A stretch of 54,437 nucleotides of DNA from a virus (lineage: Duplodnaviria; Caudoviricetes). The stretch covers positions 1-54,437 of the IMG/VR virus record IMGVR_UViG_3300042807_000082. One strand, given 5' to 3'. Below, one piece after another: positions 1 through 54,437 of the stretch. The notes under the pieces are model-generated. The model searched no databases. It saw only the letters and a program-made list of their open reading frames with translations, and had not been told where the DNA came from. The position numbers and the translations under genes were made by a program. Within the stretch, counting starts at the first letter, position 1. Every line of letters starts with the position of its first letter.

Positions 1-7886: not shown

Positions 7887-9359
7887 TTAGATGTCCATGC
7901 GGTTACTGATGTAGTTCCGCAGGAATTTGGTGTCGTTGGCTATCTCAGGCTTGCTGAGATAAGAGATGAACGACTTGGAAGTTAGGTCGAATCCGTAACC
8001 GGATTGGTCGTGGCAGTAATTGACCAGTGCATTTACGAATTCGATTGCTGAAACAATCGACTCATACTTGAGAGAGCCTTTGAAGATCCGGAACTCGACA
8101 GTGTTCCGAGGCTCAAGGTTGATTGCCTCATAGCGTGAGTTCTGAGAGCGGTAAGCCGAGCCGAGTTTCTTCTTCTCGATTCGAGAATAAGAAGCGGCGT
8201 AACGCCGAGCCACTGCCTCGATAAGATCTTGGTTGTCAGGTGAGTTGACAAACGTGATCATCTTGGAGAGTTGCATCTTCGACAGTCCCTCTTTAGTAAC
8301 GTGGACGTGAAGACCGCAGGTCGAAGTCTTATGGGACAGCAAACCTCGGCGCAGTTCCGGAGTCTGAACCCACTTCCAAAATTCGGTCTGCATATCAAGA
8401 CCCATTGGTTGAGTGATGATCTCGAAGCCGTTACTAAGTGAGCCGTCGTTCTCGAAGAAGCATTTGTTGCCGACCTTGCCGTCGTAATTGACGGCGTTGC
8501 TGATTGCCTCGGCTTTGTCGTATTTAGATCCGTCCTGAACCTCGACCTCTAGTTCGACGCCGAAGAATCGCTCGGCTTTGCCGGTCTTAGTAATGCGGCG
8601 GTCCTCAGGCGACCATGTTCTGTATGTATAGGTGACCCGGTTCTTCTGGGTCCAATCAGAACTGATTGGGTAGAAAGAATCCTTGGATGAGTGGTAACTG
8701 CCGATGACTGGCGGCTCGAACTCGTTATGAACATACGTCTCACGGTCGTCGCAGTAATAGAAGTCATCGCTGTCCCGGTGGATTCGGATCTCTGATCCAT
8801 CAGAGTCGATGGCATCTACGCAGTAGTCGTCACTAACATAACTGCCGTGATACTCCGAATAGGTGTAGCAGTTGTCGGCACAAGACCGACAAATGTCGTC
8901 GTCGTGGTAAGTAGTGCGTGATTCCCCGTGAGTCTCCCACTCGTTGCAAGCGGAACACATGAAGAAGTCTTCTTCGATCAGGGGTTCGATCGCCGACCAG
9001 TCGTCGTAAGAAGTGAACGAATCGATCCAGTTGTTGAGTCTGGTTTGGCTAGTAACGCCTGACCTGTGCTTACGGGCAGTCCCTTGTAAGCCGTCGAACA
9101 AGAACAGCGAAAGACCGGCGTTGCTGTCTTCACAAAGGTCTACTAGGACACTGCGGATCGGAGGGTAATTCCGAACCTCGAAGATGGACGAGGCTTTGTG
9201 AAAGATTATGGCGATGGTTGCGGCATCGCTGTCGATCTCTTCTTCAGCGGCTTTACTAATCATCCGCTTGAGGGCGTCGATAGTATTGACCTGCTCGAAA
9301 GTAACCTCGGCAGTTTGGTATGCCCTAAGGGCATCGGCGACTCTAAAGTAATTGCTCAT
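7887..9359 (-). CDS. Amidoligase (COOH-NH2 ligase, Amidoligase_2-like) with Cys-rich acidic middle region
   Basis: FGVELEVE, DGSLSNGFEIITQP, CGLHVHV, RYEAIN, TVEFRIFKG; CxxC motifs upstream. Confidence 0.87.
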   Translation of the reverse strand: MSNYFRVADALRAYQTAEVTFEQVNTIDALKRMISKAAEEEIDSDAATIAIIFHKASSIFEVRNYPPIRSVLVDLCEDSNAGLSLFLFDGLQGTARKHRSGVTSQTRLNNWIDSFTSYDDWSAIEPLIEEDFFMCSACNEWETHGESRTTYHDDDICRSCADNCYTYSEYHGSYVSDDYCVDAIDSDGSEIRIHRDSDDFYYCDDRETYVHNEFEPPVIGSYHSSKDSFYPISSDWTQKNRVTYTYRTWSPEDRRITKTGKAERFFGVELEVEVQDGSKYDKAEAISNAVNYDGKVGNKCFFENDGSLSNGFEIITQPMGLDMQTEFWKWVQTPELRRGLLSHKTSTCGLHVHVTKEGLSKMQLSKMITFVNSPDNQDLIEAVARRYAASYSRIEKKKLGSAYRSQNSRYEAINLEPRNTVEFRIFKGSLKYESIVSAIEFVNALVNYCHDQSGYGFDLTSKSFISYLSKPEIANDTKFLRNYISNRMDI

Positions 9360-9388
9360 TTAATCCTCCGATTGGTTGAGCGTTGACG

Positions 9389-9473
9389 AAAAAAAAACAC
9401 CGGGGTCGGTGGCTTGGGGACTTTCATTTCCAGTATTGGCAGACCGGGTAGACCGACTGCAAATCGACGGGGA
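9389..9473 (-). promoter_or_regulatory. Terminator/antiterminator leader upstream of the amidoligase
   Basis: CACCG-ACCC-CGGTG plus U9 on the minus strand; GTCGGT (9452-9457) can pair with the terminator 5' arm. Confidence 0.55.
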
Positions 9474-9474
9474 A

Positions 9475-9708
9475 CTACTGCTTTAAGCAGTAGGCTTTGC
9501 GGAAAATTGCTTTCCCTCCGGCTTGATCCCAGCCTCTCGGGGTCGGGTATGTCATTTCCACGGTGATCCCGAGCGAGGAGATCAGATTCATGACCGTGGG
9601 CGTGAGGGTCTTAGTTCCGGCAATCGCGGCGAAAGCCTTGGCTTTCTCGCAGATTGGATAGAAGACTTGGGTTCCGTATTGATCCCTGAGTTCGACCGTG
9701 ATGTTCAT
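9475..9708 (-). CDS. Hypothetical early protein
   Basis: YG...FYPIC..AK.FA.IAGTKTLT motif seen in small phage proteins; SD AGGAG. Confidence 0.7.
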   Translation of the reverse strand: MNITVELRDQYGTQVFYPICEKAKAFAAIAGTKTLTPTVMNLISSLGITVEMTYPTPRGWDQAGGKAIFRKAYCLKQ

Positions 9709-9914
9709 GCGTTGCTCCTAACGTAAGAGTTGTTGATGGGGTCAAAGCCGATCCGAAGCATGGCTTCGAAGGTCTGCTCTTTAAGTGGCTGGAAGCCCTT
9801 AATAGATGCGTAGTTGAGATACTGCTCAAAGGTCGGCAGTGTTCCGACTGAGTAGTCGGGTCGCTGACTTATAAAGATGGGCAGTGCGATCTCGCGGGGA
9901 AGCACCTGATTCAT
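9705..9914 (-). CDS. Hypothetical early protein
   Basis: 69 aa, SD GAGG, ATGA coupling. Confidence 0.55.
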   Translation of the reverse strand: MNQVLPREIALPIFISQRPDYSVGTLPTFEQYLNYASIKGFQPLKEQTFEAMLRIGFDPINNSYVRSNA

Positions 9915-10090
9915 AGGTCACCTCTCAGATAGGAGTAGTTGTAGAAAGCCACGGCAAAAGCCGTGAAGTAGCCGAAGCAGTAACCCAGTAGGGTTAGAGC
10001 ATTGGTTGAGTTAGTAGTGACCCATAGGAATCCGATGACCAGTCCGGCGATGCCGGAGGCGGCGAGGCTAAGAATGTGCAGGGTTTTCAT
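9911..10090 (-). CDS. Two-TM membrane protein
   Basis: MKTLHILS... with SD AAGGAG; two hydrophobic segments. Confidence 0.6.
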   Translation of the reverse strand: MKTLHILSLAASGIAGLVIGFLWVTTNSTNALTLLGYCFGYFTAFAVAFYNYSYLRGDL

Positions 10091-10100
10091 GGGTGACTCC

Positions 10101-10289
10101 TTATTCAGAAGCGGCGAAGCCGAAGAAGAGGGTTGGGACACCGATGACCATTCCGGTCACGGCGGAGAGGTCGAACCAGATCTTTCCTACTACCCCGTGG
10201 TCGATCAGGACGGCGGAGATGCACATCCCGGCGAAGCATAAGAACAGCAGGACTAGGCAGATCAAGAAGATTACGAAGGTCGGTTTCAT
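10101..10289 (-). CDS. Two-TM membrane protein
   Basis: 62 aa hydrophobic, SD AAGGAG. Confidence 0.6.
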   Translation of the reverse strand: MKPTFVIFLICLVLLFLCFAGMCISAVLIDHGVVGKIWFDLSAVTGMVIGVPTLFFGFAASE

Positions 10290-10300
10290 AGGTCGGCTCC

Positions 10301-10450
10301 TTAGATGGTGAATTCGTGGGCTTTAAGAAAGGCGATGTCTTCCGGAGTGGCAAGGCAGACCGAGAAGGGATGCTTCAGAAGGTAGGCTTGCAATCTCTTG
10401 CGATTGGATGGCGAGGGAAGATTGCGGAAAGCGTTTAAGAGTCGGTTCAT
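10301..10450 (-). CDS. 49-aa hypothetical early protein
   Basis: MNRLLNAFR...AHEFTI with SD AGGAG; the track extends it through a terminator. Confidence 0.65.
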   Translation of the reverse strand: MNRLLNAFRNLPSPSNRKRLQAYLLKHPFSVCLATPEDIAFLKAHEFTI

Positions 10451-10472
10451 CGAGGTTCTCCTAATAGAGGGC

Positions 10473-10500
10473 AAAAAAAATCCCCGGATAAACCGGGGAT
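10473..10500 (-). terminator. Intrinsic terminator after the first early gene
   Basis: ATCCCCGG-5nt-CCGGGGAT followed by a U-run on the minus strand. Confidence 0.8.
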
Positions 10501-10520
10501 CGAGGGGGAATCGGCGGGGA

Positions 10521-10898
10521 TCACTTACGAATAAGCGCCTCAAGGTTGCCGATAGCAACCTCAAGAGAGTCAGCCGCCTTAGAGATGTTCTTAGAAGCAG
10601 ACTTCACTGCATTAGCAGTGGACACAAGGATCTCATTGGAAGCCTTAGAAGGCTTCGAGTAAGTCTTCTTGGGAGAAGACTTAGCCTTGACCTTCTTCTC
10701 TTCCTTGGACTTGCCAAGCAAGTCCTTGATCATTTGGTCAGCCTCTTTCTTAGAAAGTGTCTGACCACGGTAGTCTTGACCACCAAGCATCTTGATAAGG
10801 AAGGTCTGCTTCGCCGTGGCTTTGCCACGCAGAGGCTTCTTAGAAGCCTTGGTCGTTTTGTTGTCGGTAGAAACAGTGGCTTTAACGATTGCAGTCAT
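10521..10898 (-). CDS. Lys/Ser/Ala-rich basic protein, first gene of the leftward early cluster
   Basis: ATG 10898 with SD AAGGAG; 125 aa; ATAKQ...LSKKEADQMI motif and lysine-rich linker. Confidence 0.7.
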   Translation of the reverse strand: MTAIVKATVSTDNKTTKASKKPLRGKATAKQTFLIKMLGGQDYRGQTLSKKEADQMIKDLLGKSKEEKKVKAKSSPKKTYSKPSKASNEILVSTANAVKSASKNISKAADSLEVAIGNLEALIRK

Positions 10899-11450
10899 GA
10901 TGTTCTCCTTTGAACGTGAAAGACTGGGATTGCCGATAACCGCCAACCGGTCATCGTCATTCCACTTTGCTCGACTCAACTCACCGATTGCAAAACGCCA
11001 AAACCACCCCTAAAGGGGTGAGTTGCGGAAAACTGCGGAACCAGTCAGCCCATAATTCCCAAGGGGAATCAACGGGTTGCGATTTCGGTGGGAAGGAATT
11101 ACGGGGAAATACACGCGGAACTTCACTCTGTGAAGTCAAAGAGGGCTGGATCGACCCTGCCGGACACCACTATTCACTTAGATTCCATCTAAGTGGACAC
11201 AACTTCAGCACAAAACAGTGCGAATCCCTTATTCCATAAGGGAAAACTACGGATTGGCAATGGCTGGTGACACACACAGGGCGAAGCCCCATGCGGTCAC
11301 CCCCCGCCCGACCCCGAGCGTGGACATACGGGGGCATGAGGACTCCACTGCTATCTACCCCTCATGCACAAGTCCGACCCCCAGTGGACCAAACAGACCG
11401 ACCCCCCGGGGCTTTGAGTCTCCTTGGTCTAATTTTTTACCGGAGACGTT

Positions 11451-11717
11451 ATGAGGCGACAGGAACTTGAGCGGATGTTGAGGGAGTACGAACCCCTCAA
11501 GGGTGTGCAAGTGACGCATGAGAGTGCGTTTAAGGCGGCTATTGCCCCGTATGAGGTAGTAGTCAGGGGGATTGTTCAGATCAATGGGGAGCCTATGGCG
11601 TATGAAGCCCCTATTAACCTGAAGCAATTCATGGATAGACGTGATGTGGAGCGTCTGATCAAGGGACTCTTCGAGTCTTTTGAGAGGGCTGAGAGACAAG
11701 AATCTGCGATTCAGTGA
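11451..11717 (+). CDS. Hypothetical protein
   Basis: 88 aa, SD GGAG. Confidence 0.6.
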   Translation: MRRQELERMLREYEPLKGVQVTHESAFKAAIAPYEVVVRGIVQINGEPMAYEAPINLKQFMDRRDVERLIKGLFESFERAERQESAIQ

Positions 11718-11723
11718 TGAATT

Positions 11724-11851
11724 TGGCGGGAGCCATCTCAAGCGGTGGGTGAGTTAACTACCGCAGTAGCGGCAGGATGTCTCCTAGAAGTTGTCTCCTC
11801 GTCCTGTGACGCTATCACCTACCCCGGCGGGTGTGATGCCGGGGATCTTTT
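11724..11851 (+). ncRNA. Predicted structured RNA with twin anti-SD loop
   Basis: Four consecutive hairpins; TGTCTCCT twice within one loop; ends in CCCCGGC/GCCGGGG plus a T-run. Confidence 0.45.
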
Positions 11852-11865
11852 ATGGAGTGAAAACT

Positions 11866-12099
11866 ATGGCGGCAAGAATCCGTAAGCATCATCAAGATGA
11901 TGTGAGAGCAAAGATTCAGGCAAGCCAGTTGATCAACCGTTTGATGGGACACATCGAGGGTAAGACGCAACTGGCTCCTACCCAGATCAATGCGATCAAG
12001 ATCCTCTTGGACAAGTCGTTGCCTAACTTGAGTGACATCAAGATGGAGCATTCAAGTCAAGGCATTACCTTTAACCTCAACACTACTGGCGACAAGTGA
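11866..12099 (+). CDS. Putative terminase small subunit
   Basis: Directly upstream of terL; KIQASQLINRL...AIKILLDK.LP.L motif; SD GGAG. Confidence 0.65.
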   Translation: MAARIRKHHQDDVRAKIQASQLINRLMGHIEGKTQLAPTQINAIKILLDKSLPNLSDIKMEHSSQGITFNLNTTGDK

Positions 12100-13544
12100 G
12101 CGAAGTTATTGATCAACAGGAGACGGTCAATTACTCGCCACCCGGAGAGAAGGCTAAAGCCTTTCATGGCTCTGATGCGTTTGTCAGGGGCTTGATGGGT
12201 CCGGTTGGTTCTGGCAAGTCATCGTCCTGCTGTGTGGAAATCATGGCGAGGGCGTTGAAGCAAGAGCCTTGGATTGATGGCGTGAGGCGTTCTCGGTGGG
12301 CGGTGATCCGTAATACCTATCCAGAACTGAAGTCGACCACCATCAAGACGTGGGAGACGTGGTTCCCGAGTAATGTGGCTCCCATCCGTTGGGACACGCC
12401 GATTACATCGACGGTGACCATTCAGGATATTGGCGACGGGACTTCCCTTGAACTGGAAGTTCTGTTTTTGGCTTTGGATAAGCCTAGTGAGACTGGCAAG
12501 TTGCGGTCGCTTGAATTGACTGGAGCGTGGATCAATGAGGCTTCTGAAGTTCCTAAAGAAATTTTTGACATGGTCACCCAGCGGGTCGGACGTTACCCGT
12601 CCAAACTCCGTGGCGGACCAACGTGGTGTGGAGTCATCCTCGACACCAACCCCCCAGACGACGACTCTTGGTATTACAAAATCGCCGAAGAGCAAACCCC
12701 GGAAGGCTGGCAGTTCTTCCGGCAACCGGGCGGTCTCTACAAAGAAGGCGAAGAGTACAAGCCGAACCCGGAAGCCGAAAACATCGACAACCTCCCGAGC
12801 GGATACCAGTACTACCTGAACCAACTTGGCGGCAAAGACGACAACTGGATCAACGTCTTTCTGCTGGGGAACTACGGAACCACGGCGGACGGCAAGCCTG
12901 TCTACCCAGAGTTCAACGACAAGATCCATGTGGCGGACAAGCCCATCGAACCCATGCGCGGTTTGCCTATTGTGCTGGGCTGGGACTTCGGGTTGACACC
13001 CGCCTGTGTGATCATGCAACAGACCCCACGGGGTCAAGTGGTCGTCCTCAAGGAGATTGTTTCCGAGGACATGGGTATTCGGCAGTTTGCCAACGACGTT
13101 GTGAAGCCAATCTTGATGAACGAGTTTGGCGGCTACTTCCGAATTTCAACGGCTGACCCTGCCGGTCAGATCCGGGCGCAGACAGATGAGCGAACCTGTC
13201 TCCAAGAATTGTTGGAGTCTGGCATCCCAACTGAACCCGCCCCGACCAACGACTGGCTCCCACGCCGAGAGGCAGTTGCCTACTTCCTTACCCGCATGGC
13301 GGATGGACAACCGGGGTTCCTCCTCGATCCATCTTGCACGAACTTGCGTAAAGGTTTCAACGGTAGGTACAAGTACGAGCGACTTAAAACAAGCGGTCCG
13401 GCTCGGTATCGAGACCGCCCAGTCAAAGACGATATGTCCCACATCCAAGATGCCTTGCAATACGCTTGCTTGCGTTTCCGCAATGGCTTGACTGGACCGA
13501 GGGTTAGAGCCGTCAAGACTTCATCAAGTAAAGGTTGGACATGA
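12096..13544 (+). CDS. terL: Terminase large subunit
   Basis: Walker A GPVGSGKS, Walker B WINEASE, DTNPP, RNase H GWDFG and SHIQDALQY. Confidence 0.93.
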   Translation: MSEVIDQQETVNYSPPGEKAKAFHGSDAFVRGLMGPVGSGKSSSCCVEIMARALKQEPWIDGVRRSRWAVIRNTYPELKSTTIKTWETWFPSNVAPIRWDTPITSTVTIQDIGDGTSLELEVLFLALDKPSETGKLRSLELTGAWINEASEVPKEIFDMVTQRVGRYPSKLRGGPTWCGVILDTNPPDDDSWYYKIAEEQTPEGWQFFRQPGGLYKEGEEYKPNPEAENIDNLPSGYQYYLNQLGGKDDNWINVFLLGNYGTTADGKPVYPEFNDKIHVADKPIEPMRGLPIVLGWDFGLTPACVIMQQTPRGQVVVLKEIVSEDMGIRQFANDVVKPILMNEFGGYFRISTADPAGQIRAQTDERTCLQELLESGIPTEPAPTNDWLPRREAVAYFLTRMADGQPGFLLDPSCTNLRKGFNGRYKYERLKTSGPARYRDRPVKDDMSHIQDALQYACLRFRNGLTGPRVRAVKTSSSKGWT

Positions 13545-15571
13545 CCATAGCAATTGCGAAAGCCCCAGTAGAAATGGAGGTCATGGCGGTAACGCCAGAA
13601 ACCGAAGCCCTCGAACTGGCTGAGATCGCACTGGCGGCTCACATCCGTGATTGCTGGGCGAAGGCAAAATTTGCCAAGACCGAACTGGTCGAGCGCCTCC
13701 TGAAGTGTGAGCGTCAGCGTCGTGGCGTCTACGACCCCGACCGGGCTAACGATATTGCTAAGACTGGCGGCTCTGACATTTACATGAGGCTGACGGACAT
13801 CAAGTGCCGTGCGGCGGCTTCTTGGATTCGTGACGTCATGGCGACCCTTCAGGACCGCCCTTTCGCTTTGGAGCCTTCCGAGGAGCCACAACTGCCTCCT
13901 GAGATTCAGATGGCGATCATCGACATGGTCCGCCAAGAGGCTGAAGCGTTTGTCAATGCTGGCGCACAGATCCACCCTGAGGCTTTCCGCACCCGGCTGG
14001 AAGTTGTCCACGAGCAGATCAAACTGAAACTGAAAGACGAGGCGCGTGATTCTGCCCGTCGCATGGAAGACAAGATCGAGGATCAACTGACGCAAGGCAA
14101 GTTCCAAGATGCCTTCCGTGATTTCATCGACGACTTTGTCACCTACCCTACGGCGATCATCAAGGGACCAAGCGTCCGCCGCCGTAAGTCCATGAAGTGG
14201 GGTAACGACTTCACCCCCGTGGTCACAACCGACTTTGTTCGTGAGTTCGAGCGAGTCTCCCCCTTCGACATCTACCCGTCTCCCAACTCCTCTGGCGTTG
14301 CAGACGGCTGGTTGATTCAGCGACATAGACTGAATCGCACGGAGTTGCAATCACTTCGCGGAGTGCCGGGCTACTCTGACGAGAACATCGATCAGGTGCT
14401 TGAGCGTTTTGGCGACAAGGGATTGCGTGAGTGGCTCATGGGCGACCAAGAGCGCGACAACCTAGAAGGCAAGCCTCACTCCCGTCTGTATTACGACGGC
14501 GTCATTGAGGCTCTGGAGTTCTGGGGTTCGTCTCGTGGTGCTGACCTCATTGAGTGGGGCATGAGCAAGAAGGACATCGACGAGGATAAAGAGTACGAGA
14601 TCAATGCTTGGATGATTGGTCCCTACGTCATTAAGTGCGTCATCAACCCAGATCCTTTGGGCAAGCGTCCTTATGAGATTGCTTCTTGGGGCGAGATCCC
14701 CGGTGCGTTCTGGGGGACTGCCCTGCCCGAGCAGATGCGTGATACCCAGACCATGTGTAATGCGGCGGCTCGTTCGCTGGCAAACAACATGGCGATTGCC
14801 TCTGGACCTCAGGTCGAGGTATCGGTCGACCGTCTACCGGACGGCGAGGACGTGACCTCCATGTACCCGTGGAAACTCTGGCAGACCACTTCCGACAGAA
14901 CCGGCGGTGGTCAGCCAGCCGTTCGCTTCTTCCAGCCCGGTATGAACGCTGACGTTTTGCTTGGCGTCTATCAGAGTTTCATGAAGCAAGCCGACGAGGT
15001 TACTGGCATCCCGAACTACATCTACGGTTCAGGCGTTGCTGGCGGCGCAGGTCGCACGGCTTCCGGTCTGTCAATGCTGATGGACAACGCCGCCAAGGGA
15101 ATCAAGGCGGCTATCGCCACCGTAGACCGAGCCATCTCTGGAATCGTTTCTCGCCTGTACGTTCACAACATGATGTACGACGAAGACACGTTTACCAAGG
15201 GTGACTTCCGAGTCGTAGCGAAAGGCGCAAGCGGCATGATCGCTCGTGAGCAACTTCAGTTGCGTCGCAACGAATTCCTGCAAGCCACTGGTAACCCGGT
15301 CGATATGCAGATCATCGGCATGGAAGGTCGTGCTTACCTCCTGCGCGAAGTTGCTCGTAGCCTCCAGATGGACACCGACAAGTTGGTTCCTGATCAGGAG
15401 GTCATCAAGTTCCGACAGGAGCAGATGGCGGCAATGCAACAAATCATGGCGGCACAGCAAGCGGCACAAGCCGGTGGTGCGCCTGAGTTACCTGCCCCGC
15501 AGGAAATGGACCCCGCTGGCAACCCTGCTGGTGGAGCGGATGTAAACACTATGAATGGAGTGATGCGATGA
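13535..15571 (+). CDS. Portal protein
   Basis: 678 aa after terL; RVSPFDIYP, GRTASGLSMLM, Gln-rich tail. Confidence 0.88.
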   Translation: MDMTIAIAKAPVEMEVMAVTPETEALELAEIALAAHIRDCWAKAKFAKTELVERLLKCERQRRGVYDPDRANDIAKTGGSDIYMRLTDIKCRAAASWIRDVMATLQDRPFALEPSEEPQLPPEIQMAIIDMVRQEAEAFVNAGAQIHPEAFRTRLEVVHEQIKLKLKDEARDSARRMEDKIEDQLTQGKFQDAFRDFIDDFVTYPTAIIKGPSVRRRKSMKWGNDFTPVVTTDFVREFERVSPFDIYPSPNSSGVADGWLIQRHRLNRTELQSLRGVPGYSDENIDQVLERFGDKGLREWLMGDQERDNLEGKPHSRLYYDGVIEALEFWGSSRGADLIEWGMSKKDIDEDKEYEINAWMIGPYVIKCVINPDPLGKRPYEIASWGEIPGAFWGTALPEQMRDTQTMCNAAARSLANNMAIASGPQVEVSVDRLPDGEDVTSMYPWKLWQTTSDRTGGGQPAVRFFQPGMNADVLLGVYQSFMKQADEVTGIPNYIYGSGVAGGAGRTASGLSMLMDNAAKGIKAAIATVDRAISGIVSRLYVHNMMYDEDTFTKGDFRVVAKGASGMIAREQLQLRRNEFLQATGNPVDMQIIGMEGRAYLLREVARSLQMDTDKLVPDQEVIKFRQEQMAAMQQIMAAQQAAQAGGAPELPAPQEMDPAGNPAGGADVNTMNGVMR

Positions 15572-15891
15572 AGGGTCGAGCAATGATGATTCCTCAGGGC
15601 TACAAGAACGGCGGCAAGGTTAAGCCGTTCAGTGGCAAGGACACCAAGGCTGAAGAGATGGCTGAAGCAAAAGCCGTCCGCTCTGGCAAGGTCTCCCCCG
15701 CTCAGTACAAAGCCAAAGAGATGGCAGAGGAAAAGCGTGAGGGTGAGAAGTCCAACCCTAAGAAACTGCTTGAGACCGGAAAGCGTCTAGCCTCCGGCAA
15801 GATGTCCGCCAGTCAGTATGGCAATGCCGCGAAGATGGCGGATGGCGGATACGTTTGCGGTATGCGCTCCAAGCAAGATTACGGGAAGTAA
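15568..15891 (+). CDS. Small basic head-region protein
   Basis: Lys-rich; YKNGGKV and MADGGYV motifs. Confidence 0.65.
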   Translation: MKGRAMMIPQGYKNGGKVKPFSGKDTKAEEMAEAKAVRSGKVSPAQYKAKEMAEEKREGEKSNPKKLLETGKRLASGKMSASQYGNAAKMADGGYVCGMRSKQDYGK

Positions 15892-15894
15892 GCC

Positions 15895-16128
15895 GTGCTG
15901 AGTAAACCTGACGCACGGATCTTGTCTGCTCTGGCTACGCTTGAGCATGACAAAGATTTCCAACTGGTTCTGATGTGGCTTGCTGGGTCTCTTGACGAGA
16001 TCAGGAAAGCCAACGATTCCACGAAAGACGAAGTTCTTACTCGCTGGAATCAGGGTGCATCTCAAACCATTGCCGAGTTCATTGACTCGGTTAAGGGCGC
16101 GAGAGACGCAGTAGCCCGTCGTAAGTAA
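15895..16128 (+). CDS. Small head-region protein
   Basis: Between portal and scaffold; RWNQG motif. Confidence 0.65.
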   Translation: MLSKPDARILSALATLEHDKDFQLVLMWLAGSLDEIRKANDSTKDEVLTRWNQGASQTIAEFIDSVKGARDAVARRK

Positions 16129-16255
16129 TTCCCCCCGTTCGGGGGTTTAGCGAGTTGCCACGCTTTCTTGGCAACAAAACCCAAGCACCGCTTTCGATAT
16201 GTCGATAAACCAGACAGGCATCGACACGTCTGAGCGATATGTTTACGGAGTAATC

Positions 16256-17206
16256 ATGTCTCTACCACGAGCCGTTTTAGCGGCAGAAGAAAAGGCTGAA
16301 CAAGCCCTTCAACAACTCAAGGCTTCAAGAGAAGCACCGCAGTCAGAAGTCGAGCAACCTCAGATGGAGTCTTCGCAAGAAGCCCAGCAAGAGGATATGC
16401 AGACCGAAGAGGTTCACGCCCATAGCGATGCAGAACCAGCGGAACAAGTCGAGCAGACCTACGAGGCTCCTCCTAGTACAGAGGAAGACCAGAAGTGGGA
16501 AGCCCGATACAAATCTCTGAACGGGAAATACCAAGCAGAGGTTCCGAGACTAGCGGCGGCAAACAAAGAATTGCAAGCCCAGTTGCAACGCCTCCAGAAG
16601 CAAATGGAGGAATTGAAGACAGCGAAACCAAAAGAATCGCTGATCAAACCTGAAGAGTTACAAGAGTACGGTGAGCCGTTGGTGGATCTAATCCGCCGTG
16701 CGGCACGAGAGGAGATCACAGCGAAGGATGCTGAGATCAACGAACTCCGTAATCGACTCGAAGGCTTCGAGGTCACAGCCAGCAAGAGTGTCGAGTTAGG
16801 TTTCTTTGAAAAACTTAACGCGATGGTTCCTGACTGGATGGAGATCAACGAGGACAAAGAGTTTCACTCTTGGTTGGATCAATACGATGACTTGGCTGGA
16901 CGCCGCCGACAAGACCTACTTGCGGATGCGGAAGGAGCAAAGGACGCGACTCGCGTTGCCAACTTCTTTAATGCGTGGAAGAAGACTCAAGCAATTCGGA
17001 AGGTAACCGCTAATCGGAACCTCGAATCTCAGGTCGTGCCTTCAAGCACACAAACCAACACCAAGCCACCCGGTAAAAAAATCTGGACTCGCTCCGAGAT
17101 CGCAGAGTTTTACCAACGTGCTAGGTCTGGTGAGATCGATCCGAAACAAATGGTTGCCATTGAGGCTGACATCCATGCCGCTCAACTTGAAAAGCGTATT
17201 CGCTAA
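16256..17206 (+). CDS. Scaffolding protein
   Basis: Acidic coiled coil before the capsid gene; WEARYKSLNGKY; ATG 16256 with SD GGAG. Confidence 0.82.
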   Translation: MSLPRAVLAAEEKAEQALQQLKASREAPQSEVEQPQMESSQEAQQEDMQTEEVHAHSDAEPAEQVEQTYEAPPSTEEDQKWEARYKSLNGKYQAEVPRLAAANKELQAQLQRLQKQMEELKTAKPKESLIKPEELQEYGEPLVDLIRRAAREEITAKDAEINELRNRLEGFEVTASKSVELGFFEKLNAMVPDWMEINEDKEFHSWLDQYDDLAGRRRQDLLADAEGAKDATRVANFFNAWKKTQAIRKVTANRNLESQVVPSSTQTNTKPPGKKIWTRSEIAEFYQRARSGEIDPKQMVAIEADIHAAQLEKRIR

Positions 17207-17240
17207 CTAGAGCGCATGGGCATTTGAAAAGGAAATTAAA

Positions 17241-18239
17241 ATGTCTGTATCCACCACTTCTGGCTACTACACCAGTGGCTCAACTACCGACGCTTATACC
17301 GGGAATTTCATTCCTGAGATTTGGTCGGGCAAACTCCAAGTCAAGTTCTACAAATCGACCGTTCTGGGCGAGATCACGAACAACGACTGGGAGGGCGAGA
17401 TCAAGGGTCAGGGCGACAAGGTCAACATTCGTACCATCCCCACGATCACCATCTCTGCCTACACCAAGGGCATGAACCTGTCGAATCAGGTTCCTCAGTC
17501 TAGCCCCATCGAACTGGCTATCGACAAGGGTCGCTATTTCAGCGTCGTTGTTGACGATGTCGATGAAGTTCAGGCTGACGTGAAACTGATGGATATGTTC
17601 ACCAACGATGCCGCCCAGCAGATGAAGATCGCTATCGACAGCGATGTTCTGAACAACGTAGCCGCTAACGCCGCTTCTGCTAACAAGGGTGCTACCGCTG
17701 GTGCCATCTCCGGCAACATCAACCTCGGTGCTACTGGTGCGCCTCTGGCTGTTACCAAGGACGGTGCTTCTTCTACGACTGCTATTCTGGATCTGCTCCT
17801 CGACATGGGTCAGGTTCTGGACGAGCAGAACGTACCTGAAGATGGTCGCTGGGTTGTCATCCCTGCTTGGATGGCGGCTCTGCTCAAGAAATCGGAACTG
17901 CGTCAGGCTTACCTGACTGGTGACGACACCACTCCTCTGCGTAACGGCAAACTCGGCATGATCGATCGTTTCACCCTGTACGTCTCCAACAACCTGACAT
18001 CGTTTACCGATTTGGGTTCGGACGGCGCAGAAGGTGGTTCGAGCGGTGCGGCTGACACCACTGCATGGAACATCCTCGCTGGTACCCGTGATGCGATTTC
18101 TTTCGCTTCGCAGATCACCAACGTGGAGACCCTGCGTTCCACTACGACCTTCGGCAACATCATGCGCGGTCTGAATGTCTACGGCTACAAAGTTGTGAAG
18201 CCTGAGGCACTCGTGACTGCTCGTGTTCGCAAGGGCTAA
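17241..18239 (+). CDS. Major capsid protein (HK97 fold, P22/T7-like)
   Basis: FIPEIWSGKL, GEIKGQGDKVNI, LDEQNVPEDGRW, GLNVYGYKVVKPEAL; followed by a terminator. Confidence 0.92.
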   Translation: MSVSTTSGYYTSGSTTDAYTGNFIPEIWSGKLQVKFYKSTVLGEITNNDWEGEIKGQGDKVNIRTIPTITISAYTKGMNLSNQVPQSSPIELAIDKGRYFSVVVDDVDEVQADVKLMDMFTNDAAQQMKIAIDSDVLNNVAANAASANKGATAGAISGNINLGATGAPLAVTKDGASSTTAILDLLLDMGQVLDEQNVPEDGRWVVIPAWMAALLKKSELRQAYLTGDDTTPLRNGKLGMIDRFTLYVSNNLTSFTDLGSDGAEGGSSGAADTTAWNILAGTRDAISFASQITNVETLRSTTTFGNIMRGLNVYGYKVVKPEALVTARVRKG

Positions 18240-18253
18240 GTAGTAACCAAGTG

Positions 18254-18283
18254 AGAGGGGGGCGAATCGTCCCCCTCTTTTTT
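18254..18283 (+). terminator. Intrinsic terminator after the capsid gene
   Basis: AGAGGGGGGCG...CGTCCCCCTCT plus T-run. Confidence 0.85.
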
Positions 18284-18294
18284 ATCGAGGTCAC

Positions 18295-18579
18295 ATGAAA
18301 TATCTACGAGACAAGAGAGACGGCGACCTCTGGGGATGGACTCCTCAGTTGGCAGAAAACCCTGACATGGAAGAAGTTGAGATCACCTCCTTCGCCAAGT
18401 CTGAGCCAGTAGTCGAGCAGGTCAAAGAGGTTAAGCAAAAGCGCAAGACCTACAAAGAATTGCTCAAACAAAAAGCAGAACAACTTGATGGGGGTGCAGA
18501 TGAAGAAGCAAGTGTGGGACAAACCGAACCCAAACAAGAAGAGCAAGCCCCTGAGTCCGGCGCAGAAAGCCAAGGCTAA
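18295..18579 (+). CDS. Hypothetical protein
   Basis: SD GAGG; C-terminus overlaps the next gene. Confidence 0.65.
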   Translation: MKYLRDKRDGDLWGWTPQLAENPDMEEVEITSFAKSEPVVEQVKEVKQKRKTYKELLKQKAEQLDGGADEEASVGQTEPKQEEQAPESGAESQG

Positions 18580-18649
18580 AGCATCAGCCAAAGCCAGCGG
18601 TAGACCTTACCCCAACCTGATTGACAACATGAAGGCGGCTAAGAAATGA
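18500..18649 (+). CDS. 49-aa basic protein (not in ORF track)
   Basis: MKKQVWDKPNPNKKSKPLSPAQKAKAKASAKASGRPYPNLIDNMKAAKK; ATGA-coupled to 18646. Confidence 0.75.
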   Translation: MKKQVWDKPNPNKKSKPLSPAQKAKAKASAKASGRPYPNLIDNMKAAKK

Positions 18650-18957
18650 AAGCAAAGGACGTTAAGAAGGAAGGCGGCAAGTTGGTATATCGGGGTCATG
18701 AGTTCCCCGGATTCAACAAGCCCGTCAAGGCTCCTGCTGGAGCCAAAGAAAAGAAGATGGTTCTTGCCAAGAAAGGCGACGAGGTCAAACTCGTTCGCTA
18801 CGGTCTGCGTGGGATGGAAGACTTCACCCAGCACAAAGACCCAGAGCGCAGGAAGAACTACCTAGCCCGTTCTGCCGGTATCAAGGACAAGAACGGTAAG
18901 CCAACCAAAGACGATGTGTTCAGTGCGAACCACTGGGCAAGAAAAGATTTGTGGTGA
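18646..18957 (+). CDS. Small basic protein
   Basis: FPGFNKP...VKLVRYG...RRKNYLAR...SANHWAR.LW. Confidence 0.75.
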   Translation: MKAKDVKKEGGKLVYRGHEFPGFNKPVKAPAGAKEKKMVLAKKGDEVKLVRYGLRGMEDFTQHKDPERRKNYLARSAGIKDKNGKPTKDDVFSANHWARKDLW

Positions 18958-18960
18958 AAC

Positions 18961-19290
18961 ATGGCGACATTTCAGAACGTAATTGACAACGCACGAGTGT
19001 TCCTCAAGGACGCAGACAAGGTCCGCTACACGGACGCTCAGATGTTGGTTTATGCAAATGAGGCTGTGCGAGAGGCACGTCGTTTGCGCCCCGACTTTTT
19101 CTTCGGGACCTACGCAACCGCACTGAGTACTTATGCTTTGTCAGATACGTTCCCGTTGCCCGATGAGTACTCGCTCTATGTGAGTGACTTCCTCGTTGGT
19201 AGGGCTGAGATGGTGGACGATGAGTACGCCAACGAATCTCGTGCCATCGGTTTGATGAACAGATTGCGTCAGGGGTTAATCGCACTATGA
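18961..19290 (+). CDS. Head-tail adaptor-like protein
   Basis: Position; R..L.D...RYTD...NEAV...RPD pattern. Confidence 0.6.
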   Translation: MATFQNVIDNARVFLKDADKVRYTDAQMLVYANEAVREARRLRPDFFFGTYATALSTYALSDTFPLPDEYSLYVSDFLVGRAEMVDDEYANESRAIGLMNRLRQGLIAL

Positions 19291-19943
19291 GCAAAGCGTA
19301 CTCAACATTCCTCGATTACGTCATGCCCTATGCACAGGGCGTGACCAAGCAAATCGCAGAGCATGAGATTCGGAACACCTGTATCGAGTTCTGCGAGAAA
19401 ACACTAATCATCCAGCGTGACCATGACCCGGTGACTGTCGTCAGCGGCATTGTGGATTACGACCTTGAGCCTCCTTTGGCTAACCACCTGATCGTCAAGA
19501 TCATGAAGATGTGGTTCAAGGATCAGGAGATGGAGGCTGTGATGCCTGATAACGTCACCGATCCAACGCTGTACAACAAGAATTATGACGGCGCGATTGT
19601 CAACAAGTCTGTCCCTACTGTGTACTTCCAGAAGGATGAGCGGACTTTCACAATCTCTCCCGCCTCGCTGAACACGGAGCGCAGTGGCATCACGATGCGA
19701 GTGGCTCTAAAGCCCACTCGGTCTTCGACCACTGTTGAGGACGTACTGCTGGAAGATTACGCCGACATCATTGGTGCTGGCGCATTGGCACGGCTCCAGT
19801 ATCAAACTGGCAAGCCCTATTCGGACGCAAAGTCCGCAACCATCAATCAGGTCAAGTTTGAGAAAGGCATGAACGTGGCTCGTCAAAGAGCCAACCGTGG
19901 CTATGTCCGCTCTGACCTGAGAGTACGGATTCCGGGGATCTAA
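19287..19943 (+). CDS. Tail adaptor / tubular protein A-like
   Basis: IEFCEKT, ALKPTR, GALARL motifs; position. Confidence 0.65.
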   Translation: MSKAYSTFLDYVMPYAQGVTKQIAEHEIRNTCIEFCEKTLIIQRDHDPVTVVSGIVDYDLEPPLANHLIVKIMKMWFKDQEMEAVMPDNVTDPTLYNKNYDGAIVNKSVPTVYFQKDERTFTISPASLNTERSGITMRVALKPTRSSTTVEDVLLEDYADIIGAGALARLQYQTGKPYSDAKSATINQVKFEKGMNVARQRANRGYVRSDLRVRIPGI

Positions 19944-20279
19944 ATGGCAGAGAAGATCAAACTTGTTCAGGGTGACACTGGTCCCCAGTTGCGCCTAACC
20001 CTGACAGATGAGGACACTGGCACAGCCACTGACCTGACTGGCGCAACCGTCACCCTGCACTTCCGTGCGGCTGGCTCGACCACCGTTATTTTTTCGCGCA
20101 CCGCAACAATCAACCCTGACACTGCAACGACTGGCGTCTGCTACGTCGAGTGGGCGTCTGGTGACTTGAATGTGGATGCCGGTGACTATGAGGGCGAGGT
20201 AGAAGTCGTCCGCTCTACCGGAGTGCGCGAGACCATTTATGACCTTCTCAAGTTCAAGGTCAGAGAGGACTTCGCATGA
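19944..20279 (+). CDS. BppU-N-like structural protein
   Basis: VQGDTGP...DLTGATV...GDYEGEVEV...F.VREDF. Confidence 0.65.
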   Translation: MAEKIKLVQGDTGPQLRLTLTDEDTGTATDLTGATVTLHFRAAGSTTVIFSRTATINPDTATTGVCYVEWASGDLNVDAGDYEGEVEVVRSTGVRETIYDLLKFKVREDFA

Positions 20280-21322
20280 GATTAACGGCGGCAATTAACG
20301 CGATCACCGCCGCCACCGAACGACTTGGAATCTCGCTGGAGGCTCGTGCATCGCACATCACTCTGCTTGCAGAGTTGGGATTCTTTATCATTCGACGCAA
20401 CCCGGCTGACGGTGTTGTGGTCTCAGACAATTCTTCGGCTCTGGAAGAGGCGCTCATTGCGTTCTTCAAGAACCTCTCAAACAATGCTTCCCTATCCGAT
20501 GCGGTAGCAAGAGACTTCTACAAGGCTCTTACGGATACGGCTGGTCTGACTGATGTACAGGTCATGGACTTCTTCAAGTCCCTGACTGATGCGGTTGGCA
20601 TGACCGATGCCCACGCCGTGGACTTCAGCAAGTATTTGTTTAGTGAGGTGAGCGGAGTTGAGGACACTACATTCATCCTGACCAAGAAGGTCAAGGATGA
20701 CACTGCGTCAATTACCGACTTGGAGTTCTACGAATTCGGCAAGGCTCTGGTTGACTCGTCTGCCATCACTGATGACAGCACGATTGACTACTTCAAGAAC
20801 CCGTCCGAGATTGCCGGTCTGACTGACGTGCAGACCCACGCTTTGACGAAGTTGCTACAAGATGAGGTCACATTCACGGACGACGTGGATGGCGCGGCTT
20901 CAATCTTGGATGACCAAGAGATGTCGTTCTTCAAGACGTTGACCCGTGTGGCAACAGTCTCTGACGACTTCTATCGTCTGATGGCGTATGTCCGGTTGTT
21001 CAACGACTCGGCTTACCTGACAGACACACAAGAAATTGGGTACGGCAAGAACACTGCCGACTCAGTGGCACTTAGCGAAGCCTATTCCAGATACTTCACT
21101 AAGCCTATTAGTGAGCAAGCAACTGTTACGGAGTTGGCTGAGAAGTCATTCTCACGACCCGTGGCTGACGCTTACTCTGCTTCCGACTTCTTCTCGAAGG
21201 AGCCGGGGCTTGGTAAATCGGAATTGACCCTGCTCTCCGACACGGGGTCTTTGCGAAGTCAAGGGTACTGCGACTTCACCTACTTTGCGGAAGACTTCGT
21301 CGGGGCTTCCAGAACCTTTTAA
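20276..21322 (+). CDS. Acidic repetitive structural protein
   Basis: Repeated F.K.LTD..G.TD units; YFAEDFVG C-terminus. Confidence 0.65.
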   Translation: MRLTAAINAITAATERLGISLEARASHITLLAELGFFIIRRNPADGVVVSDNSSALEEALIAFFKNLSNNASLSDAVARDFYKALTDTAGLTDVQVMDFFKSLTDAVGMTDAHAVDFSKYLFSEVSGVEDTTFILTKKVKDDTASITDLEFYEFGKALVDSSAITDDSTIDYFKNPSEIAGLTDVQTHALTKLLQDEVTFTDDVDGAASILDDQEMSFFKTLTRVATVSDDFYRLMAYVRLFNDSAYLTDTQEIGYGKNTADSVALSEAYSRYFTKPISEQATVTELAEKSFSRPVADAYSASDFFSKEPGLGKSELTLLSDTGSLRSQGYCDFTYFAEDFVGASRTF

Positions 21323-21337
21323 CAAGAGGACTTTCTC

Positions 21338-21796
21338 ATGATTATCGATAACCTGAAACTTTCCGGTCAACTGAACATTGTCCTGAAAGACAAAGACGGC
21401 AACGTCAAAGACTCCCGTGAGGTGAAGAACCTCGTGGTGAACGCTGGCTTGGCTTACATCGCAAGCCGCATGGTTGGCACTGCCAAAGATGTGATGTCTC
21501 ACATGGCTCTCGGTTCCGGCACTACTGCCGCCGCCGCTGGTCAGACTGACCTTGTCACCATGCTGGGTTCCCGTGAGGCACTGGACAGCACCACCATCAC
21601 CGGCACGAACAACGAGAAGGTTCAGTACGTTGCTTCGTTCGAGGCTGGCGATGCTACTGGCGCAGTCACTGAAGCCGGTATCTTCAACGCATCGACGAGC
21701 GGCGATATGCTGTGCCGCACCGTGTTTGACGTGGTCAACAAAGCCGCAGACGACACCATGACTGTGACTTGGACGATCACTCTGAGCGCATCTTAA
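21338..21796 (+). CDS. Tail/fibre-associated structural protein
   Basis: KNLVVNAG, MALGSG, GAVTEAGIFNA, VTWTIT. Confidence 0.7.
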   Translation: MIIDNLKLSGQLNIVLKDKDGNVKDSREVKNLVVNAGLAYIASRMVGTAKDVMSHMALGSGTTAAAAGQTDLVTMLGSREALDSTTITGTNNEKVQYVASFEAGDATGAVTEAGIFNASTSGDMLCRTVFDVVNKAADDTMTVTWTITLSAS

Positions 21797-21816
21797 TCGT
21801 CAGGGGGTAGCCAATC

Positions 21817-22029
21817 ATGTCAACGCTAACTCTTCGCAATACGAAGGGGTCGCCTCTGACGAACACGGAGGTTGACAACAACTTCTCCAACTTGAACACA
21901 GACAAGATGGAGAAGAGTTCCAACCTTAGTGACGTTGCAGATGCGGCTACCGCTCGGTCAAACATTGATGTCCCTAGCACGGCGGAAGCGGAGTCTTTCG
22001 CTGTGTCTATGGCAATCGCTCTGGGGTGA
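21817..22029 (+). CDS. Short fibre-associated protein
   Basis: KGSPLTNTEVDNNF, SNLSDV, AIALG end. Confidence 0.65.
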   Translation: MSTLTLRNTKGSPLTNTEVDNNFSNLNTDKMEKSSNLSDVADAATARSNIDVPSTAEAESFAVSMAIALG

Positions 22030-22032
22030 TAC

Positions 22033-22359
22033 ATGGCATTCAAATCTAAAGCAACGCCGAACCTTGGAACGTCTGGTAGCCCATCAACCGTGACGGACAC
22101 AGTCTCCTCTGGAGCAACCGCCACGTTGATCGGTCTATCGATTTCCAACACAACGGCTTCATCTATTACGGCATCTGCAAAGATCAACAAGTCTGGTGGC
22201 ACATCCGCCTTCTTGGTGAAGGATGCGACTGTTCTCCCCGGTGGCGCACTGGCTATTGTCGGCGGCGACCAGAAGGTTGTGCTCGAAGCGGGTGACACGA
22301 TCACCGCTTATGCCAGCGCATCTAACTCTGCCGATGCTGTTGCATCGTATCTCGCATAA
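22033..22359 (+). CDS. Small structural (fibre adaptor-like) protein
   Basis: KVVLEAGDTI motif; follows the AIALG protein. Confidence 0.65.
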   Translation: MAFKSKATPNLGTSGSPSTVTDTVSSGATATLIGLSISNTTASSITASAKINKSGGTSAFLVKDATVLPGGALAIVGGDQKVVLEAGDTITAYASASNSADAVASYLA

Positions 22360-22369
22360 GGGGTAGGCA

Positions 22370-23641
22370 ATGGGTTATATCGGTAACGCCCCGTACCAAG
22401 GTGTACTGACGGGCGGCAATATTCAAGACGGCACTGTCGAGACGACTGACCTTGCGGACGGTGCTGTTACTACTGGGAAGATCAACGATCAGGCTGTTAC
22501 TCCAGTCAAGATGCACAACACGCTTGATCTATCCAGCAAGACATTGACCCTGCCAAGCGGGGCAGTCGGCACTGGGAACATCGCAGATGGTGCTGTGACT
22601 GCGGCAAAGTTAGCCGCTGGTGCGGCTGTTCCGAGTCAGTCCGGTCAATCTGGTAAATATCTAACCACTGACGGAACAACAGCCTCTTGGGCTACTGTTG
22701 ATTTGTCATCCAAGGTTGCAAAGTCCGGCGACACCATGACCGGAACTCTTGCACTCCCTACGCTTAATGCAACAACAGAATTGCAGATTAACGGCACTAC
22801 TCTGGCAAACAACAGTAGGGTTCGTTTGCCGTCTGGCAGTTCAAACCCCTCATCGCCATCAACGGGTGATGCGTATTTGAACAGTTCAACAAAAGAACTG
22901 CGAATCTATACGGGTACAGAATGGGGCTATGTAGTATTTGCGGCTCTCGGCTCCCAACAAAATCCATACGCCTCTATTGCGGCGGCGCAGTCTAACGGTC
23001 AAGCAACCGGTCTTGCGTGGTTCAAAAATTCCAATGGCGACGCTCAACAACTCTATTACGACTCTGCGGACGGAGGCTGGATACTCGTTGCAAGTAACGA
23101 CCAGAGGTCGTCAGTATTGCCCACAGGCACTAGCCGAAATAGTTTGTCGTATACGCTAAATCGAAACGGCACCATGGGGGCAATTGGGACTCCTGACCCA
23201 AATAGTGACTACATTATTGGGGCTTGGATCAACAACTATTCGTTTTCCCGCGCCAGATGCATTGCCTTTGGTAGGGGGAGTACGAACGGGACGTACTCGT
23301 TTACAAATAGAGGGACGTATGTTGATGCTCAATTCAATACCACATCGCGTAGCCAGATAGTTGCTAGAGCCAACGTGTCAATCTCTGGGAACGACTCAGT
23401 GTATTCAACCGCAAACTATTGGTGCGTTGACGGAATACAAGCAGATTACAACGCCGACGGTTCAATTGGTGCGAACAGCAATCAAACCACCATCGGAATG
23501 GTTGGTGTGAACGCGTCTTCAGGCGACCCAACATCTGGTTGCTATTTTGGGCACGGTGACGGTGAAGACCCCGGTGAAGGCTATTACTCTAGCAACGGCA
23601 CTGCCTATAACTGCCAAGGCTACACGACATGGGTGAGGTAA
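22370..23641 (+). CDS. Tail fibre 1
   Basis: MGYIGNAP start, DGAVTxxK repeats, KSGDTMTG, DGGWIL fibrinogen-like C-terminal domain. Confidence 0.8.
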   Translation: MGYIGNAPYQGVLTGGNIQDGTVETTDLADGAVTTGKINDQAVTPVKMHNTLDLSSKTLTLPSGAVGTGNIADGAVTAAKLAAGAAVPSQSGQSGKYLTTDGTTASWATVDLSSKVAKSGDTMTGTLALPTLNATTELQINGTTLANNSRVRLPSGSSNPSSPSTGDAYLNSSTKELRIYTGTEWGYVVFAALGSQQNPYASIAAAQSNGQATGLAWFKNSNGDAQQLYYDSADGGWILVASNDQRSSVLPTGTSRNSLSYTLNRNGTMGAIGTPDPNSDYIIGAWINNYSFSRARCIAFGRGSTNGTYSFTNRGTYVDAQFNTTSRSQIVARANVSISGNDSVYSTANYWCVDGIQADYNADGSIGANSNQTTIGMVGVNASSGDPTSGCYFGHGDGEDPGEGYYSSNGTAYNCQGYTTWVR

Positions 23642-23645
23642 CAGA

Positions 23646-24008
23646 ATGATCTACGGACTTTTTTTAAGCCTTGCAAAACGGTACAAGGTTTTTGTGGACT
23701 ACGAAGTTGACCAATCCACTACTGGTTACAACGCAATCAATTGGCTGTCTTCAAGCCCTAAGCCAACCGAGTCTGAAATGAACGCATGGGTCATCGCAGA
23801 CAATGAAGAAGCCGCCTTGTCTGAAGTTCGTCTTCAACGTGATCGGCTTTTGGCGGAGACTGATTGGTGGGCTTTGTCAGATGTTGGCTCCACTCCTAAA
23901 AGATTGGCTTATAGGCAAGCACTCCGTGACATCACAGATGACCCGTCTAACTGGAGCGTGAATGCGAACGGCGACGTTACTGTCACATTCCCAACAAAAC
24001 CGGCGTAA
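23646..24008 (+). CDS. Tail fibre assembly chaperone
   Basis: RLQRDRLLAETDW...YRQALRDIT...FPTKP. Confidence 0.8.
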   Translation: MIYGLFLSLAKRYKVFVDYEVDQSTTGYNAINWLSSSPKPTESEMNAWVIADNEEAALSEVRLQRDRLLAETDWWALSDVGSTPKRLAYRQALRDITDDPSNWSVNANGDVTVTFPTKPA

Positions 24009-24017
24009 GGAAATTAC

Positions 24018-26024
24018 ATGGCTTATATCGGCAACGCACCCGGGGTATCGTCGCAACGTACTGTAAGTACGTTCACGGCTACCTCTGGTCAGACTACATT
24101 CACACCGTCCAGTGGCTACACGCCCGGGTACATCGACGTGTACCAGAACGGTGTCAAACTGATTATTGGTGAAGACTACACGGCATCCAATGGCACGACA
24201 GTCGTACTGACTGCCGCCGCCTCTGCGGATGACGTTGTCGAGTGTGTTGCCTATCTGCCCCGTGGTCTGTCTGATGGGTACACCAAGGCGGAGGCTGATG
24301 CTCGTTACATGAGCATCAACGAAGAGACTCTGCCAAGCCAGACTGGTCAGTCTGGAAAGTATTTGACCACTGACGGCACCGACCCATCTTGGTCAACGAT
24401 TGCTCAGCCCACCCCCACTTCGGTAAGCGACCAAAACAATACGAGTACTGGATATTTTGATTTGCCAGCCGGTACAACAGCACAAAGACCTGCGTCACCT
24501 CAGGCTGGCAACATTCGGTTTAACACCACCACATCGCTGGCTGAGTACTATGATGGTTCTGCATGGAAGCAATTAGACTCGCCTCCATTGGTGACTTCTA
24601 TATCTCCGACCACCACTACCACTGCCAATGAAGAGATCACTATTAACGGTCTGTTTTTTGCCTCTGGTGCAACCGTAAAATTTGTTGGTAGCGACGCCAC
24701 TGAGTACAACTCGCCTGTGGTGACATTTGTTTCTTCCACACAAATTACTGCACAGACCCCATCAACGTATCTGCCAGCCGGTAAAGAGCCGTACTCAATT
24801 TTGGTGACCAACCCATCTGGCTTGAGTGGGAATTTGTCGGATGCACTAGACGCTGGATCGACGCCGACTTGGACCACCTCAAGTGGTCAGTTGGTCCCAT
24901 CTGTTCTTTACGAGGGGGAGATACTTCAGAACACCACTTTGCAGGCATCAGATCCAGATGGCACATCAGTGTCTTTCTCCCTTGCATCAGGTAGCAACCT
25001 ACCTTCCGGCTTGTCTTTGAATTCTTCCACCGGAGTTATTTCTGGAGCGCCTTCTGCGGTATCTTCCGATACCAATACTTCGTTTGCTGTGCTTGCGAAC
25101 TCCGCTTCTGATTCAACATCCAGAACATTCCAAATCAATGTAACAGATGACGAGTCTGCGGCTTATGAACCCAACCTGAAACTATGGCTTCGAGCCGGTT
25201 GGAATGGGCAGTCCACCGGAAACAAGGAAGGTCAAACACTTCCAGCGGCAAAGTACGCCTCAAGTTATGACCAGAGTGGCGTGGTTCGAGTCATCAACTC
25301 GATGGTCATTGACTCGTCAAATCAGAACTCCAGTCCAGTTAGCAGTTCCAAGTTCATACTTGATGCCCAAGGCGGCGTCTCTGGTTTGAATACGCTTGCC
25401 AAGCAAAAAGATCAGTACGCTTATATGTGCGACGGAGGTGACTCATTTTGGCTACCACTGCCGACAGACAATAGCGTCTTTGCAGGCAACAGTGGCAACC
25501 ACACTATCTGTTATTGGATCATGTGGGAAGATCGCAGCGCAAATACTAGCGGTAACGTTTTCAGCCCAACATTCCACTCTTGGAGTGGCAACGGTAACGG
25601 CAATGCTTTTGTGGCGCACGATTGGTACACAAATGGCACTGGCAATGTTTACTTACAGCATTACGCCAATTCAGCGGGTCAAGGCTCTTGGACAACTCCA
25701 AACATTTCAGGTGGGTCTAACGGCAACAAGGGCGTTTGGTTTCACATAGGCATCACATATACGAATGGCGCGATAGCCATCTATTTGAATGGAGTTTCTC
25801 AATCTCATAGCCTTAGCAATACCGGAACTTGGCCGTCTATTGGCTCCGGTCAAACGGTGAACTTTAACGGTCGTGGAGACGGGACATCTGGCGGCTTGCC
25901 CGGCACTTATGCGACAGGCAATGCCGGTTACAAGATGCAAGCAGACTTGCGCTATTACAACACTCCATTGAGTGCTGGAGCAATTGCGGACATCTACAAC
26001 AAGACGCGAAGCAGTTTTGCATAG
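24018..26024 (+). CDS. Tail fibre 2 (Ig-like domains plus LamG/ConA-like domain)
   Basis: ATSGQTTF, GTTAQRP, IPT-like and LPSGLSLN Ig repeats, WFHIGITY...IYLNG, LRYYNTPLS. Confidence 0.8.
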   Translation: MAYIGNAPGVSSQRTVSTFTATSGQTTFTPSSGYTPGYIDVYQNGVKLIIGEDYTASNGTTVVLTAAASADDVVECVAYLPRGLSDGYTKAEADARYMSINEETLPSQTGQSGKYLTTDGTDPSWSTIAQPTPTSVSDQNNTSTGYFDLPAGTTAQRPASPQAGNIRFNTTTSLAEYYDGSAWKQLDSPPLVTSISPTTTTTANEEITINGLFFASGATVKFVGSDATEYNSPVVTFVSSTQITAQTPSTYLPAGKEPYSILVTNPSGLSGNLSDALDAGSTPTWTTSSGQLVPSVLYEGEILQNTTLQASDPDGTSVSFSLASGSNLPSGLSLNSSTGVISGAPSAVSSDTNTSFAVLANSASDSTSRTFQINVTDDESAAYEPNLKLWLRAGWNGQSTGNKEGQTLPAAKYASSYDQSGVVRVINSMVIDSSNQNSSPVSSSKFILDAQGGVSGLNTLAKQKDQYAYMCDGGDSFWLPLPTDNSVFAGNSGNHTICYWIMWEDRSANTSGNVFSPTFHSWSGNGNGNAFVAHDWYTNGTGNVYLQHYANSAGQGSWTTPNISGGSNGNKGVWFHIGITYTNGAIAIYLNGVSQSHSLSNTGTWPSIGSGQTVNFNGRGDGTSGGLPGTYATGNAGYKMQADLRYYNTPLSAGAIADIYNKTRSSFA

Positions 26025-26033
26025 GAGTTTTGA

Positions 26034-27707
26034 ATGACTAAAGCAAGAGACCTTGCCGCCCTCTTGGGCGGAGGCACATCTGGTGTGGCTACCTTTGGCG
26101 GCACTGCCGCTATTCGGGTTCCTAACGGAACCACGGCACAACGTCCTACCGCTTCTGAGGGCATGGTTCGTTATAACAGCACACTCGGCAGAAATGAGGT
26201 GTATGACTCTATTGGCTGGACTCCAATTGCCGCACCTCCGGTGCTTACTGCCGTATCACCAGATGCATACAACGGGGAGTCTGGTACATCTTTTACGCTA
26301 AGTGGAAGTAATTTTGAGGCTAGTGCGGTTGTAAAAATTATCACCTCTAGTGGGGCTGAATTTTCTCCAGCCAGCACTTCTGTTAACAGCACATCCAGTA
26401 TTGTGGTCACGACACCGCAAGACTTTACAGTAGCCAACGGACCACTCACGATTAAGGTCACAAATCCAACTGGTCTTTCTTCTCAATTGGATGGGGCAAT
26501 TACCACCGGAACAAGTCCAACATTTAACGTTTCTGCTGGGTTGGCTGGGACGTATGTTGGCGGTGCGTCTGTAAGCCTTACCCTTGATGCCACAGATGTT
26601 GATGCTGGCTCCACTGTCACATACTCTCTTGTGTCAGGCTCTTTGCCATCTGGTCTTTCGTTAAACACCTCAACAGGAGTTGTGTCTGGAACGGCTGGAA
26701 GCCCCGGCAACTCGGAAGTAACTTCTTCATTCACCATTCGAGCGACTGATAACGCGGGTAACTATGTTGAACGAGCCTACTCGATCAAAGTCCAGCCGCA
26801 GATTGCACTGCCAGCCGCCTACCAATCCATTGTTACGAACGCCGGGAATACCGTTTACTACGTCAACGCCACATCAGGAAGCGACAACAACAATGGGACA
26901 AGCAGGGCTACTGCATTTGGGACAATTCCTAAGGCTGTCTCGGTAGCCGGAAACGATGGCGTAATTGTGCTGTCGCCGGAAGTGCATTATTTAACCGGGA
27001 ATGCATACAACCTTGGTAACTACGGGGTGGCATCTTTCACTCCAAGTAACGCAACTAGACGCATGAATCTCCGAATCATTGGCTACCCGGGGAAGACTTA
27101 TATCGTTCATTACAACCCCGGATCGGCAAACAGGGATTTCCATTTCGCACTAGGAAGTGATAACTGCGCTGTTATTGGGTGCATTCTTGAGAGAGACTTG
27201 AACGGTGGCAGTGAGGGAATGTCCTCAAACTACATGACAGCAATTTTTGGAATGAACGAAGACAACTTCGGAGCCTACTCTTCGACTACCAGATTGAAGA
27301 TCCAAAACTGCGTGATCAAAAATTGCGGTTCTTCTCCAACAAAGAGACCGGGTGGCACTAGCGGGTACGATAAGTTTTCGTGGGTGTATGACAACAATAA
27401 CAACAGTTACGCCGGTATTTACAGTTCTCTGGTTTATGGCGGCGGTTCAATTGACTGGATGAGTTCATACAGTGGCGCAAACGTGGAAGCGAATTATGTC
27501 CTTTCAAACATCAGCATGGGAACTAGCGGCGTCAGTTTCACTGGTAGCAGTAGCAACGTATCTATTGACACCTCTTTCTGGGGTCGCAGTGGACAAAGTC
27601 AGTCAGTAGCAGACTCTGGTGGTCAAGGGGTTTACTCAGGAACTTACTCTTGGCAAAACGCTACATACAACTTTGCCGTGAATTTCTACGGATCAAACTG
27701 GTCGTAG
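26034..27707 (+). CDS. Tail fibre 3 (Ig-like domains plus putative beta-helix)
   Basis: MTKARDLA, GTTAQRP, LPSGLSLN, YYVNATSGSDNNNGT...AFGTI.KA. Confidence 0.78.
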   Translation: MTKARDLAALLGGGTSGVATFGGTAAIRVPNGTTAQRPTASEGMVRYNSTLGRNEVYDSIGWTPIAAPPVLTAVSPDAYNGESGTSFTLSGSNFEASAVVKIITSSGAEFSPASTSVNSTSSIVVTTPQDFTVANGPLTIKVTNPTGLSSQLDGAITTGTSPTFNVSAGLAGTYVGGASVSLTLDATDVDAGSTVTYSLVSGSLPSGLSLNTSTGVVSGTAGSPGNSEVTSSFTIRATDNAGNYVERAYSIKVQPQIALPAAYQSIVTNAGNTVYYVNATSGSDNNNGTSRATAFGTIPKAVSVAGNDGVIVLSPEVHYLTGNAYNLGNYGVASFTPSNATRRMNLRIIGYPGKTYIVHYNPGSANRDFHFALGSDNCAVIGCILERDLNGGSEGMSSNYMTAIFGMNEDNFGAYSSTTRLKIQNCVIKNCGSSPTKRPGGTSGYDKFSWVYDNNNNSYAGIYSSLVYGGGSIDWMSSYSGANVEANYVLSNISMGTSGVSFTGSSSNVSIDTSFWGRSGQSQSVADSGGQGVYSGTYSWQNATYNFAVNFYGSNWS

Positions 27708-27724
27708 TAATAAAAGCCACAACC

Positions 27725-27747
27725 AACCCGCTTCGGCGGGTTTTTTT
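27725..27747 (+). terminator. Intrinsic terminator
   Basis: AACCCGC-TTCG-GCGGGTT plus T-run. Confidence 0.9.
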
Positions 27748-27759
27748 ATTGGAATCCTA

Positions 27760-28014
27760 GTGAGGTACATAGTGGATATGGGTTTGTTATGGAACGTCGT
27801 GCTGTCTCTACTGGTGGGGATTGTGTCGTGGATACTGAAGGAGAAGTCTGCTGAACTTCAACGCCTTCAGGTTCTGCTCAACAGAACCCGTGAAGAGGTC
27901 GCCAAAGAGTATGTAACAAAGGTGGAGGTTCACGCCGACATCAATCGAGTGCTGACACGCCTCGACATCATCGATGCCAAGTTGGATAGATTCGTTGAAA
28001 GACACGGCTCTTGA
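27760..28014 (+). CDS. Single-TM coiled-coil protein (holin-like); start may be 27778
   Basis: N-terminal TM; LLNRTREEVAKEYVTK...IDAKLD. Confidence 0.6.
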   Translation: MRYIVDMGLLWNVVLSLLVGIVSWILKEKSAELQRLQVLLNRTREEVAKEYVTKVEVHADINRVLTRLDIIDAKLDRFVERHGS

Positions 28015-28084
28015 TTGGGGCTTTGCGGCTTTCTTCATCATCCTCGACATCGGCTTATTGATTGAACTACTGAGGTTAATATGA
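27995..28084 (+). CDS. Possible 29-aa TM peptide
   Basis: TTG start, KDTALDWGFAAFFIILDIGLLIELLRLI; stop overlaps ATG 28081. Confidence 0.3.
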   Translation: MKDTALDWGFAAFFIILDIGLLIELLRLI

Positions 28085-28572
28085 GAAGCACCCTGCTATT
28101 TCTGATCGCCGTAGCGGTCATCGGTGTTGCGTCTGTCGCAAGCGCACAAGACACAACGATCAACTACAAGGGACAGCCGCCAGCATCAGCGATGGCTCCC
28201 TCGATGTCTGCCTTTTCCCAAGACGTGTGTGGCATCCCCGTATCCGGGGCTGTCAGTTCAACCGTCATTGGCGTTTCGGGCGGCACTGTCTACACAGACA
28301 AGAACTGTGAGCGCATCAAACTTGCCAAGACCCTGAACGACCTCGGATTGAAGATCACAGCGGTTGCTGTGCTTTGCCAAGACGAAAGAGTCTGGGACGC
28401 AATGGAGATGAGTGGAAGCCCATGCCCTATGGGAGGGGCTATTGGTCAACAGGCTAGGCTTGCATGGTTCAAGTTGAAGCCAGAGAAATTCAGGAAGATC
28501 TATGGCGAAGATTGGACACCTCCTGAGCCTGCTCGTGACGCTTCTGCTGATAAGCCTGCCGATAAAGAGTAA
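28081..28572 (+). CDS. Secreted Cys-containing protein of unknown function
   Basis: Signal peptide ending ASA-Q; DVC, NCERIKL, LCQD, SPCP. Confidence 0.75.
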   Translation: MRSTLLFLIAVAVIGVASVASAQDTTINYKGQPPASAMAPSMSAFSQDVCGIPVSGAVSSTVIGVSGGTVYTDKNCERIKLAKTLNDLGLKITAVAVLCQDERVWDAMEMSGSPCPMGGAIGQQARLAWFKLKPEKFRKIYGEDWTPPEPARDASADKPADKE

Positions 28573-29584
28573 CGCTCAGTCAACATCATGTTATTGCACT
28601 GGGTCGTGGACAAACGACCCACGCACCGGATACCAGTTCTGCCCTGTTAACAGCACCTGTTGGGCTTGTCAGCCCGGGGCATACGACACAACGTGGCAAA
28701 GTTACTTCTGTAACGGAGTAGCACCCGCTCCTCCACCGCCACCTCCTCCAACTTGCCAGCCAAGTTCGGAGTCCAAGACTGAAGCCTGTCCTATCCACTA
28801 CTCTGGATCGAAGATCCTGACGAGGACTAGCACTTGTCCAGACCCATACGGAACCCCGCTGTGGGGACCGTGGACGGTGTCGCAAGACACCTGTAAGCAA
28901 GACCCGCCTACCTGCAAGGTAAGCGCAGAGACCCGCACCGTAGCGTGTGACTCTGGCTACACGGGGGCGATAGAGCAAGTTAGAGCGTCGTCCTGCCCGG
29001 ACCCATACGGATCTCCTGTATGGGGTGACTGGGCTGTTAGTTCAAACACCTGTGTTAAGTCGATGACGAACCCGACTAACCCAACCAGCCCTGTGAGTCC
29101 ATTGAACCCAGCGTCTGCTGTTGCCACCCCGGTGGTTACGCCAGCGCAGGTTCCTGTGCCGCAGGAATTACCGATCATGTCTGCGCCAGAAGTTACGTCT
29201 CAGCCGGAGCAGACATCCAAGGAGACAGAGACAAAGACCACCACCTCTACCGGGGGTGGTACTGCCGATTCGAGCAGTAAGACGGAGAGGTCCGAATCGA
29301 CGGGGTCGTCCTCATCTTCTGGAAAGCCAAAGATTGGCATAGGTGGATTTGGCACAGCACTGTCGTTGGAACTCTTCGTTAAACCCGGAATTCAACAACC
29401 GAATGTCTTCATAGACATTCCCATGAATCAGGAGTTACCGAATGAGTACAGATTCTCCCAAGACTTTTTCATTGACCTTATCACCGGGGGTGATACTGGG
29501 AGGGCTTTTAACGATCTTGCCGGTGATCGGTGGCGGAGCCTACGTTGGGATAACCCAATACAACAGAGCGGTTTCGGCGATTGA
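28502..29584 (+). CDS. Secreted Cys-rich repeat protein with Pro/Thr/Ser linker
   Basis: Signal peptide ending SNA-Q; two ~53-aa repeats containing CPDPYG and WxxW. Confidence 0.72.
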   Translation: MAKIGHLLSLLVTLLLISLPIKSNAQSTSCYCTGSWTNDPRTGYQFCPVNSTCWACQPGAYDTTWQSYFCNGVAPAPPPPPPPTCQPSSESKTEACPIHYSGSKILTRTSTCPDPYGTPLWGPWTVSQDTCKQDPPTCKVSAETRTVACDSGYTGAIEQVRASSCPDPYGSPVWGDWAVSSNTCVKSMTNPTNPTSPVSPLNPASAVATPVVTPAQVPVPQELPIMSAPEVTSQPEQTSKETETKTTTSTGGGTADSSSKTERSESTGSSSSSGKPKIGIGGFGTALSLELFVKPGIQQPNVFIDIPMNQELPNEYRFSQDFFIDLITGGDTGRAFNDLAGDRWRSLRWDNPIQQSGFGD

Positions 29585-29876
29585 AGAAGTTGAAGGCATA
29601 GGCGAACTTCGCAAGGAAGTTGAAGCCCTCAAGTTAGAGAACAAGAACTTAAAAGACAGGCTCATCAACTCGATGGAGTCTGCAATCAAGGCTCAAGAAA
29701 AAGCCGCTGATGCTCTTGCCCTTTCACGGGAGACGAGGGCTATCTCTGATGGCAATAGCCGTGAGGTTCAAGCCTCACTTTCCTCGATCCGTATGGAACT
29801 CAAGTCCATCACTGATGGACTCCGTGCGGAAATGAACGCCCTCAAACGGGCGACTGTAAACCCACTAGGAAGGTAA
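29442..29876 (+). CDS. Membrane-anchored coiled-coil protein (i-spanin-like topology)
   Basis: N-terminal TM, long heptad region, NPL near the C-terminus. Confidence 0.65.
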   Translation: MSTDSPKTFSLTLSPGVILGGLLTILPVIGGGAYVGITQYNRAVSAIEEVEGIGELRKEVEALKLENKNLKDRLINSMESAIKAQEKAADALALSRETRAISDGNSREVQASLSSIRMELKSITDGLRAEMNALKRATVNPLGR

Positions 29877-29878
29877 GT

Positions 29879-30058
29879 ATGCGAGTCGTTTTATTGGCTT
29901 GTCTTCTTCTGGCTGGGTGCGGAGATCAGTTCCGCTACCCATGTCAAGACCCAGCAAACTGGGCGAAGAAAGAGTGTCAGCCGCCAGCGTGTTCTGCGGA
30001 CGGCACTTGCACAAAAGATTTGGTTGATTCGGAACTGCTGAAAGGAATTAAGAAATGA
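29879..30058 (+). CDS. 59-aa lipoprotein (o-spanin-like; not in ORF track)
   Basis: MRVVLLACLLLAG-C lipobox; RYPCQDP and four further Cys; ATGA overlap with 30055. Confidence 0.75.
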   Translation: MRVVLLACLLLAGCGDQFRYPCQDPANWAKKECQPPACSADGTCTKDLVDSELLKGIKK

Positions 30059-30357
30059 CCCCCGAGCAATATGACGCAAGACTGAGGTATTGGATTGGCA
30101 TCTTGCTGGCGTTGACGCTGGTCGGGATTGTTGGATCTGTTCTGTATTCGCTGATCTTTGTGACTCAGCCCATGAATGGGCAAGCCCCAAACGACGCTGA
30201 GTTTTTCAAACTCATTTCACCAATCGCCAACTTCATTGTTGGTGCTTTGTCTGGCGTGATGGCAAGTGCTGTTAGTTCAGCCATCAAGAAGCCGGAGCCG
30301 CCACCCCAAAAAGAACCAACCTTAGAGGAGCCGAAGGATGCTAGTAGACCTGCTTAA
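30055..30357 (+). CDS. Two-TM membrane protein
   Basis: Two hydrophobic helices; QAPND motif. Confidence 0.7.
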   Translation: MTPEQYDARLRYWIGILLALTLVGIVGSVLYSLIFVTQPMNGQAPNDAEFFKLISPIANFIVGALSGVMASAVSSAIKKPEPPPQKEPTLEEPKDASRPA

Positions 30358-30829
30358 AAGCGTAGCCCCCGGACTAGCCACAGCAGTGGCTGGACCGCTT
30401 GGTGGAGCCGCCGTATCAATGATCGCAAAGAAGTTAGGCGTTGAGGACACAGTTGAGGCTGTGACCAAGGCAGTCCAAAACGATCCTGATGCGGCTCTCA
30501 AACTCCGAGAGATTGATCTCAAGGAACTTGAGGTTCACGCCAAAGACCGGGACTCTGCTCGTAACCGCGAGGTCGAGATTGCAAAGAGCGAACACGCTCC
30601 TTACATCAACAAGATTGTCACCCCTGCCTTGGCTCTTGGCGTAACAGGACTTTCGTTTGTTCTGTTCGCCATCTTGATCTTTGTTGAGGTCAAGCCTGAG
30701 GCAAAGGACATCTTGATCTACATCCTTGGTGTTCTGTCAGCGGCAGTCACCCAGATCCTGTCCTACTACTTTGGCTCAAGCCAAGGTAGCAAAGATAAAT
30801 CAGACGAGATAAAGGCGCTCAAAAAATGA
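30338..30829 (+). CDS. Holin-like protein (3TM type)
   Basis: APGLATAVAGPLGG, DRDSARNRE, YYFGSSQGSKDK. Confidence 0.75.
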   Translation: MLVDLLKSVAPGLATAVAGPLGGAAVSMIAKKLGVEDTVEAVTKAVQNDPDAALKLREIDLKELEVHAKDRDSARNREVEIAKSEHAPYINKIVTPALALGVTGLSFVLFAILIFVEVKPEAKDILIYILGVLSAAVTQILSYYFGSSQGSKDKSDEIKALKK

Positions 30830-31290
30830 ACCTGTCACCCAACTTCACCCTATCTGAGATGACCAAGAGCGAGACCGCTCTGCGTCACGACTTGGACAAC
30901 ACACCCGGAGACGAAGAGATTGGCAACCTTAAAACACTTTGTGAGAAAGTTCTCCAGCCCGTCAGGGACCATTACGGTAAGGGTGTTAAGGTCAACTCCG
31001 GATTTCGTCACCCCAACGTCAACGCGGCAGTGGGTGGCTCCAAAACATCCGATCACTGTAAGGGTCAAGCCGCTGACATTGAGATTCCCGGGGTAGCAAA
31101 CGCAGACCTCGCTCAGTGGATCTCGGAGAACCTTGACTACACCCAACTGATTCTGGAGTTCTACACACCCGGAGTCCCTGATAGCGGGTGGGTTCACGTT
31201 TCGTACAACCCCAATGACCTAAAGAAGCAGATCCTGACTGCCACCAAGAAGGACGGCAAGACTGTCTACCTCCCCGGTCTCGTAGCCTAA
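30826..31290 (+). CDS. Endolysin, peptidase M15
   Basis: LSPNFTLSEM, SGFR, SDHCKGQAADI, QLILEF, WVHVSY. Confidence 0.9.
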   Translation: MNLSPNFTLSEMTKSETALRHDLDNTPGDEEIGNLKTLCEKVLQPVRDHYGKGVKVNSGFRHPNVNAAVGGSKTSDHCKGQAADIEIPGVANADLAQWISENLDYTQLILEFYTPGVPDSGWVHVSYNPNDLKKQILTATKKDGKTVYLPGLVA

Positions 31291-31301
31291 CGGAATAAAA
31301 G

Positions 31302-32957
31302 ATGACGACAATAGTGCTTAGAACCTTCAACGGGATGGTGAAGGGATTGAACCCTGAACTTCTCGGTGATGAGTTTGCTCAAGACGCAGTGAACACCAAG
31401 TTGATCTATGGTGACTTGCGCCCTTGGAAGGAAACTCAGACCATCACCACGCCGACCAAGGCTGGCACTAAACAGACCATCTATCGGTTTGGCGAAAACG
31501 AAACTGACGAGTCTCGTTATTGGTTTACTTGGACTACGGACGTTGATGTTGTCCGTGCGCCCATCGATAACGACACGACAGAGCGGACCTACTTTACTGG
31601 TGACGGATACCCTAAGGTAACCACGGCGGCTCGGGCTACGACGGATACTAACTATCCTTCGAATGCCTACCGCCTTGGCGTACCACCACCCAACGTATCA
31701 ACGGTAGTTCTTGGGGTGAGCGGTAGCCCAACCAGTGATACGGCAATCGCCTCGTCTGTGGCTTATGTCATCACCTACGTCAGTAGCGTGGGCGAGGAAT
31801 CTGCCCCGAGCGATCCAACGGATGTTGTGTCGTTCCAACCGGGTCAGACCATTGCCTTGACCAACTTGCCGACTGGTTCGTTTGCCAGCCCATACAACTC
31901 ACTGTCGAATGTGGATGTAGCCACCAAGCGCATCTATCGAAGCAATGCTGGATCTAAAGGTACTGACTTTCAGTTTGTGGCGGAGATCCCGCTGGCTCAA
32001 GCGTCGTATAACGACTCGGCATTGGCGGAGGATTTGCAGGAGGTAGTAGAGACTTGGGGATGGGTTCCACCCCCAGAAAGTATGGTTGGTCTGAAGTTGA
32101 TGGCTAACGGTATTGGCGTCGGATTCTCCGGCAATACCCTTTACCTATCAGAGCCGTTTGCTCTATACGCCTACCCTATCGCATATCAAATCTCCACGGA
32201 CAGTCCGATTGTGGGCTTGGGAGCCTTTGGTCAGTCAATCTTTGTTGGCACCAAGGCTAATCCTTACATCCTCTCTGGAACCGATCCTGCGTCTCTGACC
32301 ATGATCAAACTGGAGATGAAGCAAGCCTGTGTCTCCAAGCGCAGTATCGTGGAAATGAGCGGTGGCGTTGTTTACGCATCTCCGGACGGAATCGTCCGGG
32401 TTGGTCCAGACGGCATCTCTATGCTGACTACTGGGCTAATCCCCCGAGATGAATGGCAGGAGTACAACCCATCTTCCATCCACGCATACGAGTTGGACGG
32501 AAGGTACTTCGCCTTCTACGACAACGGCACGGAGCAGGGGTGCTTGGTCTTTGAATTCGCCATGAAGCCCAGCATCCACAAACTGGATCTGTACGCCACG
32601 GCTGGCTACAACGACCGCTTGCGGGACGCTTTGTACCTTGCCGTCGATGGCGACATCGTGAAGTGGGATCACGGCACGGACAACCTGACTATGACTTGGC
32701 GGTCCAAGAAGTTCAGGACTCCGTATCAGCAAAACATGGGCGCGGTGAAGATTGGTGCTGACGCTTACCCGGTGACATTCAAGTTGTACGCCAACGGCTC
32801 ACTCAAATCGACTCTGTCGATTGGGGCTGAACAGGTCTACAAGTTGCCAGCCGGGTACAAGGCTGACCGCTTCGAGTTCGAAGTAGTTGCATCAGATCAG
32901 ATTAACTACATCGCAGTGTCTGAAACTGTACGAGGAATTAGGCAAGTCAATGTCTGA
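31302..32957 (+). CDS. Tail nozzle / tubular protein B-like
   Basis: 551-aa beta-rich protein; GEESAPS, LSEPFALYAYP, YASPDG, WRSKKF. Confidence 0.75.
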   Translation: MTTIVLRTFNGMVKGLNPELLGDEFAQDAVNTKLIYGDLRPWKETQTITTPTKAGTKQTIYRFGENETDESRYWFTWTTDVDVVRAPIDNDTTERTYFTGDGYPKVTTAARATTDTNYPSNAYRLGVPPPNVSTVVLGVSGSPTSDTAIASSVAYVITYVSSVGEESAPSDPTDVVSFQPGQTIALTNLPTGSFASPYNSLSNVDVATKRIYRSNAGSKGTDFQFVAEIPLAQASYNDSALAEDLQEVVETWGWVPPPESMVGLKLMANGIGVGFSGNTLYLSEPFALYAYPIAYQISTDSPIVGLGAFGQSIFVGTKANPYILSGTDPASLTMIKLEMKQACVSKRSIVEMSGGVVYASPDGIVRVGPDGISMLTTGLIPRDEWQEYNPSSIHAYELDGRYFAFYDNGTEQGCLVFEFAMKPSIHKLDLYATAGYNDRLRDALYLAVDGDIVKWDHGTDNLTMTWRSKKFRTPYQQNMGAVKIGADAYPVTFKLYANGSLKSTLSIGAEQVYKLPAGYKADRFEFEVVASDQINYIAVSETVRGIRQVNV

Positions 32958-33933
32958 GGCAATCACGACCAACCCGCCAGCCCTATTCGCTGGCGAGACC
33001 AATCCTCCTACTGGGAGAGAGACGAGCATTCCCGCACTGCCCTCTCCTACCAACGATCCGGCGCAGATCAAGATTTTCCTCGACAAGGTCAAGGAGATTC
33101 TGGAGATCTACGAGGGCATCCGAGGCTCAAAGTACGATCAGGTGGTCACTTGGCGAGACCTGTTTCTTCAAGGCGTAGTAGAGATCAAGGCTGGGGGTAC
33201 GCTCTACGCTCCCCAGCCGGTCACCCCTGCCGTCTCCATCCCGGTAACTGGCAACGATTTCACCCCTCCCCCAGCCCCTGAGAACCTCGTGGTTGGCTCC
33301 GGGCTGGCAAACAATGTCCTGACATGGGACGCCGCCATCTACGGCAACCACGCCCTTACAGAGGTCTGGAGGGCGTCCACTGACGTTCTGGGATCAGCAG
33401 TGCTAATAGGCACTACGGACAGTTTCATCTACGCCGACAACGTCGGGGAAACATCCCAGACCTTCTACTACTGGATTCGGTTTGTCAGCAAGACAAACGT
33501 CGTGGGACCATATAACTCAAGCACTGGCACGGTAGCGACCACCGAAGCGGTTGACTCAACCCGCATCGTTGATGCCGCAATCGTGACGGCGAAGATTGCA
33601 GATTTGGCGGTTACTAACGCAAAAATCTCCAACGCTAGTATTAGCACTGCTAAAATACAAACAGCGGCGATAACTACTGCTTTGATTGCTGATGCGGCAA
33701 TCACTAACGCGAAGATCGACGACACGATTCAGAGCAATTCCTTCTCGTCGGGTTCCGCAGGTTGGCGCATCCAGAAGAGCGGTAACGCTGAGTTTAATGA
33801 CGCAGTATTCCGGGGTTCTCTGAACGTGCGAAGTGGCACTTCCGGGGCAAGGACAGAGATCACAAACAGTGTGATCAAGGTCTATGACTCATCTGGGGTA
33901 TTGCGGGTGAAGATTGGGGATCTGAACGCATGA
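32950..33933 (+). CDS. Tail tip / host-specificity protein (Fn3-like domain plus lambda J C-terminal-like region)
   Basis: PPAPENL...YYWIRFV...GP; AITNAKI repeats; GWRIQKSGNAEFN; LRVKIG. Confidence 0.75.
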   Translation: MSEAITTNPPALFAGETNPPTGRETSIPALPSPTNDPAQIKIFLDKVKEILEIYEGIRGSKYDQVVTWRDLFLQGVVEIKAGGTLYAPQPVTPAVSIPVTGNDFTPPPAPENLVVGSGLANNVLTWDAAIYGNHALTEVWRASTDVLGSAVLIGTTDSFIYADNVGETSQTFYYWIRFVSKTNVVGPYNSSTGTVATTEAVDSTRIVDAAIVTAKIADLAVTNAKISNASISTAKIQTAAITTALIADAAITNAKIDDTIQSNSFSSGSAGWRIQKSGNAEFNDAVFRGSLNVRSGTSGARTEITNSVIKVYDSSGVLRVKIGDLNA

Positions 33934-34211
33934 CCTATGGATTGAACGTCTATCAGCAAAGTGGAGCGTTGACCTACTCCACCACTGATGTGACGTGGAA
34001 TCAGGTTGACTTCTTCTTTGTCGCCGCGAACGGCAGTGCATCGAACTCCTATCCAATTCTGAGTGGTCGTGAGGTATTAACCCTGCAAGTTCTAATTGAC
34101 GCCCCGCCGACTGATCGCAAAGCGTTGGCTCACACCGTGTCCGTGAGCGGGACAACAGTCTCGGTAACGGGTGGCAATGAAAATGCTTACATTTTGGTGT
34201 TGACAAGATGA
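33930..34211 (+). CDS. Tail tip accessory protein
   Basis: MTYGLNVY start, typical of genes after J-like proteins. Confidence 0.6.
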   Translation: MTYGLNVYQQSGALTYSTTDVTWNQVDFFFVAANGSASNSYPILSGREVLTLQVLIDAPPTDRKALAHTVSVSGTTVSVTGGNENAYILVLTR

Positions 34212-35134
34212 GCCAAGGATTCATCGCCTACAACACTAGCAATCAAATTCTGATTTCTAGCGACACAAGAAACCTGCACTTCGTGCAGAAGTTGTCAACG
34301 TATGCAGAGATGCTGTACACAAATGACAATTACGGTGGCATTCGTCGTGCAAGGTACAGGGCGACTTGTTCTGTTACCCCGCTCCCGTTCATCACGATGC
34401 CGTCAACAGAGTTCTACGCGATCTCAAGAATTACCAATGCAGGTGGGAATCAGTGGGATATTGAGGTGTTGAGGACTGGAAACAGTGGGAATGTTCCTGA
34501 GATGTACATCTTTGCAGACCCAAGAGCAAGCACCGCTACCGACTCTCATGGAATGCTGGTCTATCGAGATGACGGGACTCCGTCTTTTGATAGCCGCTTA
34601 AGACCCCTTGCTATTACTGGAGGTTTATCAGTAACGCACCCATCAAATCCAAGACCATCCTTTCCCTATGGCTTGGACGCAAAGTACTGTGGGTCAAGTG
34701 AGTCTACAAGCGGTGGGTTCTTTGCGCCGACTGAGTACAACACTTACTCGTTAACTGGTCAGCCAGCAAAGCCAATGTTTTCTTTTATGAGTTTGGCTCA
34801 AGCCGAAAGGCAAGCGTCATATTCTGCCAGTGAGGAGGAGTGTGACGGAGCGACCGTAAAGGGTAACTGCGTAGGCGCACAACGAAACTATTCATGGACA
34901 TCAACGTATTGGTGTTTTTATCGTGGCGGCATTCGATACGACGGTTCCAGCATAAGAGCCGGGTGGATACCAGTCTCATTTGGTTGTAATTGGACCTATT
35001 CAAGAGACGGAGCGTTTCTTGGTATTGGCACCGGAGGCGCTTCCGGAGAGGGCGGATCTTGGCCGTACTCAAACGAGACTATCAACCTCACGTCTAACTC
35101 CGTGATTGTAGGAGACGCCTCTCGATATGATTAA
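34208..35134 (+). CDS. Tail tip accessory / receptor-binding protein
   Basis: HGMLVYRDDGTPSFDS. Confidence 0.6.
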   Translation: MSQGFIAYNTSNQILISSDTRNLHFVQKLSTYAEMLYTNDNYGGIRRARYRATCSVTPLPFITMPSTEFYAISRITNAGGNQWDIEVLRTGNSGNVPEMYIFADPRASTATDSHGMLVYRDDGTPSFDSRLRPLAITGGLSVTHPSNPRPSFPYGLDAKYCGSSESTSGGFFAPTEYNTYSLTGQPAKPMFSFMSLAQAERQASYSASEEECDGATVKGNCVGAQRNYSWTSTYWCFYRGGIRYDGSSIRAGWIPVSFGCNWTYSRDGAFLGIGTGGASGEGGSWPYSNETINLTSNSVIVGDASRYD

Positions 35135-35330
35135 ACCGTGGACTATCAACAGCATCACCGAGATGCAAAGTGGCGAGAAGTGGGTTGACTATTCAGTCAC
35201 CAAGATTGTTCACGCCGAGTGTTGCAAGAAAACAATCACCACCATGAACACTGTAATCGTCGTCCCTATTGGTGATGACGTGGACGAGTATTTGTACAAG
35301 GCATTAAAGCAAGAGGGATGGGTTGAATGA
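35127..35330 (+). CDS. Hypothetical protein
   Basis: 67 aa, coupled on both sides. Confidence 0.55.
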   Translation: MIKPWTINSITEMQSGEKWVDYSVTKIVHAECCKKTITTMNTVIVVPIGDDVDEYLYKALKQEGWVE

Positions 35331-35989
35331 GCGACACTTTGTTTTTGAACACAGGAGTTCGAGTTCAGAACTACAAGAACGCTGAAGATGGCGCGACGGA
35401 ATTGTGGGATGAGTTGAAGGCTCAGTTTTCTTGGGTTGATCCAGAGTTCTCTAGGGCTGTTAGCGAGTCTTATATGCACGAGTTCTTGAACGAGAGAGTG
35501 ACAAGAACTTGCCTGCCAACTTCTAGTGTTGAGCCGGTGGTTGGTCGTCAAGTTGGCACTGCACATAGACTGTTTGGTCGAGACAGTGGAACGTCAATCA
35601 TGTATGTCACTGATTTGTGGGAGCAAGACAAGCCTGAGTGGATGAGTCCACAGTCTCATGCGATTGGTTTCACAAACTCATTTGCGGAATTTGGCAAGCC
35701 CTCAAGACCAGAGATGTTGAATTTTTTTGAAATCTTCTTCATCGCTCCAGACGAAGAGTTGTCTGGGTTCTATGGATTTGATTTGTCTGACGCCAATGAC
35801 AGCACTCTTTATAGTGCGCTGGTTTCTAACAACAGCCCAATCGCTTATAGAAGGTACACAAACTTTGCCGCCAATGATTCGGAGGGGATTCTAATGAACT
35901 GGCAAAGCCTGTATGTCTTCTTTTGTAAAAAGGCTAGGCGGATGGACTTGGCAAGAAGCCTATTTTCACAGCCATTTATGTCGACATGA
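35327..35989 (+). CDS. Hypothetical protein
   Basis: 220 aa, ATGA overlaps. Confidence 0.6.
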   Translation: MSDTLFLNTGVRVQNYKNAEDGATELWDELKAQFSWVDPEFSRAVSESYMHEFLNERVTRTCLPTSSVEPVVGRQVGTAHRLFGRDSGTSIMYVTDLWEQDKPEWMSPQSHAIGFTNSFAEFGKPSRPEMLNFFEIFFIAPDEELSGFYGFDLSDANDSTLYSALVSNNSPIAYRRYTNFAANDSEGILMNWQSLYVFFCKKARRMDLARSLFSQPFMST

Positions 35990-36396
35990 GGCTCTTAAAC
36001 AAGGTTAACTCCGAAGTGATGTATGAGGCTGAGATGGCTTCAGAGAAGCAGTTGTCCTGCGAGTTTGGTCTTGGCAAGGAAGATTACTGTAAGGCGATGG
36101 ATTTGCTTCCATCGGTAGGTTTTGAAGTAGACGGCAGGTGCGTAGGAGGTCTGGTCCTAAATGGTCAGAAGTTGCATCTGTCGGTACTCCCTGAGTATCA
36201 CGGGAGATGGGGGCAGTTGTTTTCCCCCGCATTCAAGTGGGCGTTCGCACAGAACGACCCTCTGTACGCAATTGTGAGCCGCGACAACGAAAAGGTGCTT
36301 CGTTTCATACGGCGACATGATTGGCACTTAGTCAGTGCCAACCACAGCACCATGTTATTCAAACTCACAAATCTAACTACGAGGTATCCAAAATGA
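35986..36396 (+). CDS. GNAT-like protein (T7 gp13-like position)
   Basis: HLSVLPEYHGRW, N...LRF; lies before the ejection proteins. Confidence 0.6.
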   Translation: MRLLNKVNSEVMYEAEMASEKQLSCEFGLGKEDYCKAMDLLPSVGFEVDGRCVGGLVLNGQKLHLSVLPEYHGRWGQLFSPAFKWAFAQNDPLYAIVSRDNEKVLRFIRRHDWHLVSANHSTMLFKLTNLTTRYPK

Positions 36397-37445
36397 GTTT
36401 CGTGCGTGATCTGATTTTCGGTGAACCGCCAGATCCCAATCCGGGAATGCAAGCCACCGCCGCCGCTTCTGAGAAAGTTGGCTTGGCACAGGTGGAACTT
36501 GGTCGAGAGCAACTAGAGTATCAAAAGGCTCGTGCCGAAAAGACCGATGCGCTCACGGCTGATCTGATCAAGTCCCAGATGGGACTGATGGACACCCAGC
36601 GTGGCGTTGCTCAAAGCGAGTATGACCGCTACCAAAAGACCTACGCTCCCATCGAGGATCGGATTGCCAAGGACGCCTTGGGGTTCGATACCGATGCCGA
36701 GAAAGAGCGATACGCCTCTCTGGCTCGTGGGGATATTGCCCAAGGGTTCCGTGGCGCACAGCAACAAGCACTGCGGTCTCAAGCCCGATTCGGTCTCAGA
36801 CCGAACGCCAACGCATTAGCGGCGATCAACAGCCAATTGTCGGCGCAACAAGCCGGTCAAACGGCTAGTGCCATGACCAATGCCCGTTATGCGGCTCGTG
36901 ATGCTGGTGACCAGCGTCGGATGAATGCCGTAAACATTGGTAAGGGTCTGCCCGGAACTGCCGCAACTGCGGCTAGTGGGTCAGTGAATGCTGGCAATGC
37001 GGCTGGTGGTCTTCAGTTTGGTGCGAACAACTCGTACAACGCTGGCATGGCTAGTGCCAACCAGTTCACCAACTCTGGTGTTAATGCTCTTGGTCAGGCT
37101 GGCAACATCTATGGGGCAATCAGCAACTACGGTCTGAAGTCCTACGATATGCAAGCCCAACAGACTGCCGCACTAATCAACGCAGGGGCAATGTTCTTTG
37201 CCGCTGACGGAACCCCGGGCGGTACTGATGAGCCTGCCCTCGACCAAGACGGCAAGGGACGTGTTCGTGGTCCCGGCACAACCACATCTGACTCAATCCC
37301 TGCGATGTTGTCCAAGGGTGAGTACGTTATTCCGGCTGACGTGGTGCAGAAGAAAGGTGTCGAGTTCTTCGACAAACTGCTAGATCGTTACCACACACCA
37401 GCGGCTATTCAAGAACAGCGCAAATACGGCATCCGGAGAAAGTAA
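36393..37445 (+). CDS. Internal virion / DNA ejection protein
   Basis: Ala/Gly/Gln-rich; GPGTTTSDSIPAMLSKGEYV; SD GAGG before ATG 36393. Confidence 0.75.
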   Translation: MSFVRDLIFGEPPDPNPGMQATAAASEKVGLAQVELGREQLEYQKARAEKTDALTADLIKSQMGLMDTQRGVAQSEYDRYQKTYAPIEDRIAKDALGFDTDAEKERYASLARGDIAQGFRGAQQQALRSQARFGLRPNANALAAINSQLSAQQAGQTASAMTNARYAARDAGDQRRMNAVNIGKGLPGTAATAASGSVNAGNAAGGLQFGANNSYNAGMASANQFTNSGVNALGQAGNIYGAISNYGLKSYDMQAQQTAALINAGAMFFAADGTPGGTDEPALDQDGKGRVRGPGTTTSDSIPAMLSKGEYVIPADVVQKKGVEFFDKLLDRYHTPAAIQEQRKYGIRRK

Positions 37446-38966
37446 ATGGCAAATCCATATGATTTAACCAGCGGCTACCTGTCCGCAAAGAAACTCAAGC
37501 AGGACAAAGAGTACCAAGACAAGGTTGGTGAGTACTACGATGCTCGTATCGCCGACACCAAGGAAGATACTCGCAGAAAGAAAAGCCGTAACGACTTCGC
37601 CGAGAAGATGATGGGCTGGATGGGCGGCTCCATCTTTGGTGTCGAGACTCCCAAGGCACCTGATGCCGCAATTGCAAAGCCGCCTCCATCCATGACGCCA
37701 CAGTCTGGCATGAGTACTCAATCCGGCAATGGCATCAAGCCCATGAAGATTTCTTCTGGCGTTGATTTTGAAGATCCATCGCTTGATCCATCCCGTCAAG
37801 GACTGGCTCAACCCGGCTATATGTTGGAAGCCGCTGATGGTGCCTACATTGATGAGGACACCATTCGTCGGTATGGCATTCGGGCGTATAACAACGGCTC
37901 GATGGGTGGTGTTGCCCCTATCACTGACGACGAGGCTCGTCGTCTAGGTTACGGTAGCGCACAAGAGTACACTGAATTTGAGGGCGGTCGCGGTCGCGCT
38001 GATGTCCAAGTTAATCCCGTGGCAAGTCGTGCTGGCGTAGCAACTCCAATCGACATGATGCCGGTTTCGGCTCCTGTAAATCAGAGGGCTGGCATTGCCA
38101 CCCCGACAGATGGCACTACGGTTACTCCTAGCGGTGAGTCAGCAAAACCTGCGGCTGAACCACAGAAGTCCCCTTTCCAAGAGTTGGCTCAAAAAGATCC
38201 AAAGACAGCGGAGTCTCTGTTCAACAAGGTGTCCAACTTCAAGAATCTTTCTAACGTCATTACCGGTCTGTCAATGATTGATTGGGCTGACGAGAAAGTC
38301 ACCGGATCTTCTCTGATGACAACAGTGAACACTCTTGCCGCGATGAAGAAGGAAGGTGTATTCCAAGCGGCATCTGCAATGGCGGCTGGGAATATTGAGA
38401 AGGGCAAAAAACTTTACAAAGAGTTTGGCGATGACGTTGGTGACTTCGATGTGGAAACTCGCATCTCCAAAGAAATTGACCCAAGAGATCCGAATGGCAA
38501 GAGGATGCTGGAAAAGAAGGTCTTCGACCTTAAATTCCAAGACGGCTCGACTATCACGCTTGACCCTCGTCGTTTGGCTTTGGACACTCTGTCCGCCAAG
38601 GCTCTGATTGAGCAAGAGGGTAAAGAGCGTGACGACCTATATCGTGAGCGCGGTCTTGATCTTCAGGCTCAAGACTTGGCTTCTCGTGGCAAGGATCGCG
38701 CACAGCGTGACGACGACAAGTTGTTCCAGTTGTACATGAATCGTGGATCTGCCGGCATCGAAGCACTCAGCAAGGAAGAGCAGAAGCGAATCGAGGCTGA
38801 CAATGAGTTGGCTATCGACGGGAAGAAACGGAAGTCTGAGGAGTCGGCAGTTGCTTCTCGCATTGCCCGAGCGCAAGAGATTTACTACGACGAACTCATT
38901 GCTGGTCGTTACCCACCTCCTCCGCGAGTGATTTACGAGGCTATCAAAAACGGCAAAATCAAGTAA
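37446..38966 (+). CDS. Internal virion / DNA ejection protein
   Basis: Position between ejection genes; helical, low complexity. Confidence 0.65.
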   Translation: MANPYDLTSGYLSAKKLKQDKEYQDKVGEYYDARIADTKEDTRRKKSRNDFAEKMMGWMGGSIFGVETPKAPDAAIAKPPPSMTPQSGMSTQSGNGIKPMKISSGVDFEDPSLDPSRQGLAQPGYMLEAADGAYIDEDTIRRYGIRAYNNGSMGGVAPITDDEARRLGYGSAQEYTEFEGGRGRADVQVNPVASRAGVATPIDMMPVSAPVNQRAGIATPTDGTTVTPSGESAKPAAEPQKSPFQELAQKDPKTAESLFNKVSNFKNLSNVITGLSMIDWADEKVTGSSLMTTVNTLAAMKKEGVFQAASAMAAGNIEKGKKLYKEFGDDVGDFDVETRISKEIDPRDPNGKRMLEKKVFDLKFQDGSTITLDPRRLALDTLSAKALIEQEGKERDDLYRERGLDLQAQDLASRGKDRAQRDDDKLFQLYMNRGSAGIEALSKEEQKRIEADNELAIDGKKRKSEESAVASRIARAQEIYYDELIAGRYPPPPRVIYEAIKNGKIK

Positions 38967-38975
38967 GGGCTGGTC

Positions 38976-41900
38976 ATGGCACTAGAAAACGAAGTCAACG
39001 AATACTCACGACAGTTTGGTATCCGTGCCACCCCAGTTTTCAAGGACGCCGATACTGCGAAGGACGAAGTCCGTCGTGGTATCGCACGTCCTCAAACAAT
39101 GGTGGAGATGCAACGCCGCTATGGTGCGCCGGACATCCCTACTGAAACTGGTGAGCCGGTAAATGACACCCCTCTGGCAGAGAAGCCAAAGCCAGCAGTA
39201 GACCCTAACGACCCCAGCGGTGGTGTCGGCTTTGTCGACTCCGTTAAAAAGGGTTGGCAAGGTGTCATGCTCACATGGGACTTTCTGGCGAACAAACTGG
39301 AAAAGGCTGTCACCGGAGACACCAAGGATACTGAGCAGATTCTGGCGGCATCAGCCGAAAAGTACTTGGGAATGAAGTCTGACCCTCGGATTGCCAAAGC
39401 AATCGAGGTTGCATCAGAGTCATTCGACAAAGAAGATGGAGTAGTCGCTGGAACCTATGAAGGCTCCAAGGCGATGCTCGGGTTCTTTGTTGACAACCCG
39501 GGGGCAATCGTCAACTTCTTGGGTGAGCAAGTTCCTGCCTTGGGTGCGGCTGTTGCCCTTCGCAACCCTGCCGCCGCAGTGCCTACCGGGATCGCCAGAG
39601 GACTGGTGACCCGTGGTGCGCTCTCCTCAATTGAAAGTGCCGCTGTAAAGGGCGCTATCGTGCGAGGCACTGAGATGGCTGCCAAGGGTGCGGCAATCAA
39701 CTCTATTGCCGTTGTCTCTGGGTCGCTGGGTAGCAACTACGTCGAGGGCTTGGAAAAGTTTGGCGGAGACACCGAAGCGGCTAAAGATTATGCCACCACC
39801 AAGACGCTTGCTGAAGTTCCAGCCAACGCTGTCGCTGGTGCATTCATGGCGTTCAATCCATTTGCCAGCCGTTTTGCCAGTCCAACTCTAGCCGCTACGG
39901 CAAACGTCGGAACTCAGGCTGTTATTCAGGGTACTGGTGGTGCTACCGGTGCTTACATGGCGGCTAAGTCTGTCGGCGAAGATCCTAAGTTCGGCGAACT
40001 CGCACTGGAATTCTTCGGTGAATCGTTGACCGCACCTGTTGATGTTCTTGCAACTCGCTCAGAGATTAAAGCCGATCGAGCCAAAGAGGCTAGAGATAAG
40101 GCAATGGATGGCGTCACGGTTGGAGTCGATCGACTCAACCAGATGGTGAACACAGACCGTGGTCTGAGTGTATTTGCCGCAATGTATCAGGATGCAACTC
40201 CTGAGGTGAAGACAAAAATTGATGCTGTTGTCGAGGGCGCGGGTCTGACAGACAAGTTCCAGTCTGCGCTAGAAGACAAGAAGACAGTTGAATCAGGGCA
40301 AAAGATTGTTGAGCAGAACCAAGCCTTCATTGGTGTGGTTAATCGCTCTCTGTCTGCCGTGACTGACGATGCTTTGGCTGATCTAAAAGCAAGCAATCAG
40401 AAGACTGCCGATGCCACCACTGAGGCTCCGGCAACTACTGAGACTCAGCCTCAATCGACCTCGGTCCGTATCACCGATCCGGCTGGAAAGGTGTATGAGG
40501 GGACCATGCTGGCTAACGGCATGATTGAAGCAAAGATGCCTGACGGCAGTTCGTTTACTGTTCCCGCTTCTTTCGCCGCCAAGATCGAACCTATTCAGTC
40601 TGGAGAAACCAATGCCGCTGAAACCGGGCAAAAGCCAAAGGGTCGTAAAAGCAAACGTGTCGGAACTGATGAGCAAGTTCAAACAGACGGGCAAACTGGG
40701 GTCGTCGAAACCGCAGAGCAAACAGGCGGCACAGAAACAGGCGGTGGCGATAGCACTGTCCAAGGCGGGGGCGAAACGCAAGTAGCGGATACCACTGCAA
40801 AGGTAGCCAAACAAACCACCCCGAAACCTCGCAAGGGTCGCCGCTCTCGCGGCGCAACAACGGACTTGGAATCAACCTCCAAGAACATTGACGACCTGAC
40901 CAAGATGGCACAGGAGAAAGCCGCTCGTGGTGAGAGTCTGACAGCGGAGGAAACCTCCGCCATCGAGCAAGCAATTGCCGAGGGCAAAGCCGCTGTAAGC
41001 AAGGCTCGTGAGACTGCCGCCAAAGGCGAGGCTCTGGCTAACGAGGCTTTAAGCACGACCACCGATAACAGCACGGCTACTACTGAAGCACCCGGTGCTA
41101 CTAAAGCCAAGCGTGTCAGCAAGCGCAAACAACAAGGTGTTGTTGGCGACCTGTTGCAAGCCAACCGTGAATTGAAGCAGGAAGAACGTGAGGCAAACAA
41201 AGAGACCAACAAGAAGAACCGCCAAGCGGCTAGAAGCGATGCCTCGCTGGACATCCTCGAAGAGGATGTTGTGGCTGGTCGGATCACTGCTGACGAAGCC
41301 AAGGCAAAAATTGCCGATGCAAAGAAGGCAAAGCAAATTAACGCTGGTCGTGCGGCTCAACTGACGTCCAAGGTTGAGCAGGCTGTTCGCACCCGTGAGG
41401 AAAACAAAGCCAACGAGCAAGCCAAGGCTGAGTCTGGTGGCTCTGAAGCCCTCACAAACCGCATCAGTCAGGAACTGAACCGGATTGAGGCTGAGAAGCA
41501 AGATGCCCAGATGAAGGCTAAGAACAAACGACCAAGCCGTGGCGCGGTCAAGAAGGAAGTTCTTACCGAGGAAATCGGAGCGGTCAACAAGTACGTCAAT
41601 GACTCAATCGTTCGAGTAACGGAGGGGATCTCATCAGATGTATCGGCAAGTTTCTTGGAAAAATCTGCTTTGGCGTTGGGTAGCCTTGCCAAACAACTTG
41701 AGACCAGAGCCTCAGAGATTGCGCCGAACACATCGATTGGTATTTGGGTGAAGTCTTCGCTGAACAATCTAGCGCGAGATGTCCGTGCGGCAGAGGGCTT
41801 GGTCAAAAAGGCTCAGTCTGAGCAGACTGGCAAGTCTCGTGAGCAAGCGCAGAAGGCAGTTGACCGGATCATCGACAACGCTCGTAAAGTTCTGGGGCGC

Positions 41901-44900
41901 GGCAACGAGACCATCACTCGCATCGAGAACCGTGACAACGCAACCGAACTGGATGAGGCTCAATTCACCCCAGAGGAAGTGGTTGAGTCTGGCACTAAGA
42001 CTGGCAGACCCAAGGGGTCGAAGGACGTTCTGTCCAACTTTGCCGGTAAGCCGTTTGCTGAGTTTGGATTAGATGAGTTCACGGACACGAAAGACCCTGA
42101 AGTCTTTTTGTCCGGCGGCGGACTTGGATTCCTGTCAAAGGACAAGTGGTTCCGGTCACTGGATGCCGCACTACGGAAGGCGTCGAAGAACAAGGACGTT
42201 GAACTACGCCAAAACATTCTGGATTCCATCAAGGATTCGGAACTTCAAGCCTATGAGGCTTGGAAGGAAGGCAAGAGCAAGCGTCTAAACCTGTTGCGCC
42301 AAGCGACTAAGGACAAGTCCATCAAGCAAGAGCAACTGAAAGCCTTGCTGAACGACCCGGACTTTGTGTTCTCCGGTTATGTCTTCAATGACTACCCCAA
42401 CCTAGCCCTGTTTGAGCGTCCGTTGGAGTATCTGCGCCAGCGCAACCCTGACGTTGATACCAGCAACGCCATGTACAGGGCAATCCTGCGCTTGGGCGGT
42501 GGTGTCGCTGACAGTTCGAACGTCTGGTTTGAATCCATCTTTACCGCTATCAGCAACCGACCAGACCTAGAGGGTCAGATTTTGAGCCGGTTGTCGAATG
42601 ACGAGGTCGCTCGATATAAGCAGTGGTCAGAGCGTCAAGACCGGGCAATGGACTTGGCTCAACGGATGCGCCAGCGTGGTGCTGAATACAAGCGATACAT
42701 CGACATCATCGATGAGTACGGCGCAGACGCTGAAGGTGTTGAGATTTCTTACGAGCAGTTGCTCGGAGTTATTGGCGACATCGAGCGTTCTGGTGGTGAC
42801 ACAGCCAACCTGTTTAGCCGAGGTGCTGGCACGGGTGGCGGCGGTATGTCCGTGGCTTCTGTCTACGCAATGGTCAAGCAATTGACTAAGGGCTGGACCA
42901 ACGCCCCCAACATCGAGGTGGTAAACGCTGAGATTGACTTGCCCCAATCCATTAAGGATCGGTTGGCTAAAGACATCGAGCGCAACCCCGATGGCGTTGC
43001 TCAAGGTTACTTCGACCAAGAGACCGGCACGGTGTACCTCTTTGCCGACAATATGTTCTCTGGCGCGGACGTTGAGTTCACCCTGTTCCATGAGACCTAC
43101 GGTCACTACGGCTTGCGTGGCATTCTTGGCGACAAACTCAACGCATTCCTGAACAGAGCCTATGCCACAAGTAATCGTGTGCGTGAGGCTACCAAGGCTT
43201 GGCTGGACGAAAACCGTCCTGACAACGCTGGCAAGGAATGGGACGCAGAAAACCGACTGCTGGCTATTGAGGAGGGTCTATCTAACCTCAACGCACAGGG
43301 TCAGGAACTGGGTCTGTTCAAACAAGTGCTGGTCATGATTCGGGACTTTGCCGAGTCTATGGGCTGGGACAGCATTGTTGAGTATCTCGACAATGTCTCT
43401 GAGGTCGAGGTCGCATCGGTGCTGGCAGATGCACGTCAGTATGCAAAAGACGGCAACCCATTCACCTTCAGCACCACTGGCACTGCCCTCTTCCTACGCG
43501 CAGGACACTTGAGCCAAGCCAACTTCGACGAGTTCGTACTGAACAATAGCGTTCAGGACTCAGGCTTTGGTGACTCCGTCTACTCTGGCGGCGTCTACTT
43601 CTATCGTGATACAAACCTTGGTCAGGGTTACCTGATGCGGGTGAATCTCGGCTCTGCCGGTCTCGTGCCTCGTCGTGGGAATCCAAAGTCTATAAACCAG
43701 CACATCGAGGATGCAATCGACAGCGGCGGAAGTGCTGGAGTTTTGGAGGCACCTCAGGCAAACGCTGTTCTTGAGATTGTGGAAGAGACAAAGCGTCTTG
43801 CTTATGCCGCCCGTCTGGAAAAACTGGACGATTTAAGCCCAATCCTGAAGAAGGTTGCCAGCGAGTACGAGAGCCGCATGGAAGCCGAGATGGAAGTTGC
43901 CGAGAACGATGGCGATATGGACGCTGTCAGTGCATACGCAGAGGCTATTTCCAAGGCTCGTGAGATTGCCAACTGGAAGATCAACCAAGTTGGCGATCCT
44001 GTGAAGTATGTGGTGGAGATTGATGACAAGGTTGTCTCCGACAACTTTGCCCAGTGGGACGGGAAGATTTCTGATGGTCCCAAGTCCGTCCAGCAATTCT
44101 TTGCCGACAGACCATACATCAAGTCTGTGCTGAAACTTGCCGCAGAAGACCCGAACTTTGCCGCAAATATCCGCTCATCTGGTAACCGCACTGCCCTCGA
44201 TCCAAACAACCCAACATTCGCTTGGGCGTATGACGCTTTGGTTGAGTACAAACGAGCCAATATGTTTGGCAACAGCCGTGGCAATCAGTCGGATGTCAAT
44301 GCCGCCAAACTAGATGTGGCAAGCGAGATGTCTGAGGGTGGGGTCAAAGGTAGTTTCCACTGGGAGACTCAACGCTCGAAAGATGAAGATCCAAATCTGG
44401 TCGTATACGACCCGAAGATGATCCGCATCGTCAAGAAAGAGCCGTCGCCCAAGAGTCCTGCTCTTTACTCGCGCAAACAGCAGTCACGTCCGGTGGAAGT
44501 TGTCGCCAAGAAAGGTGACAAGACCCACGGTCTGGCTGTGTACGACCCGATCCTCCAAGAGTGGACTATCTTCACCAATCCAAACGCCGACATCCGAACT
44601 GGCAAGCACAACGTGCAATACGCCAAGAAGATTGACGACGTGATGAATGTCTTGAAGACCGTCCCGGGTGTGCAAATCACATCGATGAAGGCTTATCCGG
44701 GCAGGACTCCTGCCTCGCCTCAGGTCATGGTTGCAACGCAACAGAACCAGAGCGCATTCAAGAAGATGATCCAGCGCAAGATTGACGACATCGTCATCTA
44801 CACGCAGAACCAGTACCTCCCGATCAAGCGTTATGTGGATAACCTTCGTGCAAACGAGCGGCTTTCTGACGACGCCAATGTCTGGCAGAAACTGATCCTG

Positions 44901-47417
44901 TATCACGGTCGTGCTGGCGCAAAACTGGACAACTTCAACAACGAGTACGTTAAGCCCATCACAGAACTTGCCAAGGCAGTTGCCAAGGCTGGTGGTTCTC
45001 TGAAGGAAATTGACGACTACTTGTACGCACGTCACGCCATTGTTCGTAACGAGATCCTGCGTCAGCGGAACTCGAAGAAGGACTCCGGTATGTCTGATGC
45101 GGAAGCCAACCAGATCCTGACGGACGTGCAGAACAAGCCGTATGGCATGGAGTTGGAGCAGATCGGTCGACTGATTGACGCGATGGCGGAAGCCAAGCCC
45201 CAGTTGATGTTTGATGCTGGCTTGATTTCTCAAGCCCAGCGTGACGCTCTTGCCAAGATGAAGCACTACGTCAACCTGTCTGGTCTGGATGCGCTGGAGG
45301 ATCAGGACATCCCCAACTTTGGCAGACGCTTTAACTTGCGTGGGTCTGAGATCAAAGCCGCAACCGGACGTACAAGCCGCGCAACCAACGTGCTGGCTCG
45401 GACGATTGCAGACTTTGAGGCGAAGATCATTCGAGCAGAGAAGAACCGAGTTGCTGAATCAGTCCTCAAGATGATTGAGGAAAACCCTGATCCCAACTTT
45501 GCCGTGGTTCAGCCGCTCAAGCGCAAGGCAGTTCTCGACAAGAACGGGAACGTGGCTTATGTCGGCGACCCAATGTGGGACCAGAAGAACGGTGCGCTGG
45601 TTGTTAAACGCAACGGTCAGGACGTGAAGATTGAATTCATGGACAAATCCCAGAATTCATTCGCTGACGCTATTGGCGGTCTCTACAACCAAGGCGAGAT
45701 GTCTTGGATCATCAAAGCGGCAATGCGCTGGAATCACTTTGCCTCTGCGCTGGTGACCGTGTATGCACCTGACTGGGTGGTGGTCAACGGTATGCGAGAT
45801 ATGCAGACCGCTTTCTACAACTCTCGTGCTGACTTCGGTAACGAACGAGCCATCAAGATGTTCACCGAAACCAAGAACTCTTGGAAAGGTGCGCTGAAGT
45901 TCCTGACCGGGGCTGGCAATCAGAACGATGTGTACGTCAAGTACTACAACGAACTGCGTGAAGCAGGCGGTCTGACCCACTTCCTGAACATGGACACCGT
46001 TGGCGATGTGTCAGCCCAGATGGAGAAGGCAATTGCCAAGGTAGCCAAGGCACAAGGTGCGTCCGGCATCTTGTCTAAGGCTGGCGGCATGACGATCGAT
46101 GGGATCGGTGCAGTATTCCGTGGTCTTGAGACGTTCAACAAGACGATTGAAGCCGCGCCTCGCCTAGCCGCCTACAAGGTACTGCGTGAAAACGGGTTCT
46201 CCAAGGACCAAGCCGCCCAGTATGCCAAGGAGTTGACGGTCAACTTCAACATGAAGGGCAAGCAACAGGGTATCTCTGCCGCTTACCTGTTCTTCAACCC
46301 CGCTGTGCAGGGTACTGAGCGCATCTACCGTGCGTTCAAGAATCCCGCTACTCGCCAGATGGCTATGAAGACTGCCGGTAGCCTCATGGTCTTGGGCTTT
46401 GCCGCTACCGCATACTCGCTTGCCGCAGGCGGCGAGGATGAGGACGGCGTTCCGAAGATCAAAAAGCAACCAGAGTACAAGCGTCATACCTCGATTGTTC
46501 TGCCGATCCCGGGCGCGGAAGAAACCATGCTGTCTATCCCGTTGCCCTATGGCTGGAACTTCTTCTACGCCGCTGGCGTGGAGTTGGCTAACACGGTGCT
46601 GATGAACAAGTCGACAGCAGATGCTGGCTTGTCCGCCATCAAGGCTTTCCTTGGTGCTTACTCTGTGTTTGGCGGGGATGACTCCTCCACCTTCTTTGGC
46701 TGGATGGGTAAGAACGTCACCCCCACCCTTGGGAAGCCAGTGGTCCAGTGGATGATGAACGAAAACCGGTTTGGTTCTCCGATTTACAAGGAGTCCCCGG
46801 GGTTCATTCCAAACAAGCCGCCAGCATCCGAGCAGTACTTCGAGTCCACCTCGTACTTCTCCCGGTTTATCACTCGGAAGATCCACGAGATGGCTGGTGG
46901 TACGCAGACTTTGCCAGCAGAGAACAAGATGTTCGACATCAACCCAGCATTGCTGGACCACTTGTTCAGGTCTTATGTGCCGGGTCTGCCGAGCGACGCT
47001 TTCAAGGCAATGGACGTTGGTTACCGCAAGTCTCTTGGGTACGAAGTTCCACCCAAGGCAATGCCGCTGATTGGAAGGCTCACCTCTACAACGCCGGAAG
47101 GCTACGACATTGGTGCGTTGCGGAAACTCAGTGAGTATGTGGAGACCCGCTACTCAGCCCTCAAGGACATGAGCGATGCCGACCAAGAGAAATACCGTGC
47201 AAGGTTCCCCAATCTGGCGGATATGCATGGAGTCGTCGAGCAGTGGAGGAAGTTCTCCATGAGTGAGCGGGAGTCCATCAAGAATGCCCGGGCTGACAAG
47301 AGCATTCCTGAGGACGTGCTGATCAAGGCTATCAACGAGTCGAAAGCCAGAGAGCGGAAGTATGCCGCTCAGTTGGTCAAACGAGCCGTCGAACTAGGTT
47401 ACGACGACAAGTTCTGA
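38976..47417 (+). CDS. Giant polyvalent ejection protein (zincin-like peptidase, ART-like region, LPD38-like C-terminus)
   Basis: 2813 aa; LFHETYGHYGLR; GHLS..NFDEF...GFGDSVYSGGVYF; ELTVNFN, YLFFNPAVQG, IPLPYG, NENRFGSPIY. Confidence 0.8.
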   Translation: MALENEVNEYSRQFGIRATPVFKDADTAKDEVRRGIARPQTMVEMQRRYGAPDIPTETGEPVNDTPLAEKPKPAVDPNDPSGGVGFVDSVKKGWQGVMLTWDFLANKLEKAVTGDTKDTEQILAASAEKYLGMKSDPRIAKAIEVASESFDKEDGVVAGTYEGSKAMLGFFVDNPGAIVNFLGEQVPALGAAVALRNPAAAVPTGIARGLVTRGALSSIESAAVKGAIVRGTEMAAKGAAINSIAVVSGSLGSNYVEGLEKFGGDTEAAKDYATTKTLAEVPANAVAGAFMAFNPFASRFASPTLAATANVGTQAVIQGTGGATGAYMAAKSVGEDPKFGELALEFFGESLTAPVDVLATRSEIKADRAKEARDKAMDGVTVGVDRLNQMVNTDRGLSVFAAMYQDATPEVKTKIDAVVEGAGLTDKFQSALEDKKTVESGQKIVEQNQAFIGVVNRSLSAVTDDALADLKASNQKTADATTEAPATTETQPQSTSVRITDPAGKVYEGTMLANGMIEAKMPDGSSFTVPASFAAKIEPIQSGETNAAETGQKPKGRKSKRVGTDEQVQTDGQTGVVETAEQTGGTETGGGDSTVQGGGETQVADTTAKVAKQTTPKPRKGRRSRGATTDLESTSKNIDDLTKMAQEKAARGESLTAEETSAIEQAIAEGKAAVSKARETAAKGEALANEALSTTTDNSTATTEAPGATKAKRVSKRKQQGVVGDLLQANRELKQEEREANKETNKKNRQAARSDASLDILEEDVVAGRITADEAKAKIADAKKAKQINAGRAAQLTSKVEQAVRTREENKANEQAKAESGGSEALTNRISQELNRIEAEKQDAQMKAKNKRPSRGAVKKEVLTEEIGAVNKYVNDSIVRVTEGISSDVSASFLEKSALALGSLAKQLETRASEIAPNTSIGIWVKSSLNNLARDVRAAEGLVKKAQSEQTGKSREQAQKAVDRIIDNARKVLGRGNETITRIENRDNATELDEAQFTPEEVVESGTKTGRPKGSKDVLSNFAGKPFAEFGLDEFTDTKDPEVFLSGGGLGFLSKDKWFRSLDAALRKASKNKDVELRQNILDSIKDSELQAYEAWKEGKSKRLNLLRQATKDKSIKQEQLKALLNDPDFVFSGYVFNDYPNLALFERPLEYLRQRNPDVDTSNAMYRAILRLGGGVADSSNVWFESIFTAISNRPDLEGQILSRLSNDEVARYKQWSERQDRAMDLAQRMRQRGAEYKRYIDIIDEYGADAEGVEISYEQLLGVIGDIERSGGDTANLFSRGAGTGGGGMSVASVYAMVKQLTKGWTNAPNIEVVNAEIDLPQSIKDRLAKDIERNPDGVAQGYFDQETGTVYLFADNMFSGADVEFTLFHETYGHYGLRGILGDKLNAFLNRAYATSNRVREATKAWLDENRPDNAGKEWDAENRLLAIEEGLSNLNAQGQELGLFKQVLVMIRDFAESMGWDSIVEYLDNVSEVEVASVLADARQYAKDGNPFTFSTTGTALFLRAGHLSQANFDEFVLNNSVQDSGFGDSVYSGGVYFYRDTNLGQGYLMRVNLGSAGLVPRRGNPKSINQHIEDAIDSGGSAGVLEAPQANAVLEIVEETKRLAYAARLEKLDDLSPILKKVASEYESRMEAEMEVAENDGDMDAVSAYAEAISKAREIANWKINQVGDPVKYVVEIDDKVVSDNFAQWDGKISDGPKSVQQFFADRPYIKSVLKLAAEDPNFAANIRSSGNRTALDPNNPTFAWAYDALVEYKRANMFGNSRGNQSDVNAAKLDVASEMSEGGVKGSFHWETQRSKDEDPNLVVYDPKMIRIVKKEPSPKSPALYSRKQQSRPVEVVAKKGDKTHGLAVYDPILQEWTIFTNPNADIRTGKHNVQYAKKIDDVMNVLKTVPGVQITSMKAYPGRTPASPQVMVATQQNQSAFKKMIQRKIDDIVIYTQNQYLPIKRYVDNLRANERLSDDANVWQKLILYHGRAGAKLDNFNNEYVKPITELAKAVAKAGGSLKEIDDYLYARHAIVRNEILRQRNSKKDSGMSDAEANQILTDVQNKPYGMELEQIGRLIDAMAEAKPQLMFDAGLISQAQRDALAKMKHYVNLSGLDALEDQDIPNFGRRFNLRGSEIKAATGRTSRATNVLARTIADFEAKIIRAEKNRVAESVLKMIEENPDPNFAVVQPLKRKAVLDKNGNVAYVGDPMWDQKNGALVVKRNGQDVKIEFMDKSQNSFADAIGGLYNQGEMSWIIKAAMRWNHFASALVTVYAPDWVVVNGMRDMQTAFYNSRADFGNERAIKMFTETKNSWKGALKFLTGAGNQNDVYVKYYNELREAGGLTHFLNMDTVGDVSAQMEKAIAKVAKAQGASGILSKAGGMTIDGIGAVFRGLETFNKTIEAAPRLAAYKVLRENGFSKDQAAQYAKELTVNFNMKGKQQGISAAYLFFNPAVQGTERIYRAFKNPATRQMAMKTAGSLMVLGFAATAYSLAAGGEDEDGVPKIKKQPEYKRHTSIVLPIPGAEETMLSIPLPYGWNFFYAAGVELANTVLMNKSTADAGLSAIKAFLGAYSVFGGDDSSTFFGWMGKNVTPTLGKPVVQWMMNENRFGSPIYKESPGFIPNKPPASEQYFESTSYFSRFITRKIHEMAGGTQTLPAENKMFDINPALLDHLFRSYVPGLPSDAFKAMDVGYRKSLGYEVPPKAMPLIGRLTSTTPEGYDIGALRKLSEYVETRYSALKDMSDADQEKYRARFPNLADMHGVVEQWRKFSMSERESIKNARADKSIPEDVLIKAINESKARERKYAAQLVKRAVELGYDDKF
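40612..40785 (+). CDS. 57-aa basic protein nested in the +1 frame of the giant gene
   Basis: GGAG-6nt-ATG; MPLKPGKSQ...KQAVAIALSKAG. Confidence 0.7.
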   Translation: MPLKPGKSQRVVKANVSELMSKFKQTGKLGSSKPQSKQAAQKQAVAIALSKAGAKRK

Positions 47418-47623
47418 TCGAACCGATTGGCGATCTGATTGACGAGCGCCAGAACTTCTCGGAGTTCTGGTGGCTCGTTGATCGACTCCCAGTCAAACTT
47501 GTTCAGGTACTCACGCGCTTGCAAAGCAAGCCGACGAGGTTCACCAACCTCAGACTGATACCTTGTGGATAACTCGAAGTAGGCTTGTTCCAACTCTTCG
47601 CATTGTTGCTTCATCTTTCCCAT
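47399..47623 (-). CDS. Hypothetical protein next to attP
   Basis: MGKMKQQCEELEQ, SD AAGGA. Confidence 0.6.
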   Translation of the reverse strand: MGKMKQQCEELEQAYFELSTRYQSEVGEPRRLALQAREYLNKFDWESINEPPELREVLALVNQIANRFDQNLSS

Positions 47624-47760
47624 GACTTTTCCTTGTGCTGTATTTGTACACAAACAGTACTGTTTTTAACTCAAAACAACTGCACATCAAATGCGGTACT
47701 CGATGGTAAGTTGTTGATTTAACTGCTAGTTACTTAACACTACTCAATGCTACAAATACC

Positions 47761-47806
47761 ACTGTTAATCCGTAGGTCCCTGGTTCGAGCCCAGGTCGGG
47801 GAGCCA
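47761..47806 (+). other. attP core = 3' half of tRNA-Asn(GTT)
   Basis: ACTGTTAATCCGTAGGTCCCTGGTTCGAGCCCAGGTCGGGGAGCCA: anticodon loop, T-arm and CCA; no 5' half. Confidence 0.9.
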
Positions 47807-47815
47807 ATAAAATCA

Positions 47816-47843
47816 AGGGGTTAGGCTATGCCTAGCCCCTTTT
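47816..47843 (+). terminator. Hairpin terminator after the tRNA fragment
   Basis: AGGGGTTAGGC-TAT-GCCTAGCCCCT plus T-run. Confidence 0.65.
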
Positions 47844-47847
47844 GCTT

Positions 47848-48909
47848 TTAGGCACTGTGTCGTATTTGTACACAAGCCTCTGACTCCGGCTCGAAAACCC
47901 GGTCGATTGCACTGGAAGCCTTGGCTAAATGGTCGACTGATAGGTGAGCGTAGCGTCTCACCATCCTCGCATCCTGCCACGCACCCAGTTCCTGTATCTT
48001 GTCCAAGCCCTCGCCGCTCTGGCGCATCAGACTTGCCCAAGTGTGCCGGAGGTCATGCCACTTGAAGTTGTCGATTCCAGCCCTATCCAAGACCTTCTTC
48101 CACATCTTCGACGGAACCTCCCGTACAGGCTTTCCATCGGGTTTCACAAAGACCCTTACATCATCCTTACCGACCCACGGTCGCAACGCTTGCAAGGCTG
48201 TCTCGTTGATTGGGATGGTCAATGCCATTCCGTTCTTCATGACAACCCCGGGAAACGTCATCTGGCGCCTTCCAAAGTCCACCTGTTGCCAAGTCAGATC
48301 CTTGATGTTGCCCAGACGTAGCCCAGTTGCTACCGCCAGCATCGCCATCGAACGGTAGGGTTCTTCCATCGCAGACAGAAGTCGCTGGACTTCCGCCGGA
48401 GACAGGAACCTCACCCTCTCATTGCGCTCTGGCAAGCATCGGAACAGGGGCGCTTGATCTAGCCACTGATACTCACGGGCGGCGGCATTGATAACCGCTC
48501 TGAGTAGGGCAATCTTTCGATTGACCGTGGCGGGAGCAATAGGCTTCCCATTCCTTTGCCGAGGTCTGCCAATCTCCTCGTCTCGAATCAACCGGACAAC
48601 GTCCGCATTGATCTCGTCTAGGAACTTGACCTTGCGAGCCTTGAACTTTGCAGTCCACCACTCACCCCTCTTCACATCTTCGTGATGTGTACGCTTGTGT
48701 TCATGGTCATTGAGCCACCGCTTGAGGGTTTCATCCCACGTCCTGCGGACAGACTCTTTCAGGAACTTGCCCCTCCAGACCTGCGCCTTCAGTTCGTCGT
48801 GAAACTCCTGCGCTTGCCTCTCATCGCCGGTATTACAAGACCCGCGATAGACCTGACCCTTGACGCCGAAGTTGTACCACCACGTCTTTCCCCGCTTGTA
48901 GATAGCCAT
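47848..48909 (-). CDS. int: Tyrosine integrase
   Basis: TGLRLGNI, HDLRHTWAS, LGAW, RRYAH; adjacent to attP; SD AAGGAG. Confidence 0.95.
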   Translation of the reverse strand: MAIYKRGKTWWYNFGVKGQVYRGSCNTGDERQAQEFHDELKAQVWRGKFLKESVRRTWDETLKRWLNDHEHKRTHHEDVKRGEWWTAKFKARKVKFLDEINADVVRLIRDEEIGRPRQRNGKPIAPATVNRKIALLRAVINAAAREYQWLDQAPLFRCLPERNERVRFLSPAEVQRLLSAMEEPYRSMAMLAVATGLRLGNIKDLTWQQVDFGRRQMTFPGVVMKNGMALTIPINETALQALRPWVGKDDVRVFVKPDGKPVREVPSKMWKKVLDRAGIDNFKWHDLRHTWASLMRQSGEGLDKIQELGAWQDARMVRRYAHLSVDHLAKASSAIDRVFEPESEACVQIRHSA

Positions 48910-48951
48910 AACCACTCCTTTCTGCTACCTACCATCGAGTACCGCTTAGAT

Positions 48952-48980
48952 ATTATAAGTTATGTGCAGCACTCATACAA
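48952..48980 (-). promoter_or_regulatory. int promoter TTGTAT-17-TATAAT
   Basis: Consensus -10 and 17-bp spacer just upstream of int. Confidence 0.7.
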
Positions 48981-48991
48981 GTAGGCATGAT

Positions 48992-49177
48992 TTAACTCTC
49001 AGGCTTGCGCCCGTACCCGTTCTCTACGAAGGCAACCTCTGCAATCAGGAGTCTTATCCGCTCCCGTTGATGCTCAATCTTCTCTTCAAGCATGGCAACC
49101 TTCACCCTCAAGTCGTTTCGTTCCTTCATCAACGCATCCCACTCCACTGCGTTCACCATGATCTGATTCATGCTCAC
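48992..49177 (-). CDS. Small coiled-coil protein
   Basis: 61 aa, SD GAGG. Confidence 0.6.
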   Translation of the reverse strand: MSMNQIMVNAVEWDALMKERNDLRVKVAMLEEKIEHQRERIRLLIAEVAFVENGYGRKPES

Positions 49178-49556
49178 CTCTCAGAATGTTTATGAAGTCT
49201 CTGCCCTTCTTCTTGGCTCGATATCGTGCGGCAATTTCTGCACGAGTCATGACCTCCCGCTTGGCGTCTCTTCCTCGCCCGATCTTGTAAACCTTTAGGG
49301 CATCCCTGCCCCACGAATCCTTTTCCCACATAGCAATGTGCGCGGCTTTCGCACGGTACATCTCACGGGTGTACTGAAGGACGGTGACGTAGTGCAGTCC
49401 TGTCAGTTCCGCCAATTCCATACAGGTGTAGGTTCCCTCGTTCATGTACTTGACCAACTGAGCAAAACTAAGAGCATTCACCTTGATGATGCGACGCTTC
49501 TTCTCCTTAGTGCTTTGGACAATCACGCTTACCTTTCCCGCTGTACACCCGGTCAA
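49086..49556 (-). CDS. Winged-HTH protein (start uncertain)
   Basis: TCMELAELTGLHYVTV. Confidence 0.6.
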   Translation of the reverse strand: MTGCTAGKVSVIVQSTKEKKRRIIKVNALSFAQLVKYMNEGTYTCMELAELTGLHYVTVLQYTREMYRAKAAHIAMWEKDSWGRDALKVYKIGRGRDAKREVMTRAEIAARYRAKKKGRDFINILRGEHESDHGERSGVGCVDEGTKRLEGEGCHA

Positions 49557-49746
49557 CTGTCTCGACCATATAGGTGATCAGCAATTTTTTGTCAGTGTTC
49601 AGTTTCCTGCCAGCCATCGCATAGAAAGCGGCCAGAGCCGGGATCACGTCGTTGTAATCCGCCCCAGCAAGGGCGTAGTCAATCCTGTCAATCAGTTCCT
49701 CGTATGGAACCGTGTTAGGTTTTGGTGCAGGTGCTTTTGAGTTCAT
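49507..49746 (-). CDS. Hypothetical protein
   Basis: 79 aa in operon. Confidence 0.55.
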   Translation of the reverse strand: MNSKAPAPKPNTVPYEELIDRIDYALAGADYNDVIPALAAFYAMAGRKLNTDKKLLITYMVETVDRVYSGKGKRDCPKH

Positions 49747-49993
49747 TGATCATCCGTCTCTTCTCTTCTAGGTATCTGTGTTTTAAGGTCTGATCTGAAA
49801 ACCAAAGCCCAGCACACACAAGTTCCAGTTGTTCTGATGGCGGTCTAGTCTGGAGAGCCTCCCGCTTGCCAGCCTCCCTCCCTCTGGCGAACTCAGCATC
49901 AAGTAACCCTTGTTGCGGAGCGGAAAAATGAAGTGCGAGAAGCGCACCCAGACTAGACCAGAACAGCGCGACGATTACCGTGCGTATTGCCAT
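49715..49993 (-). CDS. Hypothetical membrane-anchored protein
   Basis: N-terminal TM; LELVCAGLW. Confidence 0.6.
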   Translation of the reverse strand: MAIRTVIVALFWSSLGALLALHFSAPQQGLLDAEFARGREAGKREALQTRPPSEQLELVCAGLWFSDQTLKHRYLEEKRRMINELKSTCTKT

Positions 49994-50493
49994 CTGACGA
50001 TAGTCGCCAAATCAGGTGGGGAAAACGTGTCTGGCTTGAGGATCTTTCCATCCTCTCGCCTGATCACTTCGTACTCAAAGCCAGCGCCATCACAGGATGG
50101 GCATGGCTTCTCAGCCAAACCAATGTCAGTTGACTCGGACACCGAGCCAATCCCATCGCAGGTCGAACACGAGCGCTTCACAAACTTGCTCATGTTTGAT
50201 CGCTGGACTTCATCCCATAACTGCTGTGGTCGAAGACCAAGGCTATGCATCATGCCAACCGTGACGTAGATCAGATCAAGGCAAGCGTCTGCTATCTCCG
50301 CAACATGATCCGGATAGTCTTTGTGATCATCGTCACCGCCGTTGATCGCTGGCTGATAGGTCAACTTGTACCAAGCCTCCAGAAGTTCTTGGTACTCCTC
50401 CGCAATCAAACGCTTGTACAACTGAACATTCTGGAACGACGGCGTCTGACCACAAACCCGCATGAACTTTTTCTGGTCTTCGAAAACACTCAT
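49975..50493 (-). CDS. MazG-like / PRA-PH NTP pyrophosphohydrolase with Zn-finger insert
   Basis: LIAEEYQE, EIADACLDLIYV, EVQRSNMSK, RREDGKILKP. Confidence 0.85.
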   Translation of the reverse strand: MSVFEDQKKFMRVCGQTPSFQNVQLYKRLIAEEYQELLEAWYKLTYQPAINGGDDDHKDYPDHVAEIADACLDLIYVTVGMMHSLGLRPQQLWDEVQRSNMSKFVKRSCSTCDGIGSVSESTDIGLAEKPCPSCDGAGFEYEVIRREDGKILKPDTFSPPDLATIVRWQYAR

Positions 50494-50795
50494 GCAGTTA
50501 CCGCCTGTTCTGGAGCCGAGACCTTCTTGCGGTTCTTGGACCCAAGCGGTCTGCCCCGACGCTTCGGCACGGGCTTACTCATGAACTCTTGAAGTCGTGC
50601 AGAGTACCAAGCCAACTTACCTGCATCTTCACCCGGCTTGCTTTTAGAAACCAGCCGGTGGTTGTACTTGATGATCTGACCACGGAGGTAACCCCGAAAC
50701 TCTTCGGGGGACAGCACGTCCTCCATGTAGTCAATGCACTCAATCTTGCCGCTGGTGTAGTGCGGCGGATGATTCACCATGTCTACTTTTTTCAT
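50490..50795 (-). CDS. DUF3310 protein (nucleotide kinase-like) with AT-hook
   Basis: DMVNHPPHYT.G.IECID...KY..R...ED..K..WY; RRGRP. Confidence 0.85.
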   Translation of the reverse strand: MKKVDMVNHPPHYTSGKIECIDYMEDVLSPEEFRGYLRGQIIKYNHRLVSKSKPGEDAGKLAWYSARLQEFMSKPVPKRRGRPLGSKNRKKVSAPEQAVTA

Positions 50796-51040
50796 CCCCT
50801 AATCCCATCCAAAGTGTTGAACAAACGATCCAAGTACTCCTGATCCAACTCTGATTCGCCATTGATCCACGCCCGAATATGAGACTCAACGTGCCGAAGC
50901 AAACTGATCTCGTGGGAGGATCTCCTAAACGCTTCTGAAAGCAACGACCTATCCCTCAACAACCGTCGAACAAAGTCCCTTTGTTCAAAAGTCATCGTCT
51001 CTATAAAAGTCAATTCCAAGGTCTCTGAGGTCATCGTCAT
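50792..51040 (-). CDS. Hypothetical protein
   Basis: 82 aa, coupled. Confidence 0.55.
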   Translation of the reverse strand: MTMTSETLELTFIETMTFEQRDFVRRLLRDRSLLSEAFRRSSHEISLLRHVESHIRAWINGESELDQEYLDRLFNTLDGIRG

Positions 51041-51350
51041 AACTCCCTGAACTCCAGCCCAACTCTTCTTTCTCTCGCCTCTGAGACTTGGGTATCTCTA
51101 CTGAAGCCTTTTTTGCCACCTTCTTTGGCTTTGGGGCTTGTCTACGGGCAATGATTGAAGGGTCGACCTTCGGTTCTTTCTTCTCTACTGGTTTAGGTTT
51201 CGGTTTCTCATGCACTCCCAACATGGTTTCAATGGTTCGATATGTCGTCTTGCAGACGGGGCAGAATCGCTTGCGCTTAACTACCTCGTCTCCAACAATC
51301 CGACTGTCAATGACATCTAACTTCGCTTTCGCTGTGCATCGACACCTCAT
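50985..51350 (-). CDS. NrdR-N-like zinc-ribbon protein
   Basis: C.C...VIDSR...KRKRFCPVC...YRTIE. Confidence 0.7.
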   Translation of the reverse strand: MRCRCTAKAKLDVIDSRIVGDEVVKRKRFCPVCKTTYRTIETMLGVHEKPKPKPVEKKEPKVDPSIIARRQAPKPKKVAKKASVEIPKSQRREKEELGWSSGSYDDDLRDLGIDFYRDDDF

Positions 51351-51507
51351 TCAAAAGCCTTCCCTGTGTTAATTGACTTGCAAGATTCGCTAGTGCATGA
51401 CCCATCAGCATCGCCGGGGTTAACCCACTATCAGAATCTTGGTCGCAACTAACCGTCATCTCCACGCCACCATTCGTGTCACTGAGCGTGACTTGCACTG
51501 TCGCCAT
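51307..51507 (-). CDS. Hypothetical protein
   Basis: MATVQVTLSD with SD AAGGA. Confidence 0.6.
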   Translation of the reverse strand: MATVQVTLSDTNGGVEMTVSCDQDSDSGLTPAMLMGHALANLASQLTQGRLLNEVSMHSESEVRCH

Positions 51508-51694
51508 GTTCTTGTCCTTTTTCTTGTTGGCTTGAGCCGTATTGATTGCGAATGAATCCTTCGAGATCGTCTCGATGGAATCTCCATGAGCGCCCAACCT
51601 TGGCGGCTGGGATTCGCTTGTGTCGGGCGAGGTATCGCACCGACTCAACTGTCATGCCCAAGAAAGTGGCGGCTTGATCAATTGGTATCATCAT
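51479..51694 (-). CDS. Excisionase-like HTH_17 protein
   Basis: AATFLG...IPAAKVGRSWRF. Confidence 0.82.
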   Translation of the reverse strand: MMIPIDQAATFLGMTVESVRYLARHKRIPAAKVGRSWRFHRDDLEGFIRNQYGSSQQEKGQEHGDSASHAQ

Positions 51695-52523
51695 TTTTCA
51701 CTTCTCCTTTTTCGAACTGGAACTGACCGCAGAAGGGTGCAACCTCACAGAAGTTTTCACATCTGCGGTAGCCACCTTTGCGCTCTTCGATTACATAACC
51801 CTTGGCTGGCTCACCAAGTTCCTCTTTGGTTTGGGCAACTTTCGTTGCCCGTTTGCCACCCTCTTTGATCAGGGCGTAAGTTGTCCCGGCATACCACCGC
51901 TCTTCATCAGAGCATGGAACAAACTCGCCACGATCAGCCTTCTGATGCATTGCAATCCGCTCTTCCACATAGGCTTTGGTCTGGTCTAGTGACCAAACCG
52001 GAACATCAATAACCTTCACGTTTGTCTGTGGATAGTCAGGATTCCGGGCGGCATCACTCCTGCGCCAGTCCCTAAAGATCGCAATGATCTGAAGGTGATC
52101 TACCTCGTATCCATTCTCATGGGCGAGAAAGCGCAGGACATTAAGTTGACGTTCCCAGTCTTCTGAGCCGTCAGCCTTAAATACTGTTGTGACCTTCCAG
52201 TCTTGAAGAGTCTTGTCGCCAAGGTGAAGCCGGTCAAACTGACCGCTTAACTCCCAGCCATTGACCTTTGCGTACAAGCGTTCTTCAACAAGGGCTGATG
52301 TACCAGCCCTTTCCAATACCGTGTGAACAGCCTGACCAAGCAGAGACCAAACACGCTCAGACACATCCTCAACAACCGCAGACTTGTACTGCTTGTACAA
52401 GGCTCTGCGTTGCGGAGCATCGATCAGTTTGGTTACGCTGATGTCACCGCCGCCCACATACGCATCGTTGCGTACAGCGGCAACGAATGCGTCAGGCAGT
52501 CCGTGAAGATTGGTGAGGTTCAT
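51678..52523 (-). CDS. PD-(D/E)XK (Cas4-like) exonuclease
   Basis: GQAVH, LSGQFD, DWKVT, QLNVL, C-terminal C...C...FC. Confidence 0.82.
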   Translation of the reverse strand: MNLTNLHGLPDAFVAAVRNDAYVGGGDISVTKLIDAPQRRALYKQYKSAVVEDVSERVWSLLGQAVHTVLERAGTSALVEERLYAKVNGWELSGQFDRLHLGDKTLQDWKVTTVFKADGSEDWERQLNVLRFLAHENGYEVDHLQIIAIFRDWRRSDAARNPDYPQTNVKVIDVPVWSLDQTKAYVEERIAMHQKADRGEFVPCSDEERWYAGTTYALIKEGGKRATKVAQTKEELGEPAKGYVIEERKGGYRRCENFCEVAPFCGQFQFEKGEVKNDDTN

Positions 52524-52840
52524 TAGAAGTCCACACCTTCGTCCAAGTCAGAGCGACGGGGTTCTTCGGAACGAGCGGCTGGAGCCGAACGTGCCACCGG
52601 GCGTGAGCCGCCTTGCGGTTGGTAAGGATCACCAACTGAGCCACGCTCATAGGTCATGCCAGACTTTGCCTTTGCACCCCACAAACCACCCTCCAACTTC
52701 AGACCACGAGGCAGGAAGGTACCATCACGCAGGGTGATGTCCTCGTTCACCTCGATGACGACGTTGCGGTTGGGGGCTTTGTCAGACTTGCGCTTGGTGT
52801 TTTCGAAAACTGCGATGCTGATTGCGGGAATGTTGCTCAT
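52523..52840 (-). CDS. Putative single-stranded DNA-binding protein
   Basis: F.N..KSDKAP...LW; acidic DF C-terminus; lies between the annealing protein and the exonuclease. Confidence 0.65.
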   Translation of the reverse strand: MSNIPAISIAVFENTKRKSDKAPNRNVVIEVNEDITLRDGTFLPRGLKLEGGLWGAKAKSGMTYERGSVGDPYQPQGGSRPVARSAPAARSEEPRRSDLDEGVDF

Positions 52841-53565
52841 GCTGGTTCTTTCTCCGTGGTTTGTTTGGTTGCTTTTTGCTTGATTACTTCTTGCAGTCTT
52901 GTGGTGATCTCTGCCGTCTTTTCAAGACCGACTTGCTCCAAGGTGTCGACCCCGTACTTTTTTGCGATGACGAGTTCACTGACTCCGGCTTGTTCCGCCA
53001 AGGCGCGAATTGTTTTCAACTCCGTATCACCAAGGCTTTTAGCCGCAGTAGCACTGCTCGTACTTGTAGACGAAGATTTTCCAGCCGTCTTTGACGAAAC
53101 AGTCTCCTTTGGTTTGCTATCGGCTTTAACAGGTCGCGGCGTTTCAACTGCATCGTCATCTCCTACGGGAACGTCTTCTCCTTGATAGATGTACAGCCCA
53201 AGTCCATGCAGGGCAATGGCTTTAGCCAAGCACCGTTGCATAGCGGTGTTCAATTCAAAGGCGTTGGGGTTTGGGATTGGTTGGTTGCGATGGTTCATCA
53301 CGGGCAGTTGCGCCGTGCGTTCCATCCCAAAGGCTTTGACCACGCAGAAAACCATCGCGGTATCTCCGACCTGACAGTAAGGCTTACTGTCCCAGAATAG
53401 ATACCACCACGATGCTTGTGGGTCTTCCTTCAGCAGGTAATGCACCGCCCAAGCCCAAGACAGGTACGAGAGACCGTTCTTGGACTCGATGTGGTCGGCG
53501 CAGTCGATAGCGGATAGCCGCTCAAACGATGAGGGTTCTACCCCCGATTGCTGGATGTTCTCCAT
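52837..53565 (-). CDS. sak: Sak (Rad52-like, DUF1071) single-strand annealing protein
   Basis: LSYLSWAWA, LPVMNHRN, NTAMQRCLAKAIALHGLGLYIYQGED. Confidence 0.9.
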   Translation of the reverse strand: MENIQQSGVEPSSFERLSAIDCADHIESKNGLSYLSWAWAVHYLLKEDPQASWWYLFWDSKPYCQVGDTAMVFCVVKAFGMERTAQLPVMNHRNQPIPNPNAFELNTAMQRCLAKAIALHGLGLYIYQGEDVPVGDDDAVETPRPVKADSKPKETVSSKTAGKSSSTSTSSATAAKSLGDTELKTIRALAEQAGVSELVIAKKYGVDTLEQVGLEKTAEITTRLQEVIKQKATKQTTEKEPA

Positions 53566-53600
53566 AGGCTCCTTTCGATATGTGTAGCGAACACAGACCG

Positions 53601-53642
53601 AGTATATGAGCCTTGCATAGAGTTGTCAACATCAGTGCTGAT
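53601..53642 (-). promoter_or_regulatory. PL-like promoter TTGACA-17-TATACT with adjacent operator variant
   Basis: -10 at 53601-53606, -35 at 53624-53629, CAGCACTGATG directly upstream. Confidence 0.8.
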
Positions 53643-53654
53643 ATTTTGATAATT

Positions 53655-54107
53655 TCACTGAGGTGCAGTAAGCACCGCCACGATCCTGCCTGTTGGGAGG
53701 CTCAGTCCGGAGCCAGACAGATCGCCCTTGTCGATGATCATCAGGTCTCCCTTGCGAACGCTCGGTGACATCACATCATTCATCGCCCTGACAAACTCAA
53801 GCGAATCTAGGTCAGATACGGTAATGCGCGTTGCCAGTGCGCTCTCAGATGGGATCATCTTTGAGAACCGATCGGACACATCCGCAACGTCAACCTTGAG
53901 AAGTTTGCAGAACTTCACTACCGCCTCAAAGTTCAGGGGTATCCTCCCGTTCAGGTATTGAGAGATGGCGGTCTGGTTGCTGAAGCCCAGAGCCTTCGCC
54001 GCCTTGACTTGTGTGAGATGCAACTCGTCCTTCTTCGCATCCCACAACTCGCGAAGTCTTTCACGTTCCGCCCTTTCCTCGGCGGTAAGGTCTCGTCTTG
54101 AAACCAT
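53655..54107 (-). CDS. CI-like repressor with degenerate S24 domain
   Basis: HTH LTQVKAAKALGFSNQTAISQYLNGRIPLN; C-terminus NDVMSP...GDLMIID is truncated. Confidence 0.85.
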   Translation of the reverse strand: MVSRRDLTAEERAERERLRELWDAKKDELHLTQVKAAKALGFSNQTAISQYLNGRIPLNFEAVVKFCKLLKVDVADVSDRFSKMIPSESALATRITVSDLDSLEFVRAMNDVMSPSVRKGDLMIIDKGDLSGSGLSLPTGRIVAVLTAPQ

Positions 54108-54150
54108 AACTCCTATCTCCTTTTTACAAGTCGTACTTGCTCAACATTAT

Positions 54151-54285
54151 TAGCAGTGCTACACTTCTTCACTAGCAGTGAAAATTCCACCGGTTCGCTA
54201 CCCGGAAGCCAGACAAGGAGTGAAGAAATGAAGCAAAAAGTACATATATGCAGTATTTCACATATGTATACGGAAAGCAATGCTA
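54151..54285. promoter_or_regulatory. Operator cluster upstream of the repressor
   Basis: TAGCAGTGCTA 54151-54161, TAGCAGTGAAA 54173-54183, AAGCAATGCTA 54275-54285. Confidence 0.7.
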
Positions 54286-54326
54286 TTGTGTTTAATTCGC
54301 CACAGACAGAAACTGTGACCGAAGGT

Positions 54327-54342
54327 TGGCACGAAAGTTGCA
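54327..54342 (+). promoter_or_regulatory. sigma54 (-24/-12) consensus site
   Basis: TGGCACG-AAAG-TTGCA. Confidence 0.6.
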
Positions 54343-54437
54343 AATATAATATATATTATAAGTATTACTTATTTATAGAAATTTACATAGTAAATTTCTT
54401 AAAGAGTATATATAAATTATATAAAGAATATTTAAGG
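54343..54437. repeat. AT-rich palindrome array, candidate replication origin (continues into 1-13)
   Basis: Five tandem inverted repeats in almost pure A/T sequence, just upstream of the primase-helicase if the genome is circular. Confidence 0.6.

Follow-up and report, generated by a model that had tools for sequence, protein, structure and literature searches.

A previously uncatalogued structured RNA with a conserved CU-rich loop in the late-unit leader of temperate podovirus-like phages

Comparison of homologues establishes that a short element just ahead of the packaging genes of an uncultured phage is a real, structured, functional RNA with compensatory changes in its helices, and its assignment to a previously uncatalogued structured-RNA family, located in the untranslated late-unit leader of a group of temperate podovirus-like phages, is well supported. 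It lies in the window, by which we mean the whole stretch of DNA analysed here, a 54,437-bp IMG/VR virus record with an estimated completeness of 96%. The earlier note on this DNA had correctly spotted a real uncatalogued structured RNA and had rightly singled out its conserved CU-rich loop. The element combines covariation that is unusually clear for so few sequences with a defined genomic position and an invariant loop resembling the anti-Shine-Dalgarno (anti-SD) sequence and, to our knowledge, the control regions of phage late operons have yielded very few other conserved structured RNAs (nut, put and the 6S/StxS leader).

As judged from predicted gene products, PHROG and Pfam scans show the source of the window to be a temperate podovirus-like phage, with the following genes among others:

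11451-11717, + strand: p88, an 88-aa ORF taken from the ORF list, first gene of the rightward block
11866 (ATG)-12099, + strand: p77, a 77-aa terS-like gene taken from the ORF list, with its SD, GGAG, at 11854-11857
12096-13544, + strand: terL, the large terminase subunit (PHROG 2, E 2e-31; Pfam Terminase_6N)
13535-15571, rightward block: portal (PHROG/Pfam scans)
17241-18239, rightward block: major head protein (PHROG/Pfam scans)
47848-48915, - strand: integrase (PHROG/Pfam scans)
53655-54107, - strand: repressor-like gene (PHROG/Pfam scans)

The same scans annotated a primase/helicase, RusA and a Sak-like annealing protein, and gave no match for either p88 or p77. The rightward block (11451-47417) lies entirely on the + strand, and the element fills the 148-nt gap between p88 and p77, the stop codon of which overlaps the terL start. 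We call p77 only terS-like, because the sole support for the label is a weak match (E 7e-4), to a 'putative small terminase subunit' of Sulfitobacter phage phiGT1. Homologues of p88 stand upstream of the element, downstream of it, or are absent, depending on the relative. A blastn search with the element's flanking kilobase found no close relative among GenBank phages.

The four hairpins and the two copies of a CU-rich motif described in the earlier note are all present in the window at the following positions:

11724-11735, + strand: P1, a mini-hairpin (TGGC-GGGA-GCCA), window-specific and outside the conserved element
11742-11764, + strand: P2 hairpin, GCGGTGG (11742-11748) pairing with CTACCGC (11758-11764)
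11766-11815, + strand: P3, a long hairpin with an outer 6-bp stem, a GA bulge, an inner stem and an apical loop
11778-11785, + strand: first CU-rich motif, UGUCUCCU (DNA TGTCTCCT), on the 5' side of the P3 apical loop
11792-11799, + strand: second CU-rich motif, UGUCUCCU (DNA TGTCTCCT), on the 3' side of the P3 apical loop
11816-11821, + strand: P3/P4 junction CACCUA, of the family pattern C-N-N-N-U
11822-11853, + strand: P4, a GC-rich hairpin (11822-11844) with the tail ATCTTTTAT, from the terminator scan

The conserved core consists of P2, P3 and P4 at 11738-11848. Within P3, GTAGCGGCAGGA (11766-11777) pairs with TCCTGT (11802-11807) and CGCTAT (11810-11815), leaving the GA bulge at 11808-11809 beside an invariant G.U pair, and the P4 loop reads GGGUGUGAU. 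P1, which had been counted as part of the element, turned out to be unconserved; in the two closest relatives, L002 and L003, its stretch is the coding 3' end of p88, with no conserved pairing there. On the + strand of the 54,437-base window TGTCTCCT occurs twice, both times in the P3 loop, and GTCTCCT occurs seven times in the window. Since the single-sequence fold of 11715-11870 is no better than shuffles (z -1.26 on the + strand, with 24/200 folding as well), the support for the structure comes from the comparison of homologues and not from fold energy.

To collect homologues, a terL search of IMG/VR yielded 80 loci, and 56 further loci were taken from bacterial genomes and metagenome-assembled genomes (MAGs) via the terL alignment. 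Using blastn, the element was recovered only in the two closest of the 80 loci, L002 and L003, at 77-80% identity. Already the first covariance model, R1, built from the three sequences of the window, L002 and L003, detected distant copies, and the second, R2, built from ten sequences, matched at E < 1e-13 the window plus 16 of the 80 IMG/VR loci (L002, L003, L019, L022, L023, L026=L030, L038=L039, L040, L049, L056, L072=L073=L075 and L079); it also matched three of the 56 genome and MAG loci (L101, L093 and L092). These counts are lower bounds, because many loci have short upstream flanks, and the MAG bin labels are unreliable as host assignments. The matches comprise 16 distinct element sequences, window included; every match shares the strand of terL and is 0-1.3 kb upstream of p77/terL. 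Exactly one copy was found in each of the three element-bearing records that were searched whole, one of them a 1.7-Mb MAG, and zero copies in a whole-record search of seven element-lacking records (five at 93% completeness or above, two at 82-84%). The element-bearing uncultured temperate phages carry habitat labels of several freshwater, lagoon and marine metagenomes, and near-identical strains, seen in contigs from four DNA runs, retain the element.

The exact pattern of the window-clade sequence was found in IMG/VR only in the L002 and L003 contigs, and in one metagenome and in genomes it gave chance matches only, in unrelated GC-rich contigs; a looser family pattern was found in IMG/VR only in the L079 and L056 contigs and not at all in genomes. 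The comparison with Rfam by Infernal that had been proposed for checking the RNA returned no family: cmscan of the whole window against Rfam 15 at gathering thresholds gave zero matches and, in E-value mode over 11650-11900, the best hit was Esr41, with 16.7 bits against a gathering score of 102 (E 0.64). Our literature search, which did not extend to general motif surveys and their supplements, found no account of a covarying RNA motif at a phage terminase. The idea that the element is an insertion specific to the window's clade was overturned by the covariance-model matches in distant relatives at other positions. A MITE or other mobile element was likewise considered and rejected, as the window holds no second copy and no terminal inverted repeats were seen.

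The proposal of a structured RNA was borne out by covariation. In the 16-sequence model alignment, 93.1% of the cells pair, versus 69.8 ± 1.6% in shuffles, and changes on both sides are seen at 20 of the 26 pairs in P2, P3 and P4; none of 500 shuffles reached any of the five covariation measures, and when the 3' partners were slid by 1-3 columns as a control, pairing fell to 34-46%. The best-supported helix is P3, with compensatory changes in 12 of 13 pairs and 96.5% of cells paired, while P2 has eight pairs, three of them compensatory (89.8% of cells paired in the 16 sequences), and all five modelled pairs of P4 covary. Compensatory changes in P3 and P4 are already seen in the window, L002 and L003 taken by themselves. 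Since this alignment had been fitted to the model, the test was repeated on a plain MAFFT alignment of 16 core segments (those of L023 and L049 cut somewhat short), from which RNAalifold again predicted P2, P3 and P4, compensatory changes being seen in 18 of 24 pairs. The G.U pair beside the P3 GA bulge (columns 52-122) is found in 16/16 sequences and, because of this invariant pair and other recurrent G.U pairs, the selected molecule is the + strand RNA rather than the opposite strand or a DNA cruciform. Conservation also extends to unpaired positions, namely the P2 loop (GUGRG...UAAC), the near-invariant P2/P3 junction GCAG, the near-invariant pattern C-N-N-N-U between P3 and P4, and, outside the window clade, the P4 loops, which read CGNAA or CGUCA. 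Pseudoknots between the P2 loop and the P3-P4 junction, or between a leader GGAGA and the CU loop, were tried by eye and rejected, being possible only in a few sequences (window, L101, L093 and L026).

The element is not coding, because 1-nt indels in L002 interrupt the 46-aa ORF that spans it (11745-11885 in the window). At four-fold degenerate sites of terL, identity to the window is only 49% for L002 and 37% for L003, compared with 77-80% for the element, which is therefore under purifying selection and no neutral spacer. We regard it as extremely unlikely that the element is a DNA-level signal, be it an operator or a pac or cos site, or a non-functional insert in decay. A signal in the DNA would suit the position beside the terminase genes and the direct repeat of TGTCTCCT in the window, but this repeat is unconserved, the G.U pairs in 16/16 sequences and the compensatory changes fit RNA, and conservation of the element is far above that of neutral sites, which junk would not show. 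Furthermore, in the next-closest relatives, L004 and L005, p77 is 89% identical and yet the element is absent, which makes a packaging site, an alternative that the earlier note had itself raised, unlikely. In the loci other than L002 and L003 that have both p88 and p77, the spacing between the two genes is -26 to 37 nt, with the exception of L026/L030 (770 nt).

A hint of function lies in the apical loop of P3. Lack of conservation of the loop motif had been named beforehand as a refutation, but a CU-rich motif was found within this loop in 16/16 homologues: GUCUCC in 13, GCUCCU(CC) in L040 and L092, and CUCCUCC in L049, with several homologues reading GUCUCCUCC. The motif contains the anti-SD core CUCC, often CCUCC, and among the three loops it is limited to P3, P2 and P4 carrying other conserved loops. 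The 5'-side loop position reads GUCUCCU in L003, L023, L026, L038, L022 and L019, and the 3'-side position holds the motif in L002, L073, L101, L056, L079, L093 and L092. The twin motif, which had been taken for a characteristic of the RNA, did not hold as a family trait: no sequences but the window and L002 have both positions filled, one clear copy being present in each of the remaining 14, and the twin arrangement is therefore a local peculiarity. In a strain 97.5% identical to the window, the sole loop variants, at 11786 and 11788, fall between the two motif copies. Predictions on whether the motif is single-stranded are divided. In single-sequence ensembles of the window the probability of being unpaired is 0.81 for the first copy and 0.68 for the second, and it is at least 0.5 in 8/16 homologues, but it is 0.32 or lower in the other eight, where the motif is mostly paired, with predicted partners in nearby purine tracts, among them the downstream SD in the cases of L019, L049 and L079.

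We also tested the complementarity of the loop to the SDs of early genes. The two AGGAGAC ribosome-binding sites (RBSs) named in the earlier note, at 6002-5996 and 6931-6925 on the - strand, are indeed present 3-5 nt before an ATG, and two AGGAG copies were found in the leader of the repressor gene. The statement that most leftward early genes use AGGAG did not survive counting, since AGGAG lies within 19 nt upstream of only 6 of 57 ORF starts in the whole window and at 1 of 11 leftward ORFs in 4495-10979, to which the two AGGAGAC sites are added if start codons are shifted. RBSs of the form GGAGAC, which would be possible targets, number four in the phage, at p88, ~5990 (-), ~6919 (-) and ~35127 (+). 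Against 58 translation-initiation regions the window's loop gave a mean of -12.8 kcal/mol, versus -11.8 ± 0.64 kcal/mol for shuffled loops, so that pairing is weakly better than chance (13 of 200 shuffled loops were as good). Two further candidates were rejected: the GGAGAC in the W-E-T codons of terL is equally frequent in loci with the element (14/18) and without it (47/60), and a hairpin between GUCUCC and GGAGAC in the p88 leader (11418/11442) is absent from the lowest-energy fold (z -0.1).

Since the loop motif is a good anti-SD and no other clue to function is sequence-specific, base pairing with SD-type targets is favoured, and we tentatively propose, in line with the earlier note, a short stable leader RNA that pairs with SD-type sequences, a reading that we consider possible but short of probable. 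The earlier note had gone further, to a late RNA that shuts off early or host translation and possibly acts with a 4.4-kb RNA; such a shut-off and such a link are conjectural. The leader would be made as a short stable RNA of ~110-130 nt, the 3' end of which would be set in the window by P4 acting as an intrinsic terminator, and elsewhere by termination or by processing, for example beside tRNA genes. The invariant CU-rich P3 loop (GUCUCCU or CUCCUCC) would then pair with purine-rich SD-type sequences and so modulate translation, and read-through of the same transcript would yield the packaging mRNA. Within this model we infer where the transcript ends, what it pairs with and targets, and in which direction it regulates. 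Were the element such a riboregulator, it would represent phage-encoded reprogramming of translation at the time when packaging starts. Seed pairing leaves unexplained the GCAG junction, the G.U pair with the GA bulge, the UAAC and the P4 loop CGNAA/CGUCA; these invariant nucleotides outside the CU seed suggest, from conservation of sequence, possible contacts with a protein or with RNA polymerase. That the element always opens the late operon in the sense direction would suit a role in cis just as well, a kind of role that the earlier note had listed among its refutations.

In the bacterial AbcR sRNAs, CUCC-type loops are used against SDs, and the element resembles the AbcR and cuckoo types in its neighbouring hairpins and its CU-rich, anti-SD-like loop motif. 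The cuckoo (alpha-r14/RSs0680) RNAs are described as two to four adjacent hairpins (PMC4615179) with variable stems, each loop carrying CCUCCUCCC. Membership of that family was considered and rejected: the element, unlike the cuckoo RNAs, has the CU motif in the P3 loop only, the P2 loop being GUGRG...UAAC and the P4 loop CGNAA/CGUCA or GGGUGUGAU, and it is phage-borne, sits in an operon leader and has no Rfam match.

The same loop allows a different use, as a mimic of the 3' end of 16S rRNA. Such a decoy or sponge, showing CUCCUCC or GUCUCCU in a rigid scaffold near the phage tRNA genes, might titrate SD-led host or early mRNAs globally in late infection, or might absorb a host defence ribonuclease that targets the anti-SD. 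Phage pseudo-antitoxin RNAs that neutralise abortive-infection toxins offer a parallel. This reading, which rests on the motif, the conserved scaffold and the tRNA neighbourhood, seems to us very unlikely.

Relatives place the element in different settings, as follows:

Between p88 and p77: window, L002, L003 and L026
Ahead of p88, or of a different ORF lying in front of p88: L022, L019 and L040
Directly before p77, with no p88: L049, L056, L079, L101 and L093
Separated from p77 by about 100 nt that include a canonical terminator: L038
Followed by tRNA genes: L023 and L092

The next gene after the element is thus p77, p88, a 227-aa ORF or tRNA genes, and the p77 RBS itself varies among relatives (GGAG, GAGG, AAGGA, and none in L023) against an unchanged loop motif, so the loop and the local SD do not covary. 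Because the downstream gene varies, tRNA genes or terminators follow, and loop and RBS do not covary, control of one particular adjacent cistron is disfavoured, and a diffusible short RNA or a cis element acting at the level of transcription fits. We accordingly consider it distinctly unlikely that the SD of the next gene is bound in cis by the CU loop or by the CACCU junction and that this gates the gene's translation and, through polarity, the operon. Such control would agree with a start codon ~15-65 nt after P4 in roughly 11/16 sequences, by eye, with the lowest-energy folds of L019, L049 and L079, in which the motif pairs with the downstream SD, and with that of the window, in which the CACCUA junction pairs through its CACC with the GGAGUG of the terS-like gene; a conserved domain in a variable terminator and SD context also resembles the variable expression platforms of riboswitches and thermometers. 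However, the downstream gene is not conserved, tRNA genes and no ORF come next in L023 and L092, a terminator intervenes in L038, and the p77 RBS varies against a constant loop.

The terminator-like hairpin of the earlier note does end the element in the window, where P4 with ATCTTTTAT passes the terminator scan and resembles an intrinsic terminator, but the U-tract is not a conserved feature. The scan called a terminator at P4 or immediately past it in the window, L023, L040 and L019, and at a separate hairpin farther downstream in L038 and L026, giving terminator-like sites at or after the element in 6/16 sequences. The U-tract after P4 is missing, by eye, in the 10/16 others (the terminator tool was run on the six), and L002 and L003 have no U-run there. 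The scan for sigma-70-like promoters beside the element in the window detected none. Upstream of P2 in L101 and L093, by 27-35 nt, we noted by eye the sigma-70-like sequences TTGCAA-N17-TACATT or TTGTGG-N17-TACACT; aligning the L101 region with 11690-11722 of the window was unconvincing beyond GGGAG..CCATCTCA.

Another reading is antitermination in cis, in which the nascent leader, alone as with put or together with a phage or Nus protein as with nut, would make RNA polymerase resistant to termination, so that it transcribes the untranslated leader, its tRNA genes and the ~36-kb late block. We think this a serious possibility, though an unlikely one. It would account for a single-copy element that always heads the late unit in the sense direction regardless of the following gene, for terminators directly after it in 6/16 sequences, for the untranslated tRNA genes between the element and p77 in L023 and L092, and for the strong + strand terminators inside the window's late block, at 18253-18279 and 27725-27742. 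The element-lacking relatives L008-L018 have a different leader, with a strong canonical terminator right before the p77 SD, and the invariant bulge and junction nucleotides resemble contact sites. Antitermination leaves the conserved anti-SD-like loop unexplained, however, and no antiterminator gene was found: among ORF families within 3-4 kb none is specific to element-bearing loci, the p77 family being present in 20/20 loci with the element and also in 61/117 without, and no Q-like PHROG match was obtained among the 46 ORFs scanned. A possible likeness to the boxA-boxB-boxC of lambda-type nut and rrn leaders lies in the short pyrimidine-rich linear motif and the small GC hairpin with a pentaloop (P4 CGNAA/CGUCA), and P2 of L002, L003, L073 and L101 contains GGUGUGUG, a putative box-like sequence. 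The nut and rrn leaders differ from the element in order, spacing and sequences, and no N-like gene was identified.

The put RNA of phage HK022 offers a further comparison. It is an RNA of ~70 nt with two bulged stem-loops, lying 0-270 nt downstream of a promoter, which binds the zinc-binding domain of the RNA polymerase beta' subunit and suppresses termination, and put RNAs act over at least 10 kb (PMC9378689). What the element shares with put is that it is encoded in cis, in a structured leader with bulged stem-loops, close to where a long phage operon begins, and, as far as put is concerned, at a variable distance from the promoter (PMC9378689). Put, however, has two stem-loops and serves early operons, while the element has three hairpins in ~110 nt, shows no evident sequence likeness to put, heads a late operon and carries the anti-SD-like loop. 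Should the element turn out to work by antitermination, phages would have a second class of RNA-based control over RNA polymerase.

For the short pairing RNA that we prefer, a precedent is the lambda 6S RNA/StxS late leader. StxS is a late-promoter leader that is terminated at tR' and acts in trans as an sRNA by base pairing (PMC7547250). The element's position at the head of the late block and its terminator-like P4 fit the lambda 6S/StxS leader, and both would be short structured RNAs at the start of a temperate-phage late operon, with an intrinsic terminator that needs read-through, which in leaders of this type depends on a Q-type antiterminator. In contrast, there is no homology in sequence or structure, the terminator of the element is seen in 6/16 sequences only, neither a Q-like gene nor a PR'-like promoter was identified, and what precedes the element in the window is the coding gene p88, not a promoter.

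Finally, the neighbourhood was surveyed for tRNA genes. Same-strand tRNA genes stand beside the element in 4/16 sequences: tRNA-Met ends 4 nt before it in L040 and lies 186 nt upstream of it in L022, seven tRNAs separate it from p77 in L023, and tRNA-Met and tRNA-Thr follow it in L092. As tRNA genes are also found at 15 of 31 element-lacking loci, the zone ahead of the packaging genes is an untranslated RNA-gene region in this phage group with and without the element. Adjacency to tRNA genes, which are themselves processed RNAs, together with the long bulged P3 with its invariant G.U pair and GA bulge and the intercistronic position in the window clade, would agree with a processing, stability or protein-binding element, for instance a site for RNase III, RNase E or a phage protein, that uncouples or stabilises the packaging mRNA. 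Nothing points specifically to any nuclease or protein, however, and the conserved CU loop with the sequence-specific P2 and P4 loops exceeds what a generic processing hairpin needs, so that we rate this as rather unlikely. The element offers a compact candidate of ~110 nt, and its covariance model is usable for annotation. As a side observation, the late unit of the phage group consists of tRNA genes, where present, and then the packaging and structural genes.

The set of relatives carrying the structured RNA upstream of the packaging genes was extended by a 5.5-kb contig from another metagenome (run X4, record 17), which contains a near-identical copy of the segment forming hairpin P2, followed by terL. 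This contig aligns to positions 11737-11765 and 12197-12245 of the window, with the P2 segment and the terL match separated by 481 bases in the contig versus 431 in the window, and represents an additional relative that carries the element.

The small ORF p88, which encodes 88 amino acids, has a variable position in this region. Its homologues lie upstream of the element in the window, its close relatives L002 and L003, and L026, and downstream in L022, L019 and L040, while they are absent elsewhere. In its placement, p88 behaves like a movable small gene within the leader region. In the p88 leader of the window, GUCUCC at 11418 is exactly complementary to the Shine-Dalgarno (SD) sequence GGAGAC at 11442 (span 11418-11446). 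However, since the hairpin that would be formed by this pairing is absent from the predicted lowest-energy fold, the significance of the complementarity is doubtful.

The relatives L008-L018, which lack the element, have a different conserved leader within about 300 nt 5' of the terS-like ORF p77 (for example, L009 2470-2770). This leader features a AAATCAAACA motif and a GGGAUA..CCCAG hairpin, and is closed by a canonical terminator immediately 5' of the p77 SD. It may represent a second leader RNA for the same operon, unrelated to the element. In many relatives, phage tRNA genes are also encoded on the terL strand, 5' of the p88/p77 packaging genes (L005, L022, L023, L025, L028, L029, L034, L037, L040, L041, L043, L045, L051, L057, L059, L061, L077, L092 and L125). 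They nearly always include tRNA-Met (CAT) and number up to seven, in L023; no tRNA genes were found in the window itself.

Two symmetrical sequences precede the element in the window:

11185-11215, perfect inverted repeat CACTTAGAT-TCC-ATCTAAGTG, in the intergenic gap separating p88 from the divergent leftward gene that ends at 10979
11400-11412, C-run/G-run palindrome, CCCCCCGGGG-like, found by eye

The inverted repeat looks like an operator. L023, L026 and L038 have a similar motif, CCCACTTAG, 15-41 nt 5' of the element. The C-run/G-run palindrome, again by eye, recurs 100-300 nt 5' of the late leader in L101, L093, L009, L011 and L012, and may serve as an operator or as the terminator of a neighbouring unit.

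Strong structure was also detected in a convergent intergenic region:

4290-4500, between the + strand block ending at 4300 and the - strand block starting at 4495

Its + strand fold gave a z-score of -3.6, equalled by none of 200 shuffles, and the region contains a GC hairpin that is followed by UUUCUUUU and by a stretch containing CUCC. Presumably, this region corresponds to the "4.4 kb RNA" mentioned in the earlier note; it may be no more than a bidirectional terminator region.

Finally, the rightward late block includes the following features:

18253-18279, + strand, strong intrinsic-terminator-like site 3' of the major head gene
27725-27742, + strand, strong intrinsic-terminator-like site 3' of the gene at 26034-27707
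38976-47417, ORF of 2813 amino acids at the end of the block

The two terminator-like sites imply that transcription of the distal late genes depends on read-through or on internal promoters. The C-terminal ~900 residues of the 2813-aa ORF match phrog_14770, 616 and 10691, which are PHROGs without assigned function that derive from very large phage proteins. The product of this ORF may be a virion protein, either ejected or internal.

Follow-up and report, generated by a model that had tools for sequence, protein, structure and literature searches.

Probable dual coding in a phage virion module: a conserved small gene nested out of frame in the linker of a giant polyvalent protein gene

Our results strongly suggest that positions 40612-40785 of a viral DNA (Duplodnaviria; Caudoviricetes; IMG/VR record IMGVR_UViG_3300042807_000082, 54,437 nucleotides, hereafter the window) are genuinely dual coding, and that an old small gene has here been overprinted by the disordered linker of a polyvalent virion protein. 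Ribosomes starting at 38976 would read this segment as a flexible, G/T/Q/E-rich linker, corresponding to residues 546-603 of the giant protein. Other ribosomes would bind the internal GGAG (40602-40605), initiate at the ATG at 40612 in the +1 frame and stop at the TAG at 40783-40785. The product of this internal start would be a separate, strongly basic protein of 57 aa, predicted to form a helical hairpin and belonging to the phrog_2423 (DUF6496-like) family. The argument is built on comparative sequence analysis, and the features on which it turns are collected in Table 1.

Table 1. Coordinates of the nested pair and of the parts of its host gene in the window
Feature	Position	Strand	Basis or remark
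SD-like GGAG	40602..40605	+	6 nt 5' of the small-gene ATG; the giant frame reads Gly-Glu there
Putative nested small gene, 57 aa, phrog_2423 family, DUF6496-like	40612..40785	+	Sequence, HMM, homologues
Giant polyvalent protein gene, 2813 aa	38976..47417	+	Single open frame; LPD38 and PHROG matches
Overlapped giant-frame segment, residues 546-603	40611..40784	+	G/T/Q/E linker, stop-free
Conserved N-terminal domain, about residues 60-460	39153..40355	+	50 representative proteins at E<=1e-3
LPD38 domain, residues 2496-2698	46461..47069	+	LPD38 PF18857 match

A preliminary description of this DNA, made from the letters alone, had placed a GGAG six nucleotides before an ATG at 40612, in the +1 frame inside a 2813-aa gene and opposite a low-complexity G/T/E/Q linker, and each of these elements was recovered. 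The motif is present and is separated by the spacer aaacca (40606-40611) from the ATG (40612-40614); translation of the ORF gives exactly the 57-aa peptide quoted in that description; one single open frame contains it; and the 58 host residues involved include 13 G, 10 T, 7 Q and 6 E. The small ORF lies wholly inside the giant ORF, on the same strand and at 19-21% of its length, and the distance between both starts (40612-38976 = 1636 = 3x545+1) sets it in the +1 frame. In the giant frame, the overlapped segment has 10% hydrophobic residues and belongs to a longer low-complexity zone, from about residue 480 to 720.

How the small gene might be expressed was approached through the signals around its start. 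The promoter scan found no promoter-like site within 38500-41500, and five terminator-like sites were seen in the same interval (3.4 expected), four of them on the minus strand. Of 200 shuffled sequences, 198 fold better than the RBS region (121 nt around the start). Since no promoter-like site was found and the start region folds poorly, we infer that the nested small gene would be translated from the giant protein's own late mRNA, by ribosomes that initiate internally.

The preliminary description had taken the peptide for a widespread small phage protein that is encoded on its own, and the homologue and HMM searches suggested there bear this out. The phrog_2423 HMM matches the peptide with an E value of 1.8e-7 (32.1 bits, in two stretches, the best being residues 1-21), and a search of 5.8 billion clustered proteins returned 37 metagenomic homologues of 58-98 aa, with 63-79% identity. 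Moreover, at least 446 viral-contig loci in the IMG/VR scan encode a relative of the small protein, and 29 further loci turned up when one genome was scanned for each species; the labels of the MAGs that hold them include Mycoavidus, Bacteroidales, Alphaproteobacteria and Burkholderiales. Together with the query, the 37 homologues form an alignment of 38 rows (A1) with 18 invariant columns: M1, P2, L3, G6, N15, E18, G27, G30, S32, P34, A40, K42, Q43, A44, A46, I47, A48 and L49. The window peptide retains 18 of these 18 residues, and the other nested lineages described below retain 16-18. As a control, 10 other out-of-frame ORFs within the giant gene were compared with PHROG, and none gave a match at E<=0.01. 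With every invariant column kept and no match among the controls, the small ORF is more than a product of chance. Among GenBank phages, tblastn at E<=0.01 gave phage DSL-LC04 as the only full-length match; six further records at E<=10 align to peptide residues 1-20 only, and blastn with 40300-41100 gave no match in these phages.

A distant relationship of the small protein to DUF6496 (PF20106) is plausible on the basis of the profile matches, membership not being established. The window peptide reaches 16.3 bits (E 0.013) against a gathering cut-off of 24 bits, weak matches are found in 31 of the 38 rows of A1 (best E 7.4e-5), and DUF6496 is recorded on 17% of the members of an Atlas cluster at score 0.92. 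Both phrog_2423 and DUF6496 are similar in size to the small protein (52-58 profile positions), and no function is recorded for either family; a full-text search of the literature found no paper on DUF6496. Note that a match of the peptide to NCBIfam MetN (E 0.095) is at chance level and was discarded.

The small protein contains 12 Lys, 2 Arg and a single acidic residue, giving a pI of 11.4. AlphaFold2, run on A1, predicted a helical hairpin formed by helices 9-26 and 37-52, with a mean pLDDT of 83.5. Foldseek searches of the PDB with this predicted hairpin gave no match at E<=0.001 (best E 3.7), and in BFVD the matches were uncharacterised small phage proteins only, with E values of 0.02 or worse, besides a 195-aa entry labelled CopG repressor (E 0.02), on which we do not rely.

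The small gene is free-standing, with the other frames closed, in 64 of the 80 viral loci compared. Such loci typically run from a giant ORF (1700-2300 aa) through a portal gene (about 785 aa) to the small gene and then the head genes; one of the giants beside stand-alone copies carries a Zeta_toxin domain. The DSL-LC04 copy is also of this type: it is annotated as a hypothetical protein of 83 aa, and its start overlaps the end of the portal gene. The stand-alone relatives begin at the invariant M1-P2-L3, and most of them have a variable C-terminal tail that is absent from the nested copies. Longer in-frame fused forms were limited to two proteins of 103-104 aa, neither fused to a giant, in a search that is itself weak evidence.

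Judged by its domains and its neighbours, the host gene encodes a phage-type polyvalent protein among virion genes. Its LPD38 domain scores 96.1 bits (cut-off 27), residues 1932-2797 match phrog_14770, 616 and 10691, and in its neighbourhood are genes with matches to phrog_8003 (virion structural protein) and phrog_511 (internal virion protein). The 50 representatives that share the N-terminal domain are mostly proteins of 2000-4800 aa carrying this domain at their N-terminus, and blastp shows the N-terminal, middle and C-terminal blocks of the window's giant united in a single chain in full-length relatives of 2300-3000 aa. To find related loci, a single N-terminal piece of 545 aa gave 41 pattern matches, none of which was confirmed, and the use of alignment A2 as query found 11 loci of giant relatives. 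Of eight viral loci that cover 1900 codons or more of the giants most closely related to that of the window, just one (L121; loci are given by our own numbers) has the nested copy. Since so few of its close relatives have the nested copy, the giant protein does not need the nested gene.

The nesting recurs in other phages. A nested small ORF is found in 16 of the 80 viral loci, inside ORFs of 2140-2813 codons, as well as in one of the 29 genome-contig loci (L089) and in L121. The nested copies fall into six deep lineages: the window, L121, the L005 group with L042, L031/32/34, L039 and L089. In all of them the small frame is +1 relative to the giant frame, and each copy has its own ATG or, in some lineages, GTG. 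In the window, the L005 group, L042, L031/32/34, L039 and L121, the start is preceded at 5-8 nt by a motif of the GGAG/AGGAG type; L089 has a weaker GAGG as SD. The nested copies are short (57-68 aa), and their position varies from giant residue 546 to 1168. The giants of the nested loci have only a C-terminal module of about 830 aa in common, at 26-29% identity, which includes LPD38 in the window, L005 and L031, and to which L005 adds ART-PolyVal. In the same neighbourhood, the virion structural protein whose gene lies two genes before that of the giant shows 30-37% identity between the window and L005, L042 and L031/32/34, and for the internal virion protein the identity to the L031/32/34 homologue is 32%. 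The small protein, with 60-69% identity between the same lineages, is the best-conserved product of the region.

The pattern of substitutions differs between both frames. Between lineages, the overlap is 60-69% identical in the small frame versus 30-46% in the giant frame, and the differences concentrate at small-frame third positions (window versus L005: 18, 14 and 28 differences at positions 1, 2 and 3). The frame-specific dN/dS, which the preliminary description had proposed, was calculated with the Nei-Gojobori method (NG86) and gave 0.18-0.60 for the small frame, below 1 in 15 of 15 pairs, versus 1.29-2.70 for the giant frame in all 15; this method was not built with overlaps in mind, pS approaches saturation (0.46-0.67) in the deep pairs and branches are shared between pairs, and despite these caveats the direction of the contrast in these sequences is unambiguous. 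Stop codons in the giant frame were counted in 49 distinct sequences of 52 codons, 7 nested and 42 stand-alone. They are absent from all 7 nested copies and number 1-14 in each of the 42 stand-alone copies; the giant frame is likewise stop-free in the nested copies of L089 and L121. In agreement with this, T-ending codons make up 1% of the codons in the nested copies versus 23% in the stand-alone ones, because TAA, TAG and TGA must be avoided in the -1 frame of a Lys-rich gene. These patterns indicate that the small frame is under purifying selection and that the giant frame is kept open in the nested copies, as the dual coding put forward in the preliminary description would have it.

The same description had warned that gene callers would miss the small gene, and an exact look-up in about 15 billion called proteins shows this blind spot. 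The giant protein was found there, as an identical sequence of 2813 aa on two contigs, and none of the four ATG-started nested peptides was present in the collection.

Which of the two frames is older was judged by the phylogenetic-distribution criterion for overprinting, as given in the part of the literature consulted, in which the widespread frame is taken as ancestral and the restricted one as newer (PMC8227390). By this criterion we regard the small frame as ancestral: the distributions fit a small gene that is the older partner and a giant's linker that is the overprinted, newer frame, shifted two nucleotides 3' of the small frame. The preliminary description had gone further, proposing that a small gene was absorbed by read-through of the giant ORF. 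The phylogenetic distribution favours the polarity of that proposal. As to the read-through route itself, a split intermediate, with the small gene between two separate genes, was found in none of the 64 stand-alone loci among the 80 viral loci. The tree of the small protein (71 distinct proteins, 54 columns) has four changes of the nested label on its best topology, of which well-supported branches force one, and a single clade of the nine nested rows is not rejected by the AU test (p 0.197), so that tree and test are compatible with one origin of the nesting or with several. Since no split intermediate was found among these loci and the tree is undecided, absorption by read-through and transfer of a linker-plus-gene cassette by insertion or recombination are equally possible. 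A permissive pattern, made from the giant-frame reading of the KQAVAIAL motif, was found in 8 of 8 known nested giants, once in each and in the right place; as a protein pattern alone, it also matches 3 of the 50 relatives of the N-terminal domain.

Other readings of the overlap have been weighed against dual coding. The small gene could be a silent relic, swallowed by the giant gene and untranslated, which persists through recent ancestry or through constraint on the giant's linker. The giant frame is certainly open, and the nested copy can be lost, since of the 8 closest relatives of the giant for which sufficient DNA was available, 7 lack it. A relic is nevertheless very improbable, because six deep lineages, at 60-69% nucleotide identity, retain the start, the stop, 16-18 of the 18 invariant residues and, except for L089, the SD; the third-position excess and the small-frame dN/dS below 1 in every pair point the same way, and a low-complexity linker whose own peptide is so poorly conserved (30-46%) cannot explain 60-69% in the other frame. 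A programmed +1 (or -2) frameshift might also take ribosomes out of the giant frame and into the small one; the product would be a truncated giant isoform, about 600 aa long, with the small domain at its end. Phage structural genes commonly yield frameshifted isoforms, and the window's small frame has 29 open codons before its ATG, from 40525, which leaves room for a shift site. In the L005 group, however, this frame is open only 3 codons before its GTG, excluding entry by frameshift there. The invariant M1-P2-L3 at which the stand-alone relatives start also speaks against a frameshift, as do the start codon conserved in every nested lineage and the SD conserved in all except L089, and we consider this route quite unlikely.

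It could be argued, finally, that the frame of 2813 codons is not one gene at all but three, the small one flanked by an upstream and a downstream gene, the open giant frame being accidental or an assembly error. The low complexity and poor conservation of the overlap peptide in the giant frame would suit such an arrangement, and so would the giant-frame Met codon that lies shortly 3' of the overlap, in TKMAQEK. But the upstream part has no stop in the giant frame, so that translation must continue. Moreover, accident would not account for a giant frame that is stop-free in the 7 distinct nested copies, L089 and L121 and in none of the 42 distinct stand-alone copies, nor for the depletion of T-ending codons (1% versus 23%). 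The relatives of 2300-3000 aa hold the N-terminal, middle and C-terminal blocks in one chain, and the identical 2813-aa protein was called on two contigs. We therefore give three separate genes very little credence, and dual coding is the reading that we retain.

The nested pair appears, from these sequence features, to have the architecture of the Rz/Rz1 type, with containment, an RBS and a start of its own for the inner gene and selection on both frames, in a host gene about 18 times the length of Rz. As in phage λ, where Rz1 lies in Rz, the longer gene fully contains a short one that has its own start and is read in the +1 frame of the same strand; Rz1-type genes too are routinely missed by gene callers and occur in embedded and separate arrangements (PMC6139136, in the part consulted). 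There is no sequence or functional relation between the two systems: unlike Rz1, the small protein has no lipoprotein signal, and it is encoded in a virion module rather than in a lysis cassette. In addition, the spanin families covered in that part of the source did not mix embedded with separated members (PMC6139136), whereas the small-protein family has both forms. The pair also resembles classical viral overprinting, in which, in the sections consulted, a widespread frame is paired with a restricted one that is rich in disorder-promoting residues (PMC8227390). Here, however, the old gene, with its stand-alone homologues, is the contained one; the new frame comes from the containing gene, and nothing but a linker is born of it. 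With the older gene on the inside, the polarity is reversed from that of usual overprinting.

On the side of the host gene, phage-type polyvalent proteins are predicted to be packaged in the capsid (Iyer et al. 2017, PMC5512222, main text). Of the domains of polyvalent proteins, ART-PolyVal occurs in relatives of the window's giant, and Zeta_toxin in a giant beside stand-alone copies. The words 'overlapping' and 'frameshift' do not occur in the main text of Iyer et al., which describes no polyvalent-protein gene with another gene inside it out of frame (PMC5512222). At the level of titles, the literature listed on overlapping or nested genes and internal virion proteins gave no description of this nesting.

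As to function, our best guess, offered tentatively, is that the small protein may work close to the portal together with cargo carried inside the capsid, by binding DNA or some other target that is highly conserved. This guess is made because of its basic charge, the position of its gene after the portal gene and beside or inside the giant polyvalent gene, and its conservation above that of structural proteins; indeed, the small protein is conserved far above phage structural proteins, across hosts from different phyla. In a more specific and somewhat more speculative form, it could be an obligate partner of the capsid-packaged polyvalent proteins, a loader, plug or DNA-end binder at packing or ejection through the portal, whose gene would be locked in the giant's linker for co-inheritance and co-expression. 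If this were true, the pair would represent a functional coupling of the Rz/Rz1 kind within a virion module, and the first polyvalent-protein gene with an out-of-frame passenger gene as an extra 'domain'.

The nested peptides described here are an example of embedded genes that are systematically lost in phage annotation. A family with nested and stand-alone copies and a clear codon signature is also a clean natural test set for overlap-aware methods of detecting selection, and a very conserved small protein tied to portal and polyvalent-protein genes narrows where to look for its function. For the biology of these phages, the arrangement shows how a modular giant protein can expand across a gene already in place and leave it intact.

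The nested copy, lying out of frame within the giant polyvalent virion-module gene, is the sole copy of the small gene in the window's 54-kb record. The window has a portal gene of its own, and the ORF that follows it is not a copy of the small gene.

In the giant protein, a HETYGH motif is located in the block of residues 1218-1493, which is common to the closest giant relatives. This motif might be a metallopeptidase-like site; a Pfam search of the giant matched no family at this region. Relatives of the giant C-terminal module were present in 336 GenBank phage records (27-31% identity), including Ruegeria phage 45A6, Stx-converting phages of E. coli and Shigella, and Vibrio, Ralstonia and Burkholderia phages. 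In the Stx-converting phages these relatives are annotated in GenBank as LPD5 domain-containing or hypothetical. A nested small gene was detected by tblastn in none of the 336 records.

In L039, one of the six deep nested lineages, the giant has 2140 aa, the nested gene is at residue 1168 and the LPD38 domain was not detectable. Directly after this giant there is a 1045-aa ORF, and the two together may represent a split form of the giant.

Positions of the features discussed
Feature	Location	Details
HETYGH motif	window 43089-43106	giant residues 1372-1377
Giant C-terminal module	window 44766-47414	
Window portal gene	window, region 13541-15891	676 aa; phrog_332 and phrog_1216 matches
ORF after window portal gene	window, region 13541-15891	107 aa
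ORF after L039 giant	L039:12955-16092	1045 aa
Open frame in genome contig L095	L095:2289-3629	447 codons; +1 frame; start inside small gene

Other open frames were observed over the stand-alone small genes. In eight loci from Bacteroidales, Bacteroidia and Ignavibacteria MAGs (L090, L092, L096, L098, L100, L101, L105 and L106), the -1 frame is free of stops over the entire small gene, for 75-133 codons. The open frame could have arisen by chance, could be another short ORF that overlaps the small gene, or could represent a stage on the way to overprinting. The long frame in L095 may represent a downstream gene overlapping the small gene in its 3' part.

Stand-alone copies of the small gene come after a portal gene that encodes about 785 aa. 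Finally, in 10 viral loci (L029, L043, L044, L049, L050, L053, L067, L071, L072 and L081; region -8400 to +250 with the small gene as reference), this portal gene has a giant ORF upstream of it, 1400-2340 aa in length, the L072 giant carrying a Zeta_toxin domain. Since a giant ORF precedes the portal-small gene order in these 10 stand-alone loci, the small gene is linked to giant polyvalent genes in the nested and stand-alone arrangements alike.
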